In this document: positions 1 through 64,000 of the stretch, piece after piece
How the letters are laid out: each line of letters opens with the position of its first letter
Position numbering within the stretch: the stretch's first letter is position 1
DNA from: Candidatus Obscuribacteraceae bacterium
GTDB lineage: Bacteria > Cyanobacteriota > Vampirovibrionia > Obscuribacterales > Obscuribacteraceae
Length of the DNA stretch: 64,000 bases
Assembly (NCBI GenBank): GCA_044226015.1
Contig: JBGAHS010000002.1
Span: 256,001 to 320,000 of the forward strand
Direction: 5' to 3'
Position numbers and translations under genes: made by a program
The notes under the pieces: model-generated
What the model was told of the DNA's origin: nothing
The model's database searches: none
Seen by the model: the letters and a program-made list of their open reading frames with translations, nothing else

Positions 1-468
1 TTGCTGAACTTTGGTTCTAAATTAATCTGAATGACCCGAATATTGTAAGTACCTGGTCGCACCTTGATTTCATAGGCACCAAAGGGCTCGTCGTCCGGTA
101 ACTTAATGTCATCAAACTGAGCGCCCATCGTCAGGTGCCCGTAGTCACAGAGAATCAAGCGACTACCCGCAGCCATAATCGACCCACTCATTTCACGAGC
201 GCCACTCAGCAAAACCGGCTCGTGCTTGATTTCAATTCTCCATTCGCCACGCTTTCCGGTCGAACAACCGAGAAACCTGTAACGCCCCATCTGCTCAATA
301 AAATGCTCTTGCAGCTTGTCCCAGTCCCAGAAATTAGAGACGAAGGACGCATAACAAGCTGGGTCATAAATGGCGAAGAGCGAGAATTCATCGTTTACAG
401 GGTAGCGCCCATATTCCGCGGGCTTTGTCTCGAGAACGCTACCGTCCCCGTCTTCCCCGCCGTTCATC
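1..468 (-). CDS. Hypothetical protein, runs off the window start; true start unclear
   Basis: Manual translation gives an open minus frame from the TGA at 469-471 to base 1 (EYGRYPVNDEFSLFAIYDPACYASFVSNFWDWDKLQEHFIEQM...CDYGHLTMGAQFDDIKLP). Globular-protein-like composition. Absent from the ORF track because it has no stop in the window. Confidence 0.55.
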
Positions 469-726
469 TCATTCATCCAGCGATAAGTCAACGCGTTGAT
501 CTTCTCGCCTGGAACCAGCTTGCCCATAACCGCATCGCGCCGGCACGCCCAAATATCGGCGCGGCTGGACATACGCGTCAATATTTTTCCGTTCGGGAGT
601 CTGATGGCTGAAGGTTCGCCCATAAATGGTGCCTGATATCGTGTGCAACAGAAACAAGCTCACGCCAGAGCAAAGCATGCTTCGCCCTTGTCATACCACT
701 AAAATGCACCATTTTAACGGGTCGCG

Positions 727-1527
727 CTAAGCCTTAGCAGCACTCAATCGCGGGCGCTTGCTCGCGGACTTGATTATTGAGAGGAAATCTTCTGGCTTCA
801 AGCTGGCGCCGCCAATCAAGCCGCCGTCGATTTGCTCTTCCGCAAGAAGCTCGTCAGCGTTTTTCGCGTTCATGCTTCCACCGTAGAGAATCGGCACTTT
901 ATCAGAATCATCTTTGTCTTCGAGGAATTGCTTTAGCGTATTGCGAAGCACAGAAATTACGCGACTGGCTTCTTTAGCCTCGCAGGTCTTTCCGGTTCCG
1001 ATTGCCCAAACTGGCTCATAAGCGATGACAACTTTCATCAGTTCTGGAAGGGTGAGCCCTGTCAATGCGGCACCGACCTGGCGCTTAACCACGGGGTCGG
1101 TGAGGTTGTTTTCGCGCTCATCAAGCAACTCGCCAACACAGATTACTGGCACCAGACCCTGATCTAGCGCAGCTTTGACTTTGAGTGGAACCGATTGGTT
1201 AGTTTCACCATAATACTGACGGCGCTCGGAATGTCCGATGATTACGTACTTGCAGCCTGCATCCACGAGCATCTTCGCGGACACTTCACCGGTGTAGGCG
1301 CCTGATTCATGCTCATCCAGGTTCTGTGCGCCAACCTTGACTACGCTGCCGCTGGCCGCGCTGACTGCCACATCGAGGCTTGTGAAAGGAGGAAAAACGA
1401 CAATTTCGGGCAATACACTTTCGCCCTTGACACCTTGTGCAATTCCATCAACCAGTTCTTTTGCCTCAGCTCTGAGCTTATTCATCTTCCAGTTGCCGGC
1501 AATAATGGTCTGTCTTTGGTAGGTCAT
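727..1527 (-). CDS. tpiA: Triosephosphate isomerase
   Basis: AGNWKMN, GAYTGEVS, IGHSERR, AYEPVWAIGTG, LYGGS and DGGLIGGASL motifs. Confidence 0.98.
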   Translation of the reverse strand: MTYQRQTIIAGNWKMNKLRAEAKELVDGIAQGVKGESVLPEIVVFPPFTSLDVAVSAASGSVVKVGAQNLDEHESGAYTGEVSAKMLVDAGCKYVIIGHSERRQYYGETNQSVPLKVKAALDQGLVPVICVGELLDERENNLTDPVVKRQVGAALTGLTLPELMKVVIAYEPVWAIGTGKTCEAKEASRVISVLRNTLKQFLEDKDDSDKVPILYGGSMNAKNADELLAEEQIDGGLIGGASLKPEDFLSIIKSASKRPRLSAAKA

Positions 1528-1747
1528 TGTTTAGAGCTCCGTTGTTTCTTTTCGCAAAGCGAAAAACAGGATTTCGCAGAGTTACGACTCTGCCACCATG
1601 GTTTGGTCAACATTCAGGCGAATTTTATCGTCCTGATTGGCATCCTATTATAAGGCTTCAGTCAGGCAAGCAAAATTGCCTTACAATTGTTTTCAGACCA
1701 TTGCTTCACAGCTTGGCAAGTCTCACCCCGATACCCGCTGAAATTGG

Positions 1748-3067
1748 ATGTCCCAGGAAACAGTGACTGAACCGGAACAATACGGCACACTTCTTGAGCA
1801 GGCGCGCCGTTTGTTCGAAATCTCAGACCTTTCAGGCTCGTTCTTACTCCTGAAAGAGCACTGGCTAAGCGCTCCGCACGACGTTTGTGCGGTTCAACTC
1901 GTATGCGAAATCATGCGAAAAAATGGCAAACAAGATCTCTACAAACATCTGAAAGTCCTTGCGCAGAGCCAGGAAGCGCTGCTCAATAATGTGCAAGCAA
2001 TGTTTGAAGCTGGCTACCATTTCATTGAAGAACGAGAGCCAGAATTAGCGGTTATGCTGCTGAAACGATGCGCACAACTTGAGCCCGATCAAAGTGTAAT
2101 CAGATATGAACTTGGTTTTGCCTTGATGCAATTGCGCCGATTTCAGGATGCAATTGAGCAATTTGAAGAACTGCTGCAACACGATGGAGACTTTGATACT
2201 CGCCTAAACCTCGCCGTGTGTCACTCACTCACAAGAAACTTGAAACGAGCAAAAGAGCTAACCAAAGAACTCGAACGCCTCGTCGCAAATCAGGAGGAGA
2301 AAAAAGAACTAGCGCTGCGAAACTGGGTGATAAAGCGCCTGGAGAAATTCGACAGCAAACAGCAAATGGGAATTCGCGACTGGGTCTATTCACTTTACGG
2401 TTCTGTTTTGCTCAGCGACACAAATCCGAAATCACTTGATGGAAAAGCAAGAGGAGATGCGGCAGATTACCCGGGCGTGGCAAGTACACTCCTTGTTCTG
2501 AATGGATTATTGAAAGAACTCGGACTGAATTTCGACACAATAGAGTACTACAGCCCAATGTCGCGTCCACTGGCTGAGGCATTTGGCTTGATGTTAGATC
2601 TACCTGTAGACATTTATCGAGGTCCTGACAGGAAAGAATCGGCACTACTGATGATGGCATGGGCTTCAGACATAATAGGTCCGCACAGGTCATTCGTGCC
2701 GCATAGCCCACGCCGCAGTATTTTTGCCTACGGGCTCACAACTATGGCACAGCTGCCTGTCACCCCAGATATCATCGGGTGCCTTTCTGCTGATTGCTCG
2801 ATGCCCTGGGCTAAGGAATTGGATGAGTTAGATCCCAACGAAATCAAACCCAAGACCGACAAACAACACCCAATGAATAAAATTCAGGAAGAAGCAACAA
2901 ATCAGATTTTGGACAAATTGCGCAACCTCGAATCACATCCAGAAATTCTCAATCAAATTGAACAGCTGCACAGCTATTACAACAGCAAGCGCGAATGGCT
3001 TGTGCTCGACAATGCAAAGAATTTTCCAGAGCGTCCGGAATATACAGCTGAGATTCCTATCTCATGA
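1748..3067 (+). CDS. TPR-containing protein
   Basis: 439-aa ORF with TPR-like helices (YELGFALMQLRRFQDAIEQFEELL; RLNLAVCH). Its stop overlaps the cobS start. Confidence 0.75.
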   Translation: MSQETVTEPEQYGTLLEQARRLFEISDLSGSFLLLKEHWLSAPHDVCAVQLVCEIMRKNGKQDLYKHLKVLAQSQEALLNNVQAMFEAGYHFIEEREPELAVMLLKRCAQLEPDQSVIRYELGFALMQLRRFQDAIEQFEELLQHDGDFDTRLNLAVCHSLTRNLKRAKELTKELERLVANQEEKKELALRNWVIKRLEKFDSKQQMGIRDWVYSLYGSVLLSDTNPKSLDGKARGDAADYPGVASTLLVLNGLLKELGLNFDTIEYYSPMSRPLAEAFGLMLDLPVDIYRGPDRKESALLMMAWASDIIGPHRSFVPHSPRRSIFAYGLTTMAQLPVTPDIIGCLSADCSMPWAKELDELDPNEIKPKTDKQHPMNKIQEEATNQILDKLRNLESHPEILNQIEQLHSYYNSKREWLVLDNAKNFPERPEYTAEIPIS

Positions 3068-3831
3068 ACATGTTTCGAAAGCTGGCTCTAACTGCAGCTT
3101 ACATTACTAGTTTTCCCGGACTACCGCGAGCCGAGACCGAGGAAGATTTAGAGGGTTTAGCAAAATATCTGCCAACGGTAGGCACCGTCATTGGTGCCAT
3201 CGTATTTGCAGGAGCCTACGCTTGCGACTTGCTTTCGCACGAGCGCATACTCAGCTCATTTCTAACAGTTGGACTCTGGCTGCTTGTTACTGGCGCTATT
3301 CATCTTGATGGATTGATGGACACAGCTGACGGACTTTTCTCGCATCGAAGTCGCGACCAGATGCTTTCAATTATGAAAGACAGCCGAGTCGGAAACTTCG
3401 GAGCAATTTCCGGAGTTATGTTGCTCCTTGCAAAAATTATTGCGCTTTATTCACTAGAGCCTGGATGCATGAAGATGGCAGCGCTCTTGCTTATTCCAGC
3501 CTGGGCTCGCTGGTCTGAAGTTTTTGCGATCGTCTGCTTCCCTTACGCAAAGCAAGAGGGAATGGGCAAAGTATGGCACGAGAGTAGCAAGGTTTGGGAT
3601 CTTGCCTGGTCTGCAATCGTTCCATTAATCGTTACAGTCGCAATCGCAGCGAGCTGCCAGAACGCCTTACCCTTTATCGTAATGGTGGCAACAGCAGGCA
3701 CTGGAATCTTGTTCGCGCTGCGGGTCCACAATATTCTCTACGGGCATACAGGTGACACTTATGGCGCCACTGTCGAATTTTCCGAAGCCGCCGCACTTAT
3801 AATTCTGGCGTTGATGCAGTGCTGGATTTGA
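3064..3831 (+). CDS. cobS: Adenosylcobinamide-GDP ribazoletransferase (cobalamin synthase)
   Basis: TGAIHLDGLMDTADG, IMKDSRVGNFG and GHTGDTYGA motifs; multi-TM protein. Confidence 0.95.
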   Translation: MNMFRKLALTAAYITSFPGLPRAETEEDLEGLAKYLPTVGTVIGAIVFAGAYACDLLSHERILSSFLTVGLWLLVTGAIHLDGLMDTADGLFSHRSRDQMLSIMKDSRVGNFGAISGVMLLLAKIIALYSLEPGCMKMAALLLIPAWARWSEVFAIVCFPYAKQEGMGKVWHESSKVWDLAWSAIVPLIVTVAIAASCQNALPFIVMVATAGTGILFALRVHNILYGHTGDTYGATVEFSEAAALIILALMQCWI

Positions 3832-3950
3832 GTAAACTGCGGTCCCAAAAATCTCGAATGGACACTTAAGCTCGCCTCTCTGACGATGCGCCGTTACCAA
3901 AGCCAATGCTGCGGCAGTTTGAACAGGAAGTCGAAATACTACATTCTATG

Positions 3951-4459
3951 TCATGGAGTTGCCTTTTGCATCAGGGCGGGACAAGATGTTGATTCCCCCA
4001 ACAAGTAAGCGATCCATTCGTCAAGCGAGCCATTAACGCTATAAGTTGGCGATGTTGGGACCATTCCAGTGAGATATTGAACTGAACCATCCTTTTTTGG
4101 CGATGCAGGGATCATTCCCGTGGGATATTGAACTGACCCCTCCTTTCGTTGCCGCACAAGCCCCCCCCCATTAGCAAGGCTGCAGTACCGGATGAAAGAA
4201 ATGTTTCCTTTGACGAATTTTGAAAAGCAGTCGAACCCTCATTCTTAGATGATGATACGATGATTGAAATGATTTCCGTGATTTTGTACAGTGGCACATT
4301 GAGATTCAAAGCCAGCTAATCAACTGTTGGAACGCGGCCTTCTCTTTCCGCTTTACTGATAGCACGCATTAGCTTTCGACTTAAATCTTGGTCGGATTGC
4401 TCCAAATCATCCACCTGAATGACCTCTTGAAAGAGGGTGCCTAAATTCAATACTATCAT
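3951..4459 (-). pseudogene. Disrupted gene with a sigma-70 region-3-like HTH segment
   Basis: ATG at 4459 reads ...KAEREGRVPTVD*LALNLNVPLYKITEII. An in-frame TAG at 4316-4318 sits where Glu is expected. A probable frameshift at the C9/G9 run (~4161-4169) leads into the 3951-4157 ORF. Confidence 0.45.
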
Positions 4460-4506
4460 TCGCTTTCATAATGGTACTAACCACCCAATCGCAGACAATG
4501 TTTGTT

Positions 4507-4691
4507 TCCTGGAACAATGAGCTGTTGTTTTGGGTCTTTTGCAAGATTTGATGCTTTCAAGAAACAGGTCTCGGCTCTCTTAAGATCATCTGCCTTGAAT
4601 AATGAAGCACCTTGCTCATTAAGCGTGCTAAAATCTTGCGCTACCACTGGCAGTGGCATGAACCATGCATATCATTGCTGCAGTTAAGGTT
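4507..4691 (-). repeat. Diverged ~185-bp direct repeat, copy 1 (decayed secreted-TPR gene start)
   Basis: Aligns by eye with 5815-5999 (ggaacaatgagc...gcaagatt...gctcattaagcg.gctaaaatc.tgcgc.accac..gcagtggcat...ttgctgcagttaaggtt). Encodes PLPVVAQDFSTLNEQGA versus PLLVVAQDFSALNELGA. Confidence 0.85.
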
Positions 4692-4732
4692 TTCAATAAA
4701 TATGCACTGTCGATCAACGCCGCAACGCTCGA

Positions 4733-5227
4733 CTAGCCCTTAATCTCTCGTTTGAGTTCGGGAATAGTGACGAATAGGCGATTTGAGTCCGTGGGCCAAG
4801 CCCTGAAACCACGTCTCGCGTAGAAGTGTTTGGCAGAGTCATCCTTTGCGTCTACTACAACAGCTCTCTGTCCTGCGATTTCAGAGGCAGCTAGAGCCCT
4901 CATAAGAGCATCTAGCAGCAAACTATTGCCTAGACCTTTGCCGGACCAGTTTGTATCGACTGCCAACCTGGCCAGCATCATGACCGGGATGGGATATTTT
5001 CCCAATCCTTTGCGGACGTGTTCCGGTGAGTCTTTCCAGTCGATGCCACCAAAGACAATCGTGTAGTAAGCAACAACCTTGTTGCTATCGAGAACAACGT
5101 AAGTCCTTGCCCCTTCTCGCTTTTGCGTTTGTCTGGCATAGCGCTGTAGGTAGATATTCAGAGGCTCGACGCCACAGTTAAAGCTGTTCACGTCGTGTCC
5201 TTCTTCTAGAGGACAGGGCTCTTTCAT
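4733..5227 (-). CDS. GNAT-family acetyltransferase toxin (TacT/AtaT type)
   Basis: FNCGVEPLNIYL, PIPVMMLARLAVD, GKGLG and VVVDAKDDSAKHFY motifs; directly downstream of a DUF1778 gene. Confidence 0.92.
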   Translation of the reverse strand: MKEPCPLEEGHDVNSFNCGVEPLNIYLQRYARQTQKREGARTYVVLDSNKVVAYYTIVFGGIDWKDSPEHVRKGLGKYPIPVMMLARLAVDTNWSGKGLGNSLLLDALMRALAASEIAGQRAVVVDAKDDSAKHFYARRGFRAWPTDSNRLFVTIPELKREIKG

Positions 5228-5239
5228 TGAGCTTCAGCC

Positions 5240-5530
5240 CTATTCAAACACACTCTGTGACCTCATAAGCTTGCGCAATGCCGGGTTAGTCTTTGGCGGA
5301 TTGTCCAGGGCGTGGCAAATTGCGTTCCACTGCTCTTGTGAAACGGACATGATTTGCTGGTCTCGGATGATCTCCTGGGCGGCCGCATAGGCGTTGTCCA
5401 GGATAAACCTGCTGACCTGAGTCTGCTTGATAATCGCGGCCTGCTCAAAGGCTGACTTTTGCTCTTCAGTCACCCGTAGATTCAGGGTTTTGGCTTTGGT
5501 CGTTCTCGGTTTGCGTTGTGGTGAAGCCAT
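5240..5530 (-). CDS. DUF1778 ribbon-helix-helix antitoxin (TacA/AtaR type)
   Basis: LNLRVTEEQKSAFEQAA...SRFILDNAYAAAQ...ALDNPPKTNPALRKL. Confidence 0.92.
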   Translation of the reverse strand: MASPQRKPRTTKAKTLNLRVTEEQKSAFEQAAIIKQTQVSRFILDNAYAAAQEIIRDQQIMSVSQEQWNAICHALDNPPKTNPALRKLMRSQSVFE

Positions 5531-5542
5531 GGTCTTTTACCA

Positions 5543-5596
5543 ATTGTAGGGCTGTCAATAATTATGGCAAATTGTGTATTCATTGTCTACACAATT
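5543..5596 (-). promoter_or_regulatory. Putative TA promoter and inverted-repeat operator
   Basis: Minus-strand TTGCCA (5565-5570)-N16-TACAAT (5543-5548). Perfect inverted repeat AATTGTGTA-N9-TACACAATT at 5570-5596. Confidence 0.55.
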
Positions 5597-5814
5597 CAGC
5601 CGAATCTCCGCATTCGCGTGCGCCCACGTAATTCAGTAGAGCGGTTGTCGATGGCGATCTAAAAGCGCGGAAATGCGGTCGGCTGCGCACCGGCGGCTGT
5701 TGCTTTGAGCTGTGCTTCGGCAGTCATCATATCTAATTTGATTTTCTTGAGTTTTCCAGACGAATCATGAATTGCCAAAGTCGCTTTCGTTGAACTGAAA
5801 ATGCTTTTCGAATC

Positions 5815-5999
5815 TCCTAGAACAATGAGCAGTTGTTCCGTGTTTTTTGCAAGATTGGTGCTTTCAAAAAAAAAACAGGTCCCGGCTCTTTTACATCATT
5901 TACCTTCAAAAATGAGCACCTAGCTCATTAAGCGCGCTAAAATCCTGCGCCACCACAAGCAGTGGCATTGACCAGTATAATATTGCTGCAGTTAAGGTT
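5815..5999 (-). repeat. Diverged ~185-bp direct repeat, copy 2 (frameshifted gene remnant)
   Basis: Paralog of 4507-4691. Contains an A10 run at 5866-5875 and an early stop. Confidence 0.85.
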
Positions 6000-6200
6000 G
6001 TTTTCAGTTTAGACAACATCTGGAGGATCCCCATTCGATAGTAATAATTTTTTGCGTTTGCCAGTGGTATCATCACTTCTTTTGTACCATCTAGAGGCTG
6101 AAGAACGACCAATTCAAATAAGATATCTACTTGTCGGTTGAGCTTCCTTGTTGTTCGTGGAGGTCCACTTAAGGACTATCTTCTTGCAGAAAACGGATGG

Positions 6201-6944
6201 TCAGAGAGTTTCCTTTTCTTTCTGCAGCTCAACGATTCTTTTTTCGCAGAGCAGGGAGAGAATTTCTAAGATCGCATCGCGTGGCGGTCCGTATTCATTG
6301 AGCGCATGCTGGGCCTCGACCCGAGACCTGATCCTCAGAAATTCCTGGACCTTCTCAACGCTATCCAAATCTTGAACTTGTAGCTCCCATGACTGGAGAT
6401 ATAGCTTCCACTTGTAGCTCGCGAATTTGTCATACTCAGGCTTAAACTGCTCCAGAATTTTACTGCAAACCGCTACAAACGAATCATTTTGTTTTGAAGG
6501 GTTTGCCATCCATTTGGTTATGCGATAATTCAAATGTCGCATACAACGCTCTATTGCTAATTCCGCACAGCTGGCTTTTGACAACGCATCAGATAACTGT
6601 CTCCGTGTTTTAGGCTGCCAGATTTCATTAGCGGATGCTGCTTCGGTAGCTAGGCCTGCTTCGCCGACAAAGCTCACCACACTAGAAATTTCTTGCCGAA
6701 GTCTTGACGCGTTTTCTTTGTCCTTCTCAACAGCACCAATAATCGATCTTTTCTGTTTATAGTCTAATTTCGTGATTTCCAATTTGCTTAGTGTTGACCG
6801 GTCCCATTTCAACCGCTTATCCAGCATTTCCAGAGAATCACCATGTAATGGATAAATAGTATTTTTAAAAACTTCGAGCTGACGTGCAATTTCATCAATA
6901 TCGATTGAGGAGTTTTCTTGATCATTCATCGTGAAAAGCTCCAT
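6201..6944 (-). CDS. Hypothetical helical protein
   Basis: 247-aa ORF overlapping the end of the upstream gene; no motif recognised. Confidence 0.6.
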   Translation of the reverse strand: MELFTMNDQENSSIDIDEIARQLEVFKNTIYPLHGDSLEMLDKRLKWDRSTLSKLEITKLDYKQKRSIIGAVEKDKENASRLRQEISSVVSFVGEAGLATEAASANEIWQPKTRRQLSDALSKASCAELAIERCMRHLNYRITKWMANPSKQNDSFVAVCSKILEQFKPEYDKFASYKWKLYLQSWELQVQDLDSVEKVQEFLRIRSRVEAQHALNEYGPPRDAILEILSLLCEKRIVELQKEKETL

Positions 6945-7521
6945 GGCTTGATGTAACCAGAGTCAGTGCAGCTGTAGTTTTCAGGATTGCTGCCATGTGA
7001 TTTGAATATCGGGGGCTTTTAGAGATTAGCCGCAACAACGAAGATTTCTTAAATAAGGAAAGAAACGAAAATTCGGCCATGATAAGTTGTGAACCATCAT
7101 TCAAGATACATTCAATAGTGTTTCGACGGCGTGCGATCTTTTCACTAGATGCTGACAGGTCAGAGGCAAGCCTGAGCTCTTCTCCTGCAGAAATTCTAAA
7201 AGCAACTTTTCGGCTTGGCGCTTTTACAAAGCCAGGTCTTCCTGCAAGGTAATTTATGCGTGGAATCTGCTTCTCTTTTGCCAGATGAACAATAGCATCG
7301 GCAGGTAAAACAAGTACAAGATCACCGAGAGAAATTTTACATGGTCTTGTGGATTGCGCCACACACGACCCCCTCACCAAATCAAAACCCTCGGCTGTGA
7401 AGCCTCCGTTAATGTGGTCAGAGTACATAATTTGACAAAGCTTAGAATTTGAGTCCAGAATATAGGTGTCTCCTACTAAATGCTTAGTAAATGCTATTGC
7501 CAGGTATGCTCGAATATTCAC
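6922..7521 (-). CDS. Hypothetical protein; stand-alone copy of the C-terminal domain of the giant exoprotein
   Basis: GEE...IARRR...EFSFLSL...ILKTTAAL matches GEE...IGRR...EVSLLTL...LLKTASAI at ~63560-64000. Confidence 0.65.
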   Translation of the reverse strand: MNIRAYLAIAFTKHLVGDTYILDSNSKLCQIMYSDHINGGFTAEGFDLVRGSCVAQSTRPCKISLGDLVLVLPADAIVHLAKEKQIPRINYLAGRPGFVKAPSRKVAFRISAGEELRLASDLSASSEKIARRRNTIECILNDGSQLIMAEFSFLSLFKKSSLLRLISKSPRYSNHMAAILKTTAALTLVTSSHGAFHDE

Positions 7522-7786
7522 GCCGAGCTCAGATTTATGCTCTCAGTTCCAAAAATGTCTATACGTCTCACTGTTATATCATTAAGCTTATAAGAAGGCG
7601 TGTCCATTCCCAAAAGCACTTCGCTGCTAATTAAGACTTGTCCATTTGCTCGACCTCCAATAGAGTTTGCAGTGCCGGTAAAGACCGCTCATGAAAAATG
7701 CCTTTCTCCCTCGCTAATGGTGACCGTAGCGTATTGACTCAAATAAGAGAAGATCCTTTGAATCCGTGCACATTCGTCTTGCCTCA

Positions 7787-8005
7787 CTACCTGGACAAAA
7801 CATCAGTAGTGGCATTTTTACGCATTTCATCCAAGCGCTGGAGGTATTTCATTAGCTCAGTGTTGCTCCTAAGAAGACTCTCGGCCTCTGCATAAATTGA
7901 AAGTCTATTGTAGAGATCAAGCATGAGCACGTTTACCTCGATATTGTCCTTAATACTCCTGGCTTGCTGTGCATATTTCAAAGCAATGTCAAAATGCTGC
8001 AGCAA
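7787..8005 (-). pseudogene. Fragment of a TPR-like gene
   Basis: Short helical ORF (ALKYAQQA...LYNRLSIYAEAESLL) with stop-ridden sequence upstream. Confidence 0.35.
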
Positions 8006-8287
8006 GAACTCGGATTGAGCCTTTTGAAAGTAAATGCTGAACTGCTTGTCATTTAATTTGCGCTACTTTCGCAGTCCGCAAATCGGGAGAAGTCCAGCTC
8101 ACCAAGCAAGCGATTGATCGAATGAATGTGCAAATGGCTCCAATATTTGCGCGAATTTACCAGAGCATCTAAAAGAAGTTCTAGCTTGTAAGAGTACATC
8201 AACGAGCCCAAGAGAAAAGAGGAGCAAAAACGCAGTAAGGAAGCCGCTTAAAAACTGTAGATAGAACCTCGGGGCAGCTCATGCCGA

Positions 8288-9301
8288 TCACCGTTCTTTC
8301 TTTTTTCTTTCTTCAAGTATCTTTTGCTGGAAATGATTTAGTCTCTTATTTGGATAATACAACGGGTCGTAGATCAGATTGTCATACAAATGAATTTCAA
8401 AAACCTCGCCGTTTGGAGTGTCACCCAAGGTCTCGGATAATCTGCTGTCGTTGCAGACATATTTTACGAAACCCTCTGTGCGCAACTCGGTTTCTTTGAC
8501 TGGACAGATATTGAATTCATCATCTACCAATTTGAGCTCGTTGTCGACATGCGTAAACCCGCCGCGACTTACACGAAGACGAGCTAGAAGTCCAATCAAG
8601 CAACTCGAACCTATTGGCGGTTTAGCCAAGACAAGTCCAACGTCAGTTTTTTTTAGCTGAACCTTCACTTCGCCAATTTGGGAGTCTTCGTCAGCCCAGA
8701 AGCTTCTAATTCGTTCTTCTATTACGCACTTATTTCTGTCGATTTCATCAATCATTTTTACTTTTGTGAATCCTGTTTCTTGCAGCTTAATTCTTGGAAC
8801 ATCCCATCTTAATGTTGATTTGCGTTTGGGAAAAACCTGACATAGGCTCACCTCTGCTAAGTAATAAGACTTTGGAATCACATCGTTTCGGAGATCGAAG
8901 AAAAATGCCATCTGCGAAAAGACTTTTATTGCACTTAGCACCGAGTTTCTATCGGCTGCTGAGTGCAATAGTGCATACAACACTGATTTGTCTAGTTCAT
9001 TTCTCACTGCCATTGAGACGGCTTCAGTAGTACATTCAATGAAAGAATCATTGCTTTTGGGAAGTAAGTCTCTCACTGCTCTAGCTTCAGATGTCTTATT
9101 TGTAGCTACGTATGCGAACTGTAATAGATATGCAAATTCTCTTGAGAGCCTGTCTCGTTGTGGGTTTGCAAGACAGACTTCTAATCCTGCTCGCAAACCA
9201 GGGATAGAATAATCGTACTCTTTGAGAAATTGTATCCTCGAACGTAATTGAGAAAACAGGTTTTCGAGGTATTCTTCTTGCGTTTCATCACTGTTTGTCA
9301 T
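8288..9301 (-). CDS. Hypothetical protein
   Basis: 337-aa ORF; no motif recognised. Confidence 0.6.
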   Translation of the reverse strand: MTNSDETQEEYLENLFSQLRSRIQFLKEYDYSIPGLRAGLEVCLANPQRDRLSREFAYLLQFAYVATNKTSEARAVRDLLPKSNDSFIECTTEAVSMAVRNELDKSVLYALLHSAADRNSVLSAIKVFSQMAFFFDLRNDVIPKSYYLAEVSLCQVFPKRKSTLRWDVPRIKLQETGFTKVKMIDEIDRNKCVIEERIRSFWADEDSQIGEVKVQLKKTDVGLVLAKPPIGSSCLIGLLARLRVSRGGFTHVDNELKLVDDEFNICPVKETELRTEGFVKYVCNDSRLSETLGDTPNGEVFEIHLYDNLIYDPLYYPNKRLNHFQQKILEERKKKER

Positions 9302-9513
9302 TAGTTGTTTGTTCGAAAGGGGCTGATTTTGAGATACACTGCGGGGCGTTCATCCAATACGTTTGGTTTGAAATCAAGTTTTCGACTGGGAGGATGCCAG
9401 ACGGCGCTTTTGCAATCTCATGGCTTCAGATATTTTTGTCCTTTAGAGAGTTGTGTACCTCGATGGTGAGTTATTTACAGTTGGCAAACAGGCATCGTTT
9501 CCCTGGGCACAGA

Positions 9514-10616
9514 TCAAATTGGTTTCCACTCGCGCAGCCTCTTCCTTTCGGCTGCTTTCCTTTTTTTCTTTTCAGCACCATACGCTGACGGAAGACATTC
9601 GATTTTCGATGAGAAGCAAATCTCAAAGTCTTCCTCTTCATTTGCATTCAATGGTAGTGGACACATCCCCGAAGACATCGGATGTTTTCCAGTTCTTTCC
9701 TGCATCTCGTGTTTTCTCCCTGAAGGCAAACTCCATATGAATTTAGCTCGGTAAGTGCTTGAAAAGCTGCCTTATTTGCGCCTGGGACTCGCGATTTTTC
9801 GAGAATTCTTGATGAAAGGAGTCCTTTAGTCTTGCTCATTGTTACGAATATCACCACGGGATCGCGTTCAAGCTGTTCCTCTGACTCTCTTGAAAGGCTG
9901 TATGCATATCCATGTTTATAGAATTTACTCAAATTTCTTTCAAATAGACCGCAATACATGCCAATCTGAGCTTCGTTATGTCTTTGACGAGTGTCAGGTA
10001 GCTCAGCTATTTCCTCTGTCGTAGGCGGGTTTAACCAAGCCGGATCAAATGCTACAGATGGCTTTCTGTATTCCCACAGATCGCCACTGAGCCAAATGGC
10101 TTGAGAGAGGTAGAAATAGTCACGAGCCAAACGGACCTTGCCAGCTTCTCCTGCTTTCTTGTCTATTTCTATAGCTCGCTTAAGAACAAGTTTGGCTGAC
10201 CCATAACTAGCCATATTTCTGTGCAAAACTGCGAGAGTCACTAACACATCAGAGCAAGTAATTGTAGCCAGCTCATCACCGGCTTCGAGACTGCTCAATA
10301 ATTCTGCAGCCTTTTCATAGGTCGCGATTGCTTTTCGATCATCATTCGCCCAATTTGCTGCCTTGACCTGAATACATTTTGCAATTTCATACTGGCTAAC
10401 GCCTTTTTGCATGTCACTTGATGCTGCTTTCAACGACAACTCAAACTCAGTTTCAGCTGCAGAATAATTCTTCTGTTGAAACTTCAGTCTACCCCTGGTG
10501 AGAGCCGCGCTCCATTCATTGCTATCGTTTCTAGTTGGCAAATTGCTGGACTCAGCTGGCATGGAGATAGCACCTAGTATAAGGGTGAAAACTAATGTTG
10601 CAATGAAGTTTTTCAT
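9514..10616 (-). pseudogene. Secreted TPR protein with a TonB-C-terminal-like domain, probably frameshifted
   Basis: Signal peptide, TPR helices, then VVIFVTMSKTKGLLSSRILEKSRVPGANKAAFQAL. The expected PLP...F.I.F end (PLPLNANEEEDFEICFS) lies in the overlapping 9514-9729 frame. Confidence 0.5.
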
Positions 10617-10734
10617 TTCATCACCGGGTCGAATTTACCATGGTTTGCTGTGACAAAACTGAGAGCCGCATGTGTTTTAAAGATTCGCCGCATAAGTTGC
10701 GCTTCCAGATGAGTATGACCCAAATTCAATGATT

Positions 10735-11328
10735 TCATGACTCGACTAGATTGTAAGACCAGCGGTAGCGAAACTTCCCCGGAGCAGAAACAACAAATCG
10801 ACCGCCCGCCCCCAAGAGATTTGCGGTGCTTATGTTGCCACCGCCGTTATCAATCAGGATACAGCCGTTCTTCGGACCACCAAAAGGTCCACTATTGGGA
10901 GTGACATCTACCACACCGGTTACGACAATATTTGCAGGGTTCGTTCCTGCTTTCAGAAGCCCGTCTTCAAGATTTCCACCAGCCCTAATGAAAATCATTC
11001 CTGATGGATTGCTTATAGAACCAACGGTGATACTGTTATGCGCGAACAGCTGCACACTCGGATAAATTACTGTCGGGTATTCTCCAGCAGCTATGTATTC
11101 TGGCGGCGTAGCACTTGCGCTAATTTTCCCGGGAACGATGAGATTGCCACCAAAATTTTTGCAACCTTCGCCAAATGCAAAATACTTGTGCTGCGACCAT
11201 TTTGATGTGGAATCATACACAGAGCCCCCCGACGTGTGTTCAAATGTTTCAAATTTTTCGCAGCAGAAACCGGTCAACCAGCATGCAATACCTGCGGGTT
11301 GAGAACAAACATAGACTAAGTTCACCAT
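10735..11328 (-). CDS. Fragment resembling filamentous beta-helical exoproteins
   Basis: G/N/S/I-rich strands (IFIRAGGNL, ILIDNGGGNISTANL) similar in style to the 55.8-64 kb protein. Short, with no signal peptide. Confidence 0.35.
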   Translation of the reverse strand: MVNLVYVCSQPAGIACWLTGFCCEKFETFEHTSGGSVYDSTSKWSQHKYFAFGEGCKNFGGNLIVPGKISASATPPEYIAAGEYPTVIYPSVQLFAHNSITVGSISNPSGMIFIRAGGNLEDGLLKAGTNPANIVVTGVVDVTPNSGPFGGPKNGCILIDNGGGNISTANLLGAGGRFVVSAPGKFRYRWSYNLVES

Positions 11329-11523
11329 ACCCCAAGAGTGAAGACTTTTTGCTTCAAAAATGTAGGCAGTTTGCTATTGACACCAAAGTGATGCACCAGC
11401 GTTGGCTTTTCGGAACATAAAATCTCAGCGGCGAATTTTCTGTCGGAACACTTACAGAGCTTGCACAATCAAAAAAGAGGTAACTCCTCTCTTCTAGAAA
11501 GAGCATCTAAGAACAAGATTTCT

Positions 11524-12675
11524 TCAGCCTTTAGAAAGCAGCTCTTTAGCGTAGTACGCCGCAGAGCCCGTACCATCTTTATCAATAACAGACTGAAGCA
11601 GAACCTTATCAGATTCGCGAAGAACAGGGTCAGGGTCGCTAGCAAGTATAGTCTTGAACGCAAACACTCCTTCGAGTCGCGCAGCATAATAATCATCCAG
11701 CATGAGTGCCCTGACCACCTCAATATCTTCGGGATGGCTTAGCAAAAGAAGTTTCAGAACAAGCGCCACGCGCCAGCGCACTCCCTCGCTTGAGTGATTA
11801 TGCAATTTCTTCAGTTCATCTTTCAGATCTTGAAACTGCTTGGGTGTGCGATACATCACATACAAGATTTGCTGCAAGAGCTCACTGTCGGCATTTAGCT
11901 CTGAAGCGACTATTTCAGTGAGTTCCGTGCAAACATACTCTGCTTCTGCCAGCAGAAATAGTATCCAATATTTTACCAGGTGATGCTTCGTATTCTTGTA
12001 AGCAACAATGAGCTTTGCTGCATGGTCCTCAATGTATGAGCGGTCAATAGAGTGGTCTTCAAAATGTCCTTGCTCTCGAGATTCAAAACCTTCTGCTCCC
12101 TGGAGGCGCTCATCATCATCAGCAGATAGCAACAACTCAAAAATTTTCCTGTCCGCGGGCAGCAGTGCATAGAAAATTCTTATTGCCCTGAGGGGCACAC
12201 CAATCAACTGACTTAATCCAGCTGTTTTCTCTGATTGCTGCAAATCATCAGACATTAGCTCTTCATCAAAATAAGTGAATCGCGCAGTTAAAACGAACCT
12301 GGCGAAACCTGATGCATAGTCGAATTCCACTTGAGCTAAAGGCACAGCATGACCGCAAGCAGGAAGAGTTGTTTGATCGGTCTCAAGCAATTTTGATTTG
12401 CTATCATCAATGCTCGCAAACCACACTCTTCCTGCATCGTCTTTAGAAGAACCCCGCACAGTGCTGACGCCACAAACAGGGCAGACCGCGGAACTTGCGA
12501 AGAGTTCAGGACTAATGAATTTTGCAGCCTCAAACGTCTCGAAACTGTACTCTGCGGCATAGGGAAGTAGTTTCTTCAGCGACTCAACGGATTTCTGCGC
12601 AACTTCGACAGAAGGCACAAAATGCATGTCCTCCGGGATAAAAACTGCGGCGCAATCGATTTTGGTATCCGACAT
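11524..12675 (-). CDS. HEAT-repeat protein with a putative N-terminal Zn-binding motif
   Basis: CPVC...CGH; C-terminal HEAT-like units (SSEGVRWRVALVL; DYYAARLEGVFAF). Confidence 0.6.
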   Translation of the reverse strand: MSDTKIDCAAVFIPEDMHFVPSVEVAQKSVESLKKLLPYAAEYSFETFEAAKFISPELFASSAVCPVCGVSTVRGSSKDDAGRVWFASIDDSKSKLLETDQTTLPACGHAVPLAQVEFDYASGFARFVLTARFTYFDEELMSDDLQQSEKTAGLSQLIGVPLRAIRIFYALLPADRKIFELLLSADDDERLQGAEGFESREQGHFEDHSIDRSYIEDHAAKLIVAYKNTKHHLVKYWILFLLAEAEYVCTELTEIVASELNADSELLQQILYVMYRTPKQFQDLKDELKKLHNHSSEGVRWRVALVLKLLLLSHPEDIEVVRALMLDDYYAARLEGVFAFKTILASDPDPVLRESDKVLLQSVIDKDGTGSAAYYAKELLSKG

Positions 12676-12809
12676 TTACATTCTCACTGCACAGCAAAAG
12701 ACAGATTCTAACATTTACGACTGTCAAAGAATCAATTGATTCCTCTTTTCCAAGTTCTGGTGCCTAGGGCTTCTCAAGCATGCGCCATTTTTTTTTATGG
12801 AACTAAGTC

Positions 12810-13442
12810 TTACTTGTTGTGAATCCAATTCACAAGCCTGGCATTCGTATATCCGATTGCTCTCCACGAAAATCCGCTCGACGGACGAGCAATCATTGCG
12901 GTCAGTGCAAAATGACCCAGAGGGCGCAGCTGCTTTGCTGAATGATCCAGGGTTCCACTGCCAGTCCAAGCCTCATTGACGGCTGCACTCATTTCGTCGG
13001 TATGGTTTCGAAGTTCAAGGGCCGCCGCTCCCACGGTGATCAATGCGCCCGCACCAGCAACTGCGGCAATTTCTGGAGCAACAACACCAAGGGCGGCAAT
13101 ACCAACGCCCAGTTCGACAGCTGGAAGAAGTTTTTGAGGCTCTCTCACTATTGCTTCGATGTCTTCAGCAACTCCGTCATAAAGCCCTTTGCCGCAAGCT
13201 AATAGAACTCTGTTTGCTTTGGGAGTCATGTCGTTGGCTAGCTCTGAAGAAGGTTTCGCATAAACTTCTTTGCTAAATCTATCAATAGCTTGTTCACTTC
13301 CAAAATCAGTCCAGCTGTTACCAGTCAATACTGGTTTTGGTCCATCCGTGTAAAGCATCCAATTCGGTGTCGGTTCGAAAGATTCCGTTGCTCTGTCCAT
13401 GTTTCCGCAGCCTCCTAGGGAGAAATTGATTTTCCAAATCAT
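12810..13442 (-). CDS. Hypothetical membrane protein
   Basis: Gly/Ala-rich hydrophobic hairpin LGVGIAALGVVAPEIAAVAGAGALITVGAAAL. Confidence 0.5.
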   Translation of the reverse strand: MIWKINFSLGGCGNMDRATESFEPTPNWMLYTDGPKPVLTGNSWTDFGSEQAIDRFSKEVYAKPSSELANDMTPKANRVLLACGKGLYDGVAEDIEAIVREPQKLLPAVELGVGIAALGVVAPEIAAVAGAGALITVGAAALELRNHTDEMSAAVNEAWTGSGTLDHSAKQLRPLGHFALTAMIARPSSGFSWRAIGYTNARLVNWIHNK

Positions 13443-13488
13443 TTCACTTTGATCTGAAAACCAAATGAAATGCGAACGTCCACAGAAG

Positions 13489-13514
13489 AAAAAAACGGAC
13501 CCTTTCGGATCCGT
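13489..13514 (-). terminator. Rho-independent terminator
   Basis: Minus strand ACGGATCC-GAAA-GGGTCCGT followed by a T run, just downstream of 13546-14076. Confidence 0.8.
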
Positions 13515-13545
13515 AATTTCACAAGCAGCGAGGAAAACTTTTCTT

Positions 13546-14076
13546 TTACTTCTTGGGTCTTGGGTTGTCGTAGCCGTCGATTTGCATCGTTTGAGGATCC
13601 TCAGGGTAGTGCTTAATTTGCCTGATCCAGGCAGGCTGACCTTCGGTTGAATGGTCCTTGCGCTGTTCAGCCTTCACTTGTTGAGGCGCAGCCTTGTCAT
13701 CAATGTGGTAAGTTTTAGGTTCATAGAATGGGTTCCACGAGCTTTCTTTAACAACAATGCTATCGTTTCTGTCAGCCTTCTTATCAGCCTTTCCATTCTT
13801 GCCACTGTCATAAAATTGGATGTCTTCGATGCCATATTTCTTCAGTTCACTACTAAGTTCTCTTGCGGCACCCTTCATTTCATCAGCCGACACGCCATTT
13901 TTGTTTACGAACAATTTGTTGTCTGCTTTTAGCTCTTTGTAAATGTCTTGCATCATTGCATTTGCTGTTTTTGCATCAACCGTATCACCTTCATGCAGGT
14001 GTCTTTTGTCAACTGCGTGCTTTACTGCTGTATCGATATCACTCAACATTTGAACCTCCTTGTGGCGAATCGCCAT
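13546..14076 (-). CDS. Hypothetical hydrophilic protein
   Basis: Lys/Asp-rich ORF followed by a terminator; likely starts at the second Met after AGGAGG. Confidence 0.7.
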   Translation of the reverse strand: MAIRHKEVQMLSDIDTAVKHAVDKRHLHEGDTVDAKTANAMMQDIYKELKADNKLFVNKNGVSADEMKGAARELSSELKKYGIEDIQFYDSGKNGKADKKADRNDSIVVKESSWNPFYEPKTYHIDDKAAPQQVKAEQRKDHSTEGQPAWIRQIKHYPEDPQTMQIDGYDNPRPKK

Positions 14077-14329
14077 CTGCTTGTGATATCAGAATATGAT
14101 TTGACCCGGTCATCTCTGGGTCGCATCCTGGTCAGTTTTGGGTCAGTGCATTAAACCTGTTGAACTCAGGAAATCGATACCTGAATAAGGTCCCTGAAAT
14201 GAATGTTCGCCGCTCAGCCAGTTCCCAAAGCGATGAAGACATTTACTCGGGAACATCTATTCAAATGAGAGCGCATCCGCTTAAGATATCTAGAGTCACT
14301 GCGCCGGTTGCTTATCTCTGGAACCAACA

Positions 14330-15226
14330 ATGCAAAATTCAATCAGCTCGGACCAACAAAGCTGGAACAGAGCAATCGATACTCTAAATGGGCTCTCCAT
14401 CGGCGACGCATTCGGAGATGCATTGTTCGGTCAAGATGCATCTCGAAGAGTTCTACCGACAACCCCCTGGTCATACACCGAAGACACGAACACGGCGCTG
14501 TCCATTGTGTGGTGCTTACGCAAGTTTGGCTGCATCAACCAAGAAGAACTAGCAAATAGTCTTCTTACCCATTACGACCCGGCTAGGGGTTATGGAAACT
14601 CCATGAATGAGTACTTCAAGCGCATGCAAGCGGGAGAGAATTGGAGAGCGGTAGCCAGTTCGTTATTCAATGGCAAGGGCTCTTTCGGCAATGGCGCAGC
14701 CATGAGAGTGGCGCCTCTGGGCAGCTTTTTTGCCAATAATATGAAAATGGTTGTTGAACAAGCCGCAAGGTCGGCTGAACTTACACATACTCACCCAGAA
14801 GGAATTGCCGGAGCCATTGCGGTTGAGGTGGCAGCTGCAATAGCAACTCAGCAACAAAAATCTGCCGGAACAGGATTGAACCTGGCCGACTCAATTTTGG
14901 GCTATGTCCCGGAGAGTGAATTGAGATTGAAACTAAACATGGCAGCGGTACTTCCCTTAAGCAAAAGCACAGACGAAGCAGCGAGCATATTAGGAAACGG
15001 CTCAGAAGTAACAGCACTAGATACGGTACCATTCTGCATCTGGTGCGCCAACAAGTATTCGACCGACTTTCAGGAAGCCCTCTGGCAAACAGCATGTGCA
15101 GGAGGCGATGTTGACACAAACTGTGCTATTGTTGGTGCGATAGTAGCTTCCTACTGCGGCAAGAGAGGAATTCCTCCCAACTGGATGCTGAACAGAGAAA
15201 TGCTGCCCTCTTGGGCTCTAGAATAG
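14330..15226 (+). CDS. ADP-ribosylglycohydrolase family protein
   Basis: GDAFG, YTEDT, GNGAAMRVAP, THTHPEG and GGDVDTNCAIVGA motifs. Confidence 0.92.
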   Translation: MQNSISSDQQSWNRAIDTLNGLSIGDAFGDALFGQDASRRVLPTTPWSYTEDTNTALSIVWCLRKFGCINQEELANSLLTHYDPARGYGNSMNEYFKRMQAGENWRAVASSLFNGKGSFGNGAAMRVAPLGSFFANNMKMVVEQAARSAELTHTHPEGIAGAIAVEVAAAIATQQQKSAGTGLNLADSILGYVPESELRLKLNMAAVLPLSKSTDEAASILGNGSEVTALDTVPFCIWCANKYSTDFQEALWQTACAGGDVDTNCAIVGAIVASYCGKRGIPPNWMLNREMLPSWALE

Positions 15227-15249
15227 TTCAAATCAAGGACTCGCCAGCG

Positions 15250-16260
15250 TTAGTATCCACTGCTTGGCTTCTCTGGTGGCGCTTGCGGCGTGCTGCTTTC
15301 CTGCTGGAAGCCTGACGTTTGCGAGTCACGAAGACGTGCAGCATCAAGTGCAGAGCGCTCCTTCTCGGCACGTTCTCGCGCGCTGGCTTCCTCTTGCATG
15401 CCACGCTGCTTCAGCATGTAATTACCTTTTTTGACAAAGTAATCAGCCCTGGACTTCACGTCTGGCTCATTGAGTTGTCGCGCCGTATCAGATATTTCCG
15501 CCATCTCATGCGTAGCAGTGGCGAGATCAGAACTCACCTTGTCCAGAGCTTTTTTCATAGCGTAGCGGACTTCATCACGCATTCCATATTTATTCACCCG
15601 CAGCGCTATTTCACACAAAGGAATGCTCTCGTCTTCCTCATCAATGAGTAGCTTGATTGCCTTTCGCAAGAGGTCATCAAACCCGAGCGCCTTGCAATTT
15701 TCAGCATACGTGGTCCATTGGTCACCATTCTTGATTCCAGTAAAAGCTTTCTCCATCGCCAGGTGCGAAACGTCATTCAACGAGACCTCTTGCGATTTCT
15801 TTGCAAGGTTATAGAGCTGCGGTACAGTTTTTGCGTTTTCGATCAGCTTGCTTATCGACTCACGCGTTATTTCAAAAAACTCGTAGCGGCGGGCTTTCAA
15901 AGCCATCAGAAGAAGGTCTTCTTCTGAACTACACAACGAAAGCGCCTTATTGCAGCACTGACGCCTGATTTCTAACATCGGAAATCCATAAGCCTCTGTA
16001 AATTGCGCAATTGCCAGACACTTAGGTACATCTGTCGCACTCTGCAAGGCAGCCTGCAAGATAGGCTTGGCTTTGTCGTGCTTGCCCGACTTCATGTATC
16101 GTCCAGCACTCAATAACTGGCTCTGGGTCTCAGGCGATAGCGGGGAATCGACAAATTCGGTCTTGCTCTTTGATTCTGCAGCAAGTGACAAGGACTGAAG
16201 CAGCAACACGGTCATGGCTAAGGTAACCGCTCGTCGGCTTGATTCAGGGAAAAGACTCAT
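15250..16260 (-). CDS. Secreted helical-repeat protein
   Basis: Signal peptide followed by repeated helix pairs (..KALS/KAFT/KAIK/KALD..). Confidence 0.7.
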   Translation of the reverse strand: MSLFPESSRRAVTLAMTVLLLQSLSLAAESKSKTEFVDSPLSPETQSQLLSAGRYMKSGKHDKAKPILQAALQSATDVPKCLAIAQFTEAYGFPMLEIRRQCCNKALSLCSSEEDLLLMALKARRYEFFEITRESISKLIENAKTVPQLYNLAKKSQEVSLNDVSHLAMEKAFTGIKNGDQWTTYAENCKALGFDDLLRKAIKLLIDEEDESIPLCEIALRVNKYGMRDEVRYAMKKALDKVSSDLATATHEMAEISDTARQLNEPDVKSRADYFVKKGNYMLKQRGMQEEASARERAEKERSALDAARLRDSQTSGFQQESSTPQAPPEKPSSGY

Positions 16261-16394
16261 ACTTGACTGCTCCTCAAAAAACTTTGCAGTTCATTACCCA
16301 TTGTGGACTATTTGCCATTTTATACGCAAAGGGTTTAACCTGAATGGGTAAATTCATTTTGGCGGCGGGCACTTCCCTCAGGATGTACACGAAT

Positions 16395-17591
16395 ATGAAA
16401 CACCTTATACCCAGAATTTCTAAGGCTTCGGCGTTGGGTCTGGCTTTCAGCATTATGCTTGGAACTCAGGCACTAGCGGCAAGTAAGTTTGAGCAATTCG
16501 TGAACGAGGCTGAGGAGTTCTATAAGAATAAAGCTTACACCGAAGCCCAGCGTTGTTTCGAGCAGGCAATCAAAGAGTCCGATAAATTGGAGAAAGGGGA
16601 CAAACGTGTTCCCACAGCATTTTACAACCTCGCCCTGGTATTTCAGGCAGAAGGAAAATATGCTGACTCCGAAAAATTCATGCTGAAAGCAATAGATTTA
16701 ATGTCTGCTACTTACGGACCCGAGCATCAACGGGTCGCGTCAGCTTATATGGATTTAGGCGACTTGTATGTTGAGGAAAGCGGCGCGGAAAACAAGCCAG
16801 ATTTGAAGGCAAAAGCGTCCGAAGCCTATAAGAAGGGCACTGACCTCTTCGAGAAGATTTACGCGCAAGCCACCAGCAGTGGTGACAATGAGGACAAACC
16901 AGAAAAAACTAACAGCACTGGAAAAACACCAGCGCAGAGCAGCGCTGCTGATTTGTCAAATGCATTGAGACTGGTTGCAGATTTTTACTCCGAAGGCGAG
17001 CAGTTTGATAAGGCAGAACCACTCTACCTTCGCTCACTAGAACTAGAAGAGTATGCCGTAGGAAAGGATGATAAAGAGCTTGGCTCACATAAAGAGAAAG
17101 TAGCAGAATACCTGTGCGTAAACGGCAAGTACAAACAAGCAGACCCGCTTTTCAAAGACGCCTTAGAAAACGCAGAAAAGAATTATGGGGCAGACAGTCA
17201 AGAAGCCGCAGTAATAGCATACAACTATGGTGGCAAATTCTATGATGAGGGAACTTTTGGTGACGCAGAAGTATTTTTCAAAAAAGCTATGGCAGTTTTT
17301 GAAAAAAATCCCTCCGCAGATGAACAAGACCTTGCCATGAAGAATATTTCGCTAGCTGACGTTTTGGATATGCAAGGCAAGCATGAAGAATCCACCACGA
17401 CTTACAAGAAGGCGCTTGCTGTGCTTGAAAAAAATCCAGACAAGCAAGTGCTCGTGCGCGGTTTGAAACAGTACCAGAAGCACCTGCTTATGCAAAACAA
17501 AAAAGACGAAGCAGCAAAAGTTGCTAACCGCATCAAAGATTTGAAGGCAGAAACAAAGACAGACGCAAAGAATGAGCCAAAAGCGCAATAA
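16395..17591 (+). CDS. Secreted TPR protein
   Basis: Signal peptide (MKHLIP...QALA); multiple kinesin-light-chain-type TPRs (YNLALVFQAEGKYADSE; AEPLYLRSLEL). Confidence 0.85.
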   Translation: MKHLIPRISKASALGLAFSIMLGTQALAASKFEQFVNEAEEFYKNKAYTEAQRCFEQAIKESDKLEKGDKRVPTAFYNLALVFQAEGKYADSEKFMLKAIDLMSATYGPEHQRVASAYMDLGDLYVEESGAENKPDLKAKASEAYKKGTDLFEKIYAQATSSGDNEDKPEKTNSTGKTPAQSSAADLSNALRLVADFYSEGEQFDKAEPLYLRSLELEEYAVGKDDKELGSHKEKVAEYLCVNGKYKQADPLFKDALENAEKNYGADSQEAAVIAYNYGGKFYDEGTFGDAEVFFKKAMAVFEKNPSADEQDLAMKNISLADVLDMQGKHEESTTTYKKALAVLEKNPDKQVLVRGLKQYQKHLLMQNKKDEAAKVANRIKDLKAETKTDAKNEPKAQ

Positions 17592-18090
17592 GGTTCCAGG
17601 CCCAACAGAGATTCAACTGTTTAATACAGGAATTTTTGAAAAACGTTTTTTTGAGAAAAAGTACCAGCTTAGCTCATCTCGAAACCCCGAGGATATTCTC
17701 GACGACATTAAGAACACCTGGAAGCTCGAGCTAAAAACAATGCACGACCTGTCCTCAACGGTCAGTGGCAAACGCTTTAGTGTGCGAATGCAGACCTCAA
17801 GGCATGTCAAAATGGAACTAATTGGTATCGTTAACGCTACGGAGTCTGGTTCTTCTATTCAAATAAGATTACAACCGACACCCGAATCTACATTCCTCAT
17901 TCTCGGAGAGCTGAGCGTTATAGGCTTCTTTGCCATAATTTCTATTTGTCTTTTGGGAATAACCCATATAGTAACAATTTCACTTCTTTCGAGCATACCA
18001 ATTCTAATTATCATGTTGCAAGACAACTTCAGGAGAGGGCACGAATTGGTCCGTCTTTTCAAAGAAGTTGCGATATCCAAAGATCGATAA
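17572..18090 (+). CDS. Hypothetical membrane protein
   Basis: Two C-terminal TM segments; overlaps the end of the upstream gene. Confidence 0.55.
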   Translation: MSQKRNKVPGPTEIQLFNTGIFEKRFFEKKYQLSSSRNPEDILDDIKNTWKLELKTMHDLSSTVSGKRFSVRMQTSRHVKMELIGIVNATESGSSIQIRLQPTPESTFLILGELSVIGFFAIISICLLGITHIVTISLLSSIPILIIMLQDNFRRGHELVRLFKEVAISKDR

Positions 18091-21000
18091 TTAATGCTGC
18101 TGCTCGCCCATAGCCAAATCATCATTATGTTTCCTGGGCGAAAACTTCTGTTGAAGCATCGACAAATAAATGTAAAACACTGGCGTTATGTACAGGGTCA
18201 CGAACTGCGATACGAGTAGTCCTCCGACGACGGTGAGCCCCAGGGGTTGTCGCGACTCAGCCCCTGCACCCAAGCCAAGCGCAATAGGAACACCACCCAT
18301 AAGGGCTGCCATTGTGGTCATCATGATTGGGCGAAATCTCGCCAAACATGCCTCGAATATCGCCTGATCTGGGCGCTTGCCCTCGTTGCGCTCAGCCTCA
18401 AGTGCAAAGTCAATCATCATGATTGCGTTTTTCTTGACGATTCCGATGAGCATTATCAACCCAAGAAATCCATAAATATCCAGTTCTTTATGGCATACCA
18501 TAAGAATAATCAGGGCGCCCAGCCCCGCTGAAGGCAGTCCCGACAAAATCGTCAGCGGATGAATGAAACTTTCGTACAAGATCCCCAACACTATGTAGAT
18601 AACTACCACTGCCAACACAAGAAGAATCCCAAGATTTCCAAAACTATCTTCAAATGCTGCGGCAGTGCCCTGAAAGCTCGTCGTCACAGAGGCAGGCACA
18701 ATAGTGCTCGCCAACTTCTTGATTGCATTCACGGCATCTCCGAGCGCCATCTCAGGCTTCAGATTGAACGAAATGGTTACCGCGGGAAACTGACCATAAT
18801 GATTAACAAGCAGAGGACCCACACCAGTAGTTATTTTGGCAAGAGTATCCATTGGTACAAGCTGACCATTTGCACTTCGCACCCGCAGCGAATGAATCAC
18901 GTCAGGGTCTCGGTAAAAGCGCGGTTCTACCTCGATGATAACCCAAAATTGATTTGTGGAAGTGTACATAGTCGAGATCTGGCGAGCGGCATAGGCGCTG
19001 TCTAACGCGTCCTCAACCTGCATCATAGTGATACCAAGTTGAGCACAACGATCGCGATTAACATCGATATGCAGCTCAGGGTTATCGATAAGCAAGTCGC
19101 TTGTAACATCGATGACACCGGGCACTTTCGCAATCTCAGGCAATAGCTTTCTGGCACTTTCGTATAAAACTTTGCTATCAGGGCTAGACATAGTGTACTG
19201 ATATAAGCTCTTCGACACTTGCCCACCAATTGTTATACTGGGCGGGTTCTGCAAGTAGCACTTGATGCCTTCAACGTCTGCAAGCTTCTCAGAAAGCTCA
19301 GACATTACTTCATTGACACCAGACTTGCGCTTCTCACGATCCTTCAAAACAATTAGTAATCGTCCTTGATTCAAGGTCAGATTTGGGCTGCCGTTTCCGA
19401 CCCCAATGCTGGACATAACAGACTCAACATTTTTGTCTTCATGAGCGACCTTAACGAGGTCCTCATGGTGCTTTCTCATAGCATCAAAGGAAGTACCCTG
19501 CGCCCCCTCAGTCATGATTACAATTTGTCCACTGTCTTCACTAGGCATGAACCCTTTCGGAATCTCCACAAACAAGAAGGCAGTGCCCAGTAACATCGCA
19601 ATAGAAAGAACTGTTATGACCCCTTTATTTTTCAAAGCAGCAATTAGAGACACACGATAAAGATGCGTCATTCCGTTGAAGATGTGCTCGGAAACAGCCA
19701 ACATCGGGTTTGTTGAAGTGCCATGAGCTTTCAAGAACCGGCTTGCCAGCATAGGCGTAAAGGTCATGGAAATGAAGCCAGAAATCAGAATTGCAATACT
19801 TATACTTACTGCAAATTCGTTGAAAAGTCTTCCTACAATTCCGGGCAATAGCAAGACAGGAATGAACACCGCCACCAGCGAAATCGTCATAGACAAAATG
19901 GTGAAGCCAATTTCTTTGCTGCCATCTAAAGCAGCCTGCATTGGCTCTTTACCCATTTCCAGATGACGAACAATGTTTTCCAACATTACGATAGCGTCGT
20001 CAACAACGAAGCCCACAGCCAGAGACAACGCCATCAACGTGAGATTGTTCAGGCTGAAACCCAGCAACTTCATTGCCGCAAAAGTTCCAATAATTGAAAT
20101 TGGAAGCGACAAGCTTGGAATTATGGTTGCAGAAAGATTGCCCAGGAATAGAAATATAACGAGAATTACAAGACCAACAGTAAGCATTAAGGTCGTCTGA
20201 ACATCAGCAACAGACTCTCTGATCGTTTGGGATTGATCGTAGAGGACATCAAGCTTTACCTCAGGGGGAAGGTTAGCTTGAAAAGTAGGCATCAGCTTGT
20301 TGATTGTATCTACAACTTGAATTGTATTGGCTCCAGGCTGGCGCAAGACAGCAAGAATGATTGCCGGGCTGTCATTGAATGTACCAGCACTCTTGTCGTT
20401 CTGCACGCTATCAACCACGGTGGCAACCTGATCAAGCCGCATCGGAACGCCTTCTTTCGTTCCAACAATGATAGGTTTGTATTGGCTTGCCGAAAGCAAC
20501 TGCCCATTAGACTCAATCGTGAAGGCCTTGTGCTTGCCCCACAGTGTTCCGGTAGGTTGATTTTGATTTGCGTTGCTTACCGCAGTGACTATGTCATCAA
20601 TGCCCATGCGATAGGATGCAAGTCGTTCAGGGTTAACCTGCACGCGAACAGCGAATTGTTGTGAGCCATTGACCTGCACCTGAGCGACACCGCTTACGCG
20701 CGCTATGCGCTGCGCAATAATTGTCTCGGCATAGTAATCAACTTGATGAAGTGGCAGAGTCTTAGAACTGACTGCAAGGTAAATTACTGGCTGACTTGCA
20801 GGGTTGACCTTGCTGAATGTCGGGGGAATCATCATCTGAGGCGGCAACTGCTTCGAAGCTGCGCTTATGGCAGCTTGCACATCAAGCGCCGCCCCATCTA
20901 TATTTCTATTGCTATCAAATTGCAGCGTAATTTGCGATTGACCAAGGCTGCTTGCAGAAGTCATCTGAGTCAATCCGGAAATGGTAGTGAACTGTTTTTC

Positions 21001-21201
21001 CAGAGGAATTGAAACAGACGAAGCCATGGTCTCTGCTGATGTTCCAGGCAAAGTGCTGGTAACCAATATTGTCGGAAAGTCAACGTTGGGAAGATTGCTT
21101 ATTGGTAATTGCGTGTAGCCGATGGATCCGAAAAGCATGATGGCAAACATGACGAGAATCGTCATTACAGGTCGGGAAATGCAAAGTTGAGATAAGTTCA
21201 T
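18091..21201 (-). CDS. RND efflux permease, MdtB/MdtC type
   Basis: 1036 aa; GFVVDDAIVMLENI, GIVKKNAIMMIDFAL and RFRPIMMTT motifs. Confidence 0.95.
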   Translation of the reverse strand: MNLSQLCISRPVMTILVMFAIMLFGSIGYTQLPISNLPNVDFPTILVTSTLPGTSAETMASSVSIPLEKQFTTISGLTQMTSASSLGQSQITLQFDSNRNIDGAALDVQAAISAASKQLPPQMMIPPTFSKVNPASQPVIYLAVSSKTLPLHQVDYYAETIIAQRIARVSGVAQVQVNGSQQFAVRVQVNPERLASYRMGIDDIVTAVSNANQNQPTGTLWGKHKAFTIESNGQLLSASQYKPIIVGTKEGVPMRLDQVATVVDSVQNDKSAGTFNDSPAIILAVLRQPGANTIQVVDTINKLMPTFQANLPPEVKLDVLYDQSQTIRESVADVQTTLMLTVGLVILVIFLFLGNLSATIIPSLSLPISIIGTFAAMKLLGFSLNNLTLMALSLAVGFVVDDAIVMLENIVRHLEMGKEPMQAALDGSKEIGFTILSMTISLVAVFIPVLLLPGIVGRLFNEFAVSISIAILISGFISMTFTPMLASRFLKAHGTSTNPMLAVSEHIFNGMTHLYRVSLIAALKNKGVITVLSIAMLLGTAFLFVEIPKGFMPSEDSGQIVIMTEGAQGTSFDAMRKHHEDLVKVAHEDKNVESVMSSIGVGNGSPNLTLNQGRLLIVLKDREKRKSGVNEVMSELSEKLADVEGIKCYLQNPPSITIGGQVSKSLYQYTMSSPDSKVLYESARKLLPEIAKVPGVIDVTSDLLIDNPELHIDVNRDRCAQLGITMMQVEDALDSAYAARQISTMYTSTNQFWVIIEVEPRFYRDPDVIHSLRVRSANGQLVPMDTLAKITTGVGPLLVNHYGQFPAVTISFNLKPEMALGDAVNAIKKLASTIVPASVTTSFQGTAAAFEDSFGNLGILLVLAVVVIYIVLGILYESFIHPLTILSGLPSAGLGALIILMVCHKELDIYGFLGLIMLIGIVKKNAIMMIDFALEAERNEGKRPDQAIFEACLARFRPIMMTTMAALMGGVPIALGLGAGAESRQPLGLTVVGGLLVSQFVTLYITPVFYIYLSMLQQKFSPRKHNDDLAMGEQQH

Positions 21202-24200
21202 TGCGCAACGCCCTTCAGACTTTTGACCTTTTTATTTCCGCCACGGCGCTTCGAAATCCATTTTTCAAAGCGATCCAAATACAAGTAGAAGACCGGTGTT
21301 ATATACAGAGTCACCAGCTGGGAAAGAAGCAATCCACCGACAATAGATAGCCCCAGAGACTGCCTCGATTCAGAACCCTGTCCTGTCCCCAAGGCAATCG
21401 GCAAGCTGCCGAAGAGTGCCGCAAGCGTGGTCATCATAATCGGTCTGAAACGCACCAGGCAAGCCTTGTATATTGCCTCTTCAGGACCAAGCCCCTGGGT
21501 TCGTTGAACTTCGATAGCGAAATCAATCATCATGATTGCATTCTTTTTGACAATGCCGATTAGCAAAATCAAGCCCAGAAATCCGTAAATGTCGAGGTCT
21601 TTATGGAAAAGCAAAAGCGTTGCAAGTGCACCGAGCCCTGCCGACGGCAACCCGGTCAAAATAGTGATAGGGTGAATAAAGCTCTCGTACAAAATTCCTA
21701 GAACGATGTAGATAACCAGAATAGAGAGAATAAGGAGAACTGGCAGCCCTTTGGTCGATGCTTCAAAAGCCTGTGCAGTCCCCTGAAAGCTGAAACTCAT
21801 ATCGGCTGGTATCGTATTTTTTGCCAGCTCTTTTATTTGCTCGACAGCTTCGCTCAGTGGTGCGTTTGGCTTTAGATTGAACGAAAGAGTAACGGAAGGT
21901 AGTTGTGCAAGGTGGTTAACTTGAATAGGACCAGAACCGCGAGTAATCGTTGCCACCGCAGAGAGTGGCACGAGTTCACCAGAGTCAGACCTTATTCGAA
22001 GCCACTCAAGCATGGAAGGGTCTTCATAAAACTGCGGCTGCACCTCCATGATGACCCAGTACTGATTTCGGTCTGTGAATATGGTCGAAACCTGCCTTGA
22101 TGCATAGGCACTGTTCAAGGCATCCTGCACCTTCTGCAAAGACACACCAAGCTTAGAGCATTTGTCGCGATCAATGTTTACTTTCAGCTTCTGGTCTTTG
22201 ACTTGCAAATCACTGTTAACATCAGCGACGGCAGGTATCTCCCTGATCTTCTCTTCCAGCTTGCGCACGGCTTTATAGAGTTCGTCGAGATCCATCCCCG
22301 CTATCGTCACTTGATAAAGAGCTTTGGTAATTTGTCCTCCCAACCTGATGGATGGCGGGTTCTGCATAAAGTACTTGGCTCCAACTATTCCGCCAAGTTT
22401 CTTTCGCAAGGAATTTATTACCTCGTCTGCCGTCTGCTTACGTTCTTCGGCGGGCTTCAAGAACAGGTTGAGCCTTCCCTGGTTCAAACTCATAGCACCA
22501 AGCCCGCTTCCGACGCTCGACATAACATTTTTCACGGCTGGGTTTTGCTGCGCAATCGCGGCAATCTTCTTCTGATGCGCCACCATATCTTCAAAAGAAA
22601 TACCTTCTTGAGCTTGCACAGTTCCAGAAATTTGCCCGGTGTCTTCGCTCGGAATAAATCCCTTAGGCACAGCTTGCATCATCATCACAGTTGCAATAAC
22701 AGTAACAACGAATCCCATCAAAACGAAATCGCGATTCTTCAACGCCCAACAAAGAGTCTTATCGTAGGCTCCCAACCAGAGCGAAATTATCTTGTCGGAG
22801 ATTCTTTGCCAGAGCCCGGGCTTCTTTTTGGGGTCGTGTGGCTGCAGAAAACGACTGCACAGCATCGGAGTAAGCGACAACGACACAAAACCAGAAATGA
22901 CTATTGCCACACTGATAGTAACTGCAAACTGGAAGAACAGCCGCCCAATAATGCCACCCATGAGCATGATAGGGAAGAATACTGCCACTAGCGAGAAAGT
23001 CATCGCGAGAATAGTAAAGCCAATTTCCTGCGCGCCCTTCAGCGCCGCCTGAAACACCGGCATGCCATCTTCGATGTGTCGCACAATATTTTCAAGAACA
23101 ACGATAGCATCATCAACCACAAATCCTACGCAAAGCGTTATCGCCATCAACGAAATGTTGTTCAGCGTGAACCCCAAGAGCTTCATTACGGCAAAGGTGC
23201 CAAGCAAAGATATCGGCAGCGAGAGACTTGCAATTACAGTCGTGGAAACGTTTCCGAGAAAGAAAAAGATTACCAAAATTACAAGACCAATTGTAATCAA
23301 TAAAGTCTTCTGCACATCCTCAACTGAGCGGCGAATTGTCGTAGAACGATCGTAAATGATGTTCAGCTTCATTGAAGGCGGTAGTGCCGCACGAAAAGAC
23401 GGCAGCAATTTCTTGATGTTATCAACGACTTCAATCGTGTTTGTGTTTGGCTGACGCTGAATCGCTAAGACGACGGCCCGGTGCCCATTGAACCAGGTTG
23501 CAACCTTATCTGTTTGCACACTGTCGATCACCGTGCCAATATCTTGCAAGCGGACTGGAGCTCCATTTCGATAAGCTACGATGAGCGGTCGCAACTCTTT
23601 GGCATTCATCATCTGCCCATTTACTTTGATGTTATAAGCCTTTGCAGGACCGTATAAGGTGCCTACGGGTAGATTCACATTATTATTGCGAACCGCAGCA
23701 GCGACCTCATCGACACCGATTTTTAACGATGCTAGTTTGCGCGGGTCTATTTGCACACGCGGACAGTAGATTTGCGAACCGAATATCTGAACCTGCGCAA
23801 CTCCGCTGCTCATCGCAACGCGCGGCGCAAGCATGTTCTCTGCGTATTCATCAACAGTATATATTGGCAAATATTCAGAGCTAAGAGCAATGAACAAAAT
23901 AGGAACATCGCCCGGGTTCACTTTTTTGAACACTGGCGGTGTTGGCATGCTCGTTGGCAGCATAGCTCTAGCAGCAACAATAGCTGCTTGCGTGTCTTCT
24001 GCTGCGCCGTCAATTTTGCGGTTCAAATCAAAAGTAAGAGTAATGCTGGTCGAGCCCATTTGACTGGTTGAGTTCATGGAGTCGAGCCCAGCTATGTTGC
24101 TGAATTGCTTTTCTAGCGGAGTCGCAACCGCCGATGCCATCGTCTCTGGTGACGCCCCAGGCAAGCTTGCAGAAACGCTTATCGTAGGAAAATCAACAGC

Positions 24201-24314
24201 GGGCAAATCATTTATTGGCAATGAAACATAAGCAAGCAATCCAAACAAAAGAACGCCTACCATCACAAGTGTCGTCATTACAGGCCGCAGAATGAAGATA
24301 CTTGAGATGTTCAT
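21198..24314 (-). CDS. RND efflux permease, MdtB/MdtC type
   Basis: 1038 aa; same motifs (LPAVDFPTI, VDDAIVVLENI, RFRPIMMTT); tandem paralog. Confidence 0.95.
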   Translation of the reverse strand: MNISSIFILRPVMTTLVMVGVLLFGLLAYVSLPINDLPAVDFPTISVSASLPGASPETMASAVATPLEKQFSNIAGLDSMNSTSQMGSTSITLTFDLNRKIDGAAEDTQAAIVAARAMLPTSMPTPPVFKKVNPGDVPILFIALSSEYLPIYTVDEYAENMLAPRVAMSSGVAQVQIFGSQIYCPRVQIDPRKLASLKIGVDEVAAAVRNNNVNLPVGTLYGPAKAYNIKVNGQMMNAKELRPLIVAYRNGAPVRLQDIGTVIDSVQTDKVATWFNGHRAVVLAIQRQPNTNTIEVVDNIKKLLPSFRAALPPSMKLNIIYDRSTTIRRSVEDVQKTLLITIGLVILVIFFFLGNVSTTVIASLSLPISLLGTFAVMKLLGFTLNNISLMAITLCVGFVVDDAIVVLENIVRHIEDGMPVFQAALKGAQEIGFTILAMTFSLVAVFFPIMLMGGIIGRLFFQFAVTISVAIVISGFVSLSLTPMLCSRFLQPHDPKKKPGLWQRISDKIISLWLGAYDKTLCWALKNRDFVLMGFVVTVIATVMMMQAVPKGFIPSEDTGQISGTVQAQEGISFEDMVAHQKKIAAIAQQNPAVKNVMSSVGSGLGAMSLNQGRLNLFLKPAEERKQTADEVINSLRKKLGGIVGAKYFMQNPPSIRLGGQITKALYQVTIAGMDLDELYKAVRKLEEKIREIPAVADVNSDLQVKDQKLKVNIDRDKCSKLGVSLQKVQDALNSAYASRQVSTIFTDRNQYWVIMEVQPQFYEDPSMLEWLRIRSDSGELVPLSAVATITRGSGPIQVNHLAQLPSVTLSFNLKPNAPLSEAVEQIKELAKNTIPADMSFSFQGTAQAFEASTKGLPVLLILSILVIYIVLGILYESFIHPITILTGLPSAGLGALATLLLFHKDLDIYGFLGLILLIGIVKKNAIMMIDFAIEVQRTQGLGPEEAIYKACLVRFRPIMMTTLAALFGSLPIALGTGQGSESRQSLGLSIVGGLLLSQLVTLYITPVFYLYLDRFEKWISKRRGGNKKVKSLKGVAQ

Positions 24315-24316
24315 TT

Positions 24317-25741
24317 TCAGTCACCGGAGCCGTTCTTGGCTCCTTTGACTATCCTCACTTTGCTGCCTGGAGACAAGGAAAGCTGCCCGTCAGTGACCAC
24401 AACGTCACCAGCCTTTAATCCTGTTTTGATTGCTGCAGTATCAGCGGTCGATCTCTCAAGCTCTACCGGAACCAAAACCACACTGTTGTCTGGTTTCACC
24501 ACAAAAATCGCCGTTCCTTGCTGTGTTGTCTGCAAGGCAGTGGTTGGCACCACAACCGAATCTTCAGTGGCAGGAATAGAAACAGTTACATCAACGAACT
24601 GCCCCGGAAACAAGCGCTGATTCTCATTGTCGAAGGCAGCGCGCATTGTGACGGTACCAGTGGTGGTATTAACCGTATTTTCCAGAAATGAAACTTGCCC
24701 CGTAACCCCGTTTTCTTTGACGCCTTCAATGTCAGCCTGCAGCTTTAAAGTCTTGGCTCTTAAAGCCTGTCTTACTTGGTCGAGATTTTGTTCAGGCAAT
24801 GTGAAGTTGACATAGATTGGTTTCACCTGAGCAATACTCACAAGTGGCTGATTGCTCTGCGCCGTAACAACGTTGCCTTCGTAGACATTCAAGCTGCTGG
24901 TTTTCCCTTCGATGGGCGAATGTATTTTTGTCCAACCGAGCTGAATTTGCGCCGTGCGAACTAGCGCCTGGTCTGCGGCCAACTGCCCTTTAGCCGTCTT
25001 AATAGCTGCTCTATCTGCATCGAGTACACTCTTTGCGTTTTCAATCGCCTTCAGATCAGCTTCAATGGTGGCACTTGCAACTGCAAGATTTGTGGACATT
25101 TGATCGGTCTGCTCATGCGACACAGCACCTTGAGACAACAATGAGCTATAACGCTGACTTTGCCGGGCTGCGAGCTCTTTTTGTGCGCGGTCTTTCTCCA
25201 TATTTGCACGAACCTGACCAACTTGAGCTTCATCTCTGGCAAGCGTTGCTTCGCACTGCTGCACTGTAGCCATGTCTTTGGCTACATTGCCTTCAGCCTG
25301 AGCGAGAGCCGCTTCGTAGGCACTGGGATCTATCTGAAACAACAAATCGCCTTTATGTACGTACTGCCCCTGGCGAAAACAAACTGCTTTCAACTGACCA
25401 CTAACCTGCGGAACAACATTTACGACAGAGAATGGAAGGACATTTCCAATGCTCTTTATCTGAACAGGTACTGATGCAGTTTTAGCAACAGCTACGGTCA
25501 CAGGCACATTGCGCTCTTTGGCTTTTTCTACCGGCGCTTTCTTTGTGGCTATCGTAAAGTACCAGATGCCTGCCAGAACCGCTGCGCCAAGTAACAAGAG
25601 AAAAACGATTCGGATAAAGCCCGGCTTTTGCCCTTGCTCTACTCTCTCTGATTCGTCGGCTCGAGTAAGTTCTGTCATTTCATCTAATTGTACATTTTTC
25701 ATAGGAAACTCCAGAGTCACATCTTGCTGTGACCTGAACAC
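24317..25741 (-). CDS. RND periplasmic adaptor (MdtA type)
   Basis: N-terminal TM anchor, GQYVHKGDLLFQIDP, helical hairpin, TTGTVTMRA, GDVVVTDGQ. Confidence 0.93.
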   Translation of the reverse strand: MFRSQQDVTLEFPMKNVQLDEMTELTRADESERVEQGQKPGFIRIVFLLLLGAAVLAGIWYFTIATKKAPVEKAKERNVPVTVAVAKTASVPVQIKSIGNVLPFSVVNVVPQVSGQLKAVCFRQGQYVHKGDLLFQIDPSAYEAALAQAEGNVAKDMATVQQCEATLARDEAQVGQVRANMEKDRAQKELAARQSQRYSSLLSQGAVSHEQTDQMSTNLAVASATIEADLKAIENAKSVLDADRAAIKTAKGQLAADQALVRTAQIQLGWTKIHSPIEGKTSSLNVYEGNVVTAQSNQPLVSIAQVKPIYVNFTLPEQNLDQVRQALRAKTLKLQADIEGVKENGVTGQVSFLENTVNTTTGTVTMRAAFDNENQRLFPGQFVDVTVSIPATEDSVVVPTTALQTTQQGTAIFVVKPDNSVVLVPVELERSTADTAAIKTGLKAGDVVVTDGQLSLSPGSKVRIVKGAKNGSGD

Positions 25742-25933
25742 AATTCGAGTGAACCTTTACTTGTATAGACGCTTCCATGGACATTTTGGTTCAAACCAAT
25801 GCATTAACTTTGACTAAGGTGATCGCCAAAACGACCAATCCACACAAAAATTACCAACAATTAGTTTGTGGTTCTGATCATTTTGCCTAGTTTACGCCTG
25901 AAGCAAAATTCTTGCCTTAAATCCAAAACTTAC

Positions 25934-26704
25934 TTAGTGGTTTGAACTGCTAATTCTCACACGTGCAAGCTCAAGCACTTTTTGGCAGACCTCATCTTGA
26001 GTGAACTGATCAGTATCAATCAAAACCGCATCATCAGCCTTCTTCAAAGGTGAAACAGCTCGGGTCGAATCAAGATGGTCACGCTGAATAATGTCAGCAG
26101 TAATTGTTGCAAGATCGGCAGTTTGCCCCATTTCTTCCATATCTTTCAAACGGCGCTTAGCTCTAACTTCAGGACTTGCTGTAAGAAAAATCTTTAGCTC
26201 AGCGCTCGGCAACACAACAGTTCCGATGTCACGTCCATCCATAACAACTCCGCCCTGATTGGCAAGCTTTTGCTGTTTCTCAACCAACAACTGTCGCACA
26301 CCGCCAATCGCAGACACCTGGCTCACAAACCTGGTGATAATGCGCGAACGCACAATAAAGCTCAAATCAGCGCCATTCACAATAACTCGCACCTTACCCT
26401 GTGAACTATCATCAGGCGGAAGAAGCTCAATGTTGGCATTTCTAACGAGATCAATAACCTTGAATTGGTCATGTACTACGTCGACTTTTTTCTCCAGCGC
26501 GATCCAAGTTGCTGCGCGGTACATAGCCCCGGTATCTATATATAGATAACCAAGCTCGTGAGCGACTTTCTTCGCCAGAGTCGATTTGCCAGCTCCGGCT
26601 GGTCCGTCAATGGCGATGGATATTCGCTTTTCGGAGCCGTTTGGCTCTGCATCTGCCATAAGTCCGTTCCCAAGAAGAGTTTCCATGCCGGCACCTTCAT
26701 CCAA
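25934..26704 (-). CDS. cmk: Cytidylate kinase
   Basis: IAIDGPAGAGKST, DTGAMYRA and VMDGRDIGTVVLP motifs. The start may be downstream of 26704. Confidence 0.96.
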   Translation of the reverse strand: MDEGAGMETLLGNGLMADAEPNGSEKRISIAIDGPAGAGKSTLAKKVAHELGYLYIDTGAMYRAATWIALEKKVDVVHDQFKVIDLVRNANIELLPPDDSSQGKVRVIVNGADLSFIVRSRIITRFVSQVSAIGGVRQLLVEKQQKLANQGGVVMDGRDIGTVVLPSAELKIFLTASPEVRAKRRLKDMEEMGQTADLATITADIIQRDHLDSTRAVSPLKKADDAVLIDTDQFTQDEVCQKVLELARVRISSSNH

Positions 26705-26804
26705 AGAGTTTTAACCAGACAATGATACGCTGTCTCAGTTTCTTTTCACAATGCCTCTTGAGCACGAATAAAGCTTCGTTAGATTAATTGGCAAAGCCAG
26801 CCAC

Positions 26805-27647
26805 TTAATTCAAGCCAAGCGCAGAAAGAAAAGTTTGTGTAGTATCTTTCAGTACTTTTTGCCAATTCTGATCTTTGGGCGCTGGAAGCGCACGAAGCTT
26901 GTTCAGCGTTGAGCGTTGCTCTTCGGGAGTGTGAACGTATTCAGGAATCATGCTGGATTTTTCTGGAACGAAAAAGTCTGTGGAAGCCGCAGTGTCCGCA
27001 TGTGTAACGTGGGGATTGTTGAAGAGTGGCTCGACGACATTCCACTGAGTTATGGGCGCAGCGGCAGGTGCAGCAGGCACAACAGGCATCACAGGCTTAC
27101 GAATGCGACTTTTCGGAATCGGCATGGGCAATTCAAATCGCGGTCTGGGTGGAGCAAAGCCAGGCTCTGTTCCAAAAATTTTGTCGAGCAAGGCACGTTC
27201 ATCGAACATCAGATTGCCGCTTTCAGGCAATGCTGGATAAAGTTCTAGAATTCTGTGCAACGAGATGAACAACGAGCGATCTAATTCTTCGAACTCCTCA
27301 GGGCTGAGGTCGAGAAAGGCGAAGCTTCCCTCTCGTAGCTCGATCATGGCGCGCACAGCTTGATAGGCATCGCAACCTTCAATGCTGTCTGAGCTTGAAG
27401 CAGCAACGATGTGACTGCACTCAGCTATCAAAATTTTCCCGTGAAAACTGTCACCAGGACTGGAAATTCGCAAGAGCCCATATTGAACGTTAGGCACGTC
27501 GACGATTGACTGAAGCACATCTGCCATGCCCCAAGAACGCGATAAAGACCCTTCAAAAACTACGTCCACTTTACAAGCCCGAGTTACGGCGAACACATGA
27601 GTATTGTCTACGTAATACGGGCAGGATGCAAGTGGGAAAACCCGCAA
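26805..27647 (-). CDS. DUF4388/PATAN-like domain protein with a Pro-rich tail
   Basis: LQSI...GLLRISS...GKILI....IVAA...EG.DA...MIELREGSFAF pattern. Confidence 0.6.
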   Translation of the reverse strand: MRVFPLASCPYYVDNTHVFAVTRACKVDVVFEGSLSRSWGMADVLQSIVDVPNVQYGLLRISSPGDSFHGKILIAECSHIVAASSSDSIEGCDAYQAVRAMIELREGSFAFLDLSPEEFEELDRSLFISLHRILELYPALPESGNLMFDERALLDKIFGTEPGFAPPRPRFELPMPIPKSRIRKPVMPVVPAAPAAAPITQWNVVEPLFNNPHVTHADTAASTDFFVPEKSSMIPEYVHTPEEQRSTLNKLRALPAPKDQNWQKVLKDTTQTFLSALGLN

Positions 27648-27725
27648 AAGCTCTAATATTCACGCTCTGCTGGCTTTATAGTCCGATAATTCGAGTTAAT
27701 GTAGGGTCTCTATCTTAGCTCTATC

Positions 27726-28076
27726 TCAGGCTTTCGGGACGGAACTGCGTCGCGCCATGAATCCTTTCAGCCAATTTTCGAAACTCGGTAGCGTTGGCAC
27801 GCCTTTTGCAGCGTCAGCTTGAGCATCTTCAAGGCTCATGCCCTGGTCTATATTAGCGATTATGCGCAGAACTTCGCCATCTTCCGGAAAGCGCCCATTT
27901 GCTTTCTTCGAATAAATCAAGCGACCATTGTGTTCTACTTCGAATACACCACCAGATGATTGGAAGAGTTTTGCACTTTCGTCTAATTGAGTTTCTATTT
28001 CAGCCGCCAACCTGGCAGCTCTTGCGCGGTAGCCTCAAGCTCCGCAGTAAGTAATCGTGAAAGGGATGTTTCCCAT
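27726..28076 (-). CDS. SelT/SelW/SelH (Rdx) family selenoprotein, Sec at codon 14
   Basis: RBS AAGGAG, ATG at 28076, MGNIPFTITYCGA-TGA(28035-28037)-GYRARAARLAAEI...SGGVFEV..NGRLIYSKK..GRFPE. 116 aa with read-through. Confidence 0.92.
28002..28020 (-). promoter_or_regulatory. Putative bacterial SECIS element
   Basis: AGCUGCCA-GGU-UGGCGGCU stem-loop beginning 15 nt after the UGA. Confidence 0.75.
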
Positions 28077-28124
28077 GAGTATCTCCTTTAGTGCTGGAAC
28101 AGCGGTGTTAAACGCTTCTCACTT

Positions 28125-28877
28125 CTAGCTTCTGTTGAAGCCAAAAATGCGCTTCCACCATGGCATGTTCAGAACTAGATTATACTCACGTTTCAATTCT
28201 TCCAACTCTTTGCGGGTTAGTTCTAAATCAGATTTGGCTCTTGCACTCTCGCTTGCGCTGCTTTCAAGTAAACGCATCGAGCCCTGCATTTGGGAAATGA
28301 TGCGAAGATCTTCCATGTGCAGGCGGCGCTCTTCGCTCAAAGTTTTTTGAGTAGAAAGCAGTTCACGTAACAAATGCTCAACCTCTTCGCTACGATCAAT
28401 GACTATGGTGGGTTGATCATAGTTATGCTCAGAACGAGCAAGACTGCGCTTCCCAGAGCTTTCTGCTGTACCACGCAAAAACTCAGTTAGGTCTGGCATC
28501 TCAAAACTGCTTTGGGTATCTTGCGGCGTATAGCTGCCACCGCGAAGGCGAAAACCTGCTGGAGGTGTAAGCCGCCATTCTTCACCTTTTTCGGTTCTCA
28601 CCTTTTTGGCAGCCCAGCCTTCCGGCAGTTTATTACCCCAACGTCCGAGCAAACTGCGTTCGAGTGCGCGCACACTCTTTCCTAGTATCGCAGCCGCCTC
28701 CGAAATATTGAAGATTGGGCGAGGCGCTTCCTGAGCTGCCGCCGAAGGACTGGTCTCTGAATCAGAACCATTTGATTCAGTCGCTGCAGCGGAAATTTCT
28801 CCATTCAAGAAATCAGAGCTGTCACCAAAGGTGGTGACATATTCAATACTGTTTTCTGCGGGATCTTTCGTAGACAT
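28125..28877 (-). CDS. HTH, coiled-coil and C-terminal amphipathic helix protein
   Basis: FNISEAAAILGKSVRALER HTH-like segment, long coiled coil, PWWKRIFGF terminus. Confidence 0.7.
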   Translation of the reverse strand: MSTKDPAENSIEYVTTFGDSSDFLNGEISAAATESNGSDSETSPSAAAQEAPRPIFNISEAAAILGKSVRALERSLLGRWGNKLPEGWAAKKVRTEKGEEWRLTPPAGFRLRGGSYTPQDTQSSFEMPDLTEFLRGTAESSGKRSLARSEHNYDQPTIVIDRSEEVEHLLRELLSTQKTLSEERRLHMEDLRIISQMQGSMRLLESSASESARAKSDLELTRKELEELKREYNLVLNMPWWKRIFGFNRS

Positions 28878-29147
28878 CTGACTATCTCCTCTCTTGCGCG
28901 GCAGAACTGAAGCCGAATGTATATATCATTTAACTCAAGCAAGTTCAGTCTAACTTGAATTGTCGACTAACAAAATGACGGGAAAGGAACTGGAGATTAA
29001 TCCCCAATAAGCATTCTTGTATTAGAAGAAAAGCAAGCTGCTGTAATGCAAAAACAGTCCTGATTGGTTACCATTAGATATTCACTGAACACCACCGCTT
29101 CCTAAAAGCGGTAAACAATTCGACACCAATATCTCGGAGTTTTCAGC

Positions 29148-30176
29148 TTGAGAGTTTCCATCACCATCACTGCAATTATCTTGTCAGTCCTTTTCATACG
29201 CAACGCATCTGCATGCACAGAAGTTATTTTGAACAAGAAAAAAGACCTTGTGATTTCAGGGCGAACACTGGACTACAACTCAGAACTTGGCTCAAGAATT
29301 TGTTTTGTAGAAAAGGGAAGCAAAATAGAAGACCCAGGTGTCAAATGGACACAATTTCAAGGTGCAGCCCTGAGCTGGACAAGCAAATACAACGCTGTAC
29401 TCGTCGATGCTTTCAATGAGAAAGCCTATGTAGACGGCATGAATTCAGAAGGTCTCAGCGTTGCTTGTTTGTGGCAAGCTGACACAGAACTGCCGCAGGC
29501 AGTCAATGATGGAACCCGTGCACTTTCTAATGTCGCTCTGGTCGAATATCTCACCGAAAACGCCAGAGATGTCGAAGAAGCGAAGAAATTGATATCAGGC
29601 TTATCCCTTTTTCTCTCAAACTACAAGGGGCAACCGATGGTACTCCACTGGATAATCAATGACAAATCGGGTAAAAGCACTGTCGTAGAAATCAAAAATG
29701 GCAAGGCAAAATTCTTTGACGAAGTAACAAGCGTGGGCGTAATGGCAAATCAGCCAAGCTACGACAAACAGCTGGACAATTTGAAAACGCACAAAAGTGA
29801 ACAAGCTCAAAGTGCAAAATCATACGTTTTGCCGGGAGATTATCAATCAAAAAACCGGTTTGTGCGCAGCGAGTTTCTGGTATCACATTTGCCACCATAC
29901 GAAACAGCTGAACAGGGAGTAGCGGCAGCAATACAAATTCTTCACAACGTCGAATCTCCCAAAGGAGCACAACCCACAGGTTCTTACACTCAGTGGATAA
30001 CAGTGCGAGACCAATCCAACCTGCGTTACTGGTTCTTGAGCGCAAACCGACCAGCACCAAAACTTGTTGATTTCAAGAATATCGACTTCAAGTCTCTTGC
30101 AGGCAAATTCGTAGCCATCGATAGCGCCAATTCTGGTGATGTATCCAAACTTCCAGAGCTTACTGCATCCAAGTAA
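29148..30176 (+). CDS. Secreted linear amide C-N hydrolase (choloylglycine hydrolase/penicillin V acylase family)
   Basis: Signal peptide ending ASA followed by the catalytic Cys (CTEV); GRTLD, DGMNSEGL, ANQP and LPGD...RFVR motifs. Confidence 0.9.
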   Translation: MRVSITITAIILSVLFIRNASACTEVILNKKKDLVISGRTLDYNSELGSRICFVEKGSKIEDPGVKWTQFQGAALSWTSKYNAVLVDAFNEKAYVDGMNSEGLSVACLWQADTELPQAVNDGTRALSNVALVEYLTENARDVEEAKKLISGLSLFLSNYKGQPMVLHWIINDKSGKSTVVEIKNGKAKFFDEVTSVGVMANQPSYDKQLDNLKTHKSEQAQSAKSYVLPGDYQSKNRFVRSEFLVSHLPPYETAEQGVAAAIQILHNVESPKGAQPTGSYTQWITVRDQSNLRYWFLSANRPAPKLVDFKNIDFKSLAGKFVAIDSANSGDVSKLPELTASK

Positions 30177-30211
30177 GGTCGCACTCGCAAAGACACAATT
30201 AGGATTTTACG

Positions 30212-31285
30212 ATGCTTCCAGATTCAGCATCTTGGGTGACAGAGCTAGAACAAACTCATGGCGAAAAAATTCATTTTCTTGCCAATTCAATCGAATTACT
30301 TCAATCACTTTTCTCGGGATACGAAGCATACCAAAGACTCGACAGCAGTCTGATACACGACTTTATGGAGTCTTCAAAAGAACAAATTGATGTAAAATCA
30401 AAAACGTTCCTGAAACATCACACGCCCACCCTCACAAAAGAGTGGTACCGTGCCTATTTGTTTTCACAGGGAGAAGCAGTCAGACTTCTAAAAGCCTTCA
30501 CTGGAATTCGTATACTTGGCGTGGCAATACTCACCGAGGAGTTTCTGCGTTCGCTCATTTCCGGGAATCTCTTGATTCCCCTCATTTGCTGCAGAAGCAG
30601 CCTTGAGCATATCGCGTCCTATAACGCAATCATGACTGAGCTGCACTCTCTACCAGTGAGAAATGACATCAGCGGGGTACAGCATGACCTGGCACAGAAG
30701 TCCGACTTGCTGAGGCAGCGCCTCTTTGCCCGGCGAGTTGACTGGATGGAATTGCTTTCCGACCCCGACAAAGCAAGCCAACGCAAGAACATCAGGTATA
30801 CCGCAGAAGAACATCACGTTGACTTAAGTGCGGAACAGATTCTAAAAGACATCGATGCTCTGGACAAAATCATCAAGGGTACTCGCTCCTGGTATGAGGT
30901 TTTGTGCGAATTCGCGCATCCGAATGTAGGCGTAGTTCTGTCTTTTACACAAAGCACAAATCATTACGTTGATACCAACGGGCTCAGCTGGACTGAACAT
31001 CGCTTTTCTCGCTCACCATTTGCCTCACTGCAAGAACTCAGGCAAATTCTTGATCGTGTGCTTGAAGTTTACACTCAATGTATTTCGCGATTCTTGCATC
31101 TTTTGCAAGAATCGCTTCCAAGCATGTTGACGATAACAAATGCGCAGGCAAAAGCAACGACTCAAGAATTGCTTATCTGCCAGCTTATGACAAACGAAGG
31201 CACAATCAGACTTATCGAACACGTCGACTTAGAATCACCTTGCCCCTGTGGCAGCGAACTAAAAATCAAGCACTGCTGCGCTTAG
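30212..31285 (+). CDS. Helical protein (DUF5677/HEPN-like) with a C-terminal SEC-C motif
   Basis: CRSSLEH, YEVLCEFAHPN and terminal PCPCGSELKIKHCC. Confidence 0.65.
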   Translation: MLPDSASWVTELEQTHGEKIHFLANSIELLQSLFSGYEAYQRLDSSLIHDFMESSKEQIDVKSKTFLKHHTPTLTKEWYRAYLFSQGEAVRLLKAFTGIRILGVAILTEEFLRSLISGNLLIPLICCRSSLEHIASYNAIMTELHSLPVRNDISGVQHDLAQKSDLLRQRLFARRVDWMELLSDPDKASQRKNIRYTAEEHHVDLSAEQILKDIDALDKIIKGTRSWYEVLCEFAHPNVGVVLSFTQSTNHYVDTNGLSWTEHRFSRSPFASLQELRQILDRVLEVYTQCISRFLHLLQESLPSMLTITNAQAKATTQELLICQLMTNEGTIRLIEHVDLESPCPCGSELKIKHCCA

Positions 31286-31454
31286 AGAAAGCAACTTTGC
31301 GTACCCCTTGGGTGAAAACGACGGCACCACCAGAGGTACCATCGAATCAGCTTGAAAGAATTTGTGCAGAATTTCGACTCATACGAAATACAAAAATAAT
31401 CTATATTGTTCAAGCCCATTGTTCGAGCATGTTGTTCGAGCATTGTGCAAACAA

Positions 31455-31883
31455 TCATTCGCAGATGATTTGTTGACCCATTTCAATGCGCAAGTGAATT
31501 TCATCAATTTGATTTTTCGCTTCCATGAGACCCATGCCAGTGGCTTCTCGCAAAACTCTGATGGCTTCGATTTCCTTGCCCTGTCGAAGCAAATCAACAA
31601 CCTGTGGCGGCACGTTCACAGAATAAACTTCGCCCTTAGCAATTTCCTGAGCAACTTCATTGCCGATGGTTCTCACAAGAATGCGCTTTTTGCCGCCGTT
31701 CACAACAACGACGAGTACAAAAACGCCAAGCAACATGCCAATAAGAGTTTGAACCGGGTCGGCATGCAATATCACAACAGTGCTAATCGCGACGACCATC
31801 ACTGCTATTAAAACTACTGCGTTTTTACTAGGTTTCTTGTCCATAACCTGAACCCGGGAAGCTTGAAAAGTATACAACATCAT
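31455..31883 (-). CDS. Membrane protein with a ribosomal L7/L12 C-terminal-like domain
   Basis: Two TM helices, then [26 protein letters not shown]. Confidence 0.7.
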
Positions 31884-31930
31884 CCTCCAGGGGGTTAAGG
31901 CGAGCCCAGCACTATTCTGCTAAAGTTGAT

Positions 31931-32488
31931 TTGTCAAGGCGAGGCCCAAAAATGACCTTACGACTAATATTGACGTCCCTGATACTAAGTCTTTCAATCG
32001 CGACCAACATGGTCGTGGCAAAAGACGATACTGCAAAAGCGAGCAAAACAAGCACTGCTACAGCGAAAAGCAGCAAAGGAGCAAAAATGAGCGGACCAAA
32101 GGTAGTTAAATCAGACGAAGATTGGAAAAAGCAGCTCACACCAATGCAATACCAGGTCACCCGGGAAAAGGGAACCGAAAGGGCGTTTACAGGTGAGTTC
32201 TGGAACAACCATAAAAACGGTAAATACTACTGCATATGCTGTGGCGCCGAGCTATTCACATCGGACAACAAGTTCGATTCTGGTTGCGGCTGGCCAAGTT
32301 TCTACAAAACAGCAGAAGGTGCGCCTGTTGCCGAGCATCACGACAGCACCCATGGAATGGAACGAACTGAAGTTGTTTGCGACCACTGCGGCGCGCATCT
32401 TGGACACGTCTTCCCTGACGGACCTCATCCTACAGGCATGCGCTATTGCATCAACTCTGCTTCGTTGAAGTTCGAAGAGAAGAAATAG
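31931..32488 (+). CDS. msrB: Peptide-methionine (R)-S-oxide reductase with a signal peptide
   Basis: GTERAFTG, CxxC Zn pairs, [21 protein letters not shown] and RYCINSASL motifs. Confidence 0.96.
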
Positions 32489-32501
32489 GCTCGGTGATGC
32501 G

Positions 32502-33431
32502 ATGCCTGCGGAAAATAAGCAAACAGAGGCACCTCCAGATGTGCAAAACCAGAGCAAGGTCAAACAAACCGGAAGACCTTTAACGAAAGCTACTGCTTTG
32601 CTGTGCTTGCTTGTGATTGGCTCTTATCTAGTGATATCGCCAATGGTATCACACGACTTCTACTACATGCTTCTTTTCCCGCGCGCCCTTTATCCAAAAG
32701 GCGATTACAAAAACGACTCCGTCGATAACATAAAAGCTCAAGACCTCTACTTTGCCGCCGGCGAACAAAAACTACACGCCTGGTACTTTCACAAACCAGC
32801 GTCAAAAAAACTGTTTTTGTTCCACCATGGGAATGGGTTCAATCTGACCATTCTCAAATGGTACGCCCGAGTGGCTATGAAGTGCGGCGCTTCCGTCTTG
32901 CTCTATGATTATGAAGGCTACGGCAAGAGCACTGGAAGCCCCACTATACAAGGTGTCTGCCGCGATTCAGATGCTGCATATGAATTTGCAAAACACAAAC
33001 TAGGGTGGAAAGAAAATGACATCGTTCAGATGGGACTCTCGTTAGGGTCTGGTCTTGCGACGAGACTCGCGGCAAAGCATCAAAATGCAGCTCTCATATT
33101 GTTTGCGCCATACACTAGCTTGCACAAAACCTGCCGAGGCATTTTGCCCTGGCTAAGCGCCTATCCAGAGGAATTGATGCACGAGCCGGACATCAACTCG
33201 CTCGAGAATATGACTAACGTAAAATGCCCAGTGCTTATTTTTCATGGCAAATACGATCAAATGATGCCTGTCGCAAATGCAGAAGAATTGAAAGTGAAGT
33301 CAAAATTTTTAACGCAAGTCGTAGAACTGAACTGTGGTCATGGCGATTTATACCTTGAAGAAAAGACTATTCAAAACGCAATGAAGAATTTTGTGGAAGA
33401 GAATTTGAGCGAGCACATTCCAACTCAATAG
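32502..33431 (+). CDS. Alpha/beta hydrolase with an N-terminal anchor
   Basis: HGNG, DYEGYGKS, GLSLGSG, HGKYD and GHGD motifs. Confidence 0.88.
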   Translation: MPAENKQTEAPPDVQNQSKVKQTGRPLTKATALLCLLVIGSYLVISPMVSHDFYYMLLFPRALYPKGDYKNDSVDNIKAQDLYFAAGEQKLHAWYFHKPASKKLFLFHHGNGFNLTILKWYARVAMKCGASVLLYDYEGYGKSTGSPTIQGVCRDSDAAYEFAKHKLGWKENDIVQMGLSLGSGLATRLAAKHQNAALILFAPYTSLHKTCRGILPWLSAYPEELMHEPDINSLENMTNVKCPVLIFHGKYDQMMPVANAEELKVKSKFLTQVVELNCGHGDLYLEEKTIQNAMKNFVEENLSEHIPTQ

Positions 33432-33522
33432 AGTTTCAAGAATGGCCAGTTCCAGGGTCCTCTAATGGGTTTCAAGCTGCTCGCTTAAGACTTGCCCCCA
33501 AGATTCCTAGCGGGCAACAAAG

Positions 33523-34923
33523 CTATGCCGCTGCGTTTGGCTCTTCGCTAAGTTCCTCTTTTGGCGTGGAGTTCTCAGCTCCATGCATCCAGTAAACCAA
33601 TTTGCCCGCGAGAAACCACAACACCAGGGCAAACAAGCTCAGCACAATCGCCAGCCCAGCAAAGACTGTTAGCTCTCCTGCTTTTTCCGCATACACGCCA
33701 ATGTAGCCTGCCAGCAAATTAGCAAAGAAGTTAATTAAGAACCATACGCCCATCATCACACTGGCAAGGCGCATCGGAGCTAGCTTCGTAACCATTGAAA
33801 GTCCAACAGGCGAAATGCAAAGCTCACCCATCGTGTGAAGCAAGTAGGCAAGAACCAGCCAGAGCATACTAGCCTTCCCGTGCGCTTGCTGATCGAATAC
33901 AGCGGCGACCATGAATACAAAACCGGCTCCGGTTAGCAACAATCCAAGCATCATCTTATATGGCGTTGGCATTCCACCCTTGCCATTCTGAGACAAGCGC
34001 ACCCAGAGTGAACCAAACATAGGCGCTAACAACACGATGAATAGCGGATTCATCGATTGGAACCATCCTGCTGGAACTTCGAATGAGCCGAGCATACGAT
34101 TAGTCTTCTCCGATGCATACAGGTTCATCAAACCGCCTGCCTGCTCAAACGATGCCCAGAACAGCATCACAAACACAAAGAGCATGAATATAACTTTGAG
34201 GCGGTCGCGCTCTTCACTCGTCAGAGGTGCATGCACACCGCCCGACTGAGCCTTGGAGCGCTGGGCGGAAGGCTGTGTACCGACCTCACCCAGGAAACGT
34301 CCAGCAAAGAGAATCTGAATTAGAGCTGACAGAGTCATACCGCAACCGGCTGCCATATAGCCGAAACGCCAGCCATAATTTGCACTTTCGCCGAGAGTTG
34401 AACAGACCAGCGGAGCCAAAAAGGCACCAATATTGATGCCCATATAGAAAATAGAAAAGGCGCTATCTCGTCGGGCATCGCCCTTGGGGTAGAGGTCGCC
34501 GACCATGGTAGAGATATTTGCTTTGAATAGACCATTACCGAGAATGAGTACAACCAGACCTACATAAAACATCGTGAGATCTTTTGCAACACTCATTGAG
34601 AGCATGAACTGTCCGATGGCCATAACGACAGCGCCCATTACCACGGACTTGCGCTGCCCCAGGAAATTGTCTGCCAGCCATCCACCAACCAGGGGAGTGA
34701 AATAACTGAAGCCCGTATACCAGGCATACAAGGTCAGGGCGCCAGCGCGGTCCCACCCGAAGCCAGGATTGTCGGAATTGGTCGCAGCAACCATGGACAG
34801 AACCAGCAAAGCGCGCATGCCGTAATAACTGAAGCGTTCCCACATTTCAGTAGCAAACAGCAGGAATAGTCCTTTCGGGTGTCCAAGGAATTCGCCCTTT
34901 TGAATGTTCGATGCGTCGCTCAA
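33523..34923 (-). CDS. POT/PTR family proton-dependent oligopeptide MFS transporter
   Basis: EMWERFSYYGMR, FYMGINIG, EQAG and GELCISPVGLS motifs. Confidence 0.95.
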   Translation of the reverse strand: MSDASNIQKGEFLGHPKGLFLLFATEMWERFSYYGMRALLVLSMVAATNSDNPGFGWDRAGALTLYAWYTGFSYFTPLVGGWLADNFLGQRKSVVMGAVVMAIGQFMLSMSVAKDLTMFYVGLVVLILGNGLFKANISTMVGDLYPKGDARRDSAFSIFYMGINIGAFLAPLVCSTLGESANYGWRFGYMAAGCGMTLSALIQILFAGRFLGEVGTQPSAQRSKAQSGGVHAPLTSEERDRLKVIFMLFVFVMLFWASFEQAGGLMNLYASEKTNRMLGSFEVPAGWFQSMNPLFIVLLAPMFGSLWVRLSQNGKGGMPTPYKMMLGLLLTGAGFVFMVAAVFDQQAHGKASMLWLVLAYLLHTMGELCISPVGLSMVTKLAPMRLASVMMGVWFLINFFANLLAGYIGVYAEKAGELTVFAGLAIVLSLFALVLWFLAGKLVYWMHGAENSTPKEELSEEPNAAA

Positions 34924-35211
34924 AGAAACCGTCCTAGTTGAGTGTGTTAACGCGCGAAAAGTCCAGTGCTGCTTCTTTCAGAATAAGCAGCGGCAACTTT
35001 CCGCCGGTGAGTGATTTTACGCCCTTGCGGGTTTGTGCGAAAGTCGAAAGGGTTCAGGTGTACCGAAATTTATTAGAGCAAAAACCTATTTTCACTGCAC
35101 CCGTATGCGTTTACGCCATTTTTGCCTGTTTGCCTTGCCAGGTTAATCCTGAAGCCGCCGCTGCCAAGCGCAAGCCTTCCACGGAAGGAAAAGTACTGGC
35201 GTCATAGAATC

Positions 35212-35285
35212 TTCGAAGCCGCCAGGATGGTATCCCAGATTCGATGCTAGCAGGATGGTATCCCAGATTCGAAGCCAGCAGGATT
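35212..35285. repeat. 28-bp tandem repeat, ~2.6 copies
   Basis: ttcgaagccgccaggatggtatcccaga / ttcgatgctagcaggatggtatcccaga / ttcgaagccagcaggatt. Confidence 0.8.
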
Positions 35286-35290
35286 GCTTG

Positions 35291-36337
35291 CTACTTTGCG
35301 AGAGCGGCAGTAAGTTTCGAAAGAATCTCATCGTTGTTGTAAACCACAAACTTGATGTCCTTCAAAGACTTGGGACCAGTCGCCATGAATGATTTAACCC
35401 CAGCCGCCATCTCATCAACGGTTTGCTGAACGGTTTTCTCGACCTTGCCTGCCATTACGCCAGTTCTCAAAGCCGGCAGCGACACCGATTGATACCCGGC
35501 TTTCTCGGCCGCCTGAAGACCGTTGAAAACAACATCTCGCAGGGGTTTTCGGAGATCATCAACAACGAATACTACATTATCAAAAGCACCACGATGCGCC
35601 GCTGTTTTCGCAGCCAGCACAACCTGTCCGTCAGCTAGAGGCATAGCTGCTGCCGCCTGCGCATGAAACTGCATACCGGCATTGCGCTGAATAACACCAT
35701 CCAGCGCGCCCCACCACATTCCTTCAGAATTAATAGGAGTAATAAGGGCATCTGCCTGAACTTTGCCGATGTCTCCCGGAACAGCCCCAGTAGACATGCC
35801 GAGCCGCTTCATCGTAGTGTCAGCGAGACCAGTCATAGCTTTCTCTGCAGCACCCTCTCCTCCGGAAGCCAGTTTCAGTTCTGTAGCCAAGCCAGCTTCG
35901 CCACTAAACTTTGACGCCAAACCAGCTTCGCCGCTGCCACTAAACTTTGACGCCAAACCTCTTGCAGCCAAAGTTTCCATAGACTCAGAACCGGTGAGCG
36001 CCAACCTACCTGAGGCCAGCTCAGCAGCATCAGCTGCAAATCGCGTTGCAAGCTTGGAAGCAGTCGGAGAACTCTGAGCTAACGCCCTTTCAAAGGCAGA
36101 GCTTGTTAGACCACTTCCCAACTGGCTGCCGACATCTTCCGAGCCGCCCTTGAGAAAGTTCCCCAAAAACTTGCTAGCACCAAAAGCCAGGGCTGCAGTT
36201 CCAACAACCACTGCAGCAGTCTCAACCTTGTGATTGTCCACCCAATTCCATGCGTCACTTACTAAATTCGAATTTGCAGCCTCGACCTTATTGCCGACCA
36301 GCTCACTCTGGCTCAATCTATCAAAATTCTCTGGCAT
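35291..36337 (-). CDS. Membrane-anchored protein with a C-terminal macro domain
   Basis: GDIGKVQADALITPINS...GVIQRNAG and SVSLPALRTGVMAG; N-terminal hydrophobic segment; Ala/Gly/Ser linker. Confidence 0.8.
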   Translation of the reverse strand: MPENFDRLSQSELVGNKVEAANSNLVSDAWNWVDNHKVETAAVVVGTAALAFGASKFLGNFLKGGSEDVGSQLGSGLTSSAFERALAQSSPTASKLATRFAADAAELASGRLALTGSESMETLAARGLASKFSGSGEAGLASKFSGEAGLATELKLASGGEGAAEKAMTGLADTTMKRLGMSTGAVPGDIGKVQADALITPINSEGMWWGALDGVIQRNAGMQFHAQAAAAMPLADGQVVLAAKTAAHRGAFDNVVFVVDDLRKPLRDVVFNGLQAAEKAGYQSVSLPALRTGVMAGKVEKTVQQTVDEMAAGVKSFMATGPKSLKDIKFVVYNNDEILSKLTAALAK

Positions 36338-36468
36338 AAAACGCCCTCAAACAACCTTATGGTCAGGATAGAATGCTGTAGGGGCTAATTCCACGCACAA
36401 ACGGCCCAATCAGAGCTGAAGGTATAGGCAGTCTTTTTGCGCTCTTACGCAAAGATTAAATGAGCACG

Positions 36469-36499
36469 AAAAAAAAGAGACCGCACGAAGGCGGTCTCT
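36469..36499 (-). terminator. Rho-independent terminator of the SOD gene
   Basis: AGAGACCGC-N6-GCGGTCTCT with a T8 tail on the minus strand. Confidence 0.85.
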
Positions 36500-36521
36500 G
36501 ATTCATTTTGCTTCAGCGCAA

Positions 36522-37133
36522 TTATTTGACGAGGCGCTTTTCTACAGCATCCCAATCAACATTCGCGAAGAACGCTTCAATGTACTTCGGACGATCTACC
36601 GGTTTGTAGTCGAGAAGGAAAGCATGTTCCCAAACGTCCATAACCAGAATTGGAACGAAGCCAGCGACATTGCCTTCTTCATGCAATGTGATCCAGTGAT
36701 TAGACAATGTCTTTGTCATTGGATCTTGGAACAGGACTGCCCAACCCACTCCGCGCATAGCGCCGACTTTGGAGAAATCGTTCTTCCAAACATCAAGTGA
36801 GCTGTAAACTTCGCCCAACTTTTTGCCGATTTCGCTGCTTTCTTTGAGTTCGCTACCACCGGACTTGAGGTTGCCGAAATAGTATTCGTGCAGTCTCATG
36901 CCGTTGTATTCGAAACCATAACGGCGCTTCAATTCAGCGTATTCTGGTTGTCCAGCTTTTCCTTCTTCAGTGAGTTGAATGATCTTCTCATTGAGGATAT
37001 TTGTGTTTTTGACATAACCAGCATAAAGTCCAAGGTGAACTTCAAGTGTTTTGTCGGAGATTCCGGTGAGATTCTTCAGATGGCTGAAGTCATGCTCTTT
37101 ATAAGGGGTGTAAGAAATTTTGGTCTGCAACAT
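36522..37133 (-). CDS. Fe/Mn superoxide dismutase family protein
   Basis: Metal ligands H (EVHLGLY), H (LHEYYF) and D/H (DVWEHA); YIEAFFANVDW. Confidence 0.9.
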   Translation of the reverse strand: MLQTKISYTPYKEHDFSHLKNLTGISDKTLEVHLGLYAGYVKNTNILNEKIIQLTEEGKAGQPEYAELKRRYGFEYNGMRLHEYYFGNLKSGGSELKESSEIGKKLGEVYSSLDVWKNDFSKVGAMRGVGWAVLFQDPMTKTLSNHWITLHEEGNVAGFVPILVMDVWEHAFLLDYKPVDRPKYIEAFFANVDWDAVEKRLVK

Positions 37134-37468
37134 ATCTATCTCCTAAAAGGATGCAGTGCAGGGCTATTCGTAAGTGGATCAAAGTACCATAAATTGCGTC
37201 AAACAAGAGAGAATTCTCATGTTTTCTCAACCTAACTACGCCGAAAAGCCTCTGAGAGGCTCGTGACATCACCAAAAGACAGCATTTAATGAGGGTAGTG
37301 CCCCAAGCGAAATTGCATTGTGAACGCTGAGCGCCGGGATGGAATGCTGCCGTAACGCGAGCCGAAGTTAAACAGCCGCGAACGCCCTATCTTGTCAAAA
37401 GGAAAAAGATTCCGCCTAAAAACATCGCATTCCCTGTAGAAGTTCTCACCACCGAGGGAGAGGGAAAA

Positions 37469-37903
37469 ATGAACAATTCGCACACAGCTAGCATGCAACA
37501 AGATGAATTCCAACAAGCGGTTCGCAAACCAAAAACGAAAGTAATGGCGCTTGATTACAAACTAGCTGCGATTCTTTGCTACACACCAGTACTTTTAATC
37601 AGCGTTGTAGCACCGATCATCTGGCTCAAAACGGAGCCTCGCGAAAACAGAGAACTGAGATTCCACGCAATTCAGGGACTGTCAATTTCACTCATCGCAA
37701 TAGCATTCGGAATATTGAACTCGATTGTCACCGGTATTGTTTTTTCAGTAGCTGGCTGGGGAATCGGAAGCCTCGTTAGCCTTGCCACATCGGTGATTTC
37801 ATTAGGCATTTTCGGAGTAATGATTTACGCAATCTTCTGTGTAGTCAAAGAGAAACCTTGCAAATTGCCGTTCGTCGGTGAAATAGCTGAACAAAACGCA
37901 TAA
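37469..37903 (+). CDS. DUF4870-like membrane protein
   Basis: AAILCY...RFHAIQG...KLPFVGEIAE. Confidence 0.75.
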   Translation: MNNSHTASMQQDEFQQAVRKPKTKVMALDYKLAAILCYTPVLLISVVAPIIWLKTEPRENRELRFHAIQGLSISLIAIAFGILNSIVTGIVFSVAGWGIGSLVSLATSVISLGIFGVMIYAIFCVVKEKPCKLPFVGEIAEQNA

Positions 37904-37927
37904 TCACAATTTTCTGCAAACCAAACG

Positions 37928-37957
37928 AAAGAGCCCATCCCAAAAGATGGGCTCTTT
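37928..37957. terminator. Rho-independent terminator
   Basis: AAAGAGCCCATC-N6-GATGGGCTCTTT hairpin after 37903. Confidence 0.8.
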
Positions 37958-38111
37958 TGTTCGGTTCTTCGGTTCTACAGTTGAAGAGTTGCCGGACTCA
38001 TCGCTGCACATCCATTTTATAGCTCGCAACTGATTTACCAAACAGTGCACGTGAAACAATTTATGAACTGTCCACAAGCAGTCACAAAAGCACAGCAAAG
38101 AAGCCATCATT

Positions 38112-40997
38112 GTGCTATATGCCGCAAAACAGGTGCTGATTATGAATACTCGTGCGCTAAATCCGATAGATCAATTGTGGAATGCAATTTCGAAAATACA
38201 TAACAGACTAGATGATCTCGAAGTGCGAAACAACATCGCAGATTTAGCCGCGTCAAGAATGCTCGGCATAAATTTGAGCAGACGAGTATGCAGCACTTCG
38301 GCTCAGAGTGTTTCACTGGCAATTTCTCATGGCGTCATATTCAATCCTGATGTCCATAAAAAAAGCAGAGGAGAAAGTGTTCATTTCGAGCAGACTGACT
38401 TCAAACTTGAAGTGGACACAGAGCCAGTAGCAGCGCCAGGACAAGACGAAATGCCGGCAATTAGCCAGAGCAAGATAAATGAGCAAGAACAGAAAAGCTC
38501 GGACGACGAATCGCATCAGCTCAGCAACAAAAAAATCCGCGACGAAGAATCAGCTCACGGCACAAAAGAAGACCGCGACTTAGAGATGGACAAAGACGCG
38601 CTCAAGAACGAGCTAACGAATCAGCCCCTTAAATCAAATAAGAGCCCCTTTGACCCAAGCGCAGAGCCAACTCTTCTCACTCTGCAACAAGCTGCAATAG
38701 CCGAAGCGAACAACGCACTTTCCAATCAGCACAAACAGAATAATTTCCTCCTGGCTCCTTCCGAAAGAATTGCAACAGGCGAGGAGGAAATGCCTGAAGA
38801 AACTGAGCACGAATCGATAGAGAATAGAATTGGTTTGTACTGGCTCAGTCGGCTCGGCATCGGCTTCCTCGTAGTAGGTGCAGCTTTACTTGTCGTTTAC
38901 TCCTTTCCCTATTTTGGTGCCTGGGCAAAACTTCTTACCGGGTTCTTGATTGCAGGCAGCTTGCTACTCGCTGGCGAAAAAATTGACACCAAACAAAAGA
39001 TGACTTGGCTGGGCAACGCCTGTGCCGGCGGGGGCTGGTCGCTAGCATTTTTCTGCAGTTATGCAATGCATAATGTCGAATCAGTACGCGTCATAGACGA
39101 CCCAATCATTGGCACCCTGGCAATGCTCGCCGTCGCAGGAGGAAGTACTTTTCACTCGATACGAAAGAACTCAGAGTTGATTGGGTCATTCTCAACAATT
39201 TTGGGATTCATCGCACTATCGTTGAACGGTATTAGTTCAATTACTGCACCTGCATTCTCAATCTTGTGCCTCAACTTTACAGTACTAGCTCAACAAAAGA
39301 AGTGGCTTGGGCTATACAGTTCTGGCCTAGTAAGCGCGGGAATTTTCATGCTCATACTTGTTAATGTTGGCATGCCAGGTCTATTTGGCGCCCTTCAATT
39401 CCTGGCTCCGTTTTTGTTAGCATCCACAGCGATGCCCTTTGCATTCAGAAACGATGAAGGCGCCTCTAGAGGTCCTACTGTTGCCGCCAACATCGCCACG
39501 GCTCTTGTATCATTCATCACAGTAACGAGCGCAGTCTCAGTTGACCAGATTCCCAATCCGGAAATACTCTATTTATTCGCAGCTGCTATTTATGGTGGCA
39601 TTTCCCTACTCTACAAAAAGTTCAAACTTGAAGAGGAATCGCTGTGCAGCGCTCTGATAGCCCTGAGTTCCGCCACCATCTATCTGCCTGCTGCCAAGCT
39701 CGGACCTCACAATGTACTGACCTGGGCAATTCAACTTGCTCTTCTACTTTGGGCAGGGTTTAGATACAACATTCGCAGCTTCCGCTGGTTTGCTTACCCG
39801 CTCTCTGCAGTCACATTCATTGCCTGCCTTGTCGAGTTTTTCGATTCCTCAACTTTCGTTTTCAATGGCGCAAACATTCACTGGAGTACGTTGAACATAG
39901 TTCCAGCCCTCCTTGTATTCGCCAGCGTCACATCATTTTCCAACAAGGCAAATTACAAATTCATCTCCAGCGGGGCTCACGAATTCAACTTTTATTGGTA
40001 CTTGCACATGTTCGGCGTGGTCGCATTCCTATGGGCACCATTCATGAATATGTCCATCAACGATGCGGCGCAGGGCGCAACCATAGCTGGCTGGACAGCA
40101 CTTGCAAGCATGGGTGCCTACCTCGGCTTCAACTGGAAACGAAACTATGTTCTAGTCTTTTCCATACTAACCTACGTGTGCGCGATGCTATTGTCCTTCG
40201 GTGGACAAACAGTACCTGTGATAGTTTTCCCGAGCATAGCGCTGCTTACGTCGCTATTTTCCATGGCAGAACACATCAGAGTGAATAACTACGGTCAGTC
40301 CATTTCGAAGAACTATAAGAATGTATTTTTCATTCTCGGTACCATAGCCCTATTCCAAATACAGTCTATTCACTTGCCCTCATTGAGCCAGGTCTGCTTG
40401 GCGCTTGCAATAGAGATGTTTGCATTCATTGCAATCGGTGTGAGAATCAAAGACAAATGCATACGTGGCTGCGGCATTCTCGCAGCAACTGTTCTGAACC
40501 TCGTTCTACTCACAAACGAGCCAAGCGTCGGACTTCCAATGATATGCATCTCTGTGATGAGCCTATACGCGGCTGCACAAATTTACATGAGAGTAACAGC
40601 GGCTGACATAAGCCTTTCTGCTCGCAACTTCATCAGACACGCACTCACCTGTGGCGCCACCTTCACCATGGTTCACTACAGCGGAACGCAGCTCGACACG
40701 CACTTTGTTTCACTGGCATGGGCAGCAGAAGGCATCTCCCTGATTGCTGCAGGATTCATGCTAAACGATAAACTGCTGCGAATCTCGGGCTTACTTGTGT
40801 TCGGATTACTTGCAACGCATCTCGTTTTTGTAGACCTTGCAAGCGCAGCGACAGTTTACCGAATAATTGCCTTCATGGTGGCAGGTCTCTTTCTGATGGC
40901 TGCAGCTTACACATACAACTTCTTCAACAAGAAGCTTGCCGCTGAAGCAAAGAATGAACTACTATCAGCCGAGCATCTTAAGCTCCAACAAAGCTAG
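38112..40997 (+). CDS. DUF2339 multi-pass membrane protein
   Basis: ENRIGLYWLSRLGI...; many TM helices; C-terminal LR..GL.......K/HL..VDL......RI.AF...GL.LM...Y.Y pattern. Confidence 0.85.
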   Translation: MLYAAKQVLIMNTRALNPIDQLWNAISKIHNRLDDLEVRNNIADLAASRMLGINLSRRVCSTSAQSVSLAISHGVIFNPDVHKKSRGESVHFEQTDFKLEVDTEPVAAPGQDEMPAISQSKINEQEQKSSDDESHQLSNKKIRDEESAHGTKEDRDLEMDKDALKNELTNQPLKSNKSPFDPSAEPTLLTLQQAAIAEANNALSNQHKQNNFLLAPSERIATGEEEMPEETEHESIENRIGLYWLSRLGIGFLVVGAALLVVYSFPYFGAWAKLLTGFLIAGSLLLAGEKIDTKQKMTWLGNACAGGGWSLAFFCSYAMHNVESVRVIDDPIIGTLAMLAVAGGSTFHSIRKNSELIGSFSTILGFIALSLNGISSITAPAFSILCLNFTVLAQQKKWLGLYSSGLVSAGIFMLILVNVGMPGLFGALQFLAPFLLASTAMPFAFRNDEGASRGPTVAANIATALVSFITVTSAVSVDQIPNPEILYLFAAAIYGGISLLYKKFKLEEESLCSALIALSSATIYLPAAKLGPHNVLTWAIQLALLLWAGFRYNIRSFRWFAYPLSAVTFIACLVEFFDSSTFVFNGANIHWSTLNIVPALLVFASVTSFSNKANYKFISSGAHEFNFYWYLHMFGVVAFLWAPFMNMSINDAAQGATIAGWTALASMGAYLGFNWKRNYVLVFSILTYVCAMLLSFGGQTVPVIVFPSIALLTSLFSMAEHIRVNNYGQSISKNYKNVFFILGTIALFQIQSIHLPSLSQVCLALAIEMFAFIAIGVRIKDKCIRGCGILAATVLNLVLLTNEPSVGLPMICISVMSLYAAAQIYMRVTAADISLSARNFIRHALTCGATFTMVHYSGTQLDTHFVSLAWAAEGISLIAAGFMLNDKLLRISGLLVFGLLATHLVFVDLASAATVYRIIAFMVAGLFLMAAAYTYNFFNKKLAAEAKNELLSAEHLKLQQS

Positions 40998-41097
40998 TGC
41001 AGTAACTGAGCACAGCTAAGCTGAGCGATTGGCACGATCAATAATGCAAAATAATCGGGAACAGCAAGTCTTGGAGGCATTCAAGACTTGCGTTTTC

Positions 41098-41895
41098 CTA
41101 AGATGGTAGCAAACGATCTCGTTCTTGCAAAAGTTGTGCCACCATACTAATCGCGATTTCATTGGGGTGATTGCTGCCAATCGGAAGTCCCATGGGGCAG
41201 AAGAAAGACTTGCTTTGCTCTGCGCTGAGACCAGCGTCGATAATGTCCTTACGCAAGCGCACCGCTTTAGCTTCACTACCAATTACACCGAGGTAGGGAA
41301 ACTTTCGAGATTGGAGAATCTTGATTAGAATTGGGCTATCGGTGCTGTGACCCATAGTCATGAGCGCCACAAAAGCACCATCGGGAATTTTCTGAACATA
41401 ATCAACCATATCTGGAACACAGATTGCATTGATAGAGGGACTTTGCGGAAGCTTGTTTAGCCATTCCTCGCGAGAATCAACACAGGTGACTTTGCAATCC
41501 AACTTTAGCAGCAAGTTCAATAGAGCATTAGCAACATGACCAGCTCCAAAAACCATAATATTCCACGAGCTACAATTATGTTTTTCGAAAAAGAGCTTGA
41601 CCATGCCGCCGCAGGTCATACCAACGTCACGTTCAAGGCTCCAATTTACGAAATGCGTCTTGCGTGAAGAGTCATCAGTTTGCAGCAGCTCAACAGCTTC
41701 GTCAATTGCTTTCTTCTCGACCTTGCCACCACCAACGGTTCCGTAAAACAAGCCAGAAGCAGTCACGAGCATTTTAGTACCGACATCATTCGGCACACTA
41801 CCTGTAGTATCAACAACCGTCACCGCAACAAAAGGAGTTTTACGAGACAAGAGCTCGTTCACCTTTTCGTAATAGGCTTGAGTGTCAATGCCCAT
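41098..41895 (-). CDS. xdhC: Xanthine dehydrogenase accessory protein
   Basis: GSVP, GTVGGG, GMTCGG, FGAGHV, YLGVIGS and CPMGL...PNEIAIS motifs. Confidence 0.93.
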   Translation of the reverse strand: MGIDTQAYYEKVNELLSRKTPFVAVTVVDTTGSVPNDVGTKMLVTASGLFYGTVGGGKVEKKAIDEAVELLQTDDSSRKTHFVNWSLERDVGMTCGGMVKLFFEKHNCSSWNIMVFGAGHVANALLNLLLKLDCKVTCVDSREEWLNKLPQSPSINAICVPDMVDYVQKIPDGAFVALMTMGHSTDSPILIKILQSRKFPYLGVIGSEAKAVRLRKDIIDAGLSAEQSKSFFCPMGLPIGSNHPNEIAISMVAQLLQERDRLLPS

Positions 41896-41916
41896 GGCGA
41901 GCTATCCTCTAACTGC

Positions 41917-44268
41917 TCAGGTTCCAGCCACCGCAGCTTTGGACTTTTTCTCATTTAGTGCAGCCAGGCACATTACGACTTCTTCGTTAGTTGCCGGCAA
42001 TTGAAGCCTGGCCAACTCAGCCCCACTTACTGAACCAAGCGCGTATTTTACTGCGCACCAAACAGACAGTCCCAAACAGAGAGGTGGCTCACCAACCGCC
42101 TTAGTTCCAACTACGTTTACCGGATTCTCATGGTCGATCCAATTCACATTGAAAACACGAGGCGTGTCTTGAACATTTGGAATTTTATAAGTAGTTGGAG
42201 AATGGCTCAAAAGAGTACCGTCTGCAGCATAGGTCAAAGATTCTGTTGTAACCCATCCCATGCCCTGAACGAATGCGCCGGTTAGCTGCCCTCTCGCTAT
42301 ACCAGGATTGACGGGCTTACCTATGTCCATAAGGATATCGACACGATCCACCACGATGTCACCAGTAAACTTGTCTATAGTGACCTCAGCGATGGCTGCG
42401 CCTTGTGTGTAATAAAGGAACGGATGACCGGATGCTGTGCCTTCAGGTCCAGCATCCCAACTCCAATCGATGCCTTTTGTCGCGTAGAAACCGCGCTCGC
42501 CAAGGCTAACTCGATTGAGATACGCAAGTTTCACCAACTCCTTAAAAGTCAGCTTGAATGCGGGTCGCCGACGATCAAAAATGTAGCCGCCTTCCCATCT
42601 CACGCTATCAGGCGCCGGAAGAATGTCGGCAACCTTAGTTGCAATATGATGCGCAGCGAGGTCTGTCAGCCCCTTGCGAATTTTCTGGCAAGCATCAACA
42701 GCAGCAGACCCATTGAGGTCTGTAGCACTTGATGCAGCAGTCGCAGAGGTGTTGTTGTTTTTCTCAGTTGATGTTGGCATCACAATAACTTGATCAGCAT
42801 CGATATCGAACTCGCCTGCCACAATCTGCTTGATGTTTGTGTTGACCCCCTGCCCCATTTCGGTTGCGCCAGTCGAAACTTGCACACTGCCGTCAAGGTA
42901 TACATTTACGAGCGCGTTAGCTTGATTCAAATGTTTTGTATTGAAGGAAATACCAAACTTAACGGCCGAGCACGCAATGCCTTTCAAATGCGTGTTTGAC
43001 TTAGCATTGAACTCATCAACAGCCAGCTTTCTTTGCTTGTATTCAGAAGATGTTTCGAGATCAACAAATATCTTCTCCAGATTATTATCGAAAACAATTT
43101 CCCCATAAGGAGTAGTGTTTCGCTCTTCCTTTCCATAAAGATTGCGCTTACGAACCTCCATGGGGTCGAGCTTTAAGTAAGCCGCGATTTCTTCCATGAT
43201 ATTTTCAATTTGTGCAATTCCCTGGGGTCCACCGAAACCACGGAAAGCAGTATTAGGAGGCAAATGAGTTTTGCAGATGGTTCCCGTTATATCGGCGTTG
43301 TCCAAATAATATGCATTGTCCACATGGCACATTGCTCTTGCCATAACGGCAGTGGATAGGTCGAAAAAGGCGCCGCCATCAGAATAGAAGTCGACCTTCA
43401 GACCAGTAATGACACCATCTGCGGTGAATGCGACTTTATAATCATTCTTGAAAGGGTGCCGCTTTCCGGTAACCTGCATGTCTTGATCTTTGTTATAGAC
43501 TATCTTTGCGGGACGACGAGTCTTCAACGCCACAAGAGCTGCCATTGCAGCTGGATGAGTAGCCTGGCTCTCTTTACCACCGAAGCCACCACCCATTCTT
43601 TTTGTGATGCAAACGACCTCATTTATGTTCAAACTAAGCAGATGCGCAATAACTTCTTGCACTTCTGATGGATGCTGCGTTGAAGAATGCACTTCAAGCT
43701 GATTGTATTCCTTCGGTATGACGTATGCCGCCTGAGACTCAAGGTAGAACTGCTCTTGTCCTTTGTTCTCAAAAACACCTTCAATAGTATGAGCTGCATT
43801 TTTGAAAGCTGTTTCTACATCGCCTCGCTTAATTCTGCGAGTGGGTCCTAAAAAGGATTTTTTCGCCCGAGCCTGGTCGATGGTCAATATCAAATCGAGC
43901 TTTTCGTAATCGATCTTTATTGCCTTTTTCGCAGCTTCGATAGCTTTTCGGGTCTCGGCAGCAATCACAACAATCGGCTGTCCCATGAATTCGATTTCCT
44001 CTTCGACAAGAAGAAGCTCATCCTTGATGATAGGACCAAATCTATTGTCGCTGGGTAGGTCTTTATAAGTAAACAAAGCTACCACGCCATCAACTTTTCT
44101 GGCGTCTTCGATGTTTAGCGACTTCAACTTCGCGTGTGAAACAGGCGCATAATAGAAATCTACAAGAAGCTCACCACGGGCTGTCGGAAAATCATCTATG
44201 TAGATGGATTCACCCGAGACGTGCCCCTTAGCTGAATCATGCGGTATATCCTTCCCTACGGCTGACAT
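41917..44268 (-). CDS. xdhB: Xanthine dehydrogenase molybdopterin subunit
   Basis: QEQFYLE, RMGGGFGGKESQ, AFRGFGGPQG, TEMGQG and KAVGEPP motifs. Confidence 0.96.
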   Translation of the reverse strand: MSAVGKDIPHDSAKGHVSGESIYIDDFPTARGELLVDFYYAPVSHAKLKSLNIEDARKVDGVVALFTYKDLPSDNRFGPIIKDELLLVEEEIEFMGQPIVVIAAETRKAIEAAKKAIKIDYEKLDLILTIDQARAKKSFLGPTRRIKRGDVETAFKNAAHTIEGVFENKGQEQFYLESQAAYVIPKEYNQLEVHSSTQHPSEVQEVIAHLLSLNINEVVCITKRMGGGFGGKESQATHPAAMAALVALKTRRPAKIVYNKDQDMQVTGKRHPFKNDYKVAFTADGVITGLKVDFYSDGGAFFDLSTAVMARAMCHVDNAYYLDNADITGTICKTHLPPNTAFRGFGGPQGIAQIENIMEEIAAYLKLDPMEVRKRNLYGKEERNTTPYGEIVFDNNLEKIFVDLETSSEYKQRKLAVDEFNAKSNTHLKGIACSAVKFGISFNTKHLNQANALVNVYLDGSVQVSTGATEMGQGVNTNIKQIVAGEFDIDADQVIVMPTSTEKNNNTSATAASSATDLNGSAAVDACQKIRKGLTDLAAHHIATKVADILPAPDSVRWEGGYIFDRRRPAFKLTFKELVKLAYLNRVSLGERGFYATKGIDWSWDAGPEGTASGHPFLYYTQGAAIAEVTIDKFTGDIVVDRVDILMDIGKPVNPGIARGQLTGAFVQGMGWVTTESLTYAADGTLLSHSPTTYKIPNVQDTPRVFNVNWIDHENPVNVVGTKAVGEPPLCLGLSVWCAVKYALGSVSGAELARLQLPATNEEVVMCLAALNEKKSKAAVAGT

Positions 44269-45710
44269 ACTGCTACCCTCCCCTCTTGCAAATCATAGAA
44301 AAACTTCAACATAAGATTTCGCGCAAGCTGCAAGCGAAATGCCTTAGAGCCACGAACATCATCAATCGGTGTAATTTCGCTGGCAGCCAGTTCCCCAGCC
44401 TCCCGCGCATTCTCGAGAGTGAGTTCTTTGCCTTTCCAGAACTCTTCAGTTTTTGGCAAGCGCAGAATTGTAGCCGCAACGCCACCATATGCAATGGCAA
44501 TGTTTTCCACCACATTTCCCTTCAGGCTTAGCTTGAAAGCTGCCGTGTTTGTCGAAATATCCAGGTGTTTGCGCCGGGACACTTTGTAAAGCTTCACGAT
44601 ATCGCCCTTCTTGGGAAGCTCTAAAGCAACGGAACTGATGAACTCGTCTCGTTCCATATCGAAAATTTTGTAGCCCTTATAGAACTCATTTATTCTCACT
44701 TGCCGGCTTCCGCGGGCGCTGCGAAGCTCAATCACCGCATCCATCACAAACAAGAATGGCGGTGTGTCAGCGATGGGTGAAGCGTTTGCGATGTTACCAG
44801 CGAGAGTTCCGGCATTTCTGATTTGAGGAGAACCAAATACCCACAAAATATTATGAAACTCAGGAACCTTTGCCCTGAAATAATCTTCGAGCTGACTTAA
44901 GGTAACCCTCGCACCAATCGTCACCAGCCCGTTTGTTTCAGAAATCTGGTCTAATCCTCGAAGATTTGAAAAGCTCATCACCGCCTGTGGTGCGTAGCCT
45001 CTCTTATTCATCACAACACAGACATCTGTTCCGCCAGATATGATTACAGCTTCAGGGTGCTCAGCCTTAAACTTGCTGGCGTCCTCTATGCTCGAAGGAA
45101 TGAATGCTGTAAAACCATCATCAGAGCGCAACGTCACACTCTCTTTTAAAGCAGACTGAAATGCCTTAATCATCTCTGCTTCAGGATACTGCTCTTCTAA
45201 TGGAAGCAACTCCTCAGGCTTTACTTCCATGCCCGATTTCAAAATAGGCTCGTAACCAGTACATCTGCAAAGGTTTCCCGTAGTGCAATCCTTCAGTCCC
45301 TGCAAATCTGCTTTGCCATTCACTTTTTTGAGGTCGTCAAAATAACCGCACATCGCCATGATGAAGCCAGGCGTACAAAAACCACACTGTGTGCCATGAC
45401 ATTCTGTCATGCACTTTTGAACTTCATTCAGCTGAGCATTTTGCTTCAAACCTTCAACCGTGATGATGTGGGTCAGGTCCATCTGATGCATGTACTTGAT
45501 GCAAGAGTTCAGCGCTTTGTACTCCAACTTTCCATCTTTCAATTTGCCAACGAGAACCGAGCAAGCACCGCAATCGCCTTCCTCGCAAACAATTTTGGTT
45601 CCAGTAACTCCCATGCGATATCGCAAGAACGAGGATAGCGGCTGAAAAGCTTCGTCTCCCTTAACTTTCCACTCTTTGCCGTTGACGTAAAAATGTAAGT
45701 AGTCTCTCAT
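44256..45710 (-). CDS. xdhA: Xanthine dehydrogenase small subunit (2Fe-2S/FAD)
   Basis: GTKIVCEEGDCGAC, QCGFCTPG, GNLCRCTGY and GNIANASPIAD motifs. Start taken at MRDYLHF after AAGGAAG. Confidence 0.95.
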   Translation of the reverse strand: MRDYLHFYVNGKEWKVKGDEAFQPLSSFLRYRMGVTGTKIVCEEGDCGACSVLVGKLKDGKLEYKALNSCIKYMHQMDLTHIITVEGLKQNAQLNEVQKCMTECHGTQCGFCTPGFIMAMCGYFDDLKKVNGKADLQGLKDCTTGNLCRCTGYEPILKSGMEVKPEELLPLEEQYPEAEMIKAFQSALKESVTLRSDDGFTAFIPSSIEDASKFKAEHPEAVIISGGTDVCVVMNKRGYAPQAVMSFSNLRGLDQISETNGLVTIGARVTLSQLEDYFRAKVPEFHNILWVFGSPQIRNAGTLAGNIANASPIADTPPFLFVMDAVIELRSARGSRQVRINEFYKGYKIFDMERDEFISSVALELPKKGDIVKLYKVSRRKHLDISTNTAAFKLSLKGNVVENIAIAYGGVAATILRLPKTEEFWKGKELTLENAREAGELAASEITPIDDVRGSKAFRLQLARNLMLKFFYDLQEGRVAVCQP

Positions 45711-46186
45711 AAACTTCCTTGATTGAGGCGAGTCAAAGTAGTTAGATCGCCTGAAATGACTATCATAGGGCATTCAATGAGATAAAACACCCATGGCAGC
45801 CCAACTTACTATTCCCCCGTGACCGAGACTCCAAGCGTCTACTATCTAATAACTTAATGGGAATTCCGGAGACTCCTCTCCCCGCAACCAAGCTTCTAGA
45901 AGCCTTTTCGGCATTTACCCCCAAGCCGGGGATGCTCAGAGCCGAAACAAAAGAGGAGAAGTGGCGACTTGCAAGCCTAGCCTGGCAAATCCTCTAGAAT
46001 TGAGCACCGGTTTTGTGAACGTAACTTCAAAAACTCTACGCAATCGCCCGGTGAGAGCAAGCAAAATCGGAAAACGAGATTAGTTTTTCTCTAGAATCGC
46101 TTAGCTGAAGCATTTGAGGCGGGTAGATGGCCAACGAAAGTAATAAAATTAGCCTGCTCTGAAATCACCAGCTTGTGAGGGATTGT

Positions 46187-47734
46187 ATGCACTCTTCGAA
46201 AGTTTTATCACTACTTTCTTCACTGCTAATCGCAGGAATTTCACTCACAGGCTCGGCGCATGCGGCGACAAAGAGTATTCTTGAAATTAAGCCAGCACCG
46301 AAGCACGAAGGCATAGTGTTCGACCAATATTACCTAGCCTGCTTATCTCAAGCATCCTACATGATTGGAGATTTGGAGAGCAAAACTGCTGTACTTGTCG
46401 ACCCAGAACGAAATATCGACAAGTATGTCAAAGACGCTGAGGCTCAGGGTCTTACGATAACCCATGTGATACTCACTCACGTTCACGCTGATTTCATAGC
46501 AGGACATATTGAAAGCGAAAAGCGCCTTAAAACAAAGATTTGCATGGGTTACAAGGCTGAAGCGAAATTCAAGTTTGAGCCGCTCAAAGAAGGAGACGTA
46601 ATCAAAGTTGGTCGCCTGAATTTGAAGGTTCTGGAAACGCCAGGACATACGACAGAATCCATTTCATTGCTGGTTTACGACAGCAAACAAGATGCAGCAA
46701 AGCCCTATGCCGTGTTGACAGGTGATTGCCTCTTCATCGGAGACGTTGGCCGTCCAGATTTGATGGCAACTTTCGGCGTCACTGCAAAAGAATTGGCCGG
46801 TATGGAATATGATTCATTGCATGACAAACTCTTGAAACTGCCTGATGAAACTCTGGTTTACCCAGCCCACGGAGCCGGTTCTCTCTGCGGCAAAAATCTC
46901 AGTGCAGAAACTGTTTCTACCATGGGCGAGCAACGCAAGTCTAATTATGCATTGCAGGACATGAGCAAAGAGAAATTCGTCAGCCTGCTAACGAGCAACC
47001 AACCAAAGCCACCAAAATATTGGGGATTTGAACGAAAGATCAATCTCAATGCACACAAGACGCTCGATGAAGCAATTGCCGAAAATTTAAAGCCTGTAAA
47101 GGCTGAAGCTGCTATTGCCTCGCAAGAGAAGAACAAAACGCAAATTCTCGATGTACGTGAAGCCGATGATTTTGCAAAACACTACCTGAAAGGTTCGGTG
47201 AACATTCCACTGAGCGGACACTATGCATTCTGGGCAGGAAACTTCCTGGACATCGATGCTCCGATTGTGGTTATCGCACCTACTGGCAAAGAGAAGGAAG
47301 CAGTAGTTCGGCTGGGACGCATCGGATTCGATAATGTCACTGGCTATGTTGATGGTGGCATCGATGCATTTTCGACTCATCAGGAATTACTCAATACTAC
47401 AAATCGTCGCTCTGCTAGTGAGTTGGCGAAAAGCATGCAGTCCGAAAAACCGCCACTGGTAGTAGACATTAGAAATGAAATGGAAAGAAAAGAGTCATTC
47501 ATTGAAGGCACCACTCCAATTCCATTGATGAACATTCTTGATGAGAGCAGTAAATTGCCTCACGACAGAGAGATAGTTGTGCAATGTGCAACAGGTTTTC
47601 GCTCTTCGATAGCAGCCAGCTTGCTGCGCAAGAAAGGGTTCGACAAAGTTACTGATCTCAGCGGCGGCATCACGTCATGGAAAGAGAGTAAACTTCCGGT
47701 AAAAGGCTCCACTTCTTGCAAAGCAGTTGATTGA
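46187..47734 (+). CDS. Persulfide dioxygenase-like MBL hydrolase with two rhodanese domains (CstB-like) and a signal peptide
   Basis: THVHADFIAGH, TPGHT, TGDCLFIGDVGRPDL and PAHGAGSLCGK. First rhodanese lacks the Cys; second has QCATGFRS. N-terminus MHSSKVLSLLSSLLIAGISLTGSAHA. Confidence 0.9.
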   Translation: MHSSKVLSLLSSLLIAGISLTGSAHAATKSILEIKPAPKHEGIVFDQYYLACLSQASYMIGDLESKTAVLVDPERNIDKYVKDAEAQGLTITHVILTHVHADFIAGHIESEKRLKTKICMGYKAEAKFKFEPLKEGDVIKVGRLNLKVLETPGHTTESISLLVYDSKQDAAKPYAVLTGDCLFIGDVGRPDLMATFGVTAKELAGMEYDSLHDKLLKLPDETLVYPAHGAGSLCGKNLSAETVSTMGEQRKSNYALQDMSKEKFVSLLTSNQPKPPKYWGFERKINLNAHKTLDEAIAENLKPVKAEAAIASQEKNKTQILDVREADDFAKHYLKGSVNIPLSGHYAFWAGNFLDIDAPIVVIAPTGKEKEAVVRLGRIGFDNVTGYVDGGIDAFSTHQELLNTTNRRSASELAKSMQSEKPPLVVDIRNEMERKESFIEGTTPIPLMNILDESSKLPHDREIVVQCATGFRSSIAASLLRKKGFDKVTDLSGGITSWKESKLPVKGSTSCKAVD

Positions 47735-49005
47735 TGTCTAGCAAAAAAGAGTTCCAGAAAGAACTAGATCGAGTCAAAAGCGAAATACACAGGCGGAATT
47801 TTCTGAAGGCGCTCTTGCTTGGCACTATAGGTGGTGCTGCAACTGCCTGCTCTAAGCTTGGTGAAAACTCTCAAGAGCCACCAATAAACATTCCAGCAGG
47901 CCAGACGGTAGCTCGTTTTCCAGAAAAATCAGAATTAATAGTGCTCACCGACCGCCCTCCACAGCTGGAGACGCCGCTACTATATTTGCGTGAGGACCTC
48001 ACACCAAACGAAGCATTTTTCGTACGCTGGCATTACTCAGGCATACCAACTCAGGTTGATTTGAGAACCTTCAAGCTCAACGTCACAGGGTCTGTAGAAA
48101 CTCCACTTTCGCTGTCAGTAGATGACTTGAAGAAGAACTTCGAAGCGAAATCGATCGTAGCCGTTTTGCAATGCTCAGGCAATTCGCGTCGTTATGTGGA
48201 ACCAAACGTACCCGGTGGTCAATGGCAGAATGGTGCGATGGGTAACGCAAAGTGGACGGGCGTTCCACTGAAAGCATTGCTGGAAAAAGCAGGGCTAAAG
48301 AAAGAAGCAGCAGAAATTGCCCTGGCGGGACTGGACGAGCCACCACTTTCAAACATGCCAAAGTTCGCAAAGTCACTGGCGCTGGAACATGCTCTGAGCG
48401 AAGATGTGCTGGTCGCTTATGCAATGAACGATGCGCCACTACCCATGGTGAATGGATTTCCGCTGAGACTCGTTGTGCCAGGCTATTACGCGACCTACTG
48501 GGTAAAATCGCTGGCTGAAATTTCAGTGCTGCCAACAAAATTTGATGGCTACTGGATGAAAAAGGCGTATCGAATTCCTGACAATGAATATGCAGAAGAA
48601 AAGCCTGACTGCCTGGCAAAGGACACAGTTCCCATTAACAGAATGAATGTCCGGTCGATATTTGTTCGTCCAGACACAAGCGACCTAGTAAGCGCCGGAA
48701 AGGCTTTCGATATCGAAGGCTTGGCGTTTGATGGAGGAGTGGGCATCAGCAAAGTAGAGCTGAGCATTTACTCCGGTGATAATAACCCTGGAAAGTGGGC
48801 TGAGGCAAAAATTCAGCCAAATAGTTTTGGCAAATACTCGTGGGTACGCTGGAAATTCAACTGGCAGCCACCTGGCAAAGGCGATTACACTCTTGCAGTT
48901 CGAGCAAGCAATGCAAAAGGAGAGACCCAAACAGATCTAATTCATTGGAATAAGAGTGGCTATATGCGCAACTCTATAGAGAAGATGAAAGTGACGGTGG
49001 TCTGA
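47731..49005 (+). CDS. Sulfite-oxidase-family molybdoenzyme (SorA-like), Tat lipoprotein
   Basis: HRRNFLK...AATAC signal; FFVRWH, LQCSGNSR (Mo-Cys), NGFPLRLVVPGYY and WN..GY.RN motifs. Confidence 0.9.
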   Translation: MMSSKKEFQKELDRVKSEIHRRNFLKALLLGTIGGAATACSKLGENSQEPPINIPAGQTVARFPEKSELIVLTDRPPQLETPLLYLREDLTPNEAFFVRWHYSGIPTQVDLRTFKLNVTGSVETPLSLSVDDLKKNFEAKSIVAVLQCSGNSRRYVEPNVPGGQWQNGAMGNAKWTGVPLKALLEKAGLKKEAAEIALAGLDEPPLSNMPKFAKSLALEHALSEDVLVAYAMNDAPLPMVNGFPLRLVVPGYYATYWVKSLAEISVLPTKFDGYWMKKAYRIPDNEYAEEKPDCLAKDTVPINRMNVRSIFVRPDTSDLVSAGKAFDIEGLAFDGGVGISKVELSIYSGDNNPGKWAEAKIQPNSFGKYSWVRWKFNWQPPGKGDYTLAVRASNAKGETQTDLIHWNKSGYMRNSIEKMKVTVV

Positions 49006-49379
49006 TGAAAAGCTACATTTTGCTTCTACTCTTGTGCGCATCTTCTCTTCTTGTCTCTTGTTCAAGTACAGAACCGAGCGCAGATTCTCCTGCCCCGGCA
49101 CAAATCTCGAAAACGGCAAAAGGCGAAGAATCGCCAGTGCATAGCATTGAGCTCCCAAAACTGGAAGCAGACTTTCCGCCAGGAGAGGGAAGAGACCTGT
49201 TTATTTCACGATGCACCGTTTGCCATTCACTTCGCTACGTGACCATGCAACCCGACTTTCCTGAAGCAACATGGGTAAAGGAAGTTGATAAAATGCGCAA
49301 GACCTGGGGAGCACACATTACCGAGGACGAGGCAAAAACAATAGTATCGTATTTAGTGACAATCAAAGGCAAGAAATAG
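49005..49379 (+). CDS. SorB-like monoheme cytochrome c lipoprotein
   Basis: LLVSC lipobox, CTVCHS and W.KEV.KM...WGAHI. Confidence 0.88.
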   Translation: MKSYILLLLLCASSLLVSCSSTEPSADSPAPAQISKTAKGEESPVHSIELPKLEADFPPGEGRDLFISRCTVCHSLRYVTMQPDFPEATWVKEVDKMRKTWGAHITEDEAKTIVSYLVTIKGKK

Positions 49380-49392
49380 GGAGATTGCTGAC

Positions 49393-52188
49393 TTGAGCGA
49401 AGAGCACCCACAGCAAGAAAACGAAGCAGCCCTGCCGCGAATAGAATATGGGCTTATCAAGGCACATGGCATCGCAGCTCTTGCGGCGGTGGTTATTTCG
49501 GGACTGTTTGGACTTTTCATTGCCACAAAAATGCATATGCCAGATATGGCCGGAACTCATGCATGGTCAAGCTGGGGACGACTTCGCTTCGACCACACAC
49601 AGGGCATATTTTTTGGATGGCTGGGAAATGCGTTTCTCATGTTTCTCTATCACATCGTGCCCCGCCTGAGCAATCGTGAAGTATTCAGCAAAAAGTTAGG
49701 CTGGTTCATATTTGCAGTTTGGAACTTTGCAATCTTGATTCCCGGATGGATATTATGCTTGATGGGACAAAGTCAGTCTCTGGAATGGGCAGAGTTTCCA
49801 CTTGTCATAGACATATTCGTTGTAGCAGGCATGGCACTCGCCACGCTTCAATTCGTTCAACCTCTTTTGAGCAACGCTTCACTATCAAAACTATACGTTT
49901 CAGGTTGGTACATCATCGGTGGACTCATATTCACCCTGCTCGCTTATCCATTAGGAAATTTCGTACCACAATTGGTTTCTGGGGCAAAAGGTGCAGCCTT
50001 CAGCGGACTATGGATTCACGATGCAGTAGGTCTTTTTGTTACACCGCTTGCGCTAGCGATCTCTTACTGGGTCATTCCGGCAGTCACCCGCCGCCCAATC
50101 TTCAGCCATTTCCTCTCGATGATAGGATTTTGGCTTTTGTTCTTTGTATATCCTCTTAACGGCACGCACCACTACGTATATTCGTCAATTCCAATGGAAA
50201 CACAAGTCGCAGCGGTTACGGCATCTGCGATTTTAGGCATCGACGTAATTCTGGTAGTCACAAACCTTCTGCTTTCAATGAAGGGCGCAGCTAAAGAATC
50301 TATGGATGACACACCGCTGCGCTACGTTTTAACAGGAACATTCTTCTATTTAATTGTAAGCCTGCAGGGCTCTCTACAAGCATTGATGCCTATCAACAAG
50401 CTAGTTCATTTTAGCGATTGGGTAATAGGGCACGCGCACCTCGCGATGGTAGGTTTTGCTAGTTTCACCGTAATTGGTGGCATGGGTCATATCTGGCAGC
50501 GAATTCCAGAGGCAAAGTTCAACGCAGGTTTGTACCGAGCTTCGTACTGGCTGATTTTTATCGGGATGCTAGTGATGGTAGGCGAGCTGACTCTTGCAGG
50601 TCTCGTCGAAGCTAATATCTGGCAAGGAGCACAACCGTGGATTGAGTCGGTGCGAGCAGTTAAGCAATACTGGCTGGTCAGGACGGGCAGCGGCGCAATC
50701 TTGTTAATCGGTTTCCTGCATTTGTGCTTCGCATTCTGCTCTGGCAAGAAAACCGAAAGCAGTGTTTCATCAATTTCAACACAAGAAGAAAATGCAGCAA
50801 GCAAGGATGAACAGCTTGCGCAAAAACCAGCGCCTGTTTTGAACATGGCCTATTTGTCAGCTTCAATTGCAGGCGTGGGCTTCTTTCTTATGTCTTTCAG
50901 CTTGCTTGGAATAGCTCCTGGTTTGGCTATCGAAAGTGACGTGAAGAAAACAAAACCAAAGACGATGATTCCGCTTACGGCTAGCGAAGAACATGGACGT
51001 GAGGTATACGCTCGCGAAGGATGCGCTTATTGCCACACGCAGCAGGTCAGAAAAGTAGAATCTGACGCCGAAAGATTTGGTATGCCAACCCGGTCATGGG
51101 AAACAGTTTATGATTACCCGCAACTCTGGGGCACCCGAAGAATAGGACCAGACCTGGCAAGGGAGTCTTCAGTTCGCACAGATGACTGGCAATTAGCTCA
51201 CCTATATAACCCCCGATTAATTGTAAGCGATTCTGTCATGCCGCCTTATCCCTGGTTGTTCGACGGTTCAATCGACAAACCTAATAAGGATGGCCGGGAC
51301 TTACTTGCATACATCAAATCGCTAGGTCGTGCGCGCGAGCTTTCAGGAATAGAAGGGCAACCGGTTCCCGAGTATTGTCAATGCTCAGATGACGTAAAAA
51401 AACTCGAAACCACACCAATAGGATTTAACGCAAACGCCAGCAAAGCCAGACGAACAGGACCTCCCATTCAATTGTCGATGCCTACAGATGCTGCTGTGCT
51501 CAGCACTACGGTGAAAAGAGGCGAAACTCTGTTCGCACAGAACTGCGCTTCATGCCATGGAGCCGAAGGACGTGGAGACGGCAAAGTTGCAGCAAACCTG
51601 ATGCCCGCACCTGCGAACCTGAGAATCAAGAAGCTTTCAGCGGCACGCATCAGCTTCGTGCTTGAGAATGGTGTTTATGGAACGTCCATGCCGGCCTGGC
51701 GTGATATGGCTCACGATGATTTGGTCAGCCTTGCCAGCTACGTAAGCACTCTTTCTGACAAGGCACCATCGATTTCGATGCCGGTCACCGATATGACGAC
51801 AACACTCTTCAAAAAGAATTGCGCCAGCTGTCACGGCACCGCTGGTGGTGGCGATGGACCAGCAGCGGGAGCAATGGCTCCCGTACCGACAAACTTCCAC
51901 CTGGTGAAGCCTAGCATTGCACGAGCGCTCATGGTAATCAACGACGGCATTCCAGGAACGTCCATGCCACCCTGGAAAGACCAACTTTCTCTGCCCGAAA
52001 GAGCAATGCTCGCTTCTTACGTTTCGTCCATGTATAAAGAAGAAGGAACTTCCAAAGCGAAGGCAGAAGGCACAAGCAAATCAGAAGGCAGCACTAAGCC
52101 AGAAGCAACTACTAAACCAGAAGGCACAACTATCTCAGAAGCCACTATTGATACCGCAACTGGCACAAAACCTGAGGTAAGAAAATGA
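49393..52188 (+). CDS. Fused C-family (cbb3-like) heme-copper oxidase: CcoN + CcoO + two cytochrome c domains
   Basis: WGRLRFDHTQ, WIHDAVG, YPLNGTHHY and WVIGHAH (six His ligands). CcoO motifs EGCAYCHTQQVR, WGTRRIGPDL and SVMPPY. Two further CASCH motifs. Confidence 0.9.
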   Translation: MSEEHPQQENEAALPRIEYGLIKAHGIAALAAVVISGLFGLFIATKMHMPDMAGTHAWSSWGRLRFDHTQGIFFGWLGNAFLMFLYHIVPRLSNREVFSKKLGWFIFAVWNFAILIPGWILCLMGQSQSLEWAEFPLVIDIFVVAGMALATLQFVQPLLSNASLSKLYVSGWYIIGGLIFTLLAYPLGNFVPQLVSGAKGAAFSGLWIHDAVGLFVTPLALAISYWVIPAVTRRPIFSHFLSMIGFWLLFFVYPLNGTHHYVYSSIPMETQVAAVTASAILGIDVILVVTNLLLSMKGAAKESMDDTPLRYVLTGTFFYLIVSLQGSLQALMPINKLVHFSDWVIGHAHLAMVGFASFTVIGGMGHIWQRIPEAKFNAGLYRASYWLIFIGMLVMVGELTLAGLVEANIWQGAQPWIESVRAVKQYWLVRTGSGAILLIGFLHLCFAFCSGKKTESSVSSISTQEENAASKDEQLAQKPAPVLNMAYLSASIAGVGFFLMSFSLLGIAPGLAIESDVKKTKPKTMIPLTASEEHGREVYAREGCAYCHTQQVRKVESDAERFGMPTRSWETVYDYPQLWGTRRIGPDLARESSVRTDDWQLAHLYNPRLIVSDSVMPPYPWLFDGSIDKPNKDGRDLLAYIKSLGRARELSGIEGQPVPEYCQCSDDVKKLETTPIGFNANASKARRTGPPIQLSMPTDAAVLSTTVKRGETLFAQNCASCHGAEGRGDGKVAANLMPAPANLRIKKLSAARISFVLENGVYGTSMPAWRDMAHDDLVSLASYVSTLSDKAPSISMPVTDMTTTLFKKNCASCHGTAGGGDGPAAGAMAPVPTNFHLVKPSIARALMVINDGIPGTSMPPWKDQLSLPERAMLASYVSSMYKEEGTSKAKAEGTSKSEGSTKPEATTKPEGTTISEATIDTATGTKPEVRK

Positions 52189-52337
52189 GCATGCTATTCA
52201 TTCTTGCAGCAGTTTTAGCATTTGTATGTGTCTTTTGCTTACTATTCACACGAAAGAATTTCCGAATTCAGTTCGAAGAACCTAAGTACCAGATGCTAAA
52301 GACTGAGCAGCGCTACGACTCCCAAGTCAAAAGGTAG
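52185..52337 (+). CDS. 50-aa single-TM peptide, CcoS/CcoQ-like oxidase accessory
   Basis: ATGA overlap with the oxidase stop; MSMLFILAAVLAFVCVFCLLFTRKNFRIQFEEPKYQMLKTEQRYDSQVKR. Confidence 0.7.
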   Translation: MSMLFILAAVLAFVCVFCLLFTRKNFRIQFEEPKYQMLKTEQRYDSQVKR

Positions 52338-52454
52338 TCGAATAAATCTATAGCTGGCGTTACTCGCCAAGCAACCAGACTATCGTCATTGAGAATTTAT
52401 CTCATGGCTCGCGCTGGTGGGTACAAAGGTATGTGTAAAAGAGGATCCACGAGA

Positions 52455-53111
52455 ATGAACACAATAGTCAAAGTCAGGCTTCTCTCAGTCCTGGCAATTT
52501 TTTCGCTGAACACTGCAGTGCTAGCGCAAGAAGAAGGCAAAATACCAAGCGCTCCAGGCGATATGCCTCCAGACGTACAGGAATTTTCCAGCACGACAAG
52601 AACAGAAAGCTCGAGTTCTTCAAACAGCGTAAGTTCAAGCTCGAGTTCAACATCTAGTTCAAGTTCTTCAAACACAAATTCAAGCAACTCAAACACAACA
52701 AGCGAAACTATAAACCCTGATATTCGCCCTCAAAGCAAGAGTTCTTCAAGCACCAGCTTCAGTGTCACCAGAAAATTCGTTCCGAAATTCAAAGAACGCC
52801 TAAATGACCTGGCAGAACAGGTAAAGATGGCACTAAGCAAAGGCTGGATAAATGCCGATGAGTCCGCAAAGTTTATGGAACGTCAGACAAAATTACTCGC
52901 AGAAGAAGCGGAAGCCAACAAGCAGGGATACCCTAAAGCTGCAGTCGACAACCTCGAAAAGGAAGTGACCTTACTCAATGGCGACCTTTTTAAGGCGATG
53001 CATAAAACAGACCCGGTCAAGCCTGGTCCTGCGGACAAGGAAGTAAACGATCCCAACCTGATACCTGCATATCCTGACCCTGAGCTACAACCAAATAGTG
53101 GCACAAAGTGA
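52455..53111 (+). CDS. Secreted Ser-rich hypothetical protein
   Basis: RBS GAGGA, signal peptide ending VLA, poly-Ser tract, helical domain. Confidence 0.75.
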   Translation: MNTIVKVRLLSVLAIFSLNTAVLAQEEGKIPSAPGDMPPDVQEFSSTTRTESSSSSNSVSSSSSSTSSSSSSNTNSSNSNTTSETINPDIRPQSKSSSSTSFSVTRKFVPKFKERLNDLAEQVKMALSKGWINADESAKFMERQTKLLAEEAEANKQGYPKAAVDNLEKEVTLLNGDLFKAMHKTDPVKPGPADKEVNDPNLIPAYPDPELQPNSGTK

Positions 53112-53174
53112 GTTGGCTGTTTATCTAAGAAAAGACTTTGAACAGTAGATGCACAACAGTAAATGCACAAAGTA

Positions 53175-54164
53175 CTATTCGGCTATTGCAATTCCTGCGC
53201 TGGCTAGCTTACGCTTTATTTCGGGAAGAGCTGCTTTCGCTGCTGCGACACCAGCCTCGATACCATGCTTACCATCGCCTTTTTTAAAAGAAACGAGGCT
53301 GATTCCCGTAGTATCTGGATGAATCACAATATCTGCTTTAGCAGAGCTCGGCTCATCGAATGCCGCAAGTTGAATTCTCAGGGCTTGTTTTCCCATAGAA
53401 CCAAGTGCGCGGAAATCGCTTATCGGGCGGTCCTTTAATTGCTCATCTATATTTACGGCAATTACAAAGTCTGCTCCCATTTCTCGAGCATGATTTACTG
53501 GTACGTTGTTGATTACGCCACCATCGCAATAAAGTTTTTCGCCGATTTGTACAGGTTTTCGCAGCTCGGGAACAGCGGTGCTGGCGCTCATTGCCTCCCC
53601 AAGATCACCTTCCGTCAACCGGCAACTCTTTCCAGTTACCACATCAGTAACGACCGCCGCATAAGGAATGTTCAACTGCTCGATTCGTTTTTTGCCAATC
53701 GTTTTGTGCACATAATCTCGGAATTTACCTTCAAAATAAAGTCCATCATAAGGCTTGTAGCCGAGCATTCTCATAGCCATTCTGGGCGGCAACATTGTCA
53801 TCTGCAAAATGGGGCGGGATGCAAATTCTTTTGTGAAGGTATTTTTCTCAAAGACACTAGCAAGATCTTCAATAGACATGCCAGATGCATAGAAGCCGCC
53901 AACGACAGAGCCAATGCTGGTGCCCGCAATGATGTCGATAGGAATATGTTCTTCTTTTAAGACTTTCAAAACTCCGACGTGCGACGAGCCACGAGAGCCG
54001 CCACCGCCAAGAGCAAGGCCCACTCTGGGTCTGCCTGAAGCTGTGCTGGCAGCCTTAGCAGGGTTCTCAGAAGCGCCAATTCCTTGTGCATCAGCTGGCA
54101 ACGCCATCGTGCCAATACTTGCCAGAATAGCAAATGACAAAATTAGTAGAGCAGTTTTGCGCAT
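53175..54164 (-). CDS. Secreted patatin-like phospholipase
   Basis: LALGGGGSRG, GTSIG and DGGV motifs; signal peptide from MRKTALL. Confidence 0.9.
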   Translation of the reverse strand: MRKTALLILSFAILASIGTMALPADAQGIGASENPAKAASTASGRPRVGLALGGGGSRGSSHVGVLKVLKEEHIPIDIIAGTSIGSVVGGFYASGMSIEDLASVFEKNTFTKEFASRPILQMTMLPPRMAMRMLGYKPYDGLYFEGKFRDYVHKTIGKKRIEQLNIPYAAVVTDVVTGKSCRLTEGDLGEAMSASTAVPELRKPVQIGEKLYCDGGVINNVPVNHAREMGADFVIAVNIDEQLKDRPISDFRALGSMGKQALRIQLAAFDEPSSAKADIVIHPDTTGISLVSFKKGDGKHGIEAGVAAAKAALPEIKRKLASAGIAIAE

Positions 54165-54373
54165 GAAACACCTCTTGGTTCCATTGAAGAATAGCGTATG
54201 AAAGCTTAGCTTGGATCTGCCATCTCCGATGTAAAGCGCCCCAAGTCGTTCACGTTTTCCCGATTTGCCGCATACGATGAGCATCAACGGAAGATCGCCT
54301 AACTGGTAAATCCTGTTAAAGGAAATGTGACTGTAGCAAGTAAATGACTCATGATTTGCTGTTTAATTGGTAA

Positions 54374-55729
54374 GTGTTTTGCGGGAAAAGGCACACAAGC
54401 AAGTATGCGAGAATTGACTTGCGTCTTTGGGTAAAGTTAAAAGACACCGTAAATGAAAGGAAGTTTGTTTTGCTGAGTCAATTTCGAAATGCACATCTCC
54501 CCTTCGTTTTATTTTTCCTTTCAAGCGCCTTAGCTCTCAGTTGCTCCAGCAGTTTTGCTGATGATGGAAATCCAGATGCGGCAAGTTCTGACAGCGCGAA
54601 TGCGGCAAATGCAGAAGACAACAGCTACAGCACAGATGACTCAAAGAGTCCTGACAATAAAAAAGGGTCTGCCGGTACAGACAAGAACGAACGTCGTTTT
54701 TCGAAGGATCTGTCTCAGTTCGAAATGAGATTTTTCGAAAAAAAATATCAAGACGAGAACGACAGCCAAAGGCTAGATCGCATTGAGCGATTAGTTTACG
54801 GTAAAAGACAACAAGGCGACAGTTTGTCTCGAATAGAGAGGCTTCTTCAAGATGTTCCACATCTTGGCGATGGGCTGCCTAAATCTGACCCGGCGGTCGC
54901 TGCGGTTGACAAAAGCGCAGCGGACAAGACTCAGGAAGCAGCAAAAAAGAAAACGGATGAAAGTCCCAGTACCTCTACCAATGGCAGCCAAACAACAGCC
55001 GTTTCTCCGCAATCCGACACTACTATTCCTGTAGCAGAAGAACCACCTGTCACGACGTTTTCCAATCCGTATCAATCTCGCTCATTGGTCAGCGAAGTCG
55101 CAAATCTCGAGCAGCAGGTCTACGGAAAGCAATATGCAGGAGACACGTTAATCGATAGAGTTCGTCGACTGGAAAAGACGATTTACCCCGGACAGACACC
55201 ACAATCGTTCATGCCTATCACTACCAGAATTAACCGACTCATGATGGCGTTACAACCGAAATTCTCCGCGCCGACTTCCGTTTACACAACGCCATCATCT
55301 AACGAAACCGTCAATTCGGGATACCCAGCAACCGCACCAAACTATTACTCAACATGCCAACTGCCAGCAAAGACAAACTACTACCCCGACCAATCTTATA
55401 GTGCAAACTCTAATTACGATTATTCAGGCGGAAAAAATCCATACGGCAACTCAACTTATGATGCAGGACAGTTCAGCAATGCCACCGCCACTAATACCAG
55501 CAAAGAAGAACAAAAGCCCAAAACAAAAGGGCATCCATTTTTGCACAAGCTTGGACATTTCCTGGGAGAGGTAGGTGAGGCAGCAGCGGTGACTGCAGGG
55601 TCGATCGCGGCAGGTAGTATGATGGGCTATGGCTATGGTGGCTACGGCTATGGCTACCCGGGCTTCGGCTACGGCTATGGAATGCCTTACGGCGGTTTTG
55701 GCGGGCGCCCTTTTATGGGCTACTGGTAA
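54374..55729 (+). CDS. Secreted hypothetical protein with repeated R..RLE..(V/I)YG units and a Gly/Tyr-rich tail
   Basis: QRLDRIERLVYG, ANLEQQVYG and DRVRRLEKTIYPG; C-terminal GYGYGG tract. The true start is probably near 54470. Confidence 0.75.
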   Translation: MFCGKRHTSKYARIDLRLWVKLKDTVNERKFVLLSQFRNAHLPFVLFFLSSALALSCSSSFADDGNPDAASSDSANAANAEDNSYSTDDSKSPDNKKGSAGTDKNERRFSKDLSQFEMRFFEKKYQDENDSQRLDRIERLVYGKRQQGDSLSRIERLLQDVPHLGDGLPKSDPAVAAVDKSAADKTQEAAKKKTDESPSTSTNGSQTTAVSPQSDTTIPVAEEPPVTTFSNPYQSRSLVSEVANLEQQVYGKQYAGDTLIDRVRRLEKTIYPGQTPQSFMPITTRINRLMMALQPKFSAPTSVYTTPSSNETVNSGYPATAPNYYSTCQLPAKTNYYPDQSYSANSNYDYSGGKNPYGNSTYDAGQFSNATATNTSKEEQKPKTKGHPFLHKLGHFLGEVGEAAAVTAGSIAAGSMMGYGYGGYGYGYPGFGYGYGMPYGGFGGRPFMGYW

Positions 55730-55836
55730 TAGTGAATTTTTGTCAGATTATGCAGCCCCAGTTCAGTTGTTGATTCCCCTTGACCCATTTACAGGGTACA
55801 TGCTAGGTATGGATCACACCGACCAGGAATCCCACA

Positions 55837-58800
55837 CTGCGTTCATCTTCATACTACTCTCTGGCCGCGCTCTCAGCCTTAGTTTTGCTGATCTTACCGA
55901 CAGCAAAAGCCAGGGCGCAAAGCGCTGCAAATTACAATCTCGGCTCAGCGGCACGAACCAGAGCAGCAGGGCTCAGCCAGGGACAGAGCGTCAACATCAC
56001 GCGCGCTGGACAGTCGGTAACTATTAGGGCTGGAAGCCTATTGACACCAGCAGAGAAGGTGGCTTTAACTCAGGTTTTGTCGTCTGGACAACAATCTCTT
56101 ATATTGAATGCACGAGGTATGGCGATTGGTGGACAGTTCAGTTCTACCGACCTTTCTTCGAATATAGGCAACCTCGGTGTGCCGCAGGGAGTGACAGGCT
56201 ATCTCAACTTCAGCCAGCAAAATTCATTGAGTTTGAGCGGAAATTTGCTCAACAATGGCAGCCTGTATGCGTTTTCCAGTAACCCAGGCAATGCGACTGG
56301 AAGCATCAGCGCTAATAACATAGTCAATTATGCCAACGCTTTGATTTCATCAAATTTGAACAGCGCATTTGCAAGCAGCACAGGTGCCTTGCCAAATTTC
56401 AATTTGATTTTACACGCGGTCAACAACATTACCAATCACGGCGTGATTTCCAGCTCAGGCTCTTTAACTTTGTCGGCTGGCAGTTCGTTAATCAACACCC
56501 CGCAAACACTCACTCAAACAACCCAAACTCTAATTCAAGCTCAAAACAACCTGAACATAATCACAAGCTCAATAATCAATTCGGGAAATTTGACCTCGCT
56601 TGCGTCAAACATTAACGTAAGCTCGTCTCTCCAAAAACTCGACTTCAATAATAATTCCGGAGTAGTGAGTGCGATTCTCGGAGACATTAACGTAAGCAAT
56701 CTTTCCAGCTCTGCCTTAGCATCGTTGAATCTTCAGGGTGGGAATTTTTACTCTCAATCACTCAATCTCTCAGCTGCTAGCGGTGCGGTAGAGGCAAATC
56801 TGGGTGAAGTGAGCGGTTGGATCAACGTAAACGCATGCAAGGCGAACGTTGGCGCCGCGACAGACAATCTGAAACTGGGAAACCTGAACATAACCGGTGA
56901 CCCTACGTTTTTTAATTCAGCAGGAACCCTTACCTTATCAAACCTCAGTAATACCTCAGGAAACGCTCTGGCATTGATAGCAAGCCATGACGTCATCGTC
57001 AGTGCCGGTACAATCGACACAACAAATCCACTCGGCGGAAATGGTGGCAACCTCACCATCATTGCTGGTGCCAACATCACTGGCGGAAGCAGTGGTTCAA
57101 ATGACACGACAACAACCCTTACTATCACTGGTCCCTCAGCAACGGGTGGGGCCATTGACACATCAGGTGTGAGTTCCATTAATACCAGCGGAACTTTGAC
57201 AACAACCAACCACGGCGGAAACGGTGGCAATGTTTTTATTGCTGCTTTCAGTGGTACTAAATCAGGAACCCTTGAACCTGGCACAGTCAACCTGGGAAGC
57301 AGCGGCTACATCAATACCGCTGGTGGTGGCAGTGATTTCACAAGCAGCGGACGAGTCACCATCATGGCTGGAGCAACAGCCGACCCCGCATCTGGAGCAG
57401 CAATTGTCCTTCCAGCCATTTATACAGCGACAGACCCTGTTTACTCTCAATCAAGTTCATCAGGCGGCAACGTCACGATATCGACAGCAACGCCTGTTGT
57501 TTCAGGTACTGTCACCATATTAAATGGAGCCATGGGCGGTACAGGAAGTATCACAGCAGGAACAACACAAAACACAAGCGTTTCCATTGCATCAAGAGGT
57601 GGCGGCGCAAGCATCGAGGTTCAGCCGACTCTGGCACAATGGCAGATAGACATAATCACGCAGGCGCTCAACATTGTTAACGCCCAAAGATTAGCGGAAG
57701 ACCCGTCACTGCCAGCACTTCAATATAGCGCTGGGCTCAGCGCCGTGGCCAGCCAGCAGGCTTCCTATTTAGCACAAACTGGACACCTTGGTCATTTCAG
57801 CACACTAGGGGAAACGCCAACAAACAGAGCTACAGTTATAGGCTTATCCACTTCCGGATGCTGCGCGGAGAATGCAGGGTTCGCTTCTGGTTACACAATT
57901 TTGGACGGATTCAATGTCGTCAACGACATGATGTTCGCAGAACCCAATACCAGTGGCACCCACCACTTCAACTTAGTGGGAACAAGCGCCAGCCACAATA
58001 ATTACGCTGGTTTCGGATTTGCAACTAATGGCTCGTCGATGTACTTCGTAACTGATTTTTCCAGAAACGACCCAGGAGCTGGCAAGACCAACATCAACAG
58101 CACTCCAATCTTGGGTGGGCTCGGTGGTGCACCAGGCAACACACCAGTACCACCCGTAGTATCAGGCAGCAACAACACTGTTCGTGCAATAGGTGCTAAT
58201 AATTATTTGCCCACCAGCATCATAAGCAACGGAAACGTTTCAATTACAGCCGGAAAAGATCTTACTGCAACAGGCTCTATAATAACGAACGGGCAAAACG
58301 GTATTCAATCTAGCTCAGGTAGCCCAAGAAATGCTACGAACGCGGGAAACATCAGCATAACAGCTGGAAATAATGTAAGCCTGTTCAATCTACAAGCAGG
58401 CGGGGGAATTGGAGCGACTTCTAACTCAGCAAATAAAGGCGCAGGTGGTGCTGGTGGCAGCATCAACGTTAGCTCTAGCAACGGAAGCATAAGCATTCTG
58501 CCTCTCAATACCGCATGTTCACCTTGCATAGCCGTCGCCGCACAAGGTGGTGCTGGCGGAGCCGCGATGGCTAGTGGACTCAGCGGAGGCAAGGGCGGCG
58601 ATGGCGGCACAGTCACGCTGACAGCTAACAATGGAAATATAAATCTAACAGCAATCGAAGTTGGCGGTGGCGGTGGCGCAGGCGGAGCAGGTGGTAGCAC
58701 AGGTGGTGCCGGTGGTGCTGGTGGCAAGGGTGGCAACATCACACTTTCTGCAAGCACAATCACAATACAAGACTACATTTCAGCCTCTGGCGGTGGTGGC

Positions 58801-61800
58801 GGCGGCGCAGGAGCCAGCGGCTCAGTGGCAGGCGGTGGTGGCGGCGGTGGAGCTTACGGCATGCCGGGCTTCGGTGGCACGTCAAATTCCACATCAGCCG
58901 GAGGCGGTGGCGCAGGCGGAGGACTGGTAGGTGCTTTCGGTGGACCGCGCACATCATCGATGATAGCCGAATTACGAAATGGCAATGGTGCTTCAGGCGG
59001 TGTTTCGGCACCTGGTGGCAGTGTCGGCATCATCGGAGGAGGTGGTGGCGGCGGCACCGGGTCATCAGGCACTGGCGGCAATGGTGGCGACATGGGCGCA
59101 GCGGGCTCTGGTTCTGGCGCGATAGCCGGAGGCGCTGCTGGAGCAGGTGGCAGCATCTCGATCACCGCAAAAACAGCAGTTGTTCAGTCGACAGTTTCAG
59201 GATTTTTTGGCAGCCTTTCTGCCACCAATGGAACGTCCTCAGTTCTATCAGCTGGAACGAACGGGACAGTGACAATAAGCACCAATGAAGGTTCAGTGAG
59301 CGCGGCGTCAACCTACAGCTCGCTCGCGGATTACAGCAGCGGCACTCGCACTGAAAGCCTTCTCGTTTCTGCTGGCTTCGAAGTGGGCTCGACAAAGGGC
59401 GGCAATGGTTCTTCTGGGGGCATATTAGCTGGTTCACAAGCTAATTCAATCACTATAAATGGAACTGGAAATTCAGGCTCTCTCAGCTCGGGAATTTTCT
59501 TCTCCAACGGAACAGCCTCGGTCACCATCATTGAGAACTCCCTCCCCGTAGTCTTTTCTGGTACTGCAAAGGTAACACCAGCTGAACTCATAGCCATCAA
59601 TCAAGTTTTACTCGGTGGCGGTCAAACCATAGTTTTAGATGCAAATGGAGCCGCTGTCGGCGGCAGTTTATCCATAAACTCCGGCAACATACCTGCGGGT
59701 GGGTTCACTAAACTTGTTTTACCACCAAGCGTCACGCTTACAGACAACGTTGCTGAACTCAGCTTTTCGGATAGTGTCACCATCAATGGAAGCTTCCTTT
59801 ACGCAGGCAGCAATGGCACCGCTACGATCACAACCCCGTTGTTCATTAACAATGGCAGCGTCTCACCTACAGGCGGCGCAACAAACCTGCTCATACAGAG
59901 CACTGCCGGAAGCAATCTAGAAATCGGTGGCAACGGCACCACTAGCGCACCGGGATCTCTGTCATTCACTGCCAGTGGTGGCGCACTGAACATCACAGGA
60001 AATGTCCACGTAAACAGCCCCAGCGTGACGATAAATGCAGGAGATGCAGTTGGCATCGCTCCTTCAGCCTCCTTTACGCTTAACACTGGAAACGTACTAA
60101 GCGTAAACACAGGCCTTATATTCAACTCTGCTGGATTTCTTGGAGGAACGCAGAACTTCAACCTGGCGCCAGCCGGCTCAGCAATTGGAACGATTGCAAA
60201 CTCAAATGGCGATGTTATTCTTGCTGCCAACCAGTTCATAAATAGCGCTGGAAAGAGCGTACTGATCATCGCTTCTGGAAACATCATTGGAAGCAAGCTC
60301 AGCTCAATAAATCTCTCGAATACCAAGGGAAAAGGCGGTAGTCTAATCGCCCTGGCAGGTTTTTCTTTCACTCCAGCGACGATCGGTCAAATCACAGATT
60401 TGAACCAACTATTTACTGTGTCTTCTGTTTCAGCAACTGGTGGTAGCATCAATCTTGCCAAAACCAGCATCAATACATCCAGTACTTTCAAATCAGCAAC
60501 GAACAGCGATGCCGGAAGTATCACCTTGCTAGGCAACGCAGTGGCGGGAGGCAACTCTGGTGTAGTCGTAACTGGTGCAATTAATGCTAGCTCAGTGTCA
60601 GGCAAAGGTGGAACGTTCAGGGTATTCGCCCCTGGTGGAGCGACCATAAACGGCGCTATTAACACAAAAGGAGCCAGCGGTGGCGGTGCGGTTTTATTGT
60701 CCGCCGCGCCATATACAAATGGATCTATTCAGGTACTTGGCGGATTCCTTTCGCCATCTGCTAACTTGCAGGCAGCCAGTCCAGCAGATGGAGCCGCTGC
60801 ATCTATCCTCATAAACGGCACTGTTAGCAGTTCTTCAAGCAACGGCGCCGGCGGCGCAGTAACACTCTCGGCTGACTCATTCATTCAGGTCAACGGAGCT
60901 ATCGACAGCAGCGCTCGCACCAGCGGCGGTGCGATAACAATCAACTCATTAAATGGCACAGTCAGCTTAGCTAATCTGAACTCGAGTGGACTGGCTGGCA
61001 GCAGCACCCTAACGACTGGTTCTGCAGGCAACATAAGTGTCAGTGCCTCATCGTTCATTTCAATCAAAGGCAATCTAAGCGCGAGCGGTGGCAGTACAAG
61101 TATTGCAAGACAGAATGCAGGTTCTGGCGCAAACATTAGTCTACAGACTTCCAACCGAGACTCATTGAGTGGATTCTACGTCGGCAACATTTCGGTAAGC
61201 GGCTATCTAAGCAGTGCCGGAGGAAACGCACTAGCTAAAACTTCGGGAGGAAAAGGCGGCAACGCAGGCGCCATAGACCTGAAGGCTGGCTATCTACAAG
61301 TCAAAGGAAAGAGCGGCGCTAACAGCATCATTGCGAGTGCAGGTAGCGGCTTTGCAGGAAAAGGAAGCTCCGGTTCCGTCAGTTTGAGCACCTATGCAAC
61401 TCAAGCGATTCCCACAAACTTTGACCTCTTGAGCAAAGTCGCCAGCGAATATGCGTTGCCTGGAGGAGTCTTTAATGTGGGCGCCGGAAGCGCTGTCGTC
61501 AACGGAACAGCAGGTTCAATTGTCAGCGGTACTGATACATTCAGCATAAGCAATGCAGCAGCGTTAAGCAAAAGCAGCAACGTACAGGGCAGACTTTCGG
61601 TCACCATTGGCGGTGGCGCACAACAATTAGACTATGAAGGACAACAGGTCAGCACCGCTTCGCTCACAGGCAACATAAGAACCAAGGTCACACCAGCTGC
61701 GGCGCTTGCGCTCTATCAGCTAGCTCTGGGACAGACGCAAACAATCGGACTCAACAGTGATGGCTCACTGTCTCCACAGAACCCGCAATCCAAGATTTCG

Positions 61801-64000
61801 TCGATCACAATTCCAGGCTACGACCTGCCTCGCACATTTAGCAAATTTGTATTACAAGCCGCAGGTTCACCTTCAGAAGCAGGCGACATACAGCTCACAA
61901 TCAGTGGACAGTCGAGCCAGCTGAACATTCCATCAAGCACAATAGCAGGTTCTCTGACATTCACCGGAACGCTAAACAGTCTAAATGTAGGCACTGGTAA
62001 TTTGACCTTGCTATCAACAGCATCGATTAACTCTAGCGGAAATCTCATTTTCTCGGGAACTACGCTAAACAACGCCGGGCAAATCACCGCAAGCCAGATG
62101 GAACTGATTCGACCAGCAGCCGCAAGCAACATCATTAACAACGGCGGACATTTTAACGTTACTCAGCTGGCGCTGCCGACCTTCCATACACCATCTACAT
62201 TGAACATTTCAGAAAGCAATGGTGGCGCATTTTCTGCTCTCGTTCAGTTTGTCAGCTCCGAACTCCCAAGTGCCGCAGCAAGCAATGCTAATGTGCCAGA
62301 AGCAAGCAACAGCAAACCGGCAACAATCAACTTTAATTTGCCCGGCTCTAGTTCAACAGTTTCAGGTACCTATGTTAGCAGCGGCAAGTTAAGCCTAAAT
62401 GGTCAATCAGTTTTGATAAACGGGGTATCAACGCCGACGGGCATAGCGCTGTCAGCTCTGACCGCCAACAAACTCTCATCTGGCTTTTCCCTCTCCACCG
62501 CTGGTGCCGTACCAGTCACCAACACAACAATCAACACAGGGGCAGGGTCCATCAGCTTCAAAGCCTCAAATCTGACTATTGCCTCGACGAGCAATCTAAG
62601 CGGCTCTACCTTCACATCCACATCGGCAGCGATTACAGTTGACGGAAAAATCACAGGACAAAAGGGACTATCGATAAGCACCGGATTTGACACAACTTTA
62701 GGAGCTGGCTCCAGCTTGAGCGTTCCAAACGGAGCTATCAAAATTACAGCAAAAGGAAATGTTTCGCTAGGTGGTTCTTTGAGTGCTGGTGTCCTCAATG
62801 GCAGCCCCGGCTTCATTCGACTAAGCACAACTGATGTGCTCAGCAAAGGCTCAATCTCAGTAACAGGAGGTTCTCTCACGCTGGGAACAGCCCAGACAAT
62901 CACCGCAAATGGTGGCAATATCAACTTAAGTACAACTGCTGGGAATGCTGACCTGGGACAGAACAATTCACTTCAAGCCAACGGCGGAAATATAGTAATT
63001 CTATCCATCAGCAAGATTCAAGGCGCTACGGGAAATCAATTCTGGGCAAGTTCACTTGGCGGCACTGCACAGGCTGGCGGTGGCACAGGCGGTGGCATTG
63101 AGTTGGGCGCAGGCGTCAAGGTGAGCGCTCTGGCAAGCTCAAGCAAGCTCGCCTCTGGCACCGTTTCCGGCAACTTCGCCAGCAACTTCAACGTCGCGAA
63201 TCAATCAAACAAAAGCGGAGTCGTCAATACAAATATAAGCAACTCCGGCTCAGTAAATTTGTCGAGCAGCGGAAACAATCAAGCCAGCATGAATTTGCAA
63301 GGCGGCACAATTCTTTTCGATTCCAATGGCAGTGGAAATACAGTTTCGCTTGATGGAGCGACCTTCAATGTAACAGCCTTTAAGCCGATTGGATACAGCG
63401 AAAACAGATTCACGAATAGCCTAGAGTTAACCCGATCGGGTGAAAAAAGATTGGATAATGAAAACGACAACTTTGTTTTTGCACGAGTTTTCCTTCCAGG
63501 ATTTAAGAACTCGCAAACACTAGAAACAAAAACATTCTCCAACAAGGCATACCGTGCCTGCCTTGAGTTCAAGCGTGGGGATTTATTTGTCTGTCCTGAG
63601 CTTGAAATGAGAATTGAAACGGAACTCGCAAGCATCATGTTAAAGAAAGGTGCATTGAGCGCAATCTCTTTACACAACGGGATTCTCCGAGTTACAAACT
63701 GCTCAAACAATGGCGATGTACGCCTGAATCTTGGAGGTCAAAACATCGAGGTTTGTCCTGGTGAAGAGTTCCTCATTTCAGCATCTGGCATCAGCGATAA
63801 ATCCGCTCAAGCGCAAGATGGCATCGGGCGCAGAGAGCTCAAACATCACGGAAAAATTGCCGGGTTGCATTTGGCTTCAAGCGAGGTTTCATTGCTGACA
63901 TTAATAACTCAAACGGAACATCTGCAAGCATTGCGCAATCCTGTTCAGCCGTTCGAACAGAAGACACAATCGAGACTCTTAAAAACAGCATCAGCAATCA
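55837..64000 (+). CDS. Giant (>2700 aa) filamentous exoprotein with a CAP domain, Gly-rich tract and conserved C-terminal domain; 3' end outside the window
   Basis: Segments translated by hand in frame 1 are open, and no frame-1 ORF is listed in the track, which is consistent with no stop. Signal-like SYYSLAALSALVLLILPTAKARA; G/S/N/T-rich beta-helix-like repeats. Confidence 0.88.
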   Translation, partial: MRSSSYYSLAALSALVLLILPTAKARAQSAANYNLGSAARTRAAGLSQGQSVNITRAGQSVTIRAGSLLTPAEKVALTQVLSSGQQSLILNARGMAIGGQFSSTDLSSNIGNLGVPQGVTGYLNFSQQNSLSLSGNLLNNGSLYAFSSNPGNATGSISANNIVNYANALISSNLNSAFASSTGALPNFNLILHAVNNITNHGVISSSGSLTLSAGSSLINTPQTLTQTTQTLIQAQNNLNIITSSIINSGNLTSLASNINVSSSLQKLDFNNNSGVVSAILGDINVSNLSSSALASLNLQGGNFYSQSLNLSAASGAVEANLGEVSGWINVNACKANVGAATDNLKLGNLNITGDPTFFNSAGTLTLSNLSNTSGNALALIASHDVIVSAGTIDTTNPLGGNGGNLTIIAGANITGGSSGSNDTTTTLTITGPSATGGAIDTSGVSSINTSGTLTTTNHGGNGGNVFIAAFSGTKSGTLEPGTVNLGSSGYINTAGGGSDFTSSGRVTIMAGATADPASGAAIVLPAIYTATDPVYSQSSSSGGNVTISTATPVVSGTVTILNGAMGGTGSITAGTTQNTSVSIASRGGGASIEVQPTLAQWQIDIITQALNIVNAQRLAEDPSLPALQYSAGLSAVASQQASYLAQTGHLGHFSTLGETPTNRATVIGLSTSGCCAENAGFASGYTILDGFNVVNDMMFAEPNTSGTHHFNLVGTSASHNNYAGFGFATNGSSMYFVTDFSRNDPGAGKTNINSTPILGGLGGAPGNTPVPPVVSGSNNTVRAIGANNYLPTSIISNGNVSITAGKDLTATGSIITNGQNGIQSSSGSPRNATNAGNISITAGNNVSLFNLQAGGGIGATSNSANKGAGGAGGSINVSSSNGSISILPLNTACSPCIAVAAQGGAGGAAMASGLSGGKGGDGGTVTLTANNGNINLTAIEVGGGGGAGGAGGSTGGAGGAGGKGGNITLSASTITIQDYISASGGGGGGAGASGSVAGGGGGGGAYGMPGFGGTSNSTSAGGGGAGGGLVGAFGGPRTSSMIAELRNGNGASGGVSAPGGSVGIIGGGGGGGTGSSGTGGNGGDMGAAGSGSGAIAGGAAGAGGSISITAKTAVVQSTVSGFFGSLSATNGTSSVLSAGTNGTVTISTNEGSVSAASTYSSLADYSSGTRTESLLVSAGFEVGSTKGGNGSSGGILAGSQANSITINGTGNSGSLSSGIFFSNGTASVTIIENSLPVVFSGTAKVTPAELIAINQVLLGGGQTIVLDANGAAVGGSLSINSGNIPAGGFTKLVLPPSVTLTDNVAELSFSDSVTINGSFLYAGSNGTATITTPLFINNGSVSPTGGATNLLIQSTAGSNLEIGGNGTTSAPGSLSFTASGGALNITGNVHVNSPSVTINAGDAVGIAPSASFTLNTGNVLSVNTGLIFNSAGFLGGTQNFNLAPAGSAIGTIANSNGDVILAANQFINSAGKSVLIIASGNIIGSKLSSINLSNTKGKGGSLIALAGFSFTPATIGQITDLNQLFTVSSVSATGGSINLAKTSINTSSTFKSATNSDAGSITLLGNAVAGGNSGVVVTGAINASSVSGKGGTFRVFAPGGATINGAINTKGASGGGAVLLSAAPYTNGSIQVLGGFLSPSANLQAASPADGAAASILINGTVSSSSSNGAGGAVTLSADSFIQVNGAIDSSARTSGGAITINSLNGTVSLANLNSSGLAGSSTLTTGSAGNISVSASSFISIKGNLSASGGSTSIARQNAGSGANISLQTSNRDSLSGFYVGNISVSGYLSSAGGNALAKTSGGKGGNAGAIDLKAGYLQVKGKSGANSIIASAGSGFAGKGSSGSVSLSTYATQAIPTNFDLLSKVASEYALPGGVFNVGAGSAVVNGTAGSIVSGTDTFSISNAAALSKSSNVQGRLSVTIGGGAQQLDYEGQQVSTASLTGNIRTKVTPAAALALYQLALGQTQTIGLNSDGSLSPQNPQSKISSITIPGYDLPRTFSKFVLQAAGSPSEAGDIQLTISGQSSQLNIPSSTIAGSLTFTGTLNSLNVGTGNLTLLSTASINSSGNLIFSGTTLNNAGQITASQMELIRPAAASNIINNGGHFNVTQLALPTFHTPSTLNISESNGGAFSALVQFVSSELPSAAASNANVPEASNSKPATINFNLPGSSSTVSGTYVSSGKLSLNGQSVLINGVSTPTGIALSALTANKLSSGFSLSTAGAVPVTNTTINTGAGSISFKASNLTIASTSNLSGSTFTSTSAAITVDGKITGQKGLSISTGFDTTLGAGSSLSVPNGAIKITAKGNVSLGGSLSAGVLNGSPGFIRLSTTDVLSKGSISVTGGSLTLGTAQTITANGGNINLSTTAGNADLGQNNSLQANGGNIVILSISKIQGATGNQFWASSLGGTAQAGGGTGGGIELGAGVKVSALASSSKLASGTVSGNFASNFNVANQSNKSGVVNTNISNSGSVNLSSSGNNQASMNLQGGTILFDSNGSGNTVSLDGATFNVTAFKPIGYSENRFTNSLELTRSGEKRLDNENDNFVFARVFLPGFKNSQTLETKTFSNKAYRACLEFKRGDLFVCPELEMRIETELASIMLKKGALSAISLHNGILRVTNCSNNGDVRLNLGGQNIEVCPGEEFLISASGISDKSAQAQDGIGRRELKHHGKIAGLHLASSEVSLLTLITQTEHLQALRNPVQPFEQKTQSRLLKTASAI

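Follow-up and report, generated by a model that had tools for sequence, protein, structure and literature searches.

A predicted Rdx/SelW-family selenoprotein in a lineage-specific long variant, and the selenocysteine machinery of its non-photosynthetic cyanobacterial relatives

The Rdx/SelW-like gene and its in-frame UGA

The minus strand of the 64,000-nt stretch of DNA analysed here (the window) carries a gene for an Rdx/SelW-like protein whose reading frame meets a TGA triplet at codon 14 (Table 1). Codons 8-20 read ITYCGA-TGA-GYRARA, giving the motif C-G-A-U once the TGA is read through; past it the frame ends at a TGA stop (27728-27726) and encloses a 94-aa open reading frame started by TTG (27726-28010). 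The first-pass annotation had described a ribosome-binding site with an ATG at 28076 and the continuity of this motif with the 94-aa frame, and both are borne out on the minus strand, the former by AAAGGAG at 28089-28083. Its assignment of the product to the CxxU proteins of the Rdx/SelW family is upheld by the motif and by two profiles: the read-through protein scores 71.5 bits against Pfam Rdx (PF10262; truncated form 42.6, cut-off 22.6) and 62 bits against TIGR02174 (CXXU_selWTH; truncated form 37, cut-off 34.2). The best NCBIfam score, 84.2 bits to the SelTWH_Campy equivalog NF041051, falls under the 88-bit cut-off of that model and leaves the protein outside it; the protein also differs from it in lineage and in having an extra tail.

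Table 1. Features of the Rdx locus (window coordinates), and selenocysteine genes and other candidate selenoproteins of the source genome (contig coordinates)
Feature	Position	Strand	Basis or remark
Rdx/SelW-like gene (116 aa when the UGA is read through)	27726..28076	-	sequence, profiles, predicted fold
Shine-Dalgarno-like AAAGGAG, 6 nt 5' of ATG (28076)	28083..28089	-	sequence
Cys11, first residue of CxxU motif	28044..28046	-	Cys in 25/25 homologous loci
TGA codon 14, in frame, predicted selenocysteine	28035..28037	-	TGA in 22/25 loci; CxxU in 15/16 other phylum matches
SECIS-like hairpin, 8-bp stem, GGU loop, -12.6 kcal/mol	28002..28020	-	covariation and recoding
C-terminal extension, residues 78-116, two predicted helices	27729..27845	-	last helix 99-111: conserved F-x-x-W-L-x-x-F, mostly basic tail
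Upstream neighbour, 250 aa, predicted HTH and coiled coil	28125..28877	-	beside 12/18 long-form loci
Downstream neighbour, 280-aa hypothetical protein	26805..27647	-	beside 7/18 long-form loci
cmk (cytidylate kinase)	25934..26704	-	downstream of long-form gene in 17/18 loci
selA	C3:259184-260518		505.7 bits
selB	C11:827067-828944		329.3 bits
selD	C9:631362-632288		366.7 bits; yedF next
tRNA-Sec	C11:1300243-1300337		64.7 bits, UCA anticodon loop, long variable arm
TPR-thioredoxin, W-U-G-P-C, hydrophobic N-terminal segment	G000:C8:208770-209462 (L097:1271-1963), UGA C8:209217	+	TGA in 14/30 loci, G-loop hairpin
ArsC family selenoprotein NF041106, U-N-T-C, GUU-loop hairpin	G000:C11:320773-321159 (L098:1774-2160), UGA C11:321099	-	TGA in 13/22 loci
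Candidate new selenoprotein family, ~570 aa here	G000:C1:666100-667854 (L099:2101-3852), TGA 666310	+	Cys orthologues, covarying hairpin

Homologous loci (n = 25) came from the source genome and 40 relatives, which as kin are not independent. A query with the source protein found a homologue in 19/24 genomes of the same family and in 0/16 other relatives, and a contig scan yielded just 6 distant loci. Codon 14 is TGA at 22 loci, TGC at two (L037 and L046, paralogues in genome G024) and AGC at one (G023), and the UGA is retained in 18 of the 19 same-family genomes having a homologue. Alignment at this codon, a check proposed beforehand, thus finds UGA dominant rather than TGC or TGT throughout, and with TGA kept at 22 loci across 45-75% protein identity a sequencing error is very unlikely. 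As is characteristic of bacterial selenoproteins, the in-frame UGA aligns with Cys, both in the two TGC paralogues and in the CxxC form of genome G112. The sole exception among the same-family genomes, G023 (92% complete), has Ser at codon 14 and gave no selA, selB or tRNA-Sec match. It is one of the three family genomes at least 90% complete and lacking selA (with G001 and G011) in which neither a selB or tRNA-Sec match nor a UGA form of any protein tested was found; G005 (70% complete) has the UGA and a tRNA-Sec, but no selA, selB or selD match.

The hairpin 3' of the UGA, its stem starting 14 nt and its loop 22 nt past that codon, covaries among relatives and fits the bacterial SECIS model set out in part of PMC13188914 (loop G, spacing, 8 bp, energy). 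Across the 22 Sec loci 97.2% of stem cells are paired, 3/8 pairs are changed on both sides (all three wobble-to-wobble) and 0/500 shuffles score as high, while synonymous recoding (n = 300) gives a mean of 120 and a maximum of 131 paired cells against the 171/176 observed; these counts indicate strength and are not p-values, since related genomes are not independent. At the Sec loci no loop codon other than AGT or AGG occurs, and the hairpin is missing at this place in the three non-Sec copies, which lay outside the covariation alignment. For the window sequence alone, 79/5000 recodings retain all pairs and the loop G. Folding energy by itself fails to tell the hairpin apart from shuffled sequences (z -0.75). 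Hairpins of this type follow only 284 of the 325,903 genomic TGA triplets, a frequency close to that seen for TAA and TAG.

Since the genome has all four Sec genes (see below) and relatives retain both codon and hairpin, the internal UGA is likely a selenocysteine codon at the predicted redox site. Were it a true stop, the product would be a 94-aa protein without the redox motif, begun at the TTG at 28010 as publicly annotated, and the 32 best public protein matches (P0002-P0033, including GenBank MBX9570641.1 and MBX9690027.1) do all begin 3' of the UGA. These records, however, are gene-caller products, and we consider termination here very improbable: the 13 codons 5' of the UGA are conserved in frame behind the Shine-Dalgarno-like site and ATG, codon 14 is TAA or TAG in 0/25 loci and TGC in two, and the truncated form misses strand 1 of the fold in the AlphaFold model. 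A reading of UGA as Trp or Cys without selenium, through a changed code or leaky read-through, would agree with the Cys found at this codon in two paralogues, but it is slighter still in probability, as TGA is also the terminal stop of the Rdx gene and of several homologues, selA, selB and selD have no internal TGA, and the hairpin tracks the TGA.

Decoding of UGA 14 as selenocysteine by the genome's own system, in an Rdx/SelW-family protein with a thiol-redox role, is in our judgement very probable. The predicted selenoprotein is well supported and belongs to a known family, of which it is a long variant specific to its lineage; the public records truncated ahead of the active site are corrected accordingly. 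By analogy with established bacterial Sec decoding, SelB-GTP-Sec-tRNA would bind the G-loop hairpin and deliver Sec at the UGA. The thioredoxin-like fold suggests that the selenolate of Sec14 would attack an oxidised thiol or peroxide, after which Cys11 would resolve the intermediate as a selenenylsulfide and a cellular reductant would reset the enzyme.

Fold, C-terminal tail and gene neighbourhood

The AlphaFold model (mean pLDDT 81.8) shows an Rdx fold, extended at the C-terminus by two further helices. Strand 6-11 is followed by C11-G-A-U14 and helix 17-31, which places the CxxU motif behind the opening strand of a thioredoxin-like fold. Foldseek finds the same fold in the Cys-type Rdx proteins Atu0228 (2fa8) and 2obk, in human MIEN1 (2ljk) and in mouse SelW (2npb), with E values from 1e-5, for its best matches, the SelW-related 2fa8 and 2obk, to 3e-3; these four proteins are 22-36% identical to the Rdx protein and none matches its tail. 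MIEN1, the best PDB match by sequence, has CxxC where the Rdx protein has CxxU, and its own tail is prenylated for membrane binding (described in portions of PMC6738349 and PMC4536591).

The family tables of PMC9312934 and PMC13188914 count SELENOW-like CxxU proteins among the predicted selenoproteins of bacteria, and the Rdx protein itself is therefore not new. It resembles those proteins (PF10262, TIGR02174) in its CxxU, G-x-F-E and S-K...R-F-P motifs, its fold and a SECIS within the coding sequence, and differs from them in some 40 extra C-terminal residues, seen in family f1 (that of the source genome) alone, and in a fixed place upstream of cmk. At 17 of the 18 long-form loci the gene is followed by cmk; the remaining locus sits at the end of its contig. 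None of the three neighbours is found at the six short forms or at L046. Those six short forms carry Sec without the tail, and G023 keeps the tail with a CxxS motif. The neighbours (cmk and two hypothetical genes) give no functional clue, and a promoter and terminator scan at the locus stayed at chance level.

The tail had been described as an extension of ~40 aa ending in an amphipathic helix; the conserved tail and its predicted helix stand, while the amphipathicity proves moderate, with a hydrophobic moment of 0.40 for helix 99-111 against 0.56-0.67 for helices inside the fold. This helix is modelled at pLDDT 55-67, behind a linker (residues 93-97) below 50. Our preferred reading, to which we would give about an even chance, is that the tail serves as a membrane anchor, the conserved helix perhaps docking the enzyme at the inner membrane. 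Bacterial membrane-targeting helices, for example that of MinD, are of a comparable terminal amphipathic type, and the aromatic face, the mostly basic end, the low-confidence linker and the terminal position all resemble such helices. They speak against a soluble helix that folds back, dimerises or binds a partner, an alternative that would leave the protein a selenoprotein and whose chance we put a little short of even. In its favour, the moment over 39 long-form rows (0.37-0.66, with the Trp-containing pattern, aromatic face and mostly basic end kept) does not exceed that of structural helices, CxxC and CxxS variants retain the tail, and the long form is confined to one operon-like context upstream of cmk.

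Two further proteins of the window may be recorded here. The product of the gene directly upstream of Rdx (28125-28877, minus strand) ends in P-W-W-K-R-I-F-G, a second candidate membrane-binding helix, and 4 kb from the Rdx gene (31931-32488, plus strand) lies an MsrB gene (SelR domain), free of internal UGA codons, whose product has a hydrophobic N-terminus.

Selenocysteine machinery and other candidate selenoproteins

The first-pass annotation had supposed that selA, selB, selC and selD would be present and had proposed a genome search, and in the source genome (8.19 Mb, 92% complete) all four were found, unlinked to one another (Table 1). The SelD active site is Cys, and the 24 selD matches in 41 genomes include none with an internal stop; neither selU nor yqeB scored above cut-off, so that the presence of SelD is not explained by those two traits. 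In the same family selA occurs in 19/24 genomes, selB in 15/24 (at E 1e-65, with one more over the cut-off), selD in 20 and tRNA-Sec in 19. Six genomes outside the order gave weak tRNA-Sec matches (44-50 bits), which were left out of the selC count since 5/14 control genomes also yield a score above the cut-off of the model.

The selA gene lies ~3 kb from an EF-Tu-like gene (G000:C3:256022-260518), as it does in G009 and G012; since these three genomes belong to different genera, the arrangement hints that selA has long been resident in the family. Three genomes of family f2 (G025-G027) have selA, selB, selD and tRNA-Sec, yet a search for Rdx, TPR-thioredoxin and ArsC found none of the three there in a UGA form. 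In family f3, G028 and G034 (L092, L093, L115) have a divergent selA, that of G034 beside a weak selB-like gene, with no selD match at E 1e-50 and only weak tRNA-Sec matches; their Sec system may be read as decaying or separately acquired.

Judged from sequence, the source genome likely encodes four selenoproteins: Rdx, a TPR-thioredoxin, an ArsC-like protein and a 570-aa protein with a U-x-x-x-x-C motif. Four is a minimum, since the search would overlook a Sec close to the C-terminus or one lacking a Cys partner. Loose UGA scans gave 33, 55 and 43 rows, from which six regions were taken, four read and three found conserved; one candidate, L100, was dropped as off-frame. A filter devised after these genes had been seen (an ATG ahead of the site, 60 or more coding codons after it, Cys at -3, +3 or +5, and a G-loop hairpin) passes 4/720 TGA sites, 0/550 TAA sites and 0/449 TAG sites. 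The TPR-thioredoxin is possibly exported, and Cys paralogues of it coexist in the source genome.

Selenoproteomes are reported to include FdhA or SelD in every case (PMC1794560), and by comparison neither was found as a selenoprotein in the source genome: no Sec-FdhA turned up, and its four molybdopterin oxidoreductase matches, like its 12 AhpC-TSA matches, have no internal stop. A selenoproteome is thus apparently maintained without FdhA or Sec-SelD.

The fourth protein, reached by way of the Rdx gene, is a candidate selenoprotein family outside all Pfam and NCBIfam models; a PDB profile search gave nothing below E 0.15, and a weak Atlas lead (0.80) points to a thioredoxin-like middle domain. 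The portions of the 119-family table of PMC13188914 that were examined have a UxxxxU entry (TsoB) and no UxxxxC family. Members are about 470-590 aa long, with G-U-G-x-x-x-C-x-P-G-G-G near the N-terminus, a conserved A-C-P C-terminus and an AGGU-loop hairpin 20 nt 3' of the UGA. Matches occur in 34/104 family genomes, and the 30 loci compared comprise 20 close orthologues with U-x-x-x-x-C, three with C-x-x-x-x-C, five distant paralogues with M-G-U-G-P-x-x-C, one distant Cys paralogue and one without the motif. Covariation was assessed on 16 of the 20 (two with a one-codon insertion, one duplicate and one without the hairpin were left out): 85.7% of the stem is paired, 0/500 shuffles are as high, 96/112 cells are paired where recoded sequences reach at most 84, and all 16 have GGT as their loop codon. 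Pro-Pro-Gly-Gly-Gly does form hairpins readily, however, and 1618/5000 single-sequence recodings pass. The distant paralogues L245, L246, L248, L249 and L250, of at least 700 aa, start M-G-TGA-G-P-x-x-C-P and lack a canonical hairpin; they may use a non-standard SECIS, or their UGA may be read in some other way.

Selenocysteine decoding across the Cyanobacteriota

Close homologues of Rdx and SelA bear the name Ca. Obscuribacterales and the source genome has no photosystem II reaction-centre genes, which together identify it as a non-photosynthetic member of the Cyanobacteriota, in agreement with the sister lineage of cyanobacteria that had been supposed; we infer that family f1 is the Obscuribacteraceae and its class the Vampirovibrionia. 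The phylum was sampled through 251 genomes (the source and 250 others), with photosystem II reaction-centre genes in 100/251. Among the 250 others selA is found in 19, in 0/100 photosynthetic genomes and in 0/104 genomes of the small-genome family f6, which belongs to the class of the source. The selA-positive sample genomes fall outside that class, and part of them cluster with proteins that bear the name Ca. Sericytochromatia. TIGR02174 matches occur in 16 other phylum genomes, 15 of them CxxU, all selA-positive and tail-less, and one CxxC, selA-negative and photosynthetic; in this sample selA and CxxU Rdx are confined to genomes without photosystem II genes.

Cyanobacteria have been stated to be without Sec decoding (PMC1794560 and PMC9312934), which fits the 100 sampled photosystem II genomes and fails for two non-photosynthetic sister groups. 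The part of BSepDB (PMC13326102) consulted includes, in its Table S1, 18 Vampirovibrionia and 8 Sericytochromatia genomes that go unnamed in its text, and such proteins may already be among its online entries. SelA is already labelled in NCBI records for both Ca. Obscuribacterales and Ca. Sericytochromatia; no treatment of Sec in the two lineages was found in the literature searched, including the available parts of PMC4040986, PMC4451040, PMC6349859, PMC7203096 and PMC11823831. The Rdx gene alone is modest news, most of the interest being carried by the phylum-wide pattern and the candidate family, which point to an overlooked use of selenium in the non-photosynthetic relatives of cyanobacteria.

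It is plausible, from these sequence comparisons, that the Sec machinery was present in the ancestor of the phylum and lost in oxygenic cyanobacteria, and no firmer statement is warranted because the outgroups of the SelA trees are thin (Bacillota, Pseudomonadota and few others). In a 48-row SelA tree, made without redundant rows (an earlier one was made without fragment L134), the order of the source (f1 with f2) groups as a single clade (100/100), adjoined by f9, another family of the phylum (90/90), and all 25 phylum rows lie on one side of a branch (support 49/95). We tentatively propose, at rather less than even confidence, that the common ancestor of all Cyanobacteriota already decoded Sec, with this CxxU Rdx as a client, that the ability disappeared on the branch toward oxygenic photosynthesis, and that the Obscuribacterales would have kept it for thiol-redox proteins without Sec-FdhA or Sec-SelD, including the undescribed ~570-aa U-x-x-x-x-C family. 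Equally, the machinery may have entered the Obscuribacterales by horizontal transfer rather than by descent from the ancestor of the phylum, which we hold to be possible though somewhat doubtful. Transfer would accord with the unsettled deep SelA branches (bootstrap 49), with the position of f3 and f15 among Bacillota and Fusobacteriota in both quick SelA trees, with a selA-selB linkage seen in the other class and not in the family of the source, and with the lack of selA in the 104 f6 genomes of the same class. The f1-f2 clade with f9 adjoining it argues against transfer, as do the placement of all 25 phylum rows in the best careful tree and the occurrence in both non-photosynthetic groups of one and the same CxxU Rdx, whose hairpin is similarly placed. 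Under ancestral presence, the loss could be assigned to the branch on which oxygenic photosynthesis emerged, as Sec is absent in the photosynthetic members sampled and present in the sister groups, and that branch would offer a testable case for oxygen selecting against Sec.

Three SelA proteins labelled Drouetiella, Planktothrix and Stenomitos (P0113, P0160, P0173) fall inside non-photosynthetic clades; they likely come from mislabelled MAGs, which could cause false reports of Sec in oxygenic cyanobacteria.

Follow-up and report, generated by a model that had tools for sequence, protein, structure and literature searches.

Among the closest described systems, SorAB of Starkeya novella (PDB 2BLF) pairs a molybdenum subunit with a monohaem cytochrome c in the periplasm; Sinorhizobium meliloti SorT/SorU and Campylobacter jejuni Cj0004c/Cj0005c are further relatives. 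In extracts of PMC4760952 and PMC7759655, electrons from SorAB-type enzymes are thought to continue to cytochrome oxidase, with reports of respiration on sulfite; at the level of physiology, the path of sulfite electrons via cytochrome c to a terminal oxidase is established. The sulfite dehydrogenase genes of S. novella and S. meliloti sit beside ECF sigma factors (PMC6527743). TsdBA systems (PDB 5LO9, 4WQ7), coupled to cytochrome oxidase, likewise oxidize a sulfur oxyanion in the periplasm and deliver electrons into c-type cytochromes. Within Melainabacteria, a complex III-IV operon includes a C-family oxygen reductase, according to an extract that cites it (10.1101/531145). The persulfide dioxygenase CstB of Staphylococcus aureus releases thiosulfate only and no free sulfite (PMC12934615).

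The window, a 64,000-nucleotide stretch from an Obscuribacterales bacterium, was initially annotated as containing a five-gene operon that connects sulfane sulfur and sulfite oxidation to a dedicated oxidase. Direct reading of the ORFs confirmed all five co-oriented genes in the positions first given (Table 1), as well as their overlapping or near-abutting junctions: TGATG at 47732-47736 and again at 49003-49007, each a 1-nt overlap, a 13-bp gap at 49380-49392 between sorB and the oxidase gene with GGGAG just upstream of the gap, and ATGA at 52185-52188.

Table 1. Genes of the five-ORF locus at 46187-52337 of the window
Gene	Predicted product	Coordinates	Strand	Length	Remark
1	CstB-like persulfide dioxygenase-pseudorhodanese-rhodanese	46187..47734	+	515 aa	
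2	SorA-type sulfite dehydrogenase Mo subunit	47734..49005	+	423 aa	
3	SorB-type monohaem cytochrome c	49005..49379	+	124 aa	
4	Fused C-family haem-copper oxidase	49393..52188	+	931 aa	TTG start
5	Single-helix membrane protein	52185..52337	+	50 aa	

From gene spacing only, we infer that the five genes are co-transcribed; scans of the sequence stood at chance level both for sigma-70 promoters (5 promoter-like sites against 7.9 expected) and for terminators (11 terminator-like sites against 9.1 expected). The initial description of all five products as exported or membrane-bound agrees with the signals and helices that we found by eye, rather than by predictor, in the sequences and their orthologues. 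The host genome also contains TatC, MoaA and two cytochrome c assembly genes.

The second gene is predicted to encode a sulfite-oxidase fold and a dimerisation domain, with the Mo-ligand Cys present (Pfam-type domain calls and PDB alignment). Its residues R98, H100, C147 and Y279 are those we take to be equivalent to R55, H57, C104 and Y236 in S. novella numbering, and they are kept across 24 homologues. In the alignment, R98 and Y279 fall on the positions substituted in PDB entries 2CA3 and 2C9X, and the match to 2BLF (E 1.2e-115) retains the catalytic residues. A twin-arginine motif, RRNFL (20-24), and a lipobox ending at C39 were located by eye, with RRxFL kept in all 24 aligned homologues. 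NCBIfam scores are 482 bits for SorA, 187 for SorT, 164 for SoxC and 47 for MsrP; the SorA score lies below its cut-off of 600 bits, and SorA is still the best family by far. The same holds for the third gene, which scores 75.5 bits against SorB (cut-off 93), again the best family by far, and matches 2BLF_B at E 7.5e-8. This cytochrome features a lipobox ending at C19 and CTVCH at 70-74, both called by eye with the help of orthologues, and the orthologue alignment shows a conserved KM that is likely the distal Met. On these scores the two are a SorA-like/SorB-like pair rather than curated equivalogs. An MsrP (YedY) identity was considered and rejected, as gene 2 reaches only 47 of 207 bits, possesses the dimerisation domain and has a c-type partner in place of MsrQ. 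The original assignment to SorA rather than MsrP/YedY is thus upheld, and the product is a true SorA-type molybdoenzyme, for which sulfite:cytochrome c activity is predicted. The pair shares with S. novella SorAB the subunit types, the predicted periplasmic location and the catalytic residues, but here both subunits have lipoboxes and are encoded together with their own oxidase.

The oxidase comprises a CcoN portion of 12 helices (about residues 17-455), a CcoO portion with an anchor helix (481-520) and CAYCH at 544, two further c haems (CASCH at 718 and 810) and a low-complexity tail (about 885-931). Domain calls return FixO and two CBB3 domains with three CxxCH motifs, all fused in one chain, and no CuA. 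Residues H68, H209, H259, H260, H347, H349, Y253, E131 and E134 are invariant; the six His ligands and the helix VII Tyr are invariant in 22/22 rows, and the protein aligns to 3MK7. The AlphaFold model (mean pLDDT 71.5, pTM 0.71) has cbb3 CcoN chains as its best fold matches (target TM-score 0.84, E about 1e-16), with cNOR at E 3e-10. Ligands, tyrosine and domains together indicate an intact C-family (cbb3-type) O2 reductase, while a score of 191 bits against the canonical CcoN equivalog TIGR00780 (cut-off 583) marks it as a divergent branch. In common with cbb3 CcoNOQP (PDB 3MK7, 8SMR) it has the six His ligands, the helix VII Tyr, the fold, the CcoO-type haem domain and the two further c haems; it differs in being a single polypeptide from which the membrane part of CcoP is missing. 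Measured against a K-channel-like list of polar residues and E323, which we take as reference positions from P. stutzeri, the oxidase keeps T217, Y225, S238, S242, Y253 and Y319; H243 is replaced by Gly, with an invariant H239 nearby, and E323 by Gln. Both replacements also occur in other non-canonical C-family enzymes; as the housekeeping CcoN and the majority of divergent rows have them too, we rejected the idea that they distinguish the sulfur-linked clade. They leave proton pumping by this oxidase uncertain.

To place the oxidase we used a FastTree phylogeny of 76 of 95 rows, from which 19 with an incomplete set of the six His ligands had been dropped. The oxidase falls in a 32-row clade (SH support 100, stem 0.82), apart from the CcoN of the host's complex III-IV operon, which lies on contig C5. 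The sulfite-linked CcoN is 32% identical to this housekeeping protein, and the clade's identity to a canonical CcoN is just 28%. Related housekeeping CcoN occurs in 24/24 family relatives searched, the sulfite-linked copy in 23/103. The melainabacterial complex III-IV oxidase shares host group and oxidase family with gene 4, but has split subunits, is encoded together with Rieske and cytochrome b proteins, and sits on a separate branch. Split-form members of the clade itself occur in Bryobacteraceae and Methylobacterium. Another host haem-copper protein (contig C8, 798 aa) looks by eye like a qNOR.

The gene order recurs in many genomes besides this one, among class genomes and metagenome loci alike. 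The clade oxidase is present in 24/401 class genomes, all 24 of which also hold a close SorA, and sorA-sorB adjoins the oxidase gene in 25 of the 26 genomes with a close SorA, the 26th running out at a contig edge. About a quarter of the relatives searched at Obscuribacteraceae level carry the cassette, which soil bacteria of another phylum also possess and which turns up again in contigs from soil metagenomes; the clade oxidase was found in 0/300 other genomes of a phylum-wide sample at E 1e-90, and viral contigs yielded no relative. Within the best 80 of 488 metagenome loci, which are mostly acidobacterial and as largely one related group not independent, sorA lies upstream of the oxidase in 63/63 assessable loci, sorB in 69/69 with enough flank, and an extra cytochrome c is found in 75/75 with enough flank. 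In many lineages a small cytochrome c gene lies between sorB and the oxidase gene. A TsdA-like gene follows the oxidase in 8 of these 80 loci, and proteobacterial clade oxidases stand directly behind tsdB-tsdA in all 4 plasmid records opened (of 7). The tsdBA-linked members lie on Paraburkholderia, Komagataeibacter and Acetobacter plasmids, with TsdA assigned by its match to PDB 5LO9 (E 5e-80); the window, unlike TsdBA systems, has SorAB and no TsdA. Wherever neighbors could be read, the clade oxidase lies beside sulfur-oxidizing genes; the sulfur enzymes encoded nearby across phyla include dioxygenase-rhodanese, TsdA, DsrE and YeeE. No clade-type oxidase lies near sorAB in the C. metallidurans and Methylovirgula loci that we opened. 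What is conserved runs sorA-sorB-(cytochrome c)-oxidase-small subunit; the dioxygenase is an addition confined to Obscuribacterales. Of the five-gene unit first proposed, the linkage from sorA to the small gene stands, and the dioxygenase as a fixed member does not. Since SorAB is exchanged for TsdBA while the oxidase stays, the core probably works as a wire from sulfur oxyanions to O2 onto which different donor enzymes can be fitted.

The 50-aa protein has a single helix and an R-x3-E-x-P-K motif, and an ORF bearing this motif in strict form lies right behind the oxidase gene in 68/85 loci. E31 and P33 are invariant in 34 aligned rows, and the family profile matches ORFs behind tsdBA-linked proteobacterial oxidases (E 1e-13 and 6e-9), with nothing found behind housekeeping, rhizobial or canonical cbb3 operons; these features rule out a spurious fifth ORF. 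A complex model with the oxidase scores 0.76 against 0.00 for the best control. The protein is thus predicted to be a subunit of the clade oxidase, specific to that clade, with its Glu-Pro-Lys motif on the cytoplasmic loop before helix VII. Its CcoQ/FixQ likeness is weak: 3/34 rows match PF05545 (best E 6.5e-4), and hhalign against one CcoQ gives a probability of 2%. A PDB search with the protein returned no match, and derivation from a split-off CcoP N-terminus was rejected for want of homology (hhalign probability 0.4%).

Gene 1 contains Pfam Lactamase_B and two Rhodanese domains and matches PDB 3TP9 (E 1e-75) and 3R2U (E 9e-61). It has a predicted Fe triad H98/H154/D180, a C234-G235 loop, and a rhodanese C467 with R429 and R472; Q55 is also present, and these motifs are kept in 13/13 aligned operon orthologues. 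The PDO-RHD-Rhod layout of S. aureus CstB (PMC12934615) is reproduced, with equivalents of H56/H119/D145, C201-G202, C408, R370, R413 and Gln13; C20 of CstB is missing. Whereas CstB has no export signal and is encoded with SQR, CstA, TauE and CstR, gene 1 is joined to SorAB and begins with a Sec-type signal identified by eye (about residues 1-26, AHA/A). Of its 120 best homologues, 40 have a hydrophobic N-terminal extension, and each of these ranks among the first 48; a host paralogue on contig C7 has none. Gene 1 is a candidate periplasmic persulfide dioxygenase; such an enzyme was once proposed for Acidithiobacillus and then dropped, as the genes lack signal peptides, in the account given in an extract of PMC6335251. 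The exported type is present in 23/26 cassette genomes, with no close match in the remaining genomes of the 104 searched, and two of these 23 copies are unlinked to the cassette and retain a signal-like N-terminus. The dioxygenase is accessory and found only in Obscuribacterales: it is absent upstream in 4/24 assessable loci of that order, and was found upstream in 0/36 assessable metagenome loci (of the best 80 of 488). The reported lack of Sox and SQR genes in the window extends genome-wide in the host (92% complete), where no Sox genes were found and two SQR queries gave no match. The attribution to the CstB family holds, but sulfite as its product does not follow from the S. aureus enzyme. 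Thiosulfate is not known to be a substrate of SorA, and since S. aureus CstB yields thiosulfate and no sulfite, dioxygenase-to-SorA is no simple hand-over.

From sequence, each enzyme can be assigned to its family and keeps its catalytic residues intact, and the linkage is conserved; this argues for a sulfite-to-O2 wire that runs from SorA through SorB to the fused oxidase and involves neither quinone nor complex III, a reading to which we assign a probability of roughly 0.7. SorA and SorB are probably lipid-anchored at the outer face of the inner membrane; SorA would oxidize sulfite to sulfate, and electrons would travel by way of SorB and the three c haems of the oxidase to the haem b3-CuB site, where O2 would be reduced. 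Sulfite oxidation would free protons outside and the oxidase would consume protons inside, so that clearing a toxic anion would also add slightly to the proton-motive force. RuBisCO had no match in the host, which points to detoxification or supplementary energy in a heterotroph. The self-contained sulfane sulfur/sulfite chain first envisaged survives in its SorA-like enzyme, oxidase and linkage, and loses its simple feed from the dioxygenase. That the exported CstB-like enzyme nevertheless feeds the wire, from thiosulfate or polysulfide, we rate slightly below an even chance. Thiosulfate would be cleaved at rhodanese Cys467 of this enzyme to give sulfite and a protein persulfide, which the Fe site would then oxidize with O2. 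The net reaction, from thiosulfate and O2 to two sulfite, would be drawn forward by SorA, with no need for glutathione.

The same genes could instead form a sulfur-stress regulon without a private wire, in which SorAB removes sulfite and feeds the common cytochrome c pool, the dioxygenase disposes of persulfides by making thiosulfate, and complex III too can draw on the oxidase, a spare terminal enzyme that might, for example, withstand sulfide or sulfite. CstB chemistry that stops at thiosulfate (PMC12934615), a sometimes unlinked dioxygenase, other host oxidases able to accept the electrons, and a general cytochrome c pool that could equally supply the clade oxidase would all fit, as would Methylovirgula HY1, where SorAB and an unlinked cbb3 oxidase both increase on thiosulfate (extract of PMC9371685). 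We nonetheless consider it unlikely: the donor genes abut the oxidase (1-13 nt junctions), with a small cytochrome c gene between them in many lineages, complex III genes were not seen in the flanks examined, and donors are swapped while oxidase and small subunit stay, as expected of a direct acceptor.

It is improbable that the molybdenum enzyme acts on another oxyanion or an S/N-oxide, so that the chain is not about sulfite, although its SorA score is below the curated cut-off, the window holds no clear sulfite source (TauE-like genes lie elsewhere), and an extract of Hausmann et al. cautions that acidobacterial sorAB-like genes might function otherwise (10.1101/197269). Against this stand the retention of every mappable S. 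novella SorA active-site residue in 24 homologues, the low MsrP score and the sulfur enzymes that neighbor the clade across phyla. C-family enzymes can reduce NO, and the clade's low identity to a canonical CcoN and the replacement of canonical Asn and Glu by D210 and Q325 leave a very slim chance that the oxidase is a nitric oxide reductase coupling sulfite oxidation to NO removal; the invariant helix VII Y253 and fold matches to cbb3 far ahead of cNOR led us to reject a cNOR identity, and the host has its separate qNOR-like protein. The sulfite-to-O2 wire remains our preferred reading.

Whether this is an undescribed system, as initially suggested, depends on the level considered: sulfite respiration via cytochrome c is known, but the dedicated oxidase clade and the operon look undescribed, and our literature search found no publication on this cassette. 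More tentatively, and with greater doubt than attaches to the feeder, this C-family branch may have specialized, in at least three phyla, as a plug-in oxidase that serves periplasmic dehydrogenases of sulfur oxyanions, either SorAB or TsdBA, with the small-subunit glutamate replacing the missing CcoP proton entry; in Obscuribacterales the exported, glutathione-independent CstB-like enzyme would complete a Sox-free thiosulfate-to-sulfate-and-O2 route in five genes, an unrecognized sulfur respiration in non-photosynthetic cyanobacterial relatives and common soil Acidobacteria. The cassette would be a minimal single-operon respiratory chain, movable into a laboratory host, and cultured bacteria give access to it through the TsdBA version carried by Paraburkholderia, Komagataeibacter and Acetobacter plasmids. 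Surveys of sulfur oxidation keyed on sox, dsr, sqr or soe would miss it, and the extent to which heterotrophs respire sulfite and thiosulfate may be underestimated.

The five open reading frames (ORFs) of the cassette are co-oriented and tightly joined, as the initial annotation had claimed; their junctions are, in order, TGATG, TGATG, a 13-bp gap and ATGA. At least 50 bp separate gene 5 from the next gene start, and the upstream neighbors are xdhABC-like genes of opposite orientation. A consensus promoter and terminator scan returned matches at chance level only; co-transcription of the five genes is suggested by their spacing alone.

Positions of the five cassette genes in the window
Gene	Assignment	Position	Strand	Basis
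1	CstB-like dioxygenase-rhodanese	46187-47734	+	ORF read in window
2	SorA-like	47734-49005	+	ORF read in window
3	SorB-like	49005-49379	+	ORF read in window
4	Fused oxidase	49393-52188	+	ORF read in window
5	50-aa membrane protein	52185-52337	+	ORF read in window

The divergent neighbors form an xdhA-xdhB-xdhC xanthine dehydrogenase cluster (41098-45773, minus strand), an arrangement apparently repeated in three genomes of the same genus. The cassette of another genus neighbors malate synthase and an allantoinase-like amidohydrolase. Purine catabolism genes are thus its flanking genes in two genera, perhaps through shared molybdenum use or mere synteny. Further downstream (55885-64000, plus strand), an ORF of >2700 aa, low-complexity and Ser/Thr/Gly-rich, leaves the window and probably encodes a large surface protein. 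Elsewhere in the host genome, contig C10 carries a dense array of at least 11 tRNA genes in ~1.4 kb (~356300-357800).

Gene 2 matches S. novella SorA (PDB 2BLF) at E 1.2e-115, far above SorT, SoxC and MsrP, and this rules out the MsrP identity that the initial annotation had set against a SorA-type molybdoenzyme. The catalytic residues are kept: H100, the Mo ligand C147, R98 and Y279 are retained in all 24 aligned homologs, the last two being the equivalents of R55 and Y236 of S. novella SorA. The substitutions of entries 2CA3 and 2C9X align with these two positions. Gene 2 also has an RRNFL motif and a lipobox-like Cys39, near which a Cys recurs in most cassette orthologs, while gene 3 is a monoheme SorB with a lipobox that matches 2BLF_B (E 7.5e-8). 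Because both proteins score below NCBIfam cut-offs (SorA 482/600, SorB 75.5/93), we describe them from sequence as SorAB-like; every catalytic feature open to comparison is present.

Gene order, whose conservation the initial annotation had left to be surveyed, is maintained. The clade oxidase, i.e. the branch of C-family oxidases that holds gene 4, occurs in 24 of 401 genomes of the class (the host and 23 of 103 family relatives) and in none of 300 other genomes sampled phylum-wide; its closest named carriers are Obscuribacterales/Melainabacteria MAGs, and the host accordingly belongs with the non-photosynthetic cyanobacterial relatives. All 24 are among the 26 class genomes with a close SorA, in 25 of which the oxidase adjoins sorA-sorB, the remaining locus being broken at a contig end. 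Of 24 assessable Obscuribacterales loci, 20 have the dioxygenase gene upstream; its exported type is found in 23 of the 26 close-SorA genomes (two copies unlinked), with no close match in the remaining genomes of the 104 searched. Among 14 GTDB loci, some repeating class genomes, sorA is upstream in 13 and one locus begins within the oxidase; in many, sorB and the oxidase are separated by a membrane-anchored monoheme cytochrome c gene.

A metagenome scan detected at least 488 stretches encoding an oxidase relative, and the best 80 were analyzed. Where flanks of these best 80 sufficed, sorA was upstream in 63/63, sorB in 69/69 and an extra cytochrome in 75/75; CcoN and CcoO were fused in 73/73, a dioxygenase gene was found in 0/36 assessable loci, and a TsdA-like (thiosulfate dehydrogenase) gene in 8/80. 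Of seven such TsdA-like genes inspected, six have the catalytic motif. Since 79 of these 80 oxidases share 77-100% identity with a protein labeled Ca. Sulfotelmatobacter, they are presumably acidobacterial and do not constitute independent samples. On plasmids, the clade was found in 7 of 498 matching records, at 51-54% identity before a fall to ~35%. In the four plasmid records inspected (Paraburkholderia, Komagataeibacter, Acetobacter) the oxidase stands directly behind tsdB-tsdA, with DsrE and binding-protein genes near it in three. Split-form clade members exist under the names Bryobacteraceae and Methylobacterium. Paraburkholderia fungorum pBIL (59700-88300; L044, L159) carries a large sulfur island with a second c-type cytochrome gene pair, sulfide:quinone oxidoreductase (SQR), persulfide dioxygenase (PDO), TauE, DsrE, a YeeE pair, binding proteins and LysR. 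It also carries two isolated ctaD genes, each with a DUF2244 gene alongside and no annotated subunit II next to it.

Gene 4 fuses CcoN, CcoO and two more c-heme domains. All 22 aligned rows keep the six His ligands, E131/E134 and the helix VII tyrosine Y253, and the AlphaFold model (mean pLDDT 71.5, pTM 0.71) has 12 helices and a 13th anchor, with cbb3 CcoN chains and then cNOR as best fold matches. In a FastTree phylogeny of 76 CcoN rows (19 of 95 removed for missing His ligands), the window sequence belongs to a long-stemmed 32-row clade (SH support 100), at a clear distance from the host's housekeeping copy, to which it is 32% identical. Two canonical residues are replaced, E323 by Gln and H243 by Gly, making proton pumping uncertain on sequence grounds. 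These changes were rejected as a mark of a sulfur-linked system, since the housekeeping enzyme has them too, as do most divergent rows. The 19 CcoN-like representatives short of at least one of the six His ligands (P0124, P0143, P0149, P0218, P0229 and others), several fused to cytochrome domains, may be pseudo-oxidases without catalytic activity; some could be fragments or misaligned sequences. On Phyllobacterium/Sinorhizobium plasmids (L045, L046), a sister group of divergent C-family oxidases encoded by two genes co-occurs with TauE, P-type ATPase, hemA and SCO genes, and with soxYZ near the Phyllobacterium oxidase; it may be another sulfur-linked branch.

By a strict form of the motif, 68 of 85 loci have a small gene 5-like ORF directly behind the oxidase; the 17 misses include three outside the clade, several with a variant motif, and six with a TsdA-like gene next and no intact small ORF found. 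In loci with a TsdA-like gene behind the oxidase (L051, L055, L068, L071, L083, L116), the small ORF is truncated or not found, and its start in L051 and L116 runs into that of tsdA. E31 and P33 are invariant across 34 rows, and a profile built without proteobacterial rows recovers a 63-aa ORF behind tsdBA-linked oxidases, with no match behind housekeeping, rhizobial or canonical cbb3 operons. Modeled with oxidase residues 10-660, gene 5 scores 0.76 (best control 0.00), with contacts agreeing at ≥91% between runs and partner pLDDT of ≥76; the mark for this score, reached by 116/157 solved complexes and 2/215 mismatched pairs, is a rough guide only with the alignments used here. The model supports the predicted binding to the oxidase, although the score may in part reflect resemblance to solved cbb3 complexes. 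The E-x-P-K motif of gene 5 is predicted to contact CcoN 167-170 and 235-240, beside K-channel-like serines. A glutamate of CcoP serves proton entry, and by analogy the E-x-P-K glutamate might, speculatively, do likewise; homology to CcoQ is weak, and none was found to the CcoP N-terminus.

The host genome (8.19 Mb, 92% complete), in which the window spans C1:256001-320000, also encodes another C-family oxidase within a complex III-IV operon, a bd oxidase and a qNOR-like protein (labeled by eye). TatC and MoaA are encoded as well, and there are two genes for cytochrome c assembly and two TauE-like ones. The housekeeping operon (L026, contig C5, ~64500-73000) comprises ccoN, ccoO-c, a CcoS-like ORF and genes for diheme c, Rieske and cytochrome b. 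A further small ORF of this operon looks, by eye, like the N-terminal membrane piece of CcoP, and another cytochrome b is joined to a 4Fe-4S dicluster. On C4 (~145200-149400), a second cluster has ORFs that by eye resemble Rieske and cytochrome b genes, next to a weak match to cytochrome bd subunit I (E 1e-8). The lack of Sox and SQR genes noted for the window extends to the genome: SoxA/TsdA domain, SoxY and RuBisCO were not detected, SoxB-like matches were far below cut-off, and SQR was not found with two queries and 12 scanned of 22 PF07992 matches. At 92% completeness, Sox, SQR and RuBisCO are "not found" rather than "absent".

How sulfite would reach SorA is less clear-cut than initially annotated. 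Gene 1 has the CstB domain layout and keeps every mappable residue named in the CstB preprint (PMC12934615): the Fe triad, Cys-Gly loop, rhodanese Cys, both Arg and Gln13. Unlike CstB, it features a Sec-type N-terminal extension; 40 of the 120 best homologs pass a hydrophobicity test for one, all within the top 48, two further top-ranked homologs look extended by eye, the remainder mostly begin at the catalytic domain, and the second host copy (C7) has none. The same preprint gives thiosulfate as the CstB product, with no sulfite released, which undercuts direct supply of sulfite to SorA by the dioxygenase. Alternatively, the rhodanese cysteine of gene 1 would cleave thiosulfate, its Fe site would oxidize the protein-bound sulfane, and SorA would draw the overall balance toward two sulfite. 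With its self-contained Cys-Gly substrate mimic, the enzyme would be suited to a glutathione-poor compartment. Such a route would echo the old Thiobacillus novellus scheme of rhodanese, sulfur oxygenase, sulfite oxidase and cytochrome oxidase. Thiosulfate feeding by the exported enzyme is a plausible putative role, at slightly less than even odds. A relative without the cassette (L197, G234:C3:1246000-1255000) has a cst-like cluster of CoA persulfide reductase-like, rhodanese, TauE, signal-less CstB-like PDO and SQR genes.

Sulfite respiration via a cytochrome to an oxidase occurs in Thermus. It is also recorded for S. meliloti, S. novella and C. jejuni (PMC4760952, PMC7759655, 10.1101/197269). 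For peat Acidobacteria, the accessible text of Hausmann et al. lists sorAB-like pairs and class C oxidases separately and gives no linkage (10.1101/197269). No paper on the cassette or the oxidase clade was found among the matches inspected in the literature searched, where coverage of subscription journals was thin. The cassette is real and conserved and its enzyme types are known; no description of their arrangement was found in that literature. It most likely (probability roughly 0.7) carries electrons from sulfite to O2 along a short periplasmic chain that has an oxidase dedicated to it.
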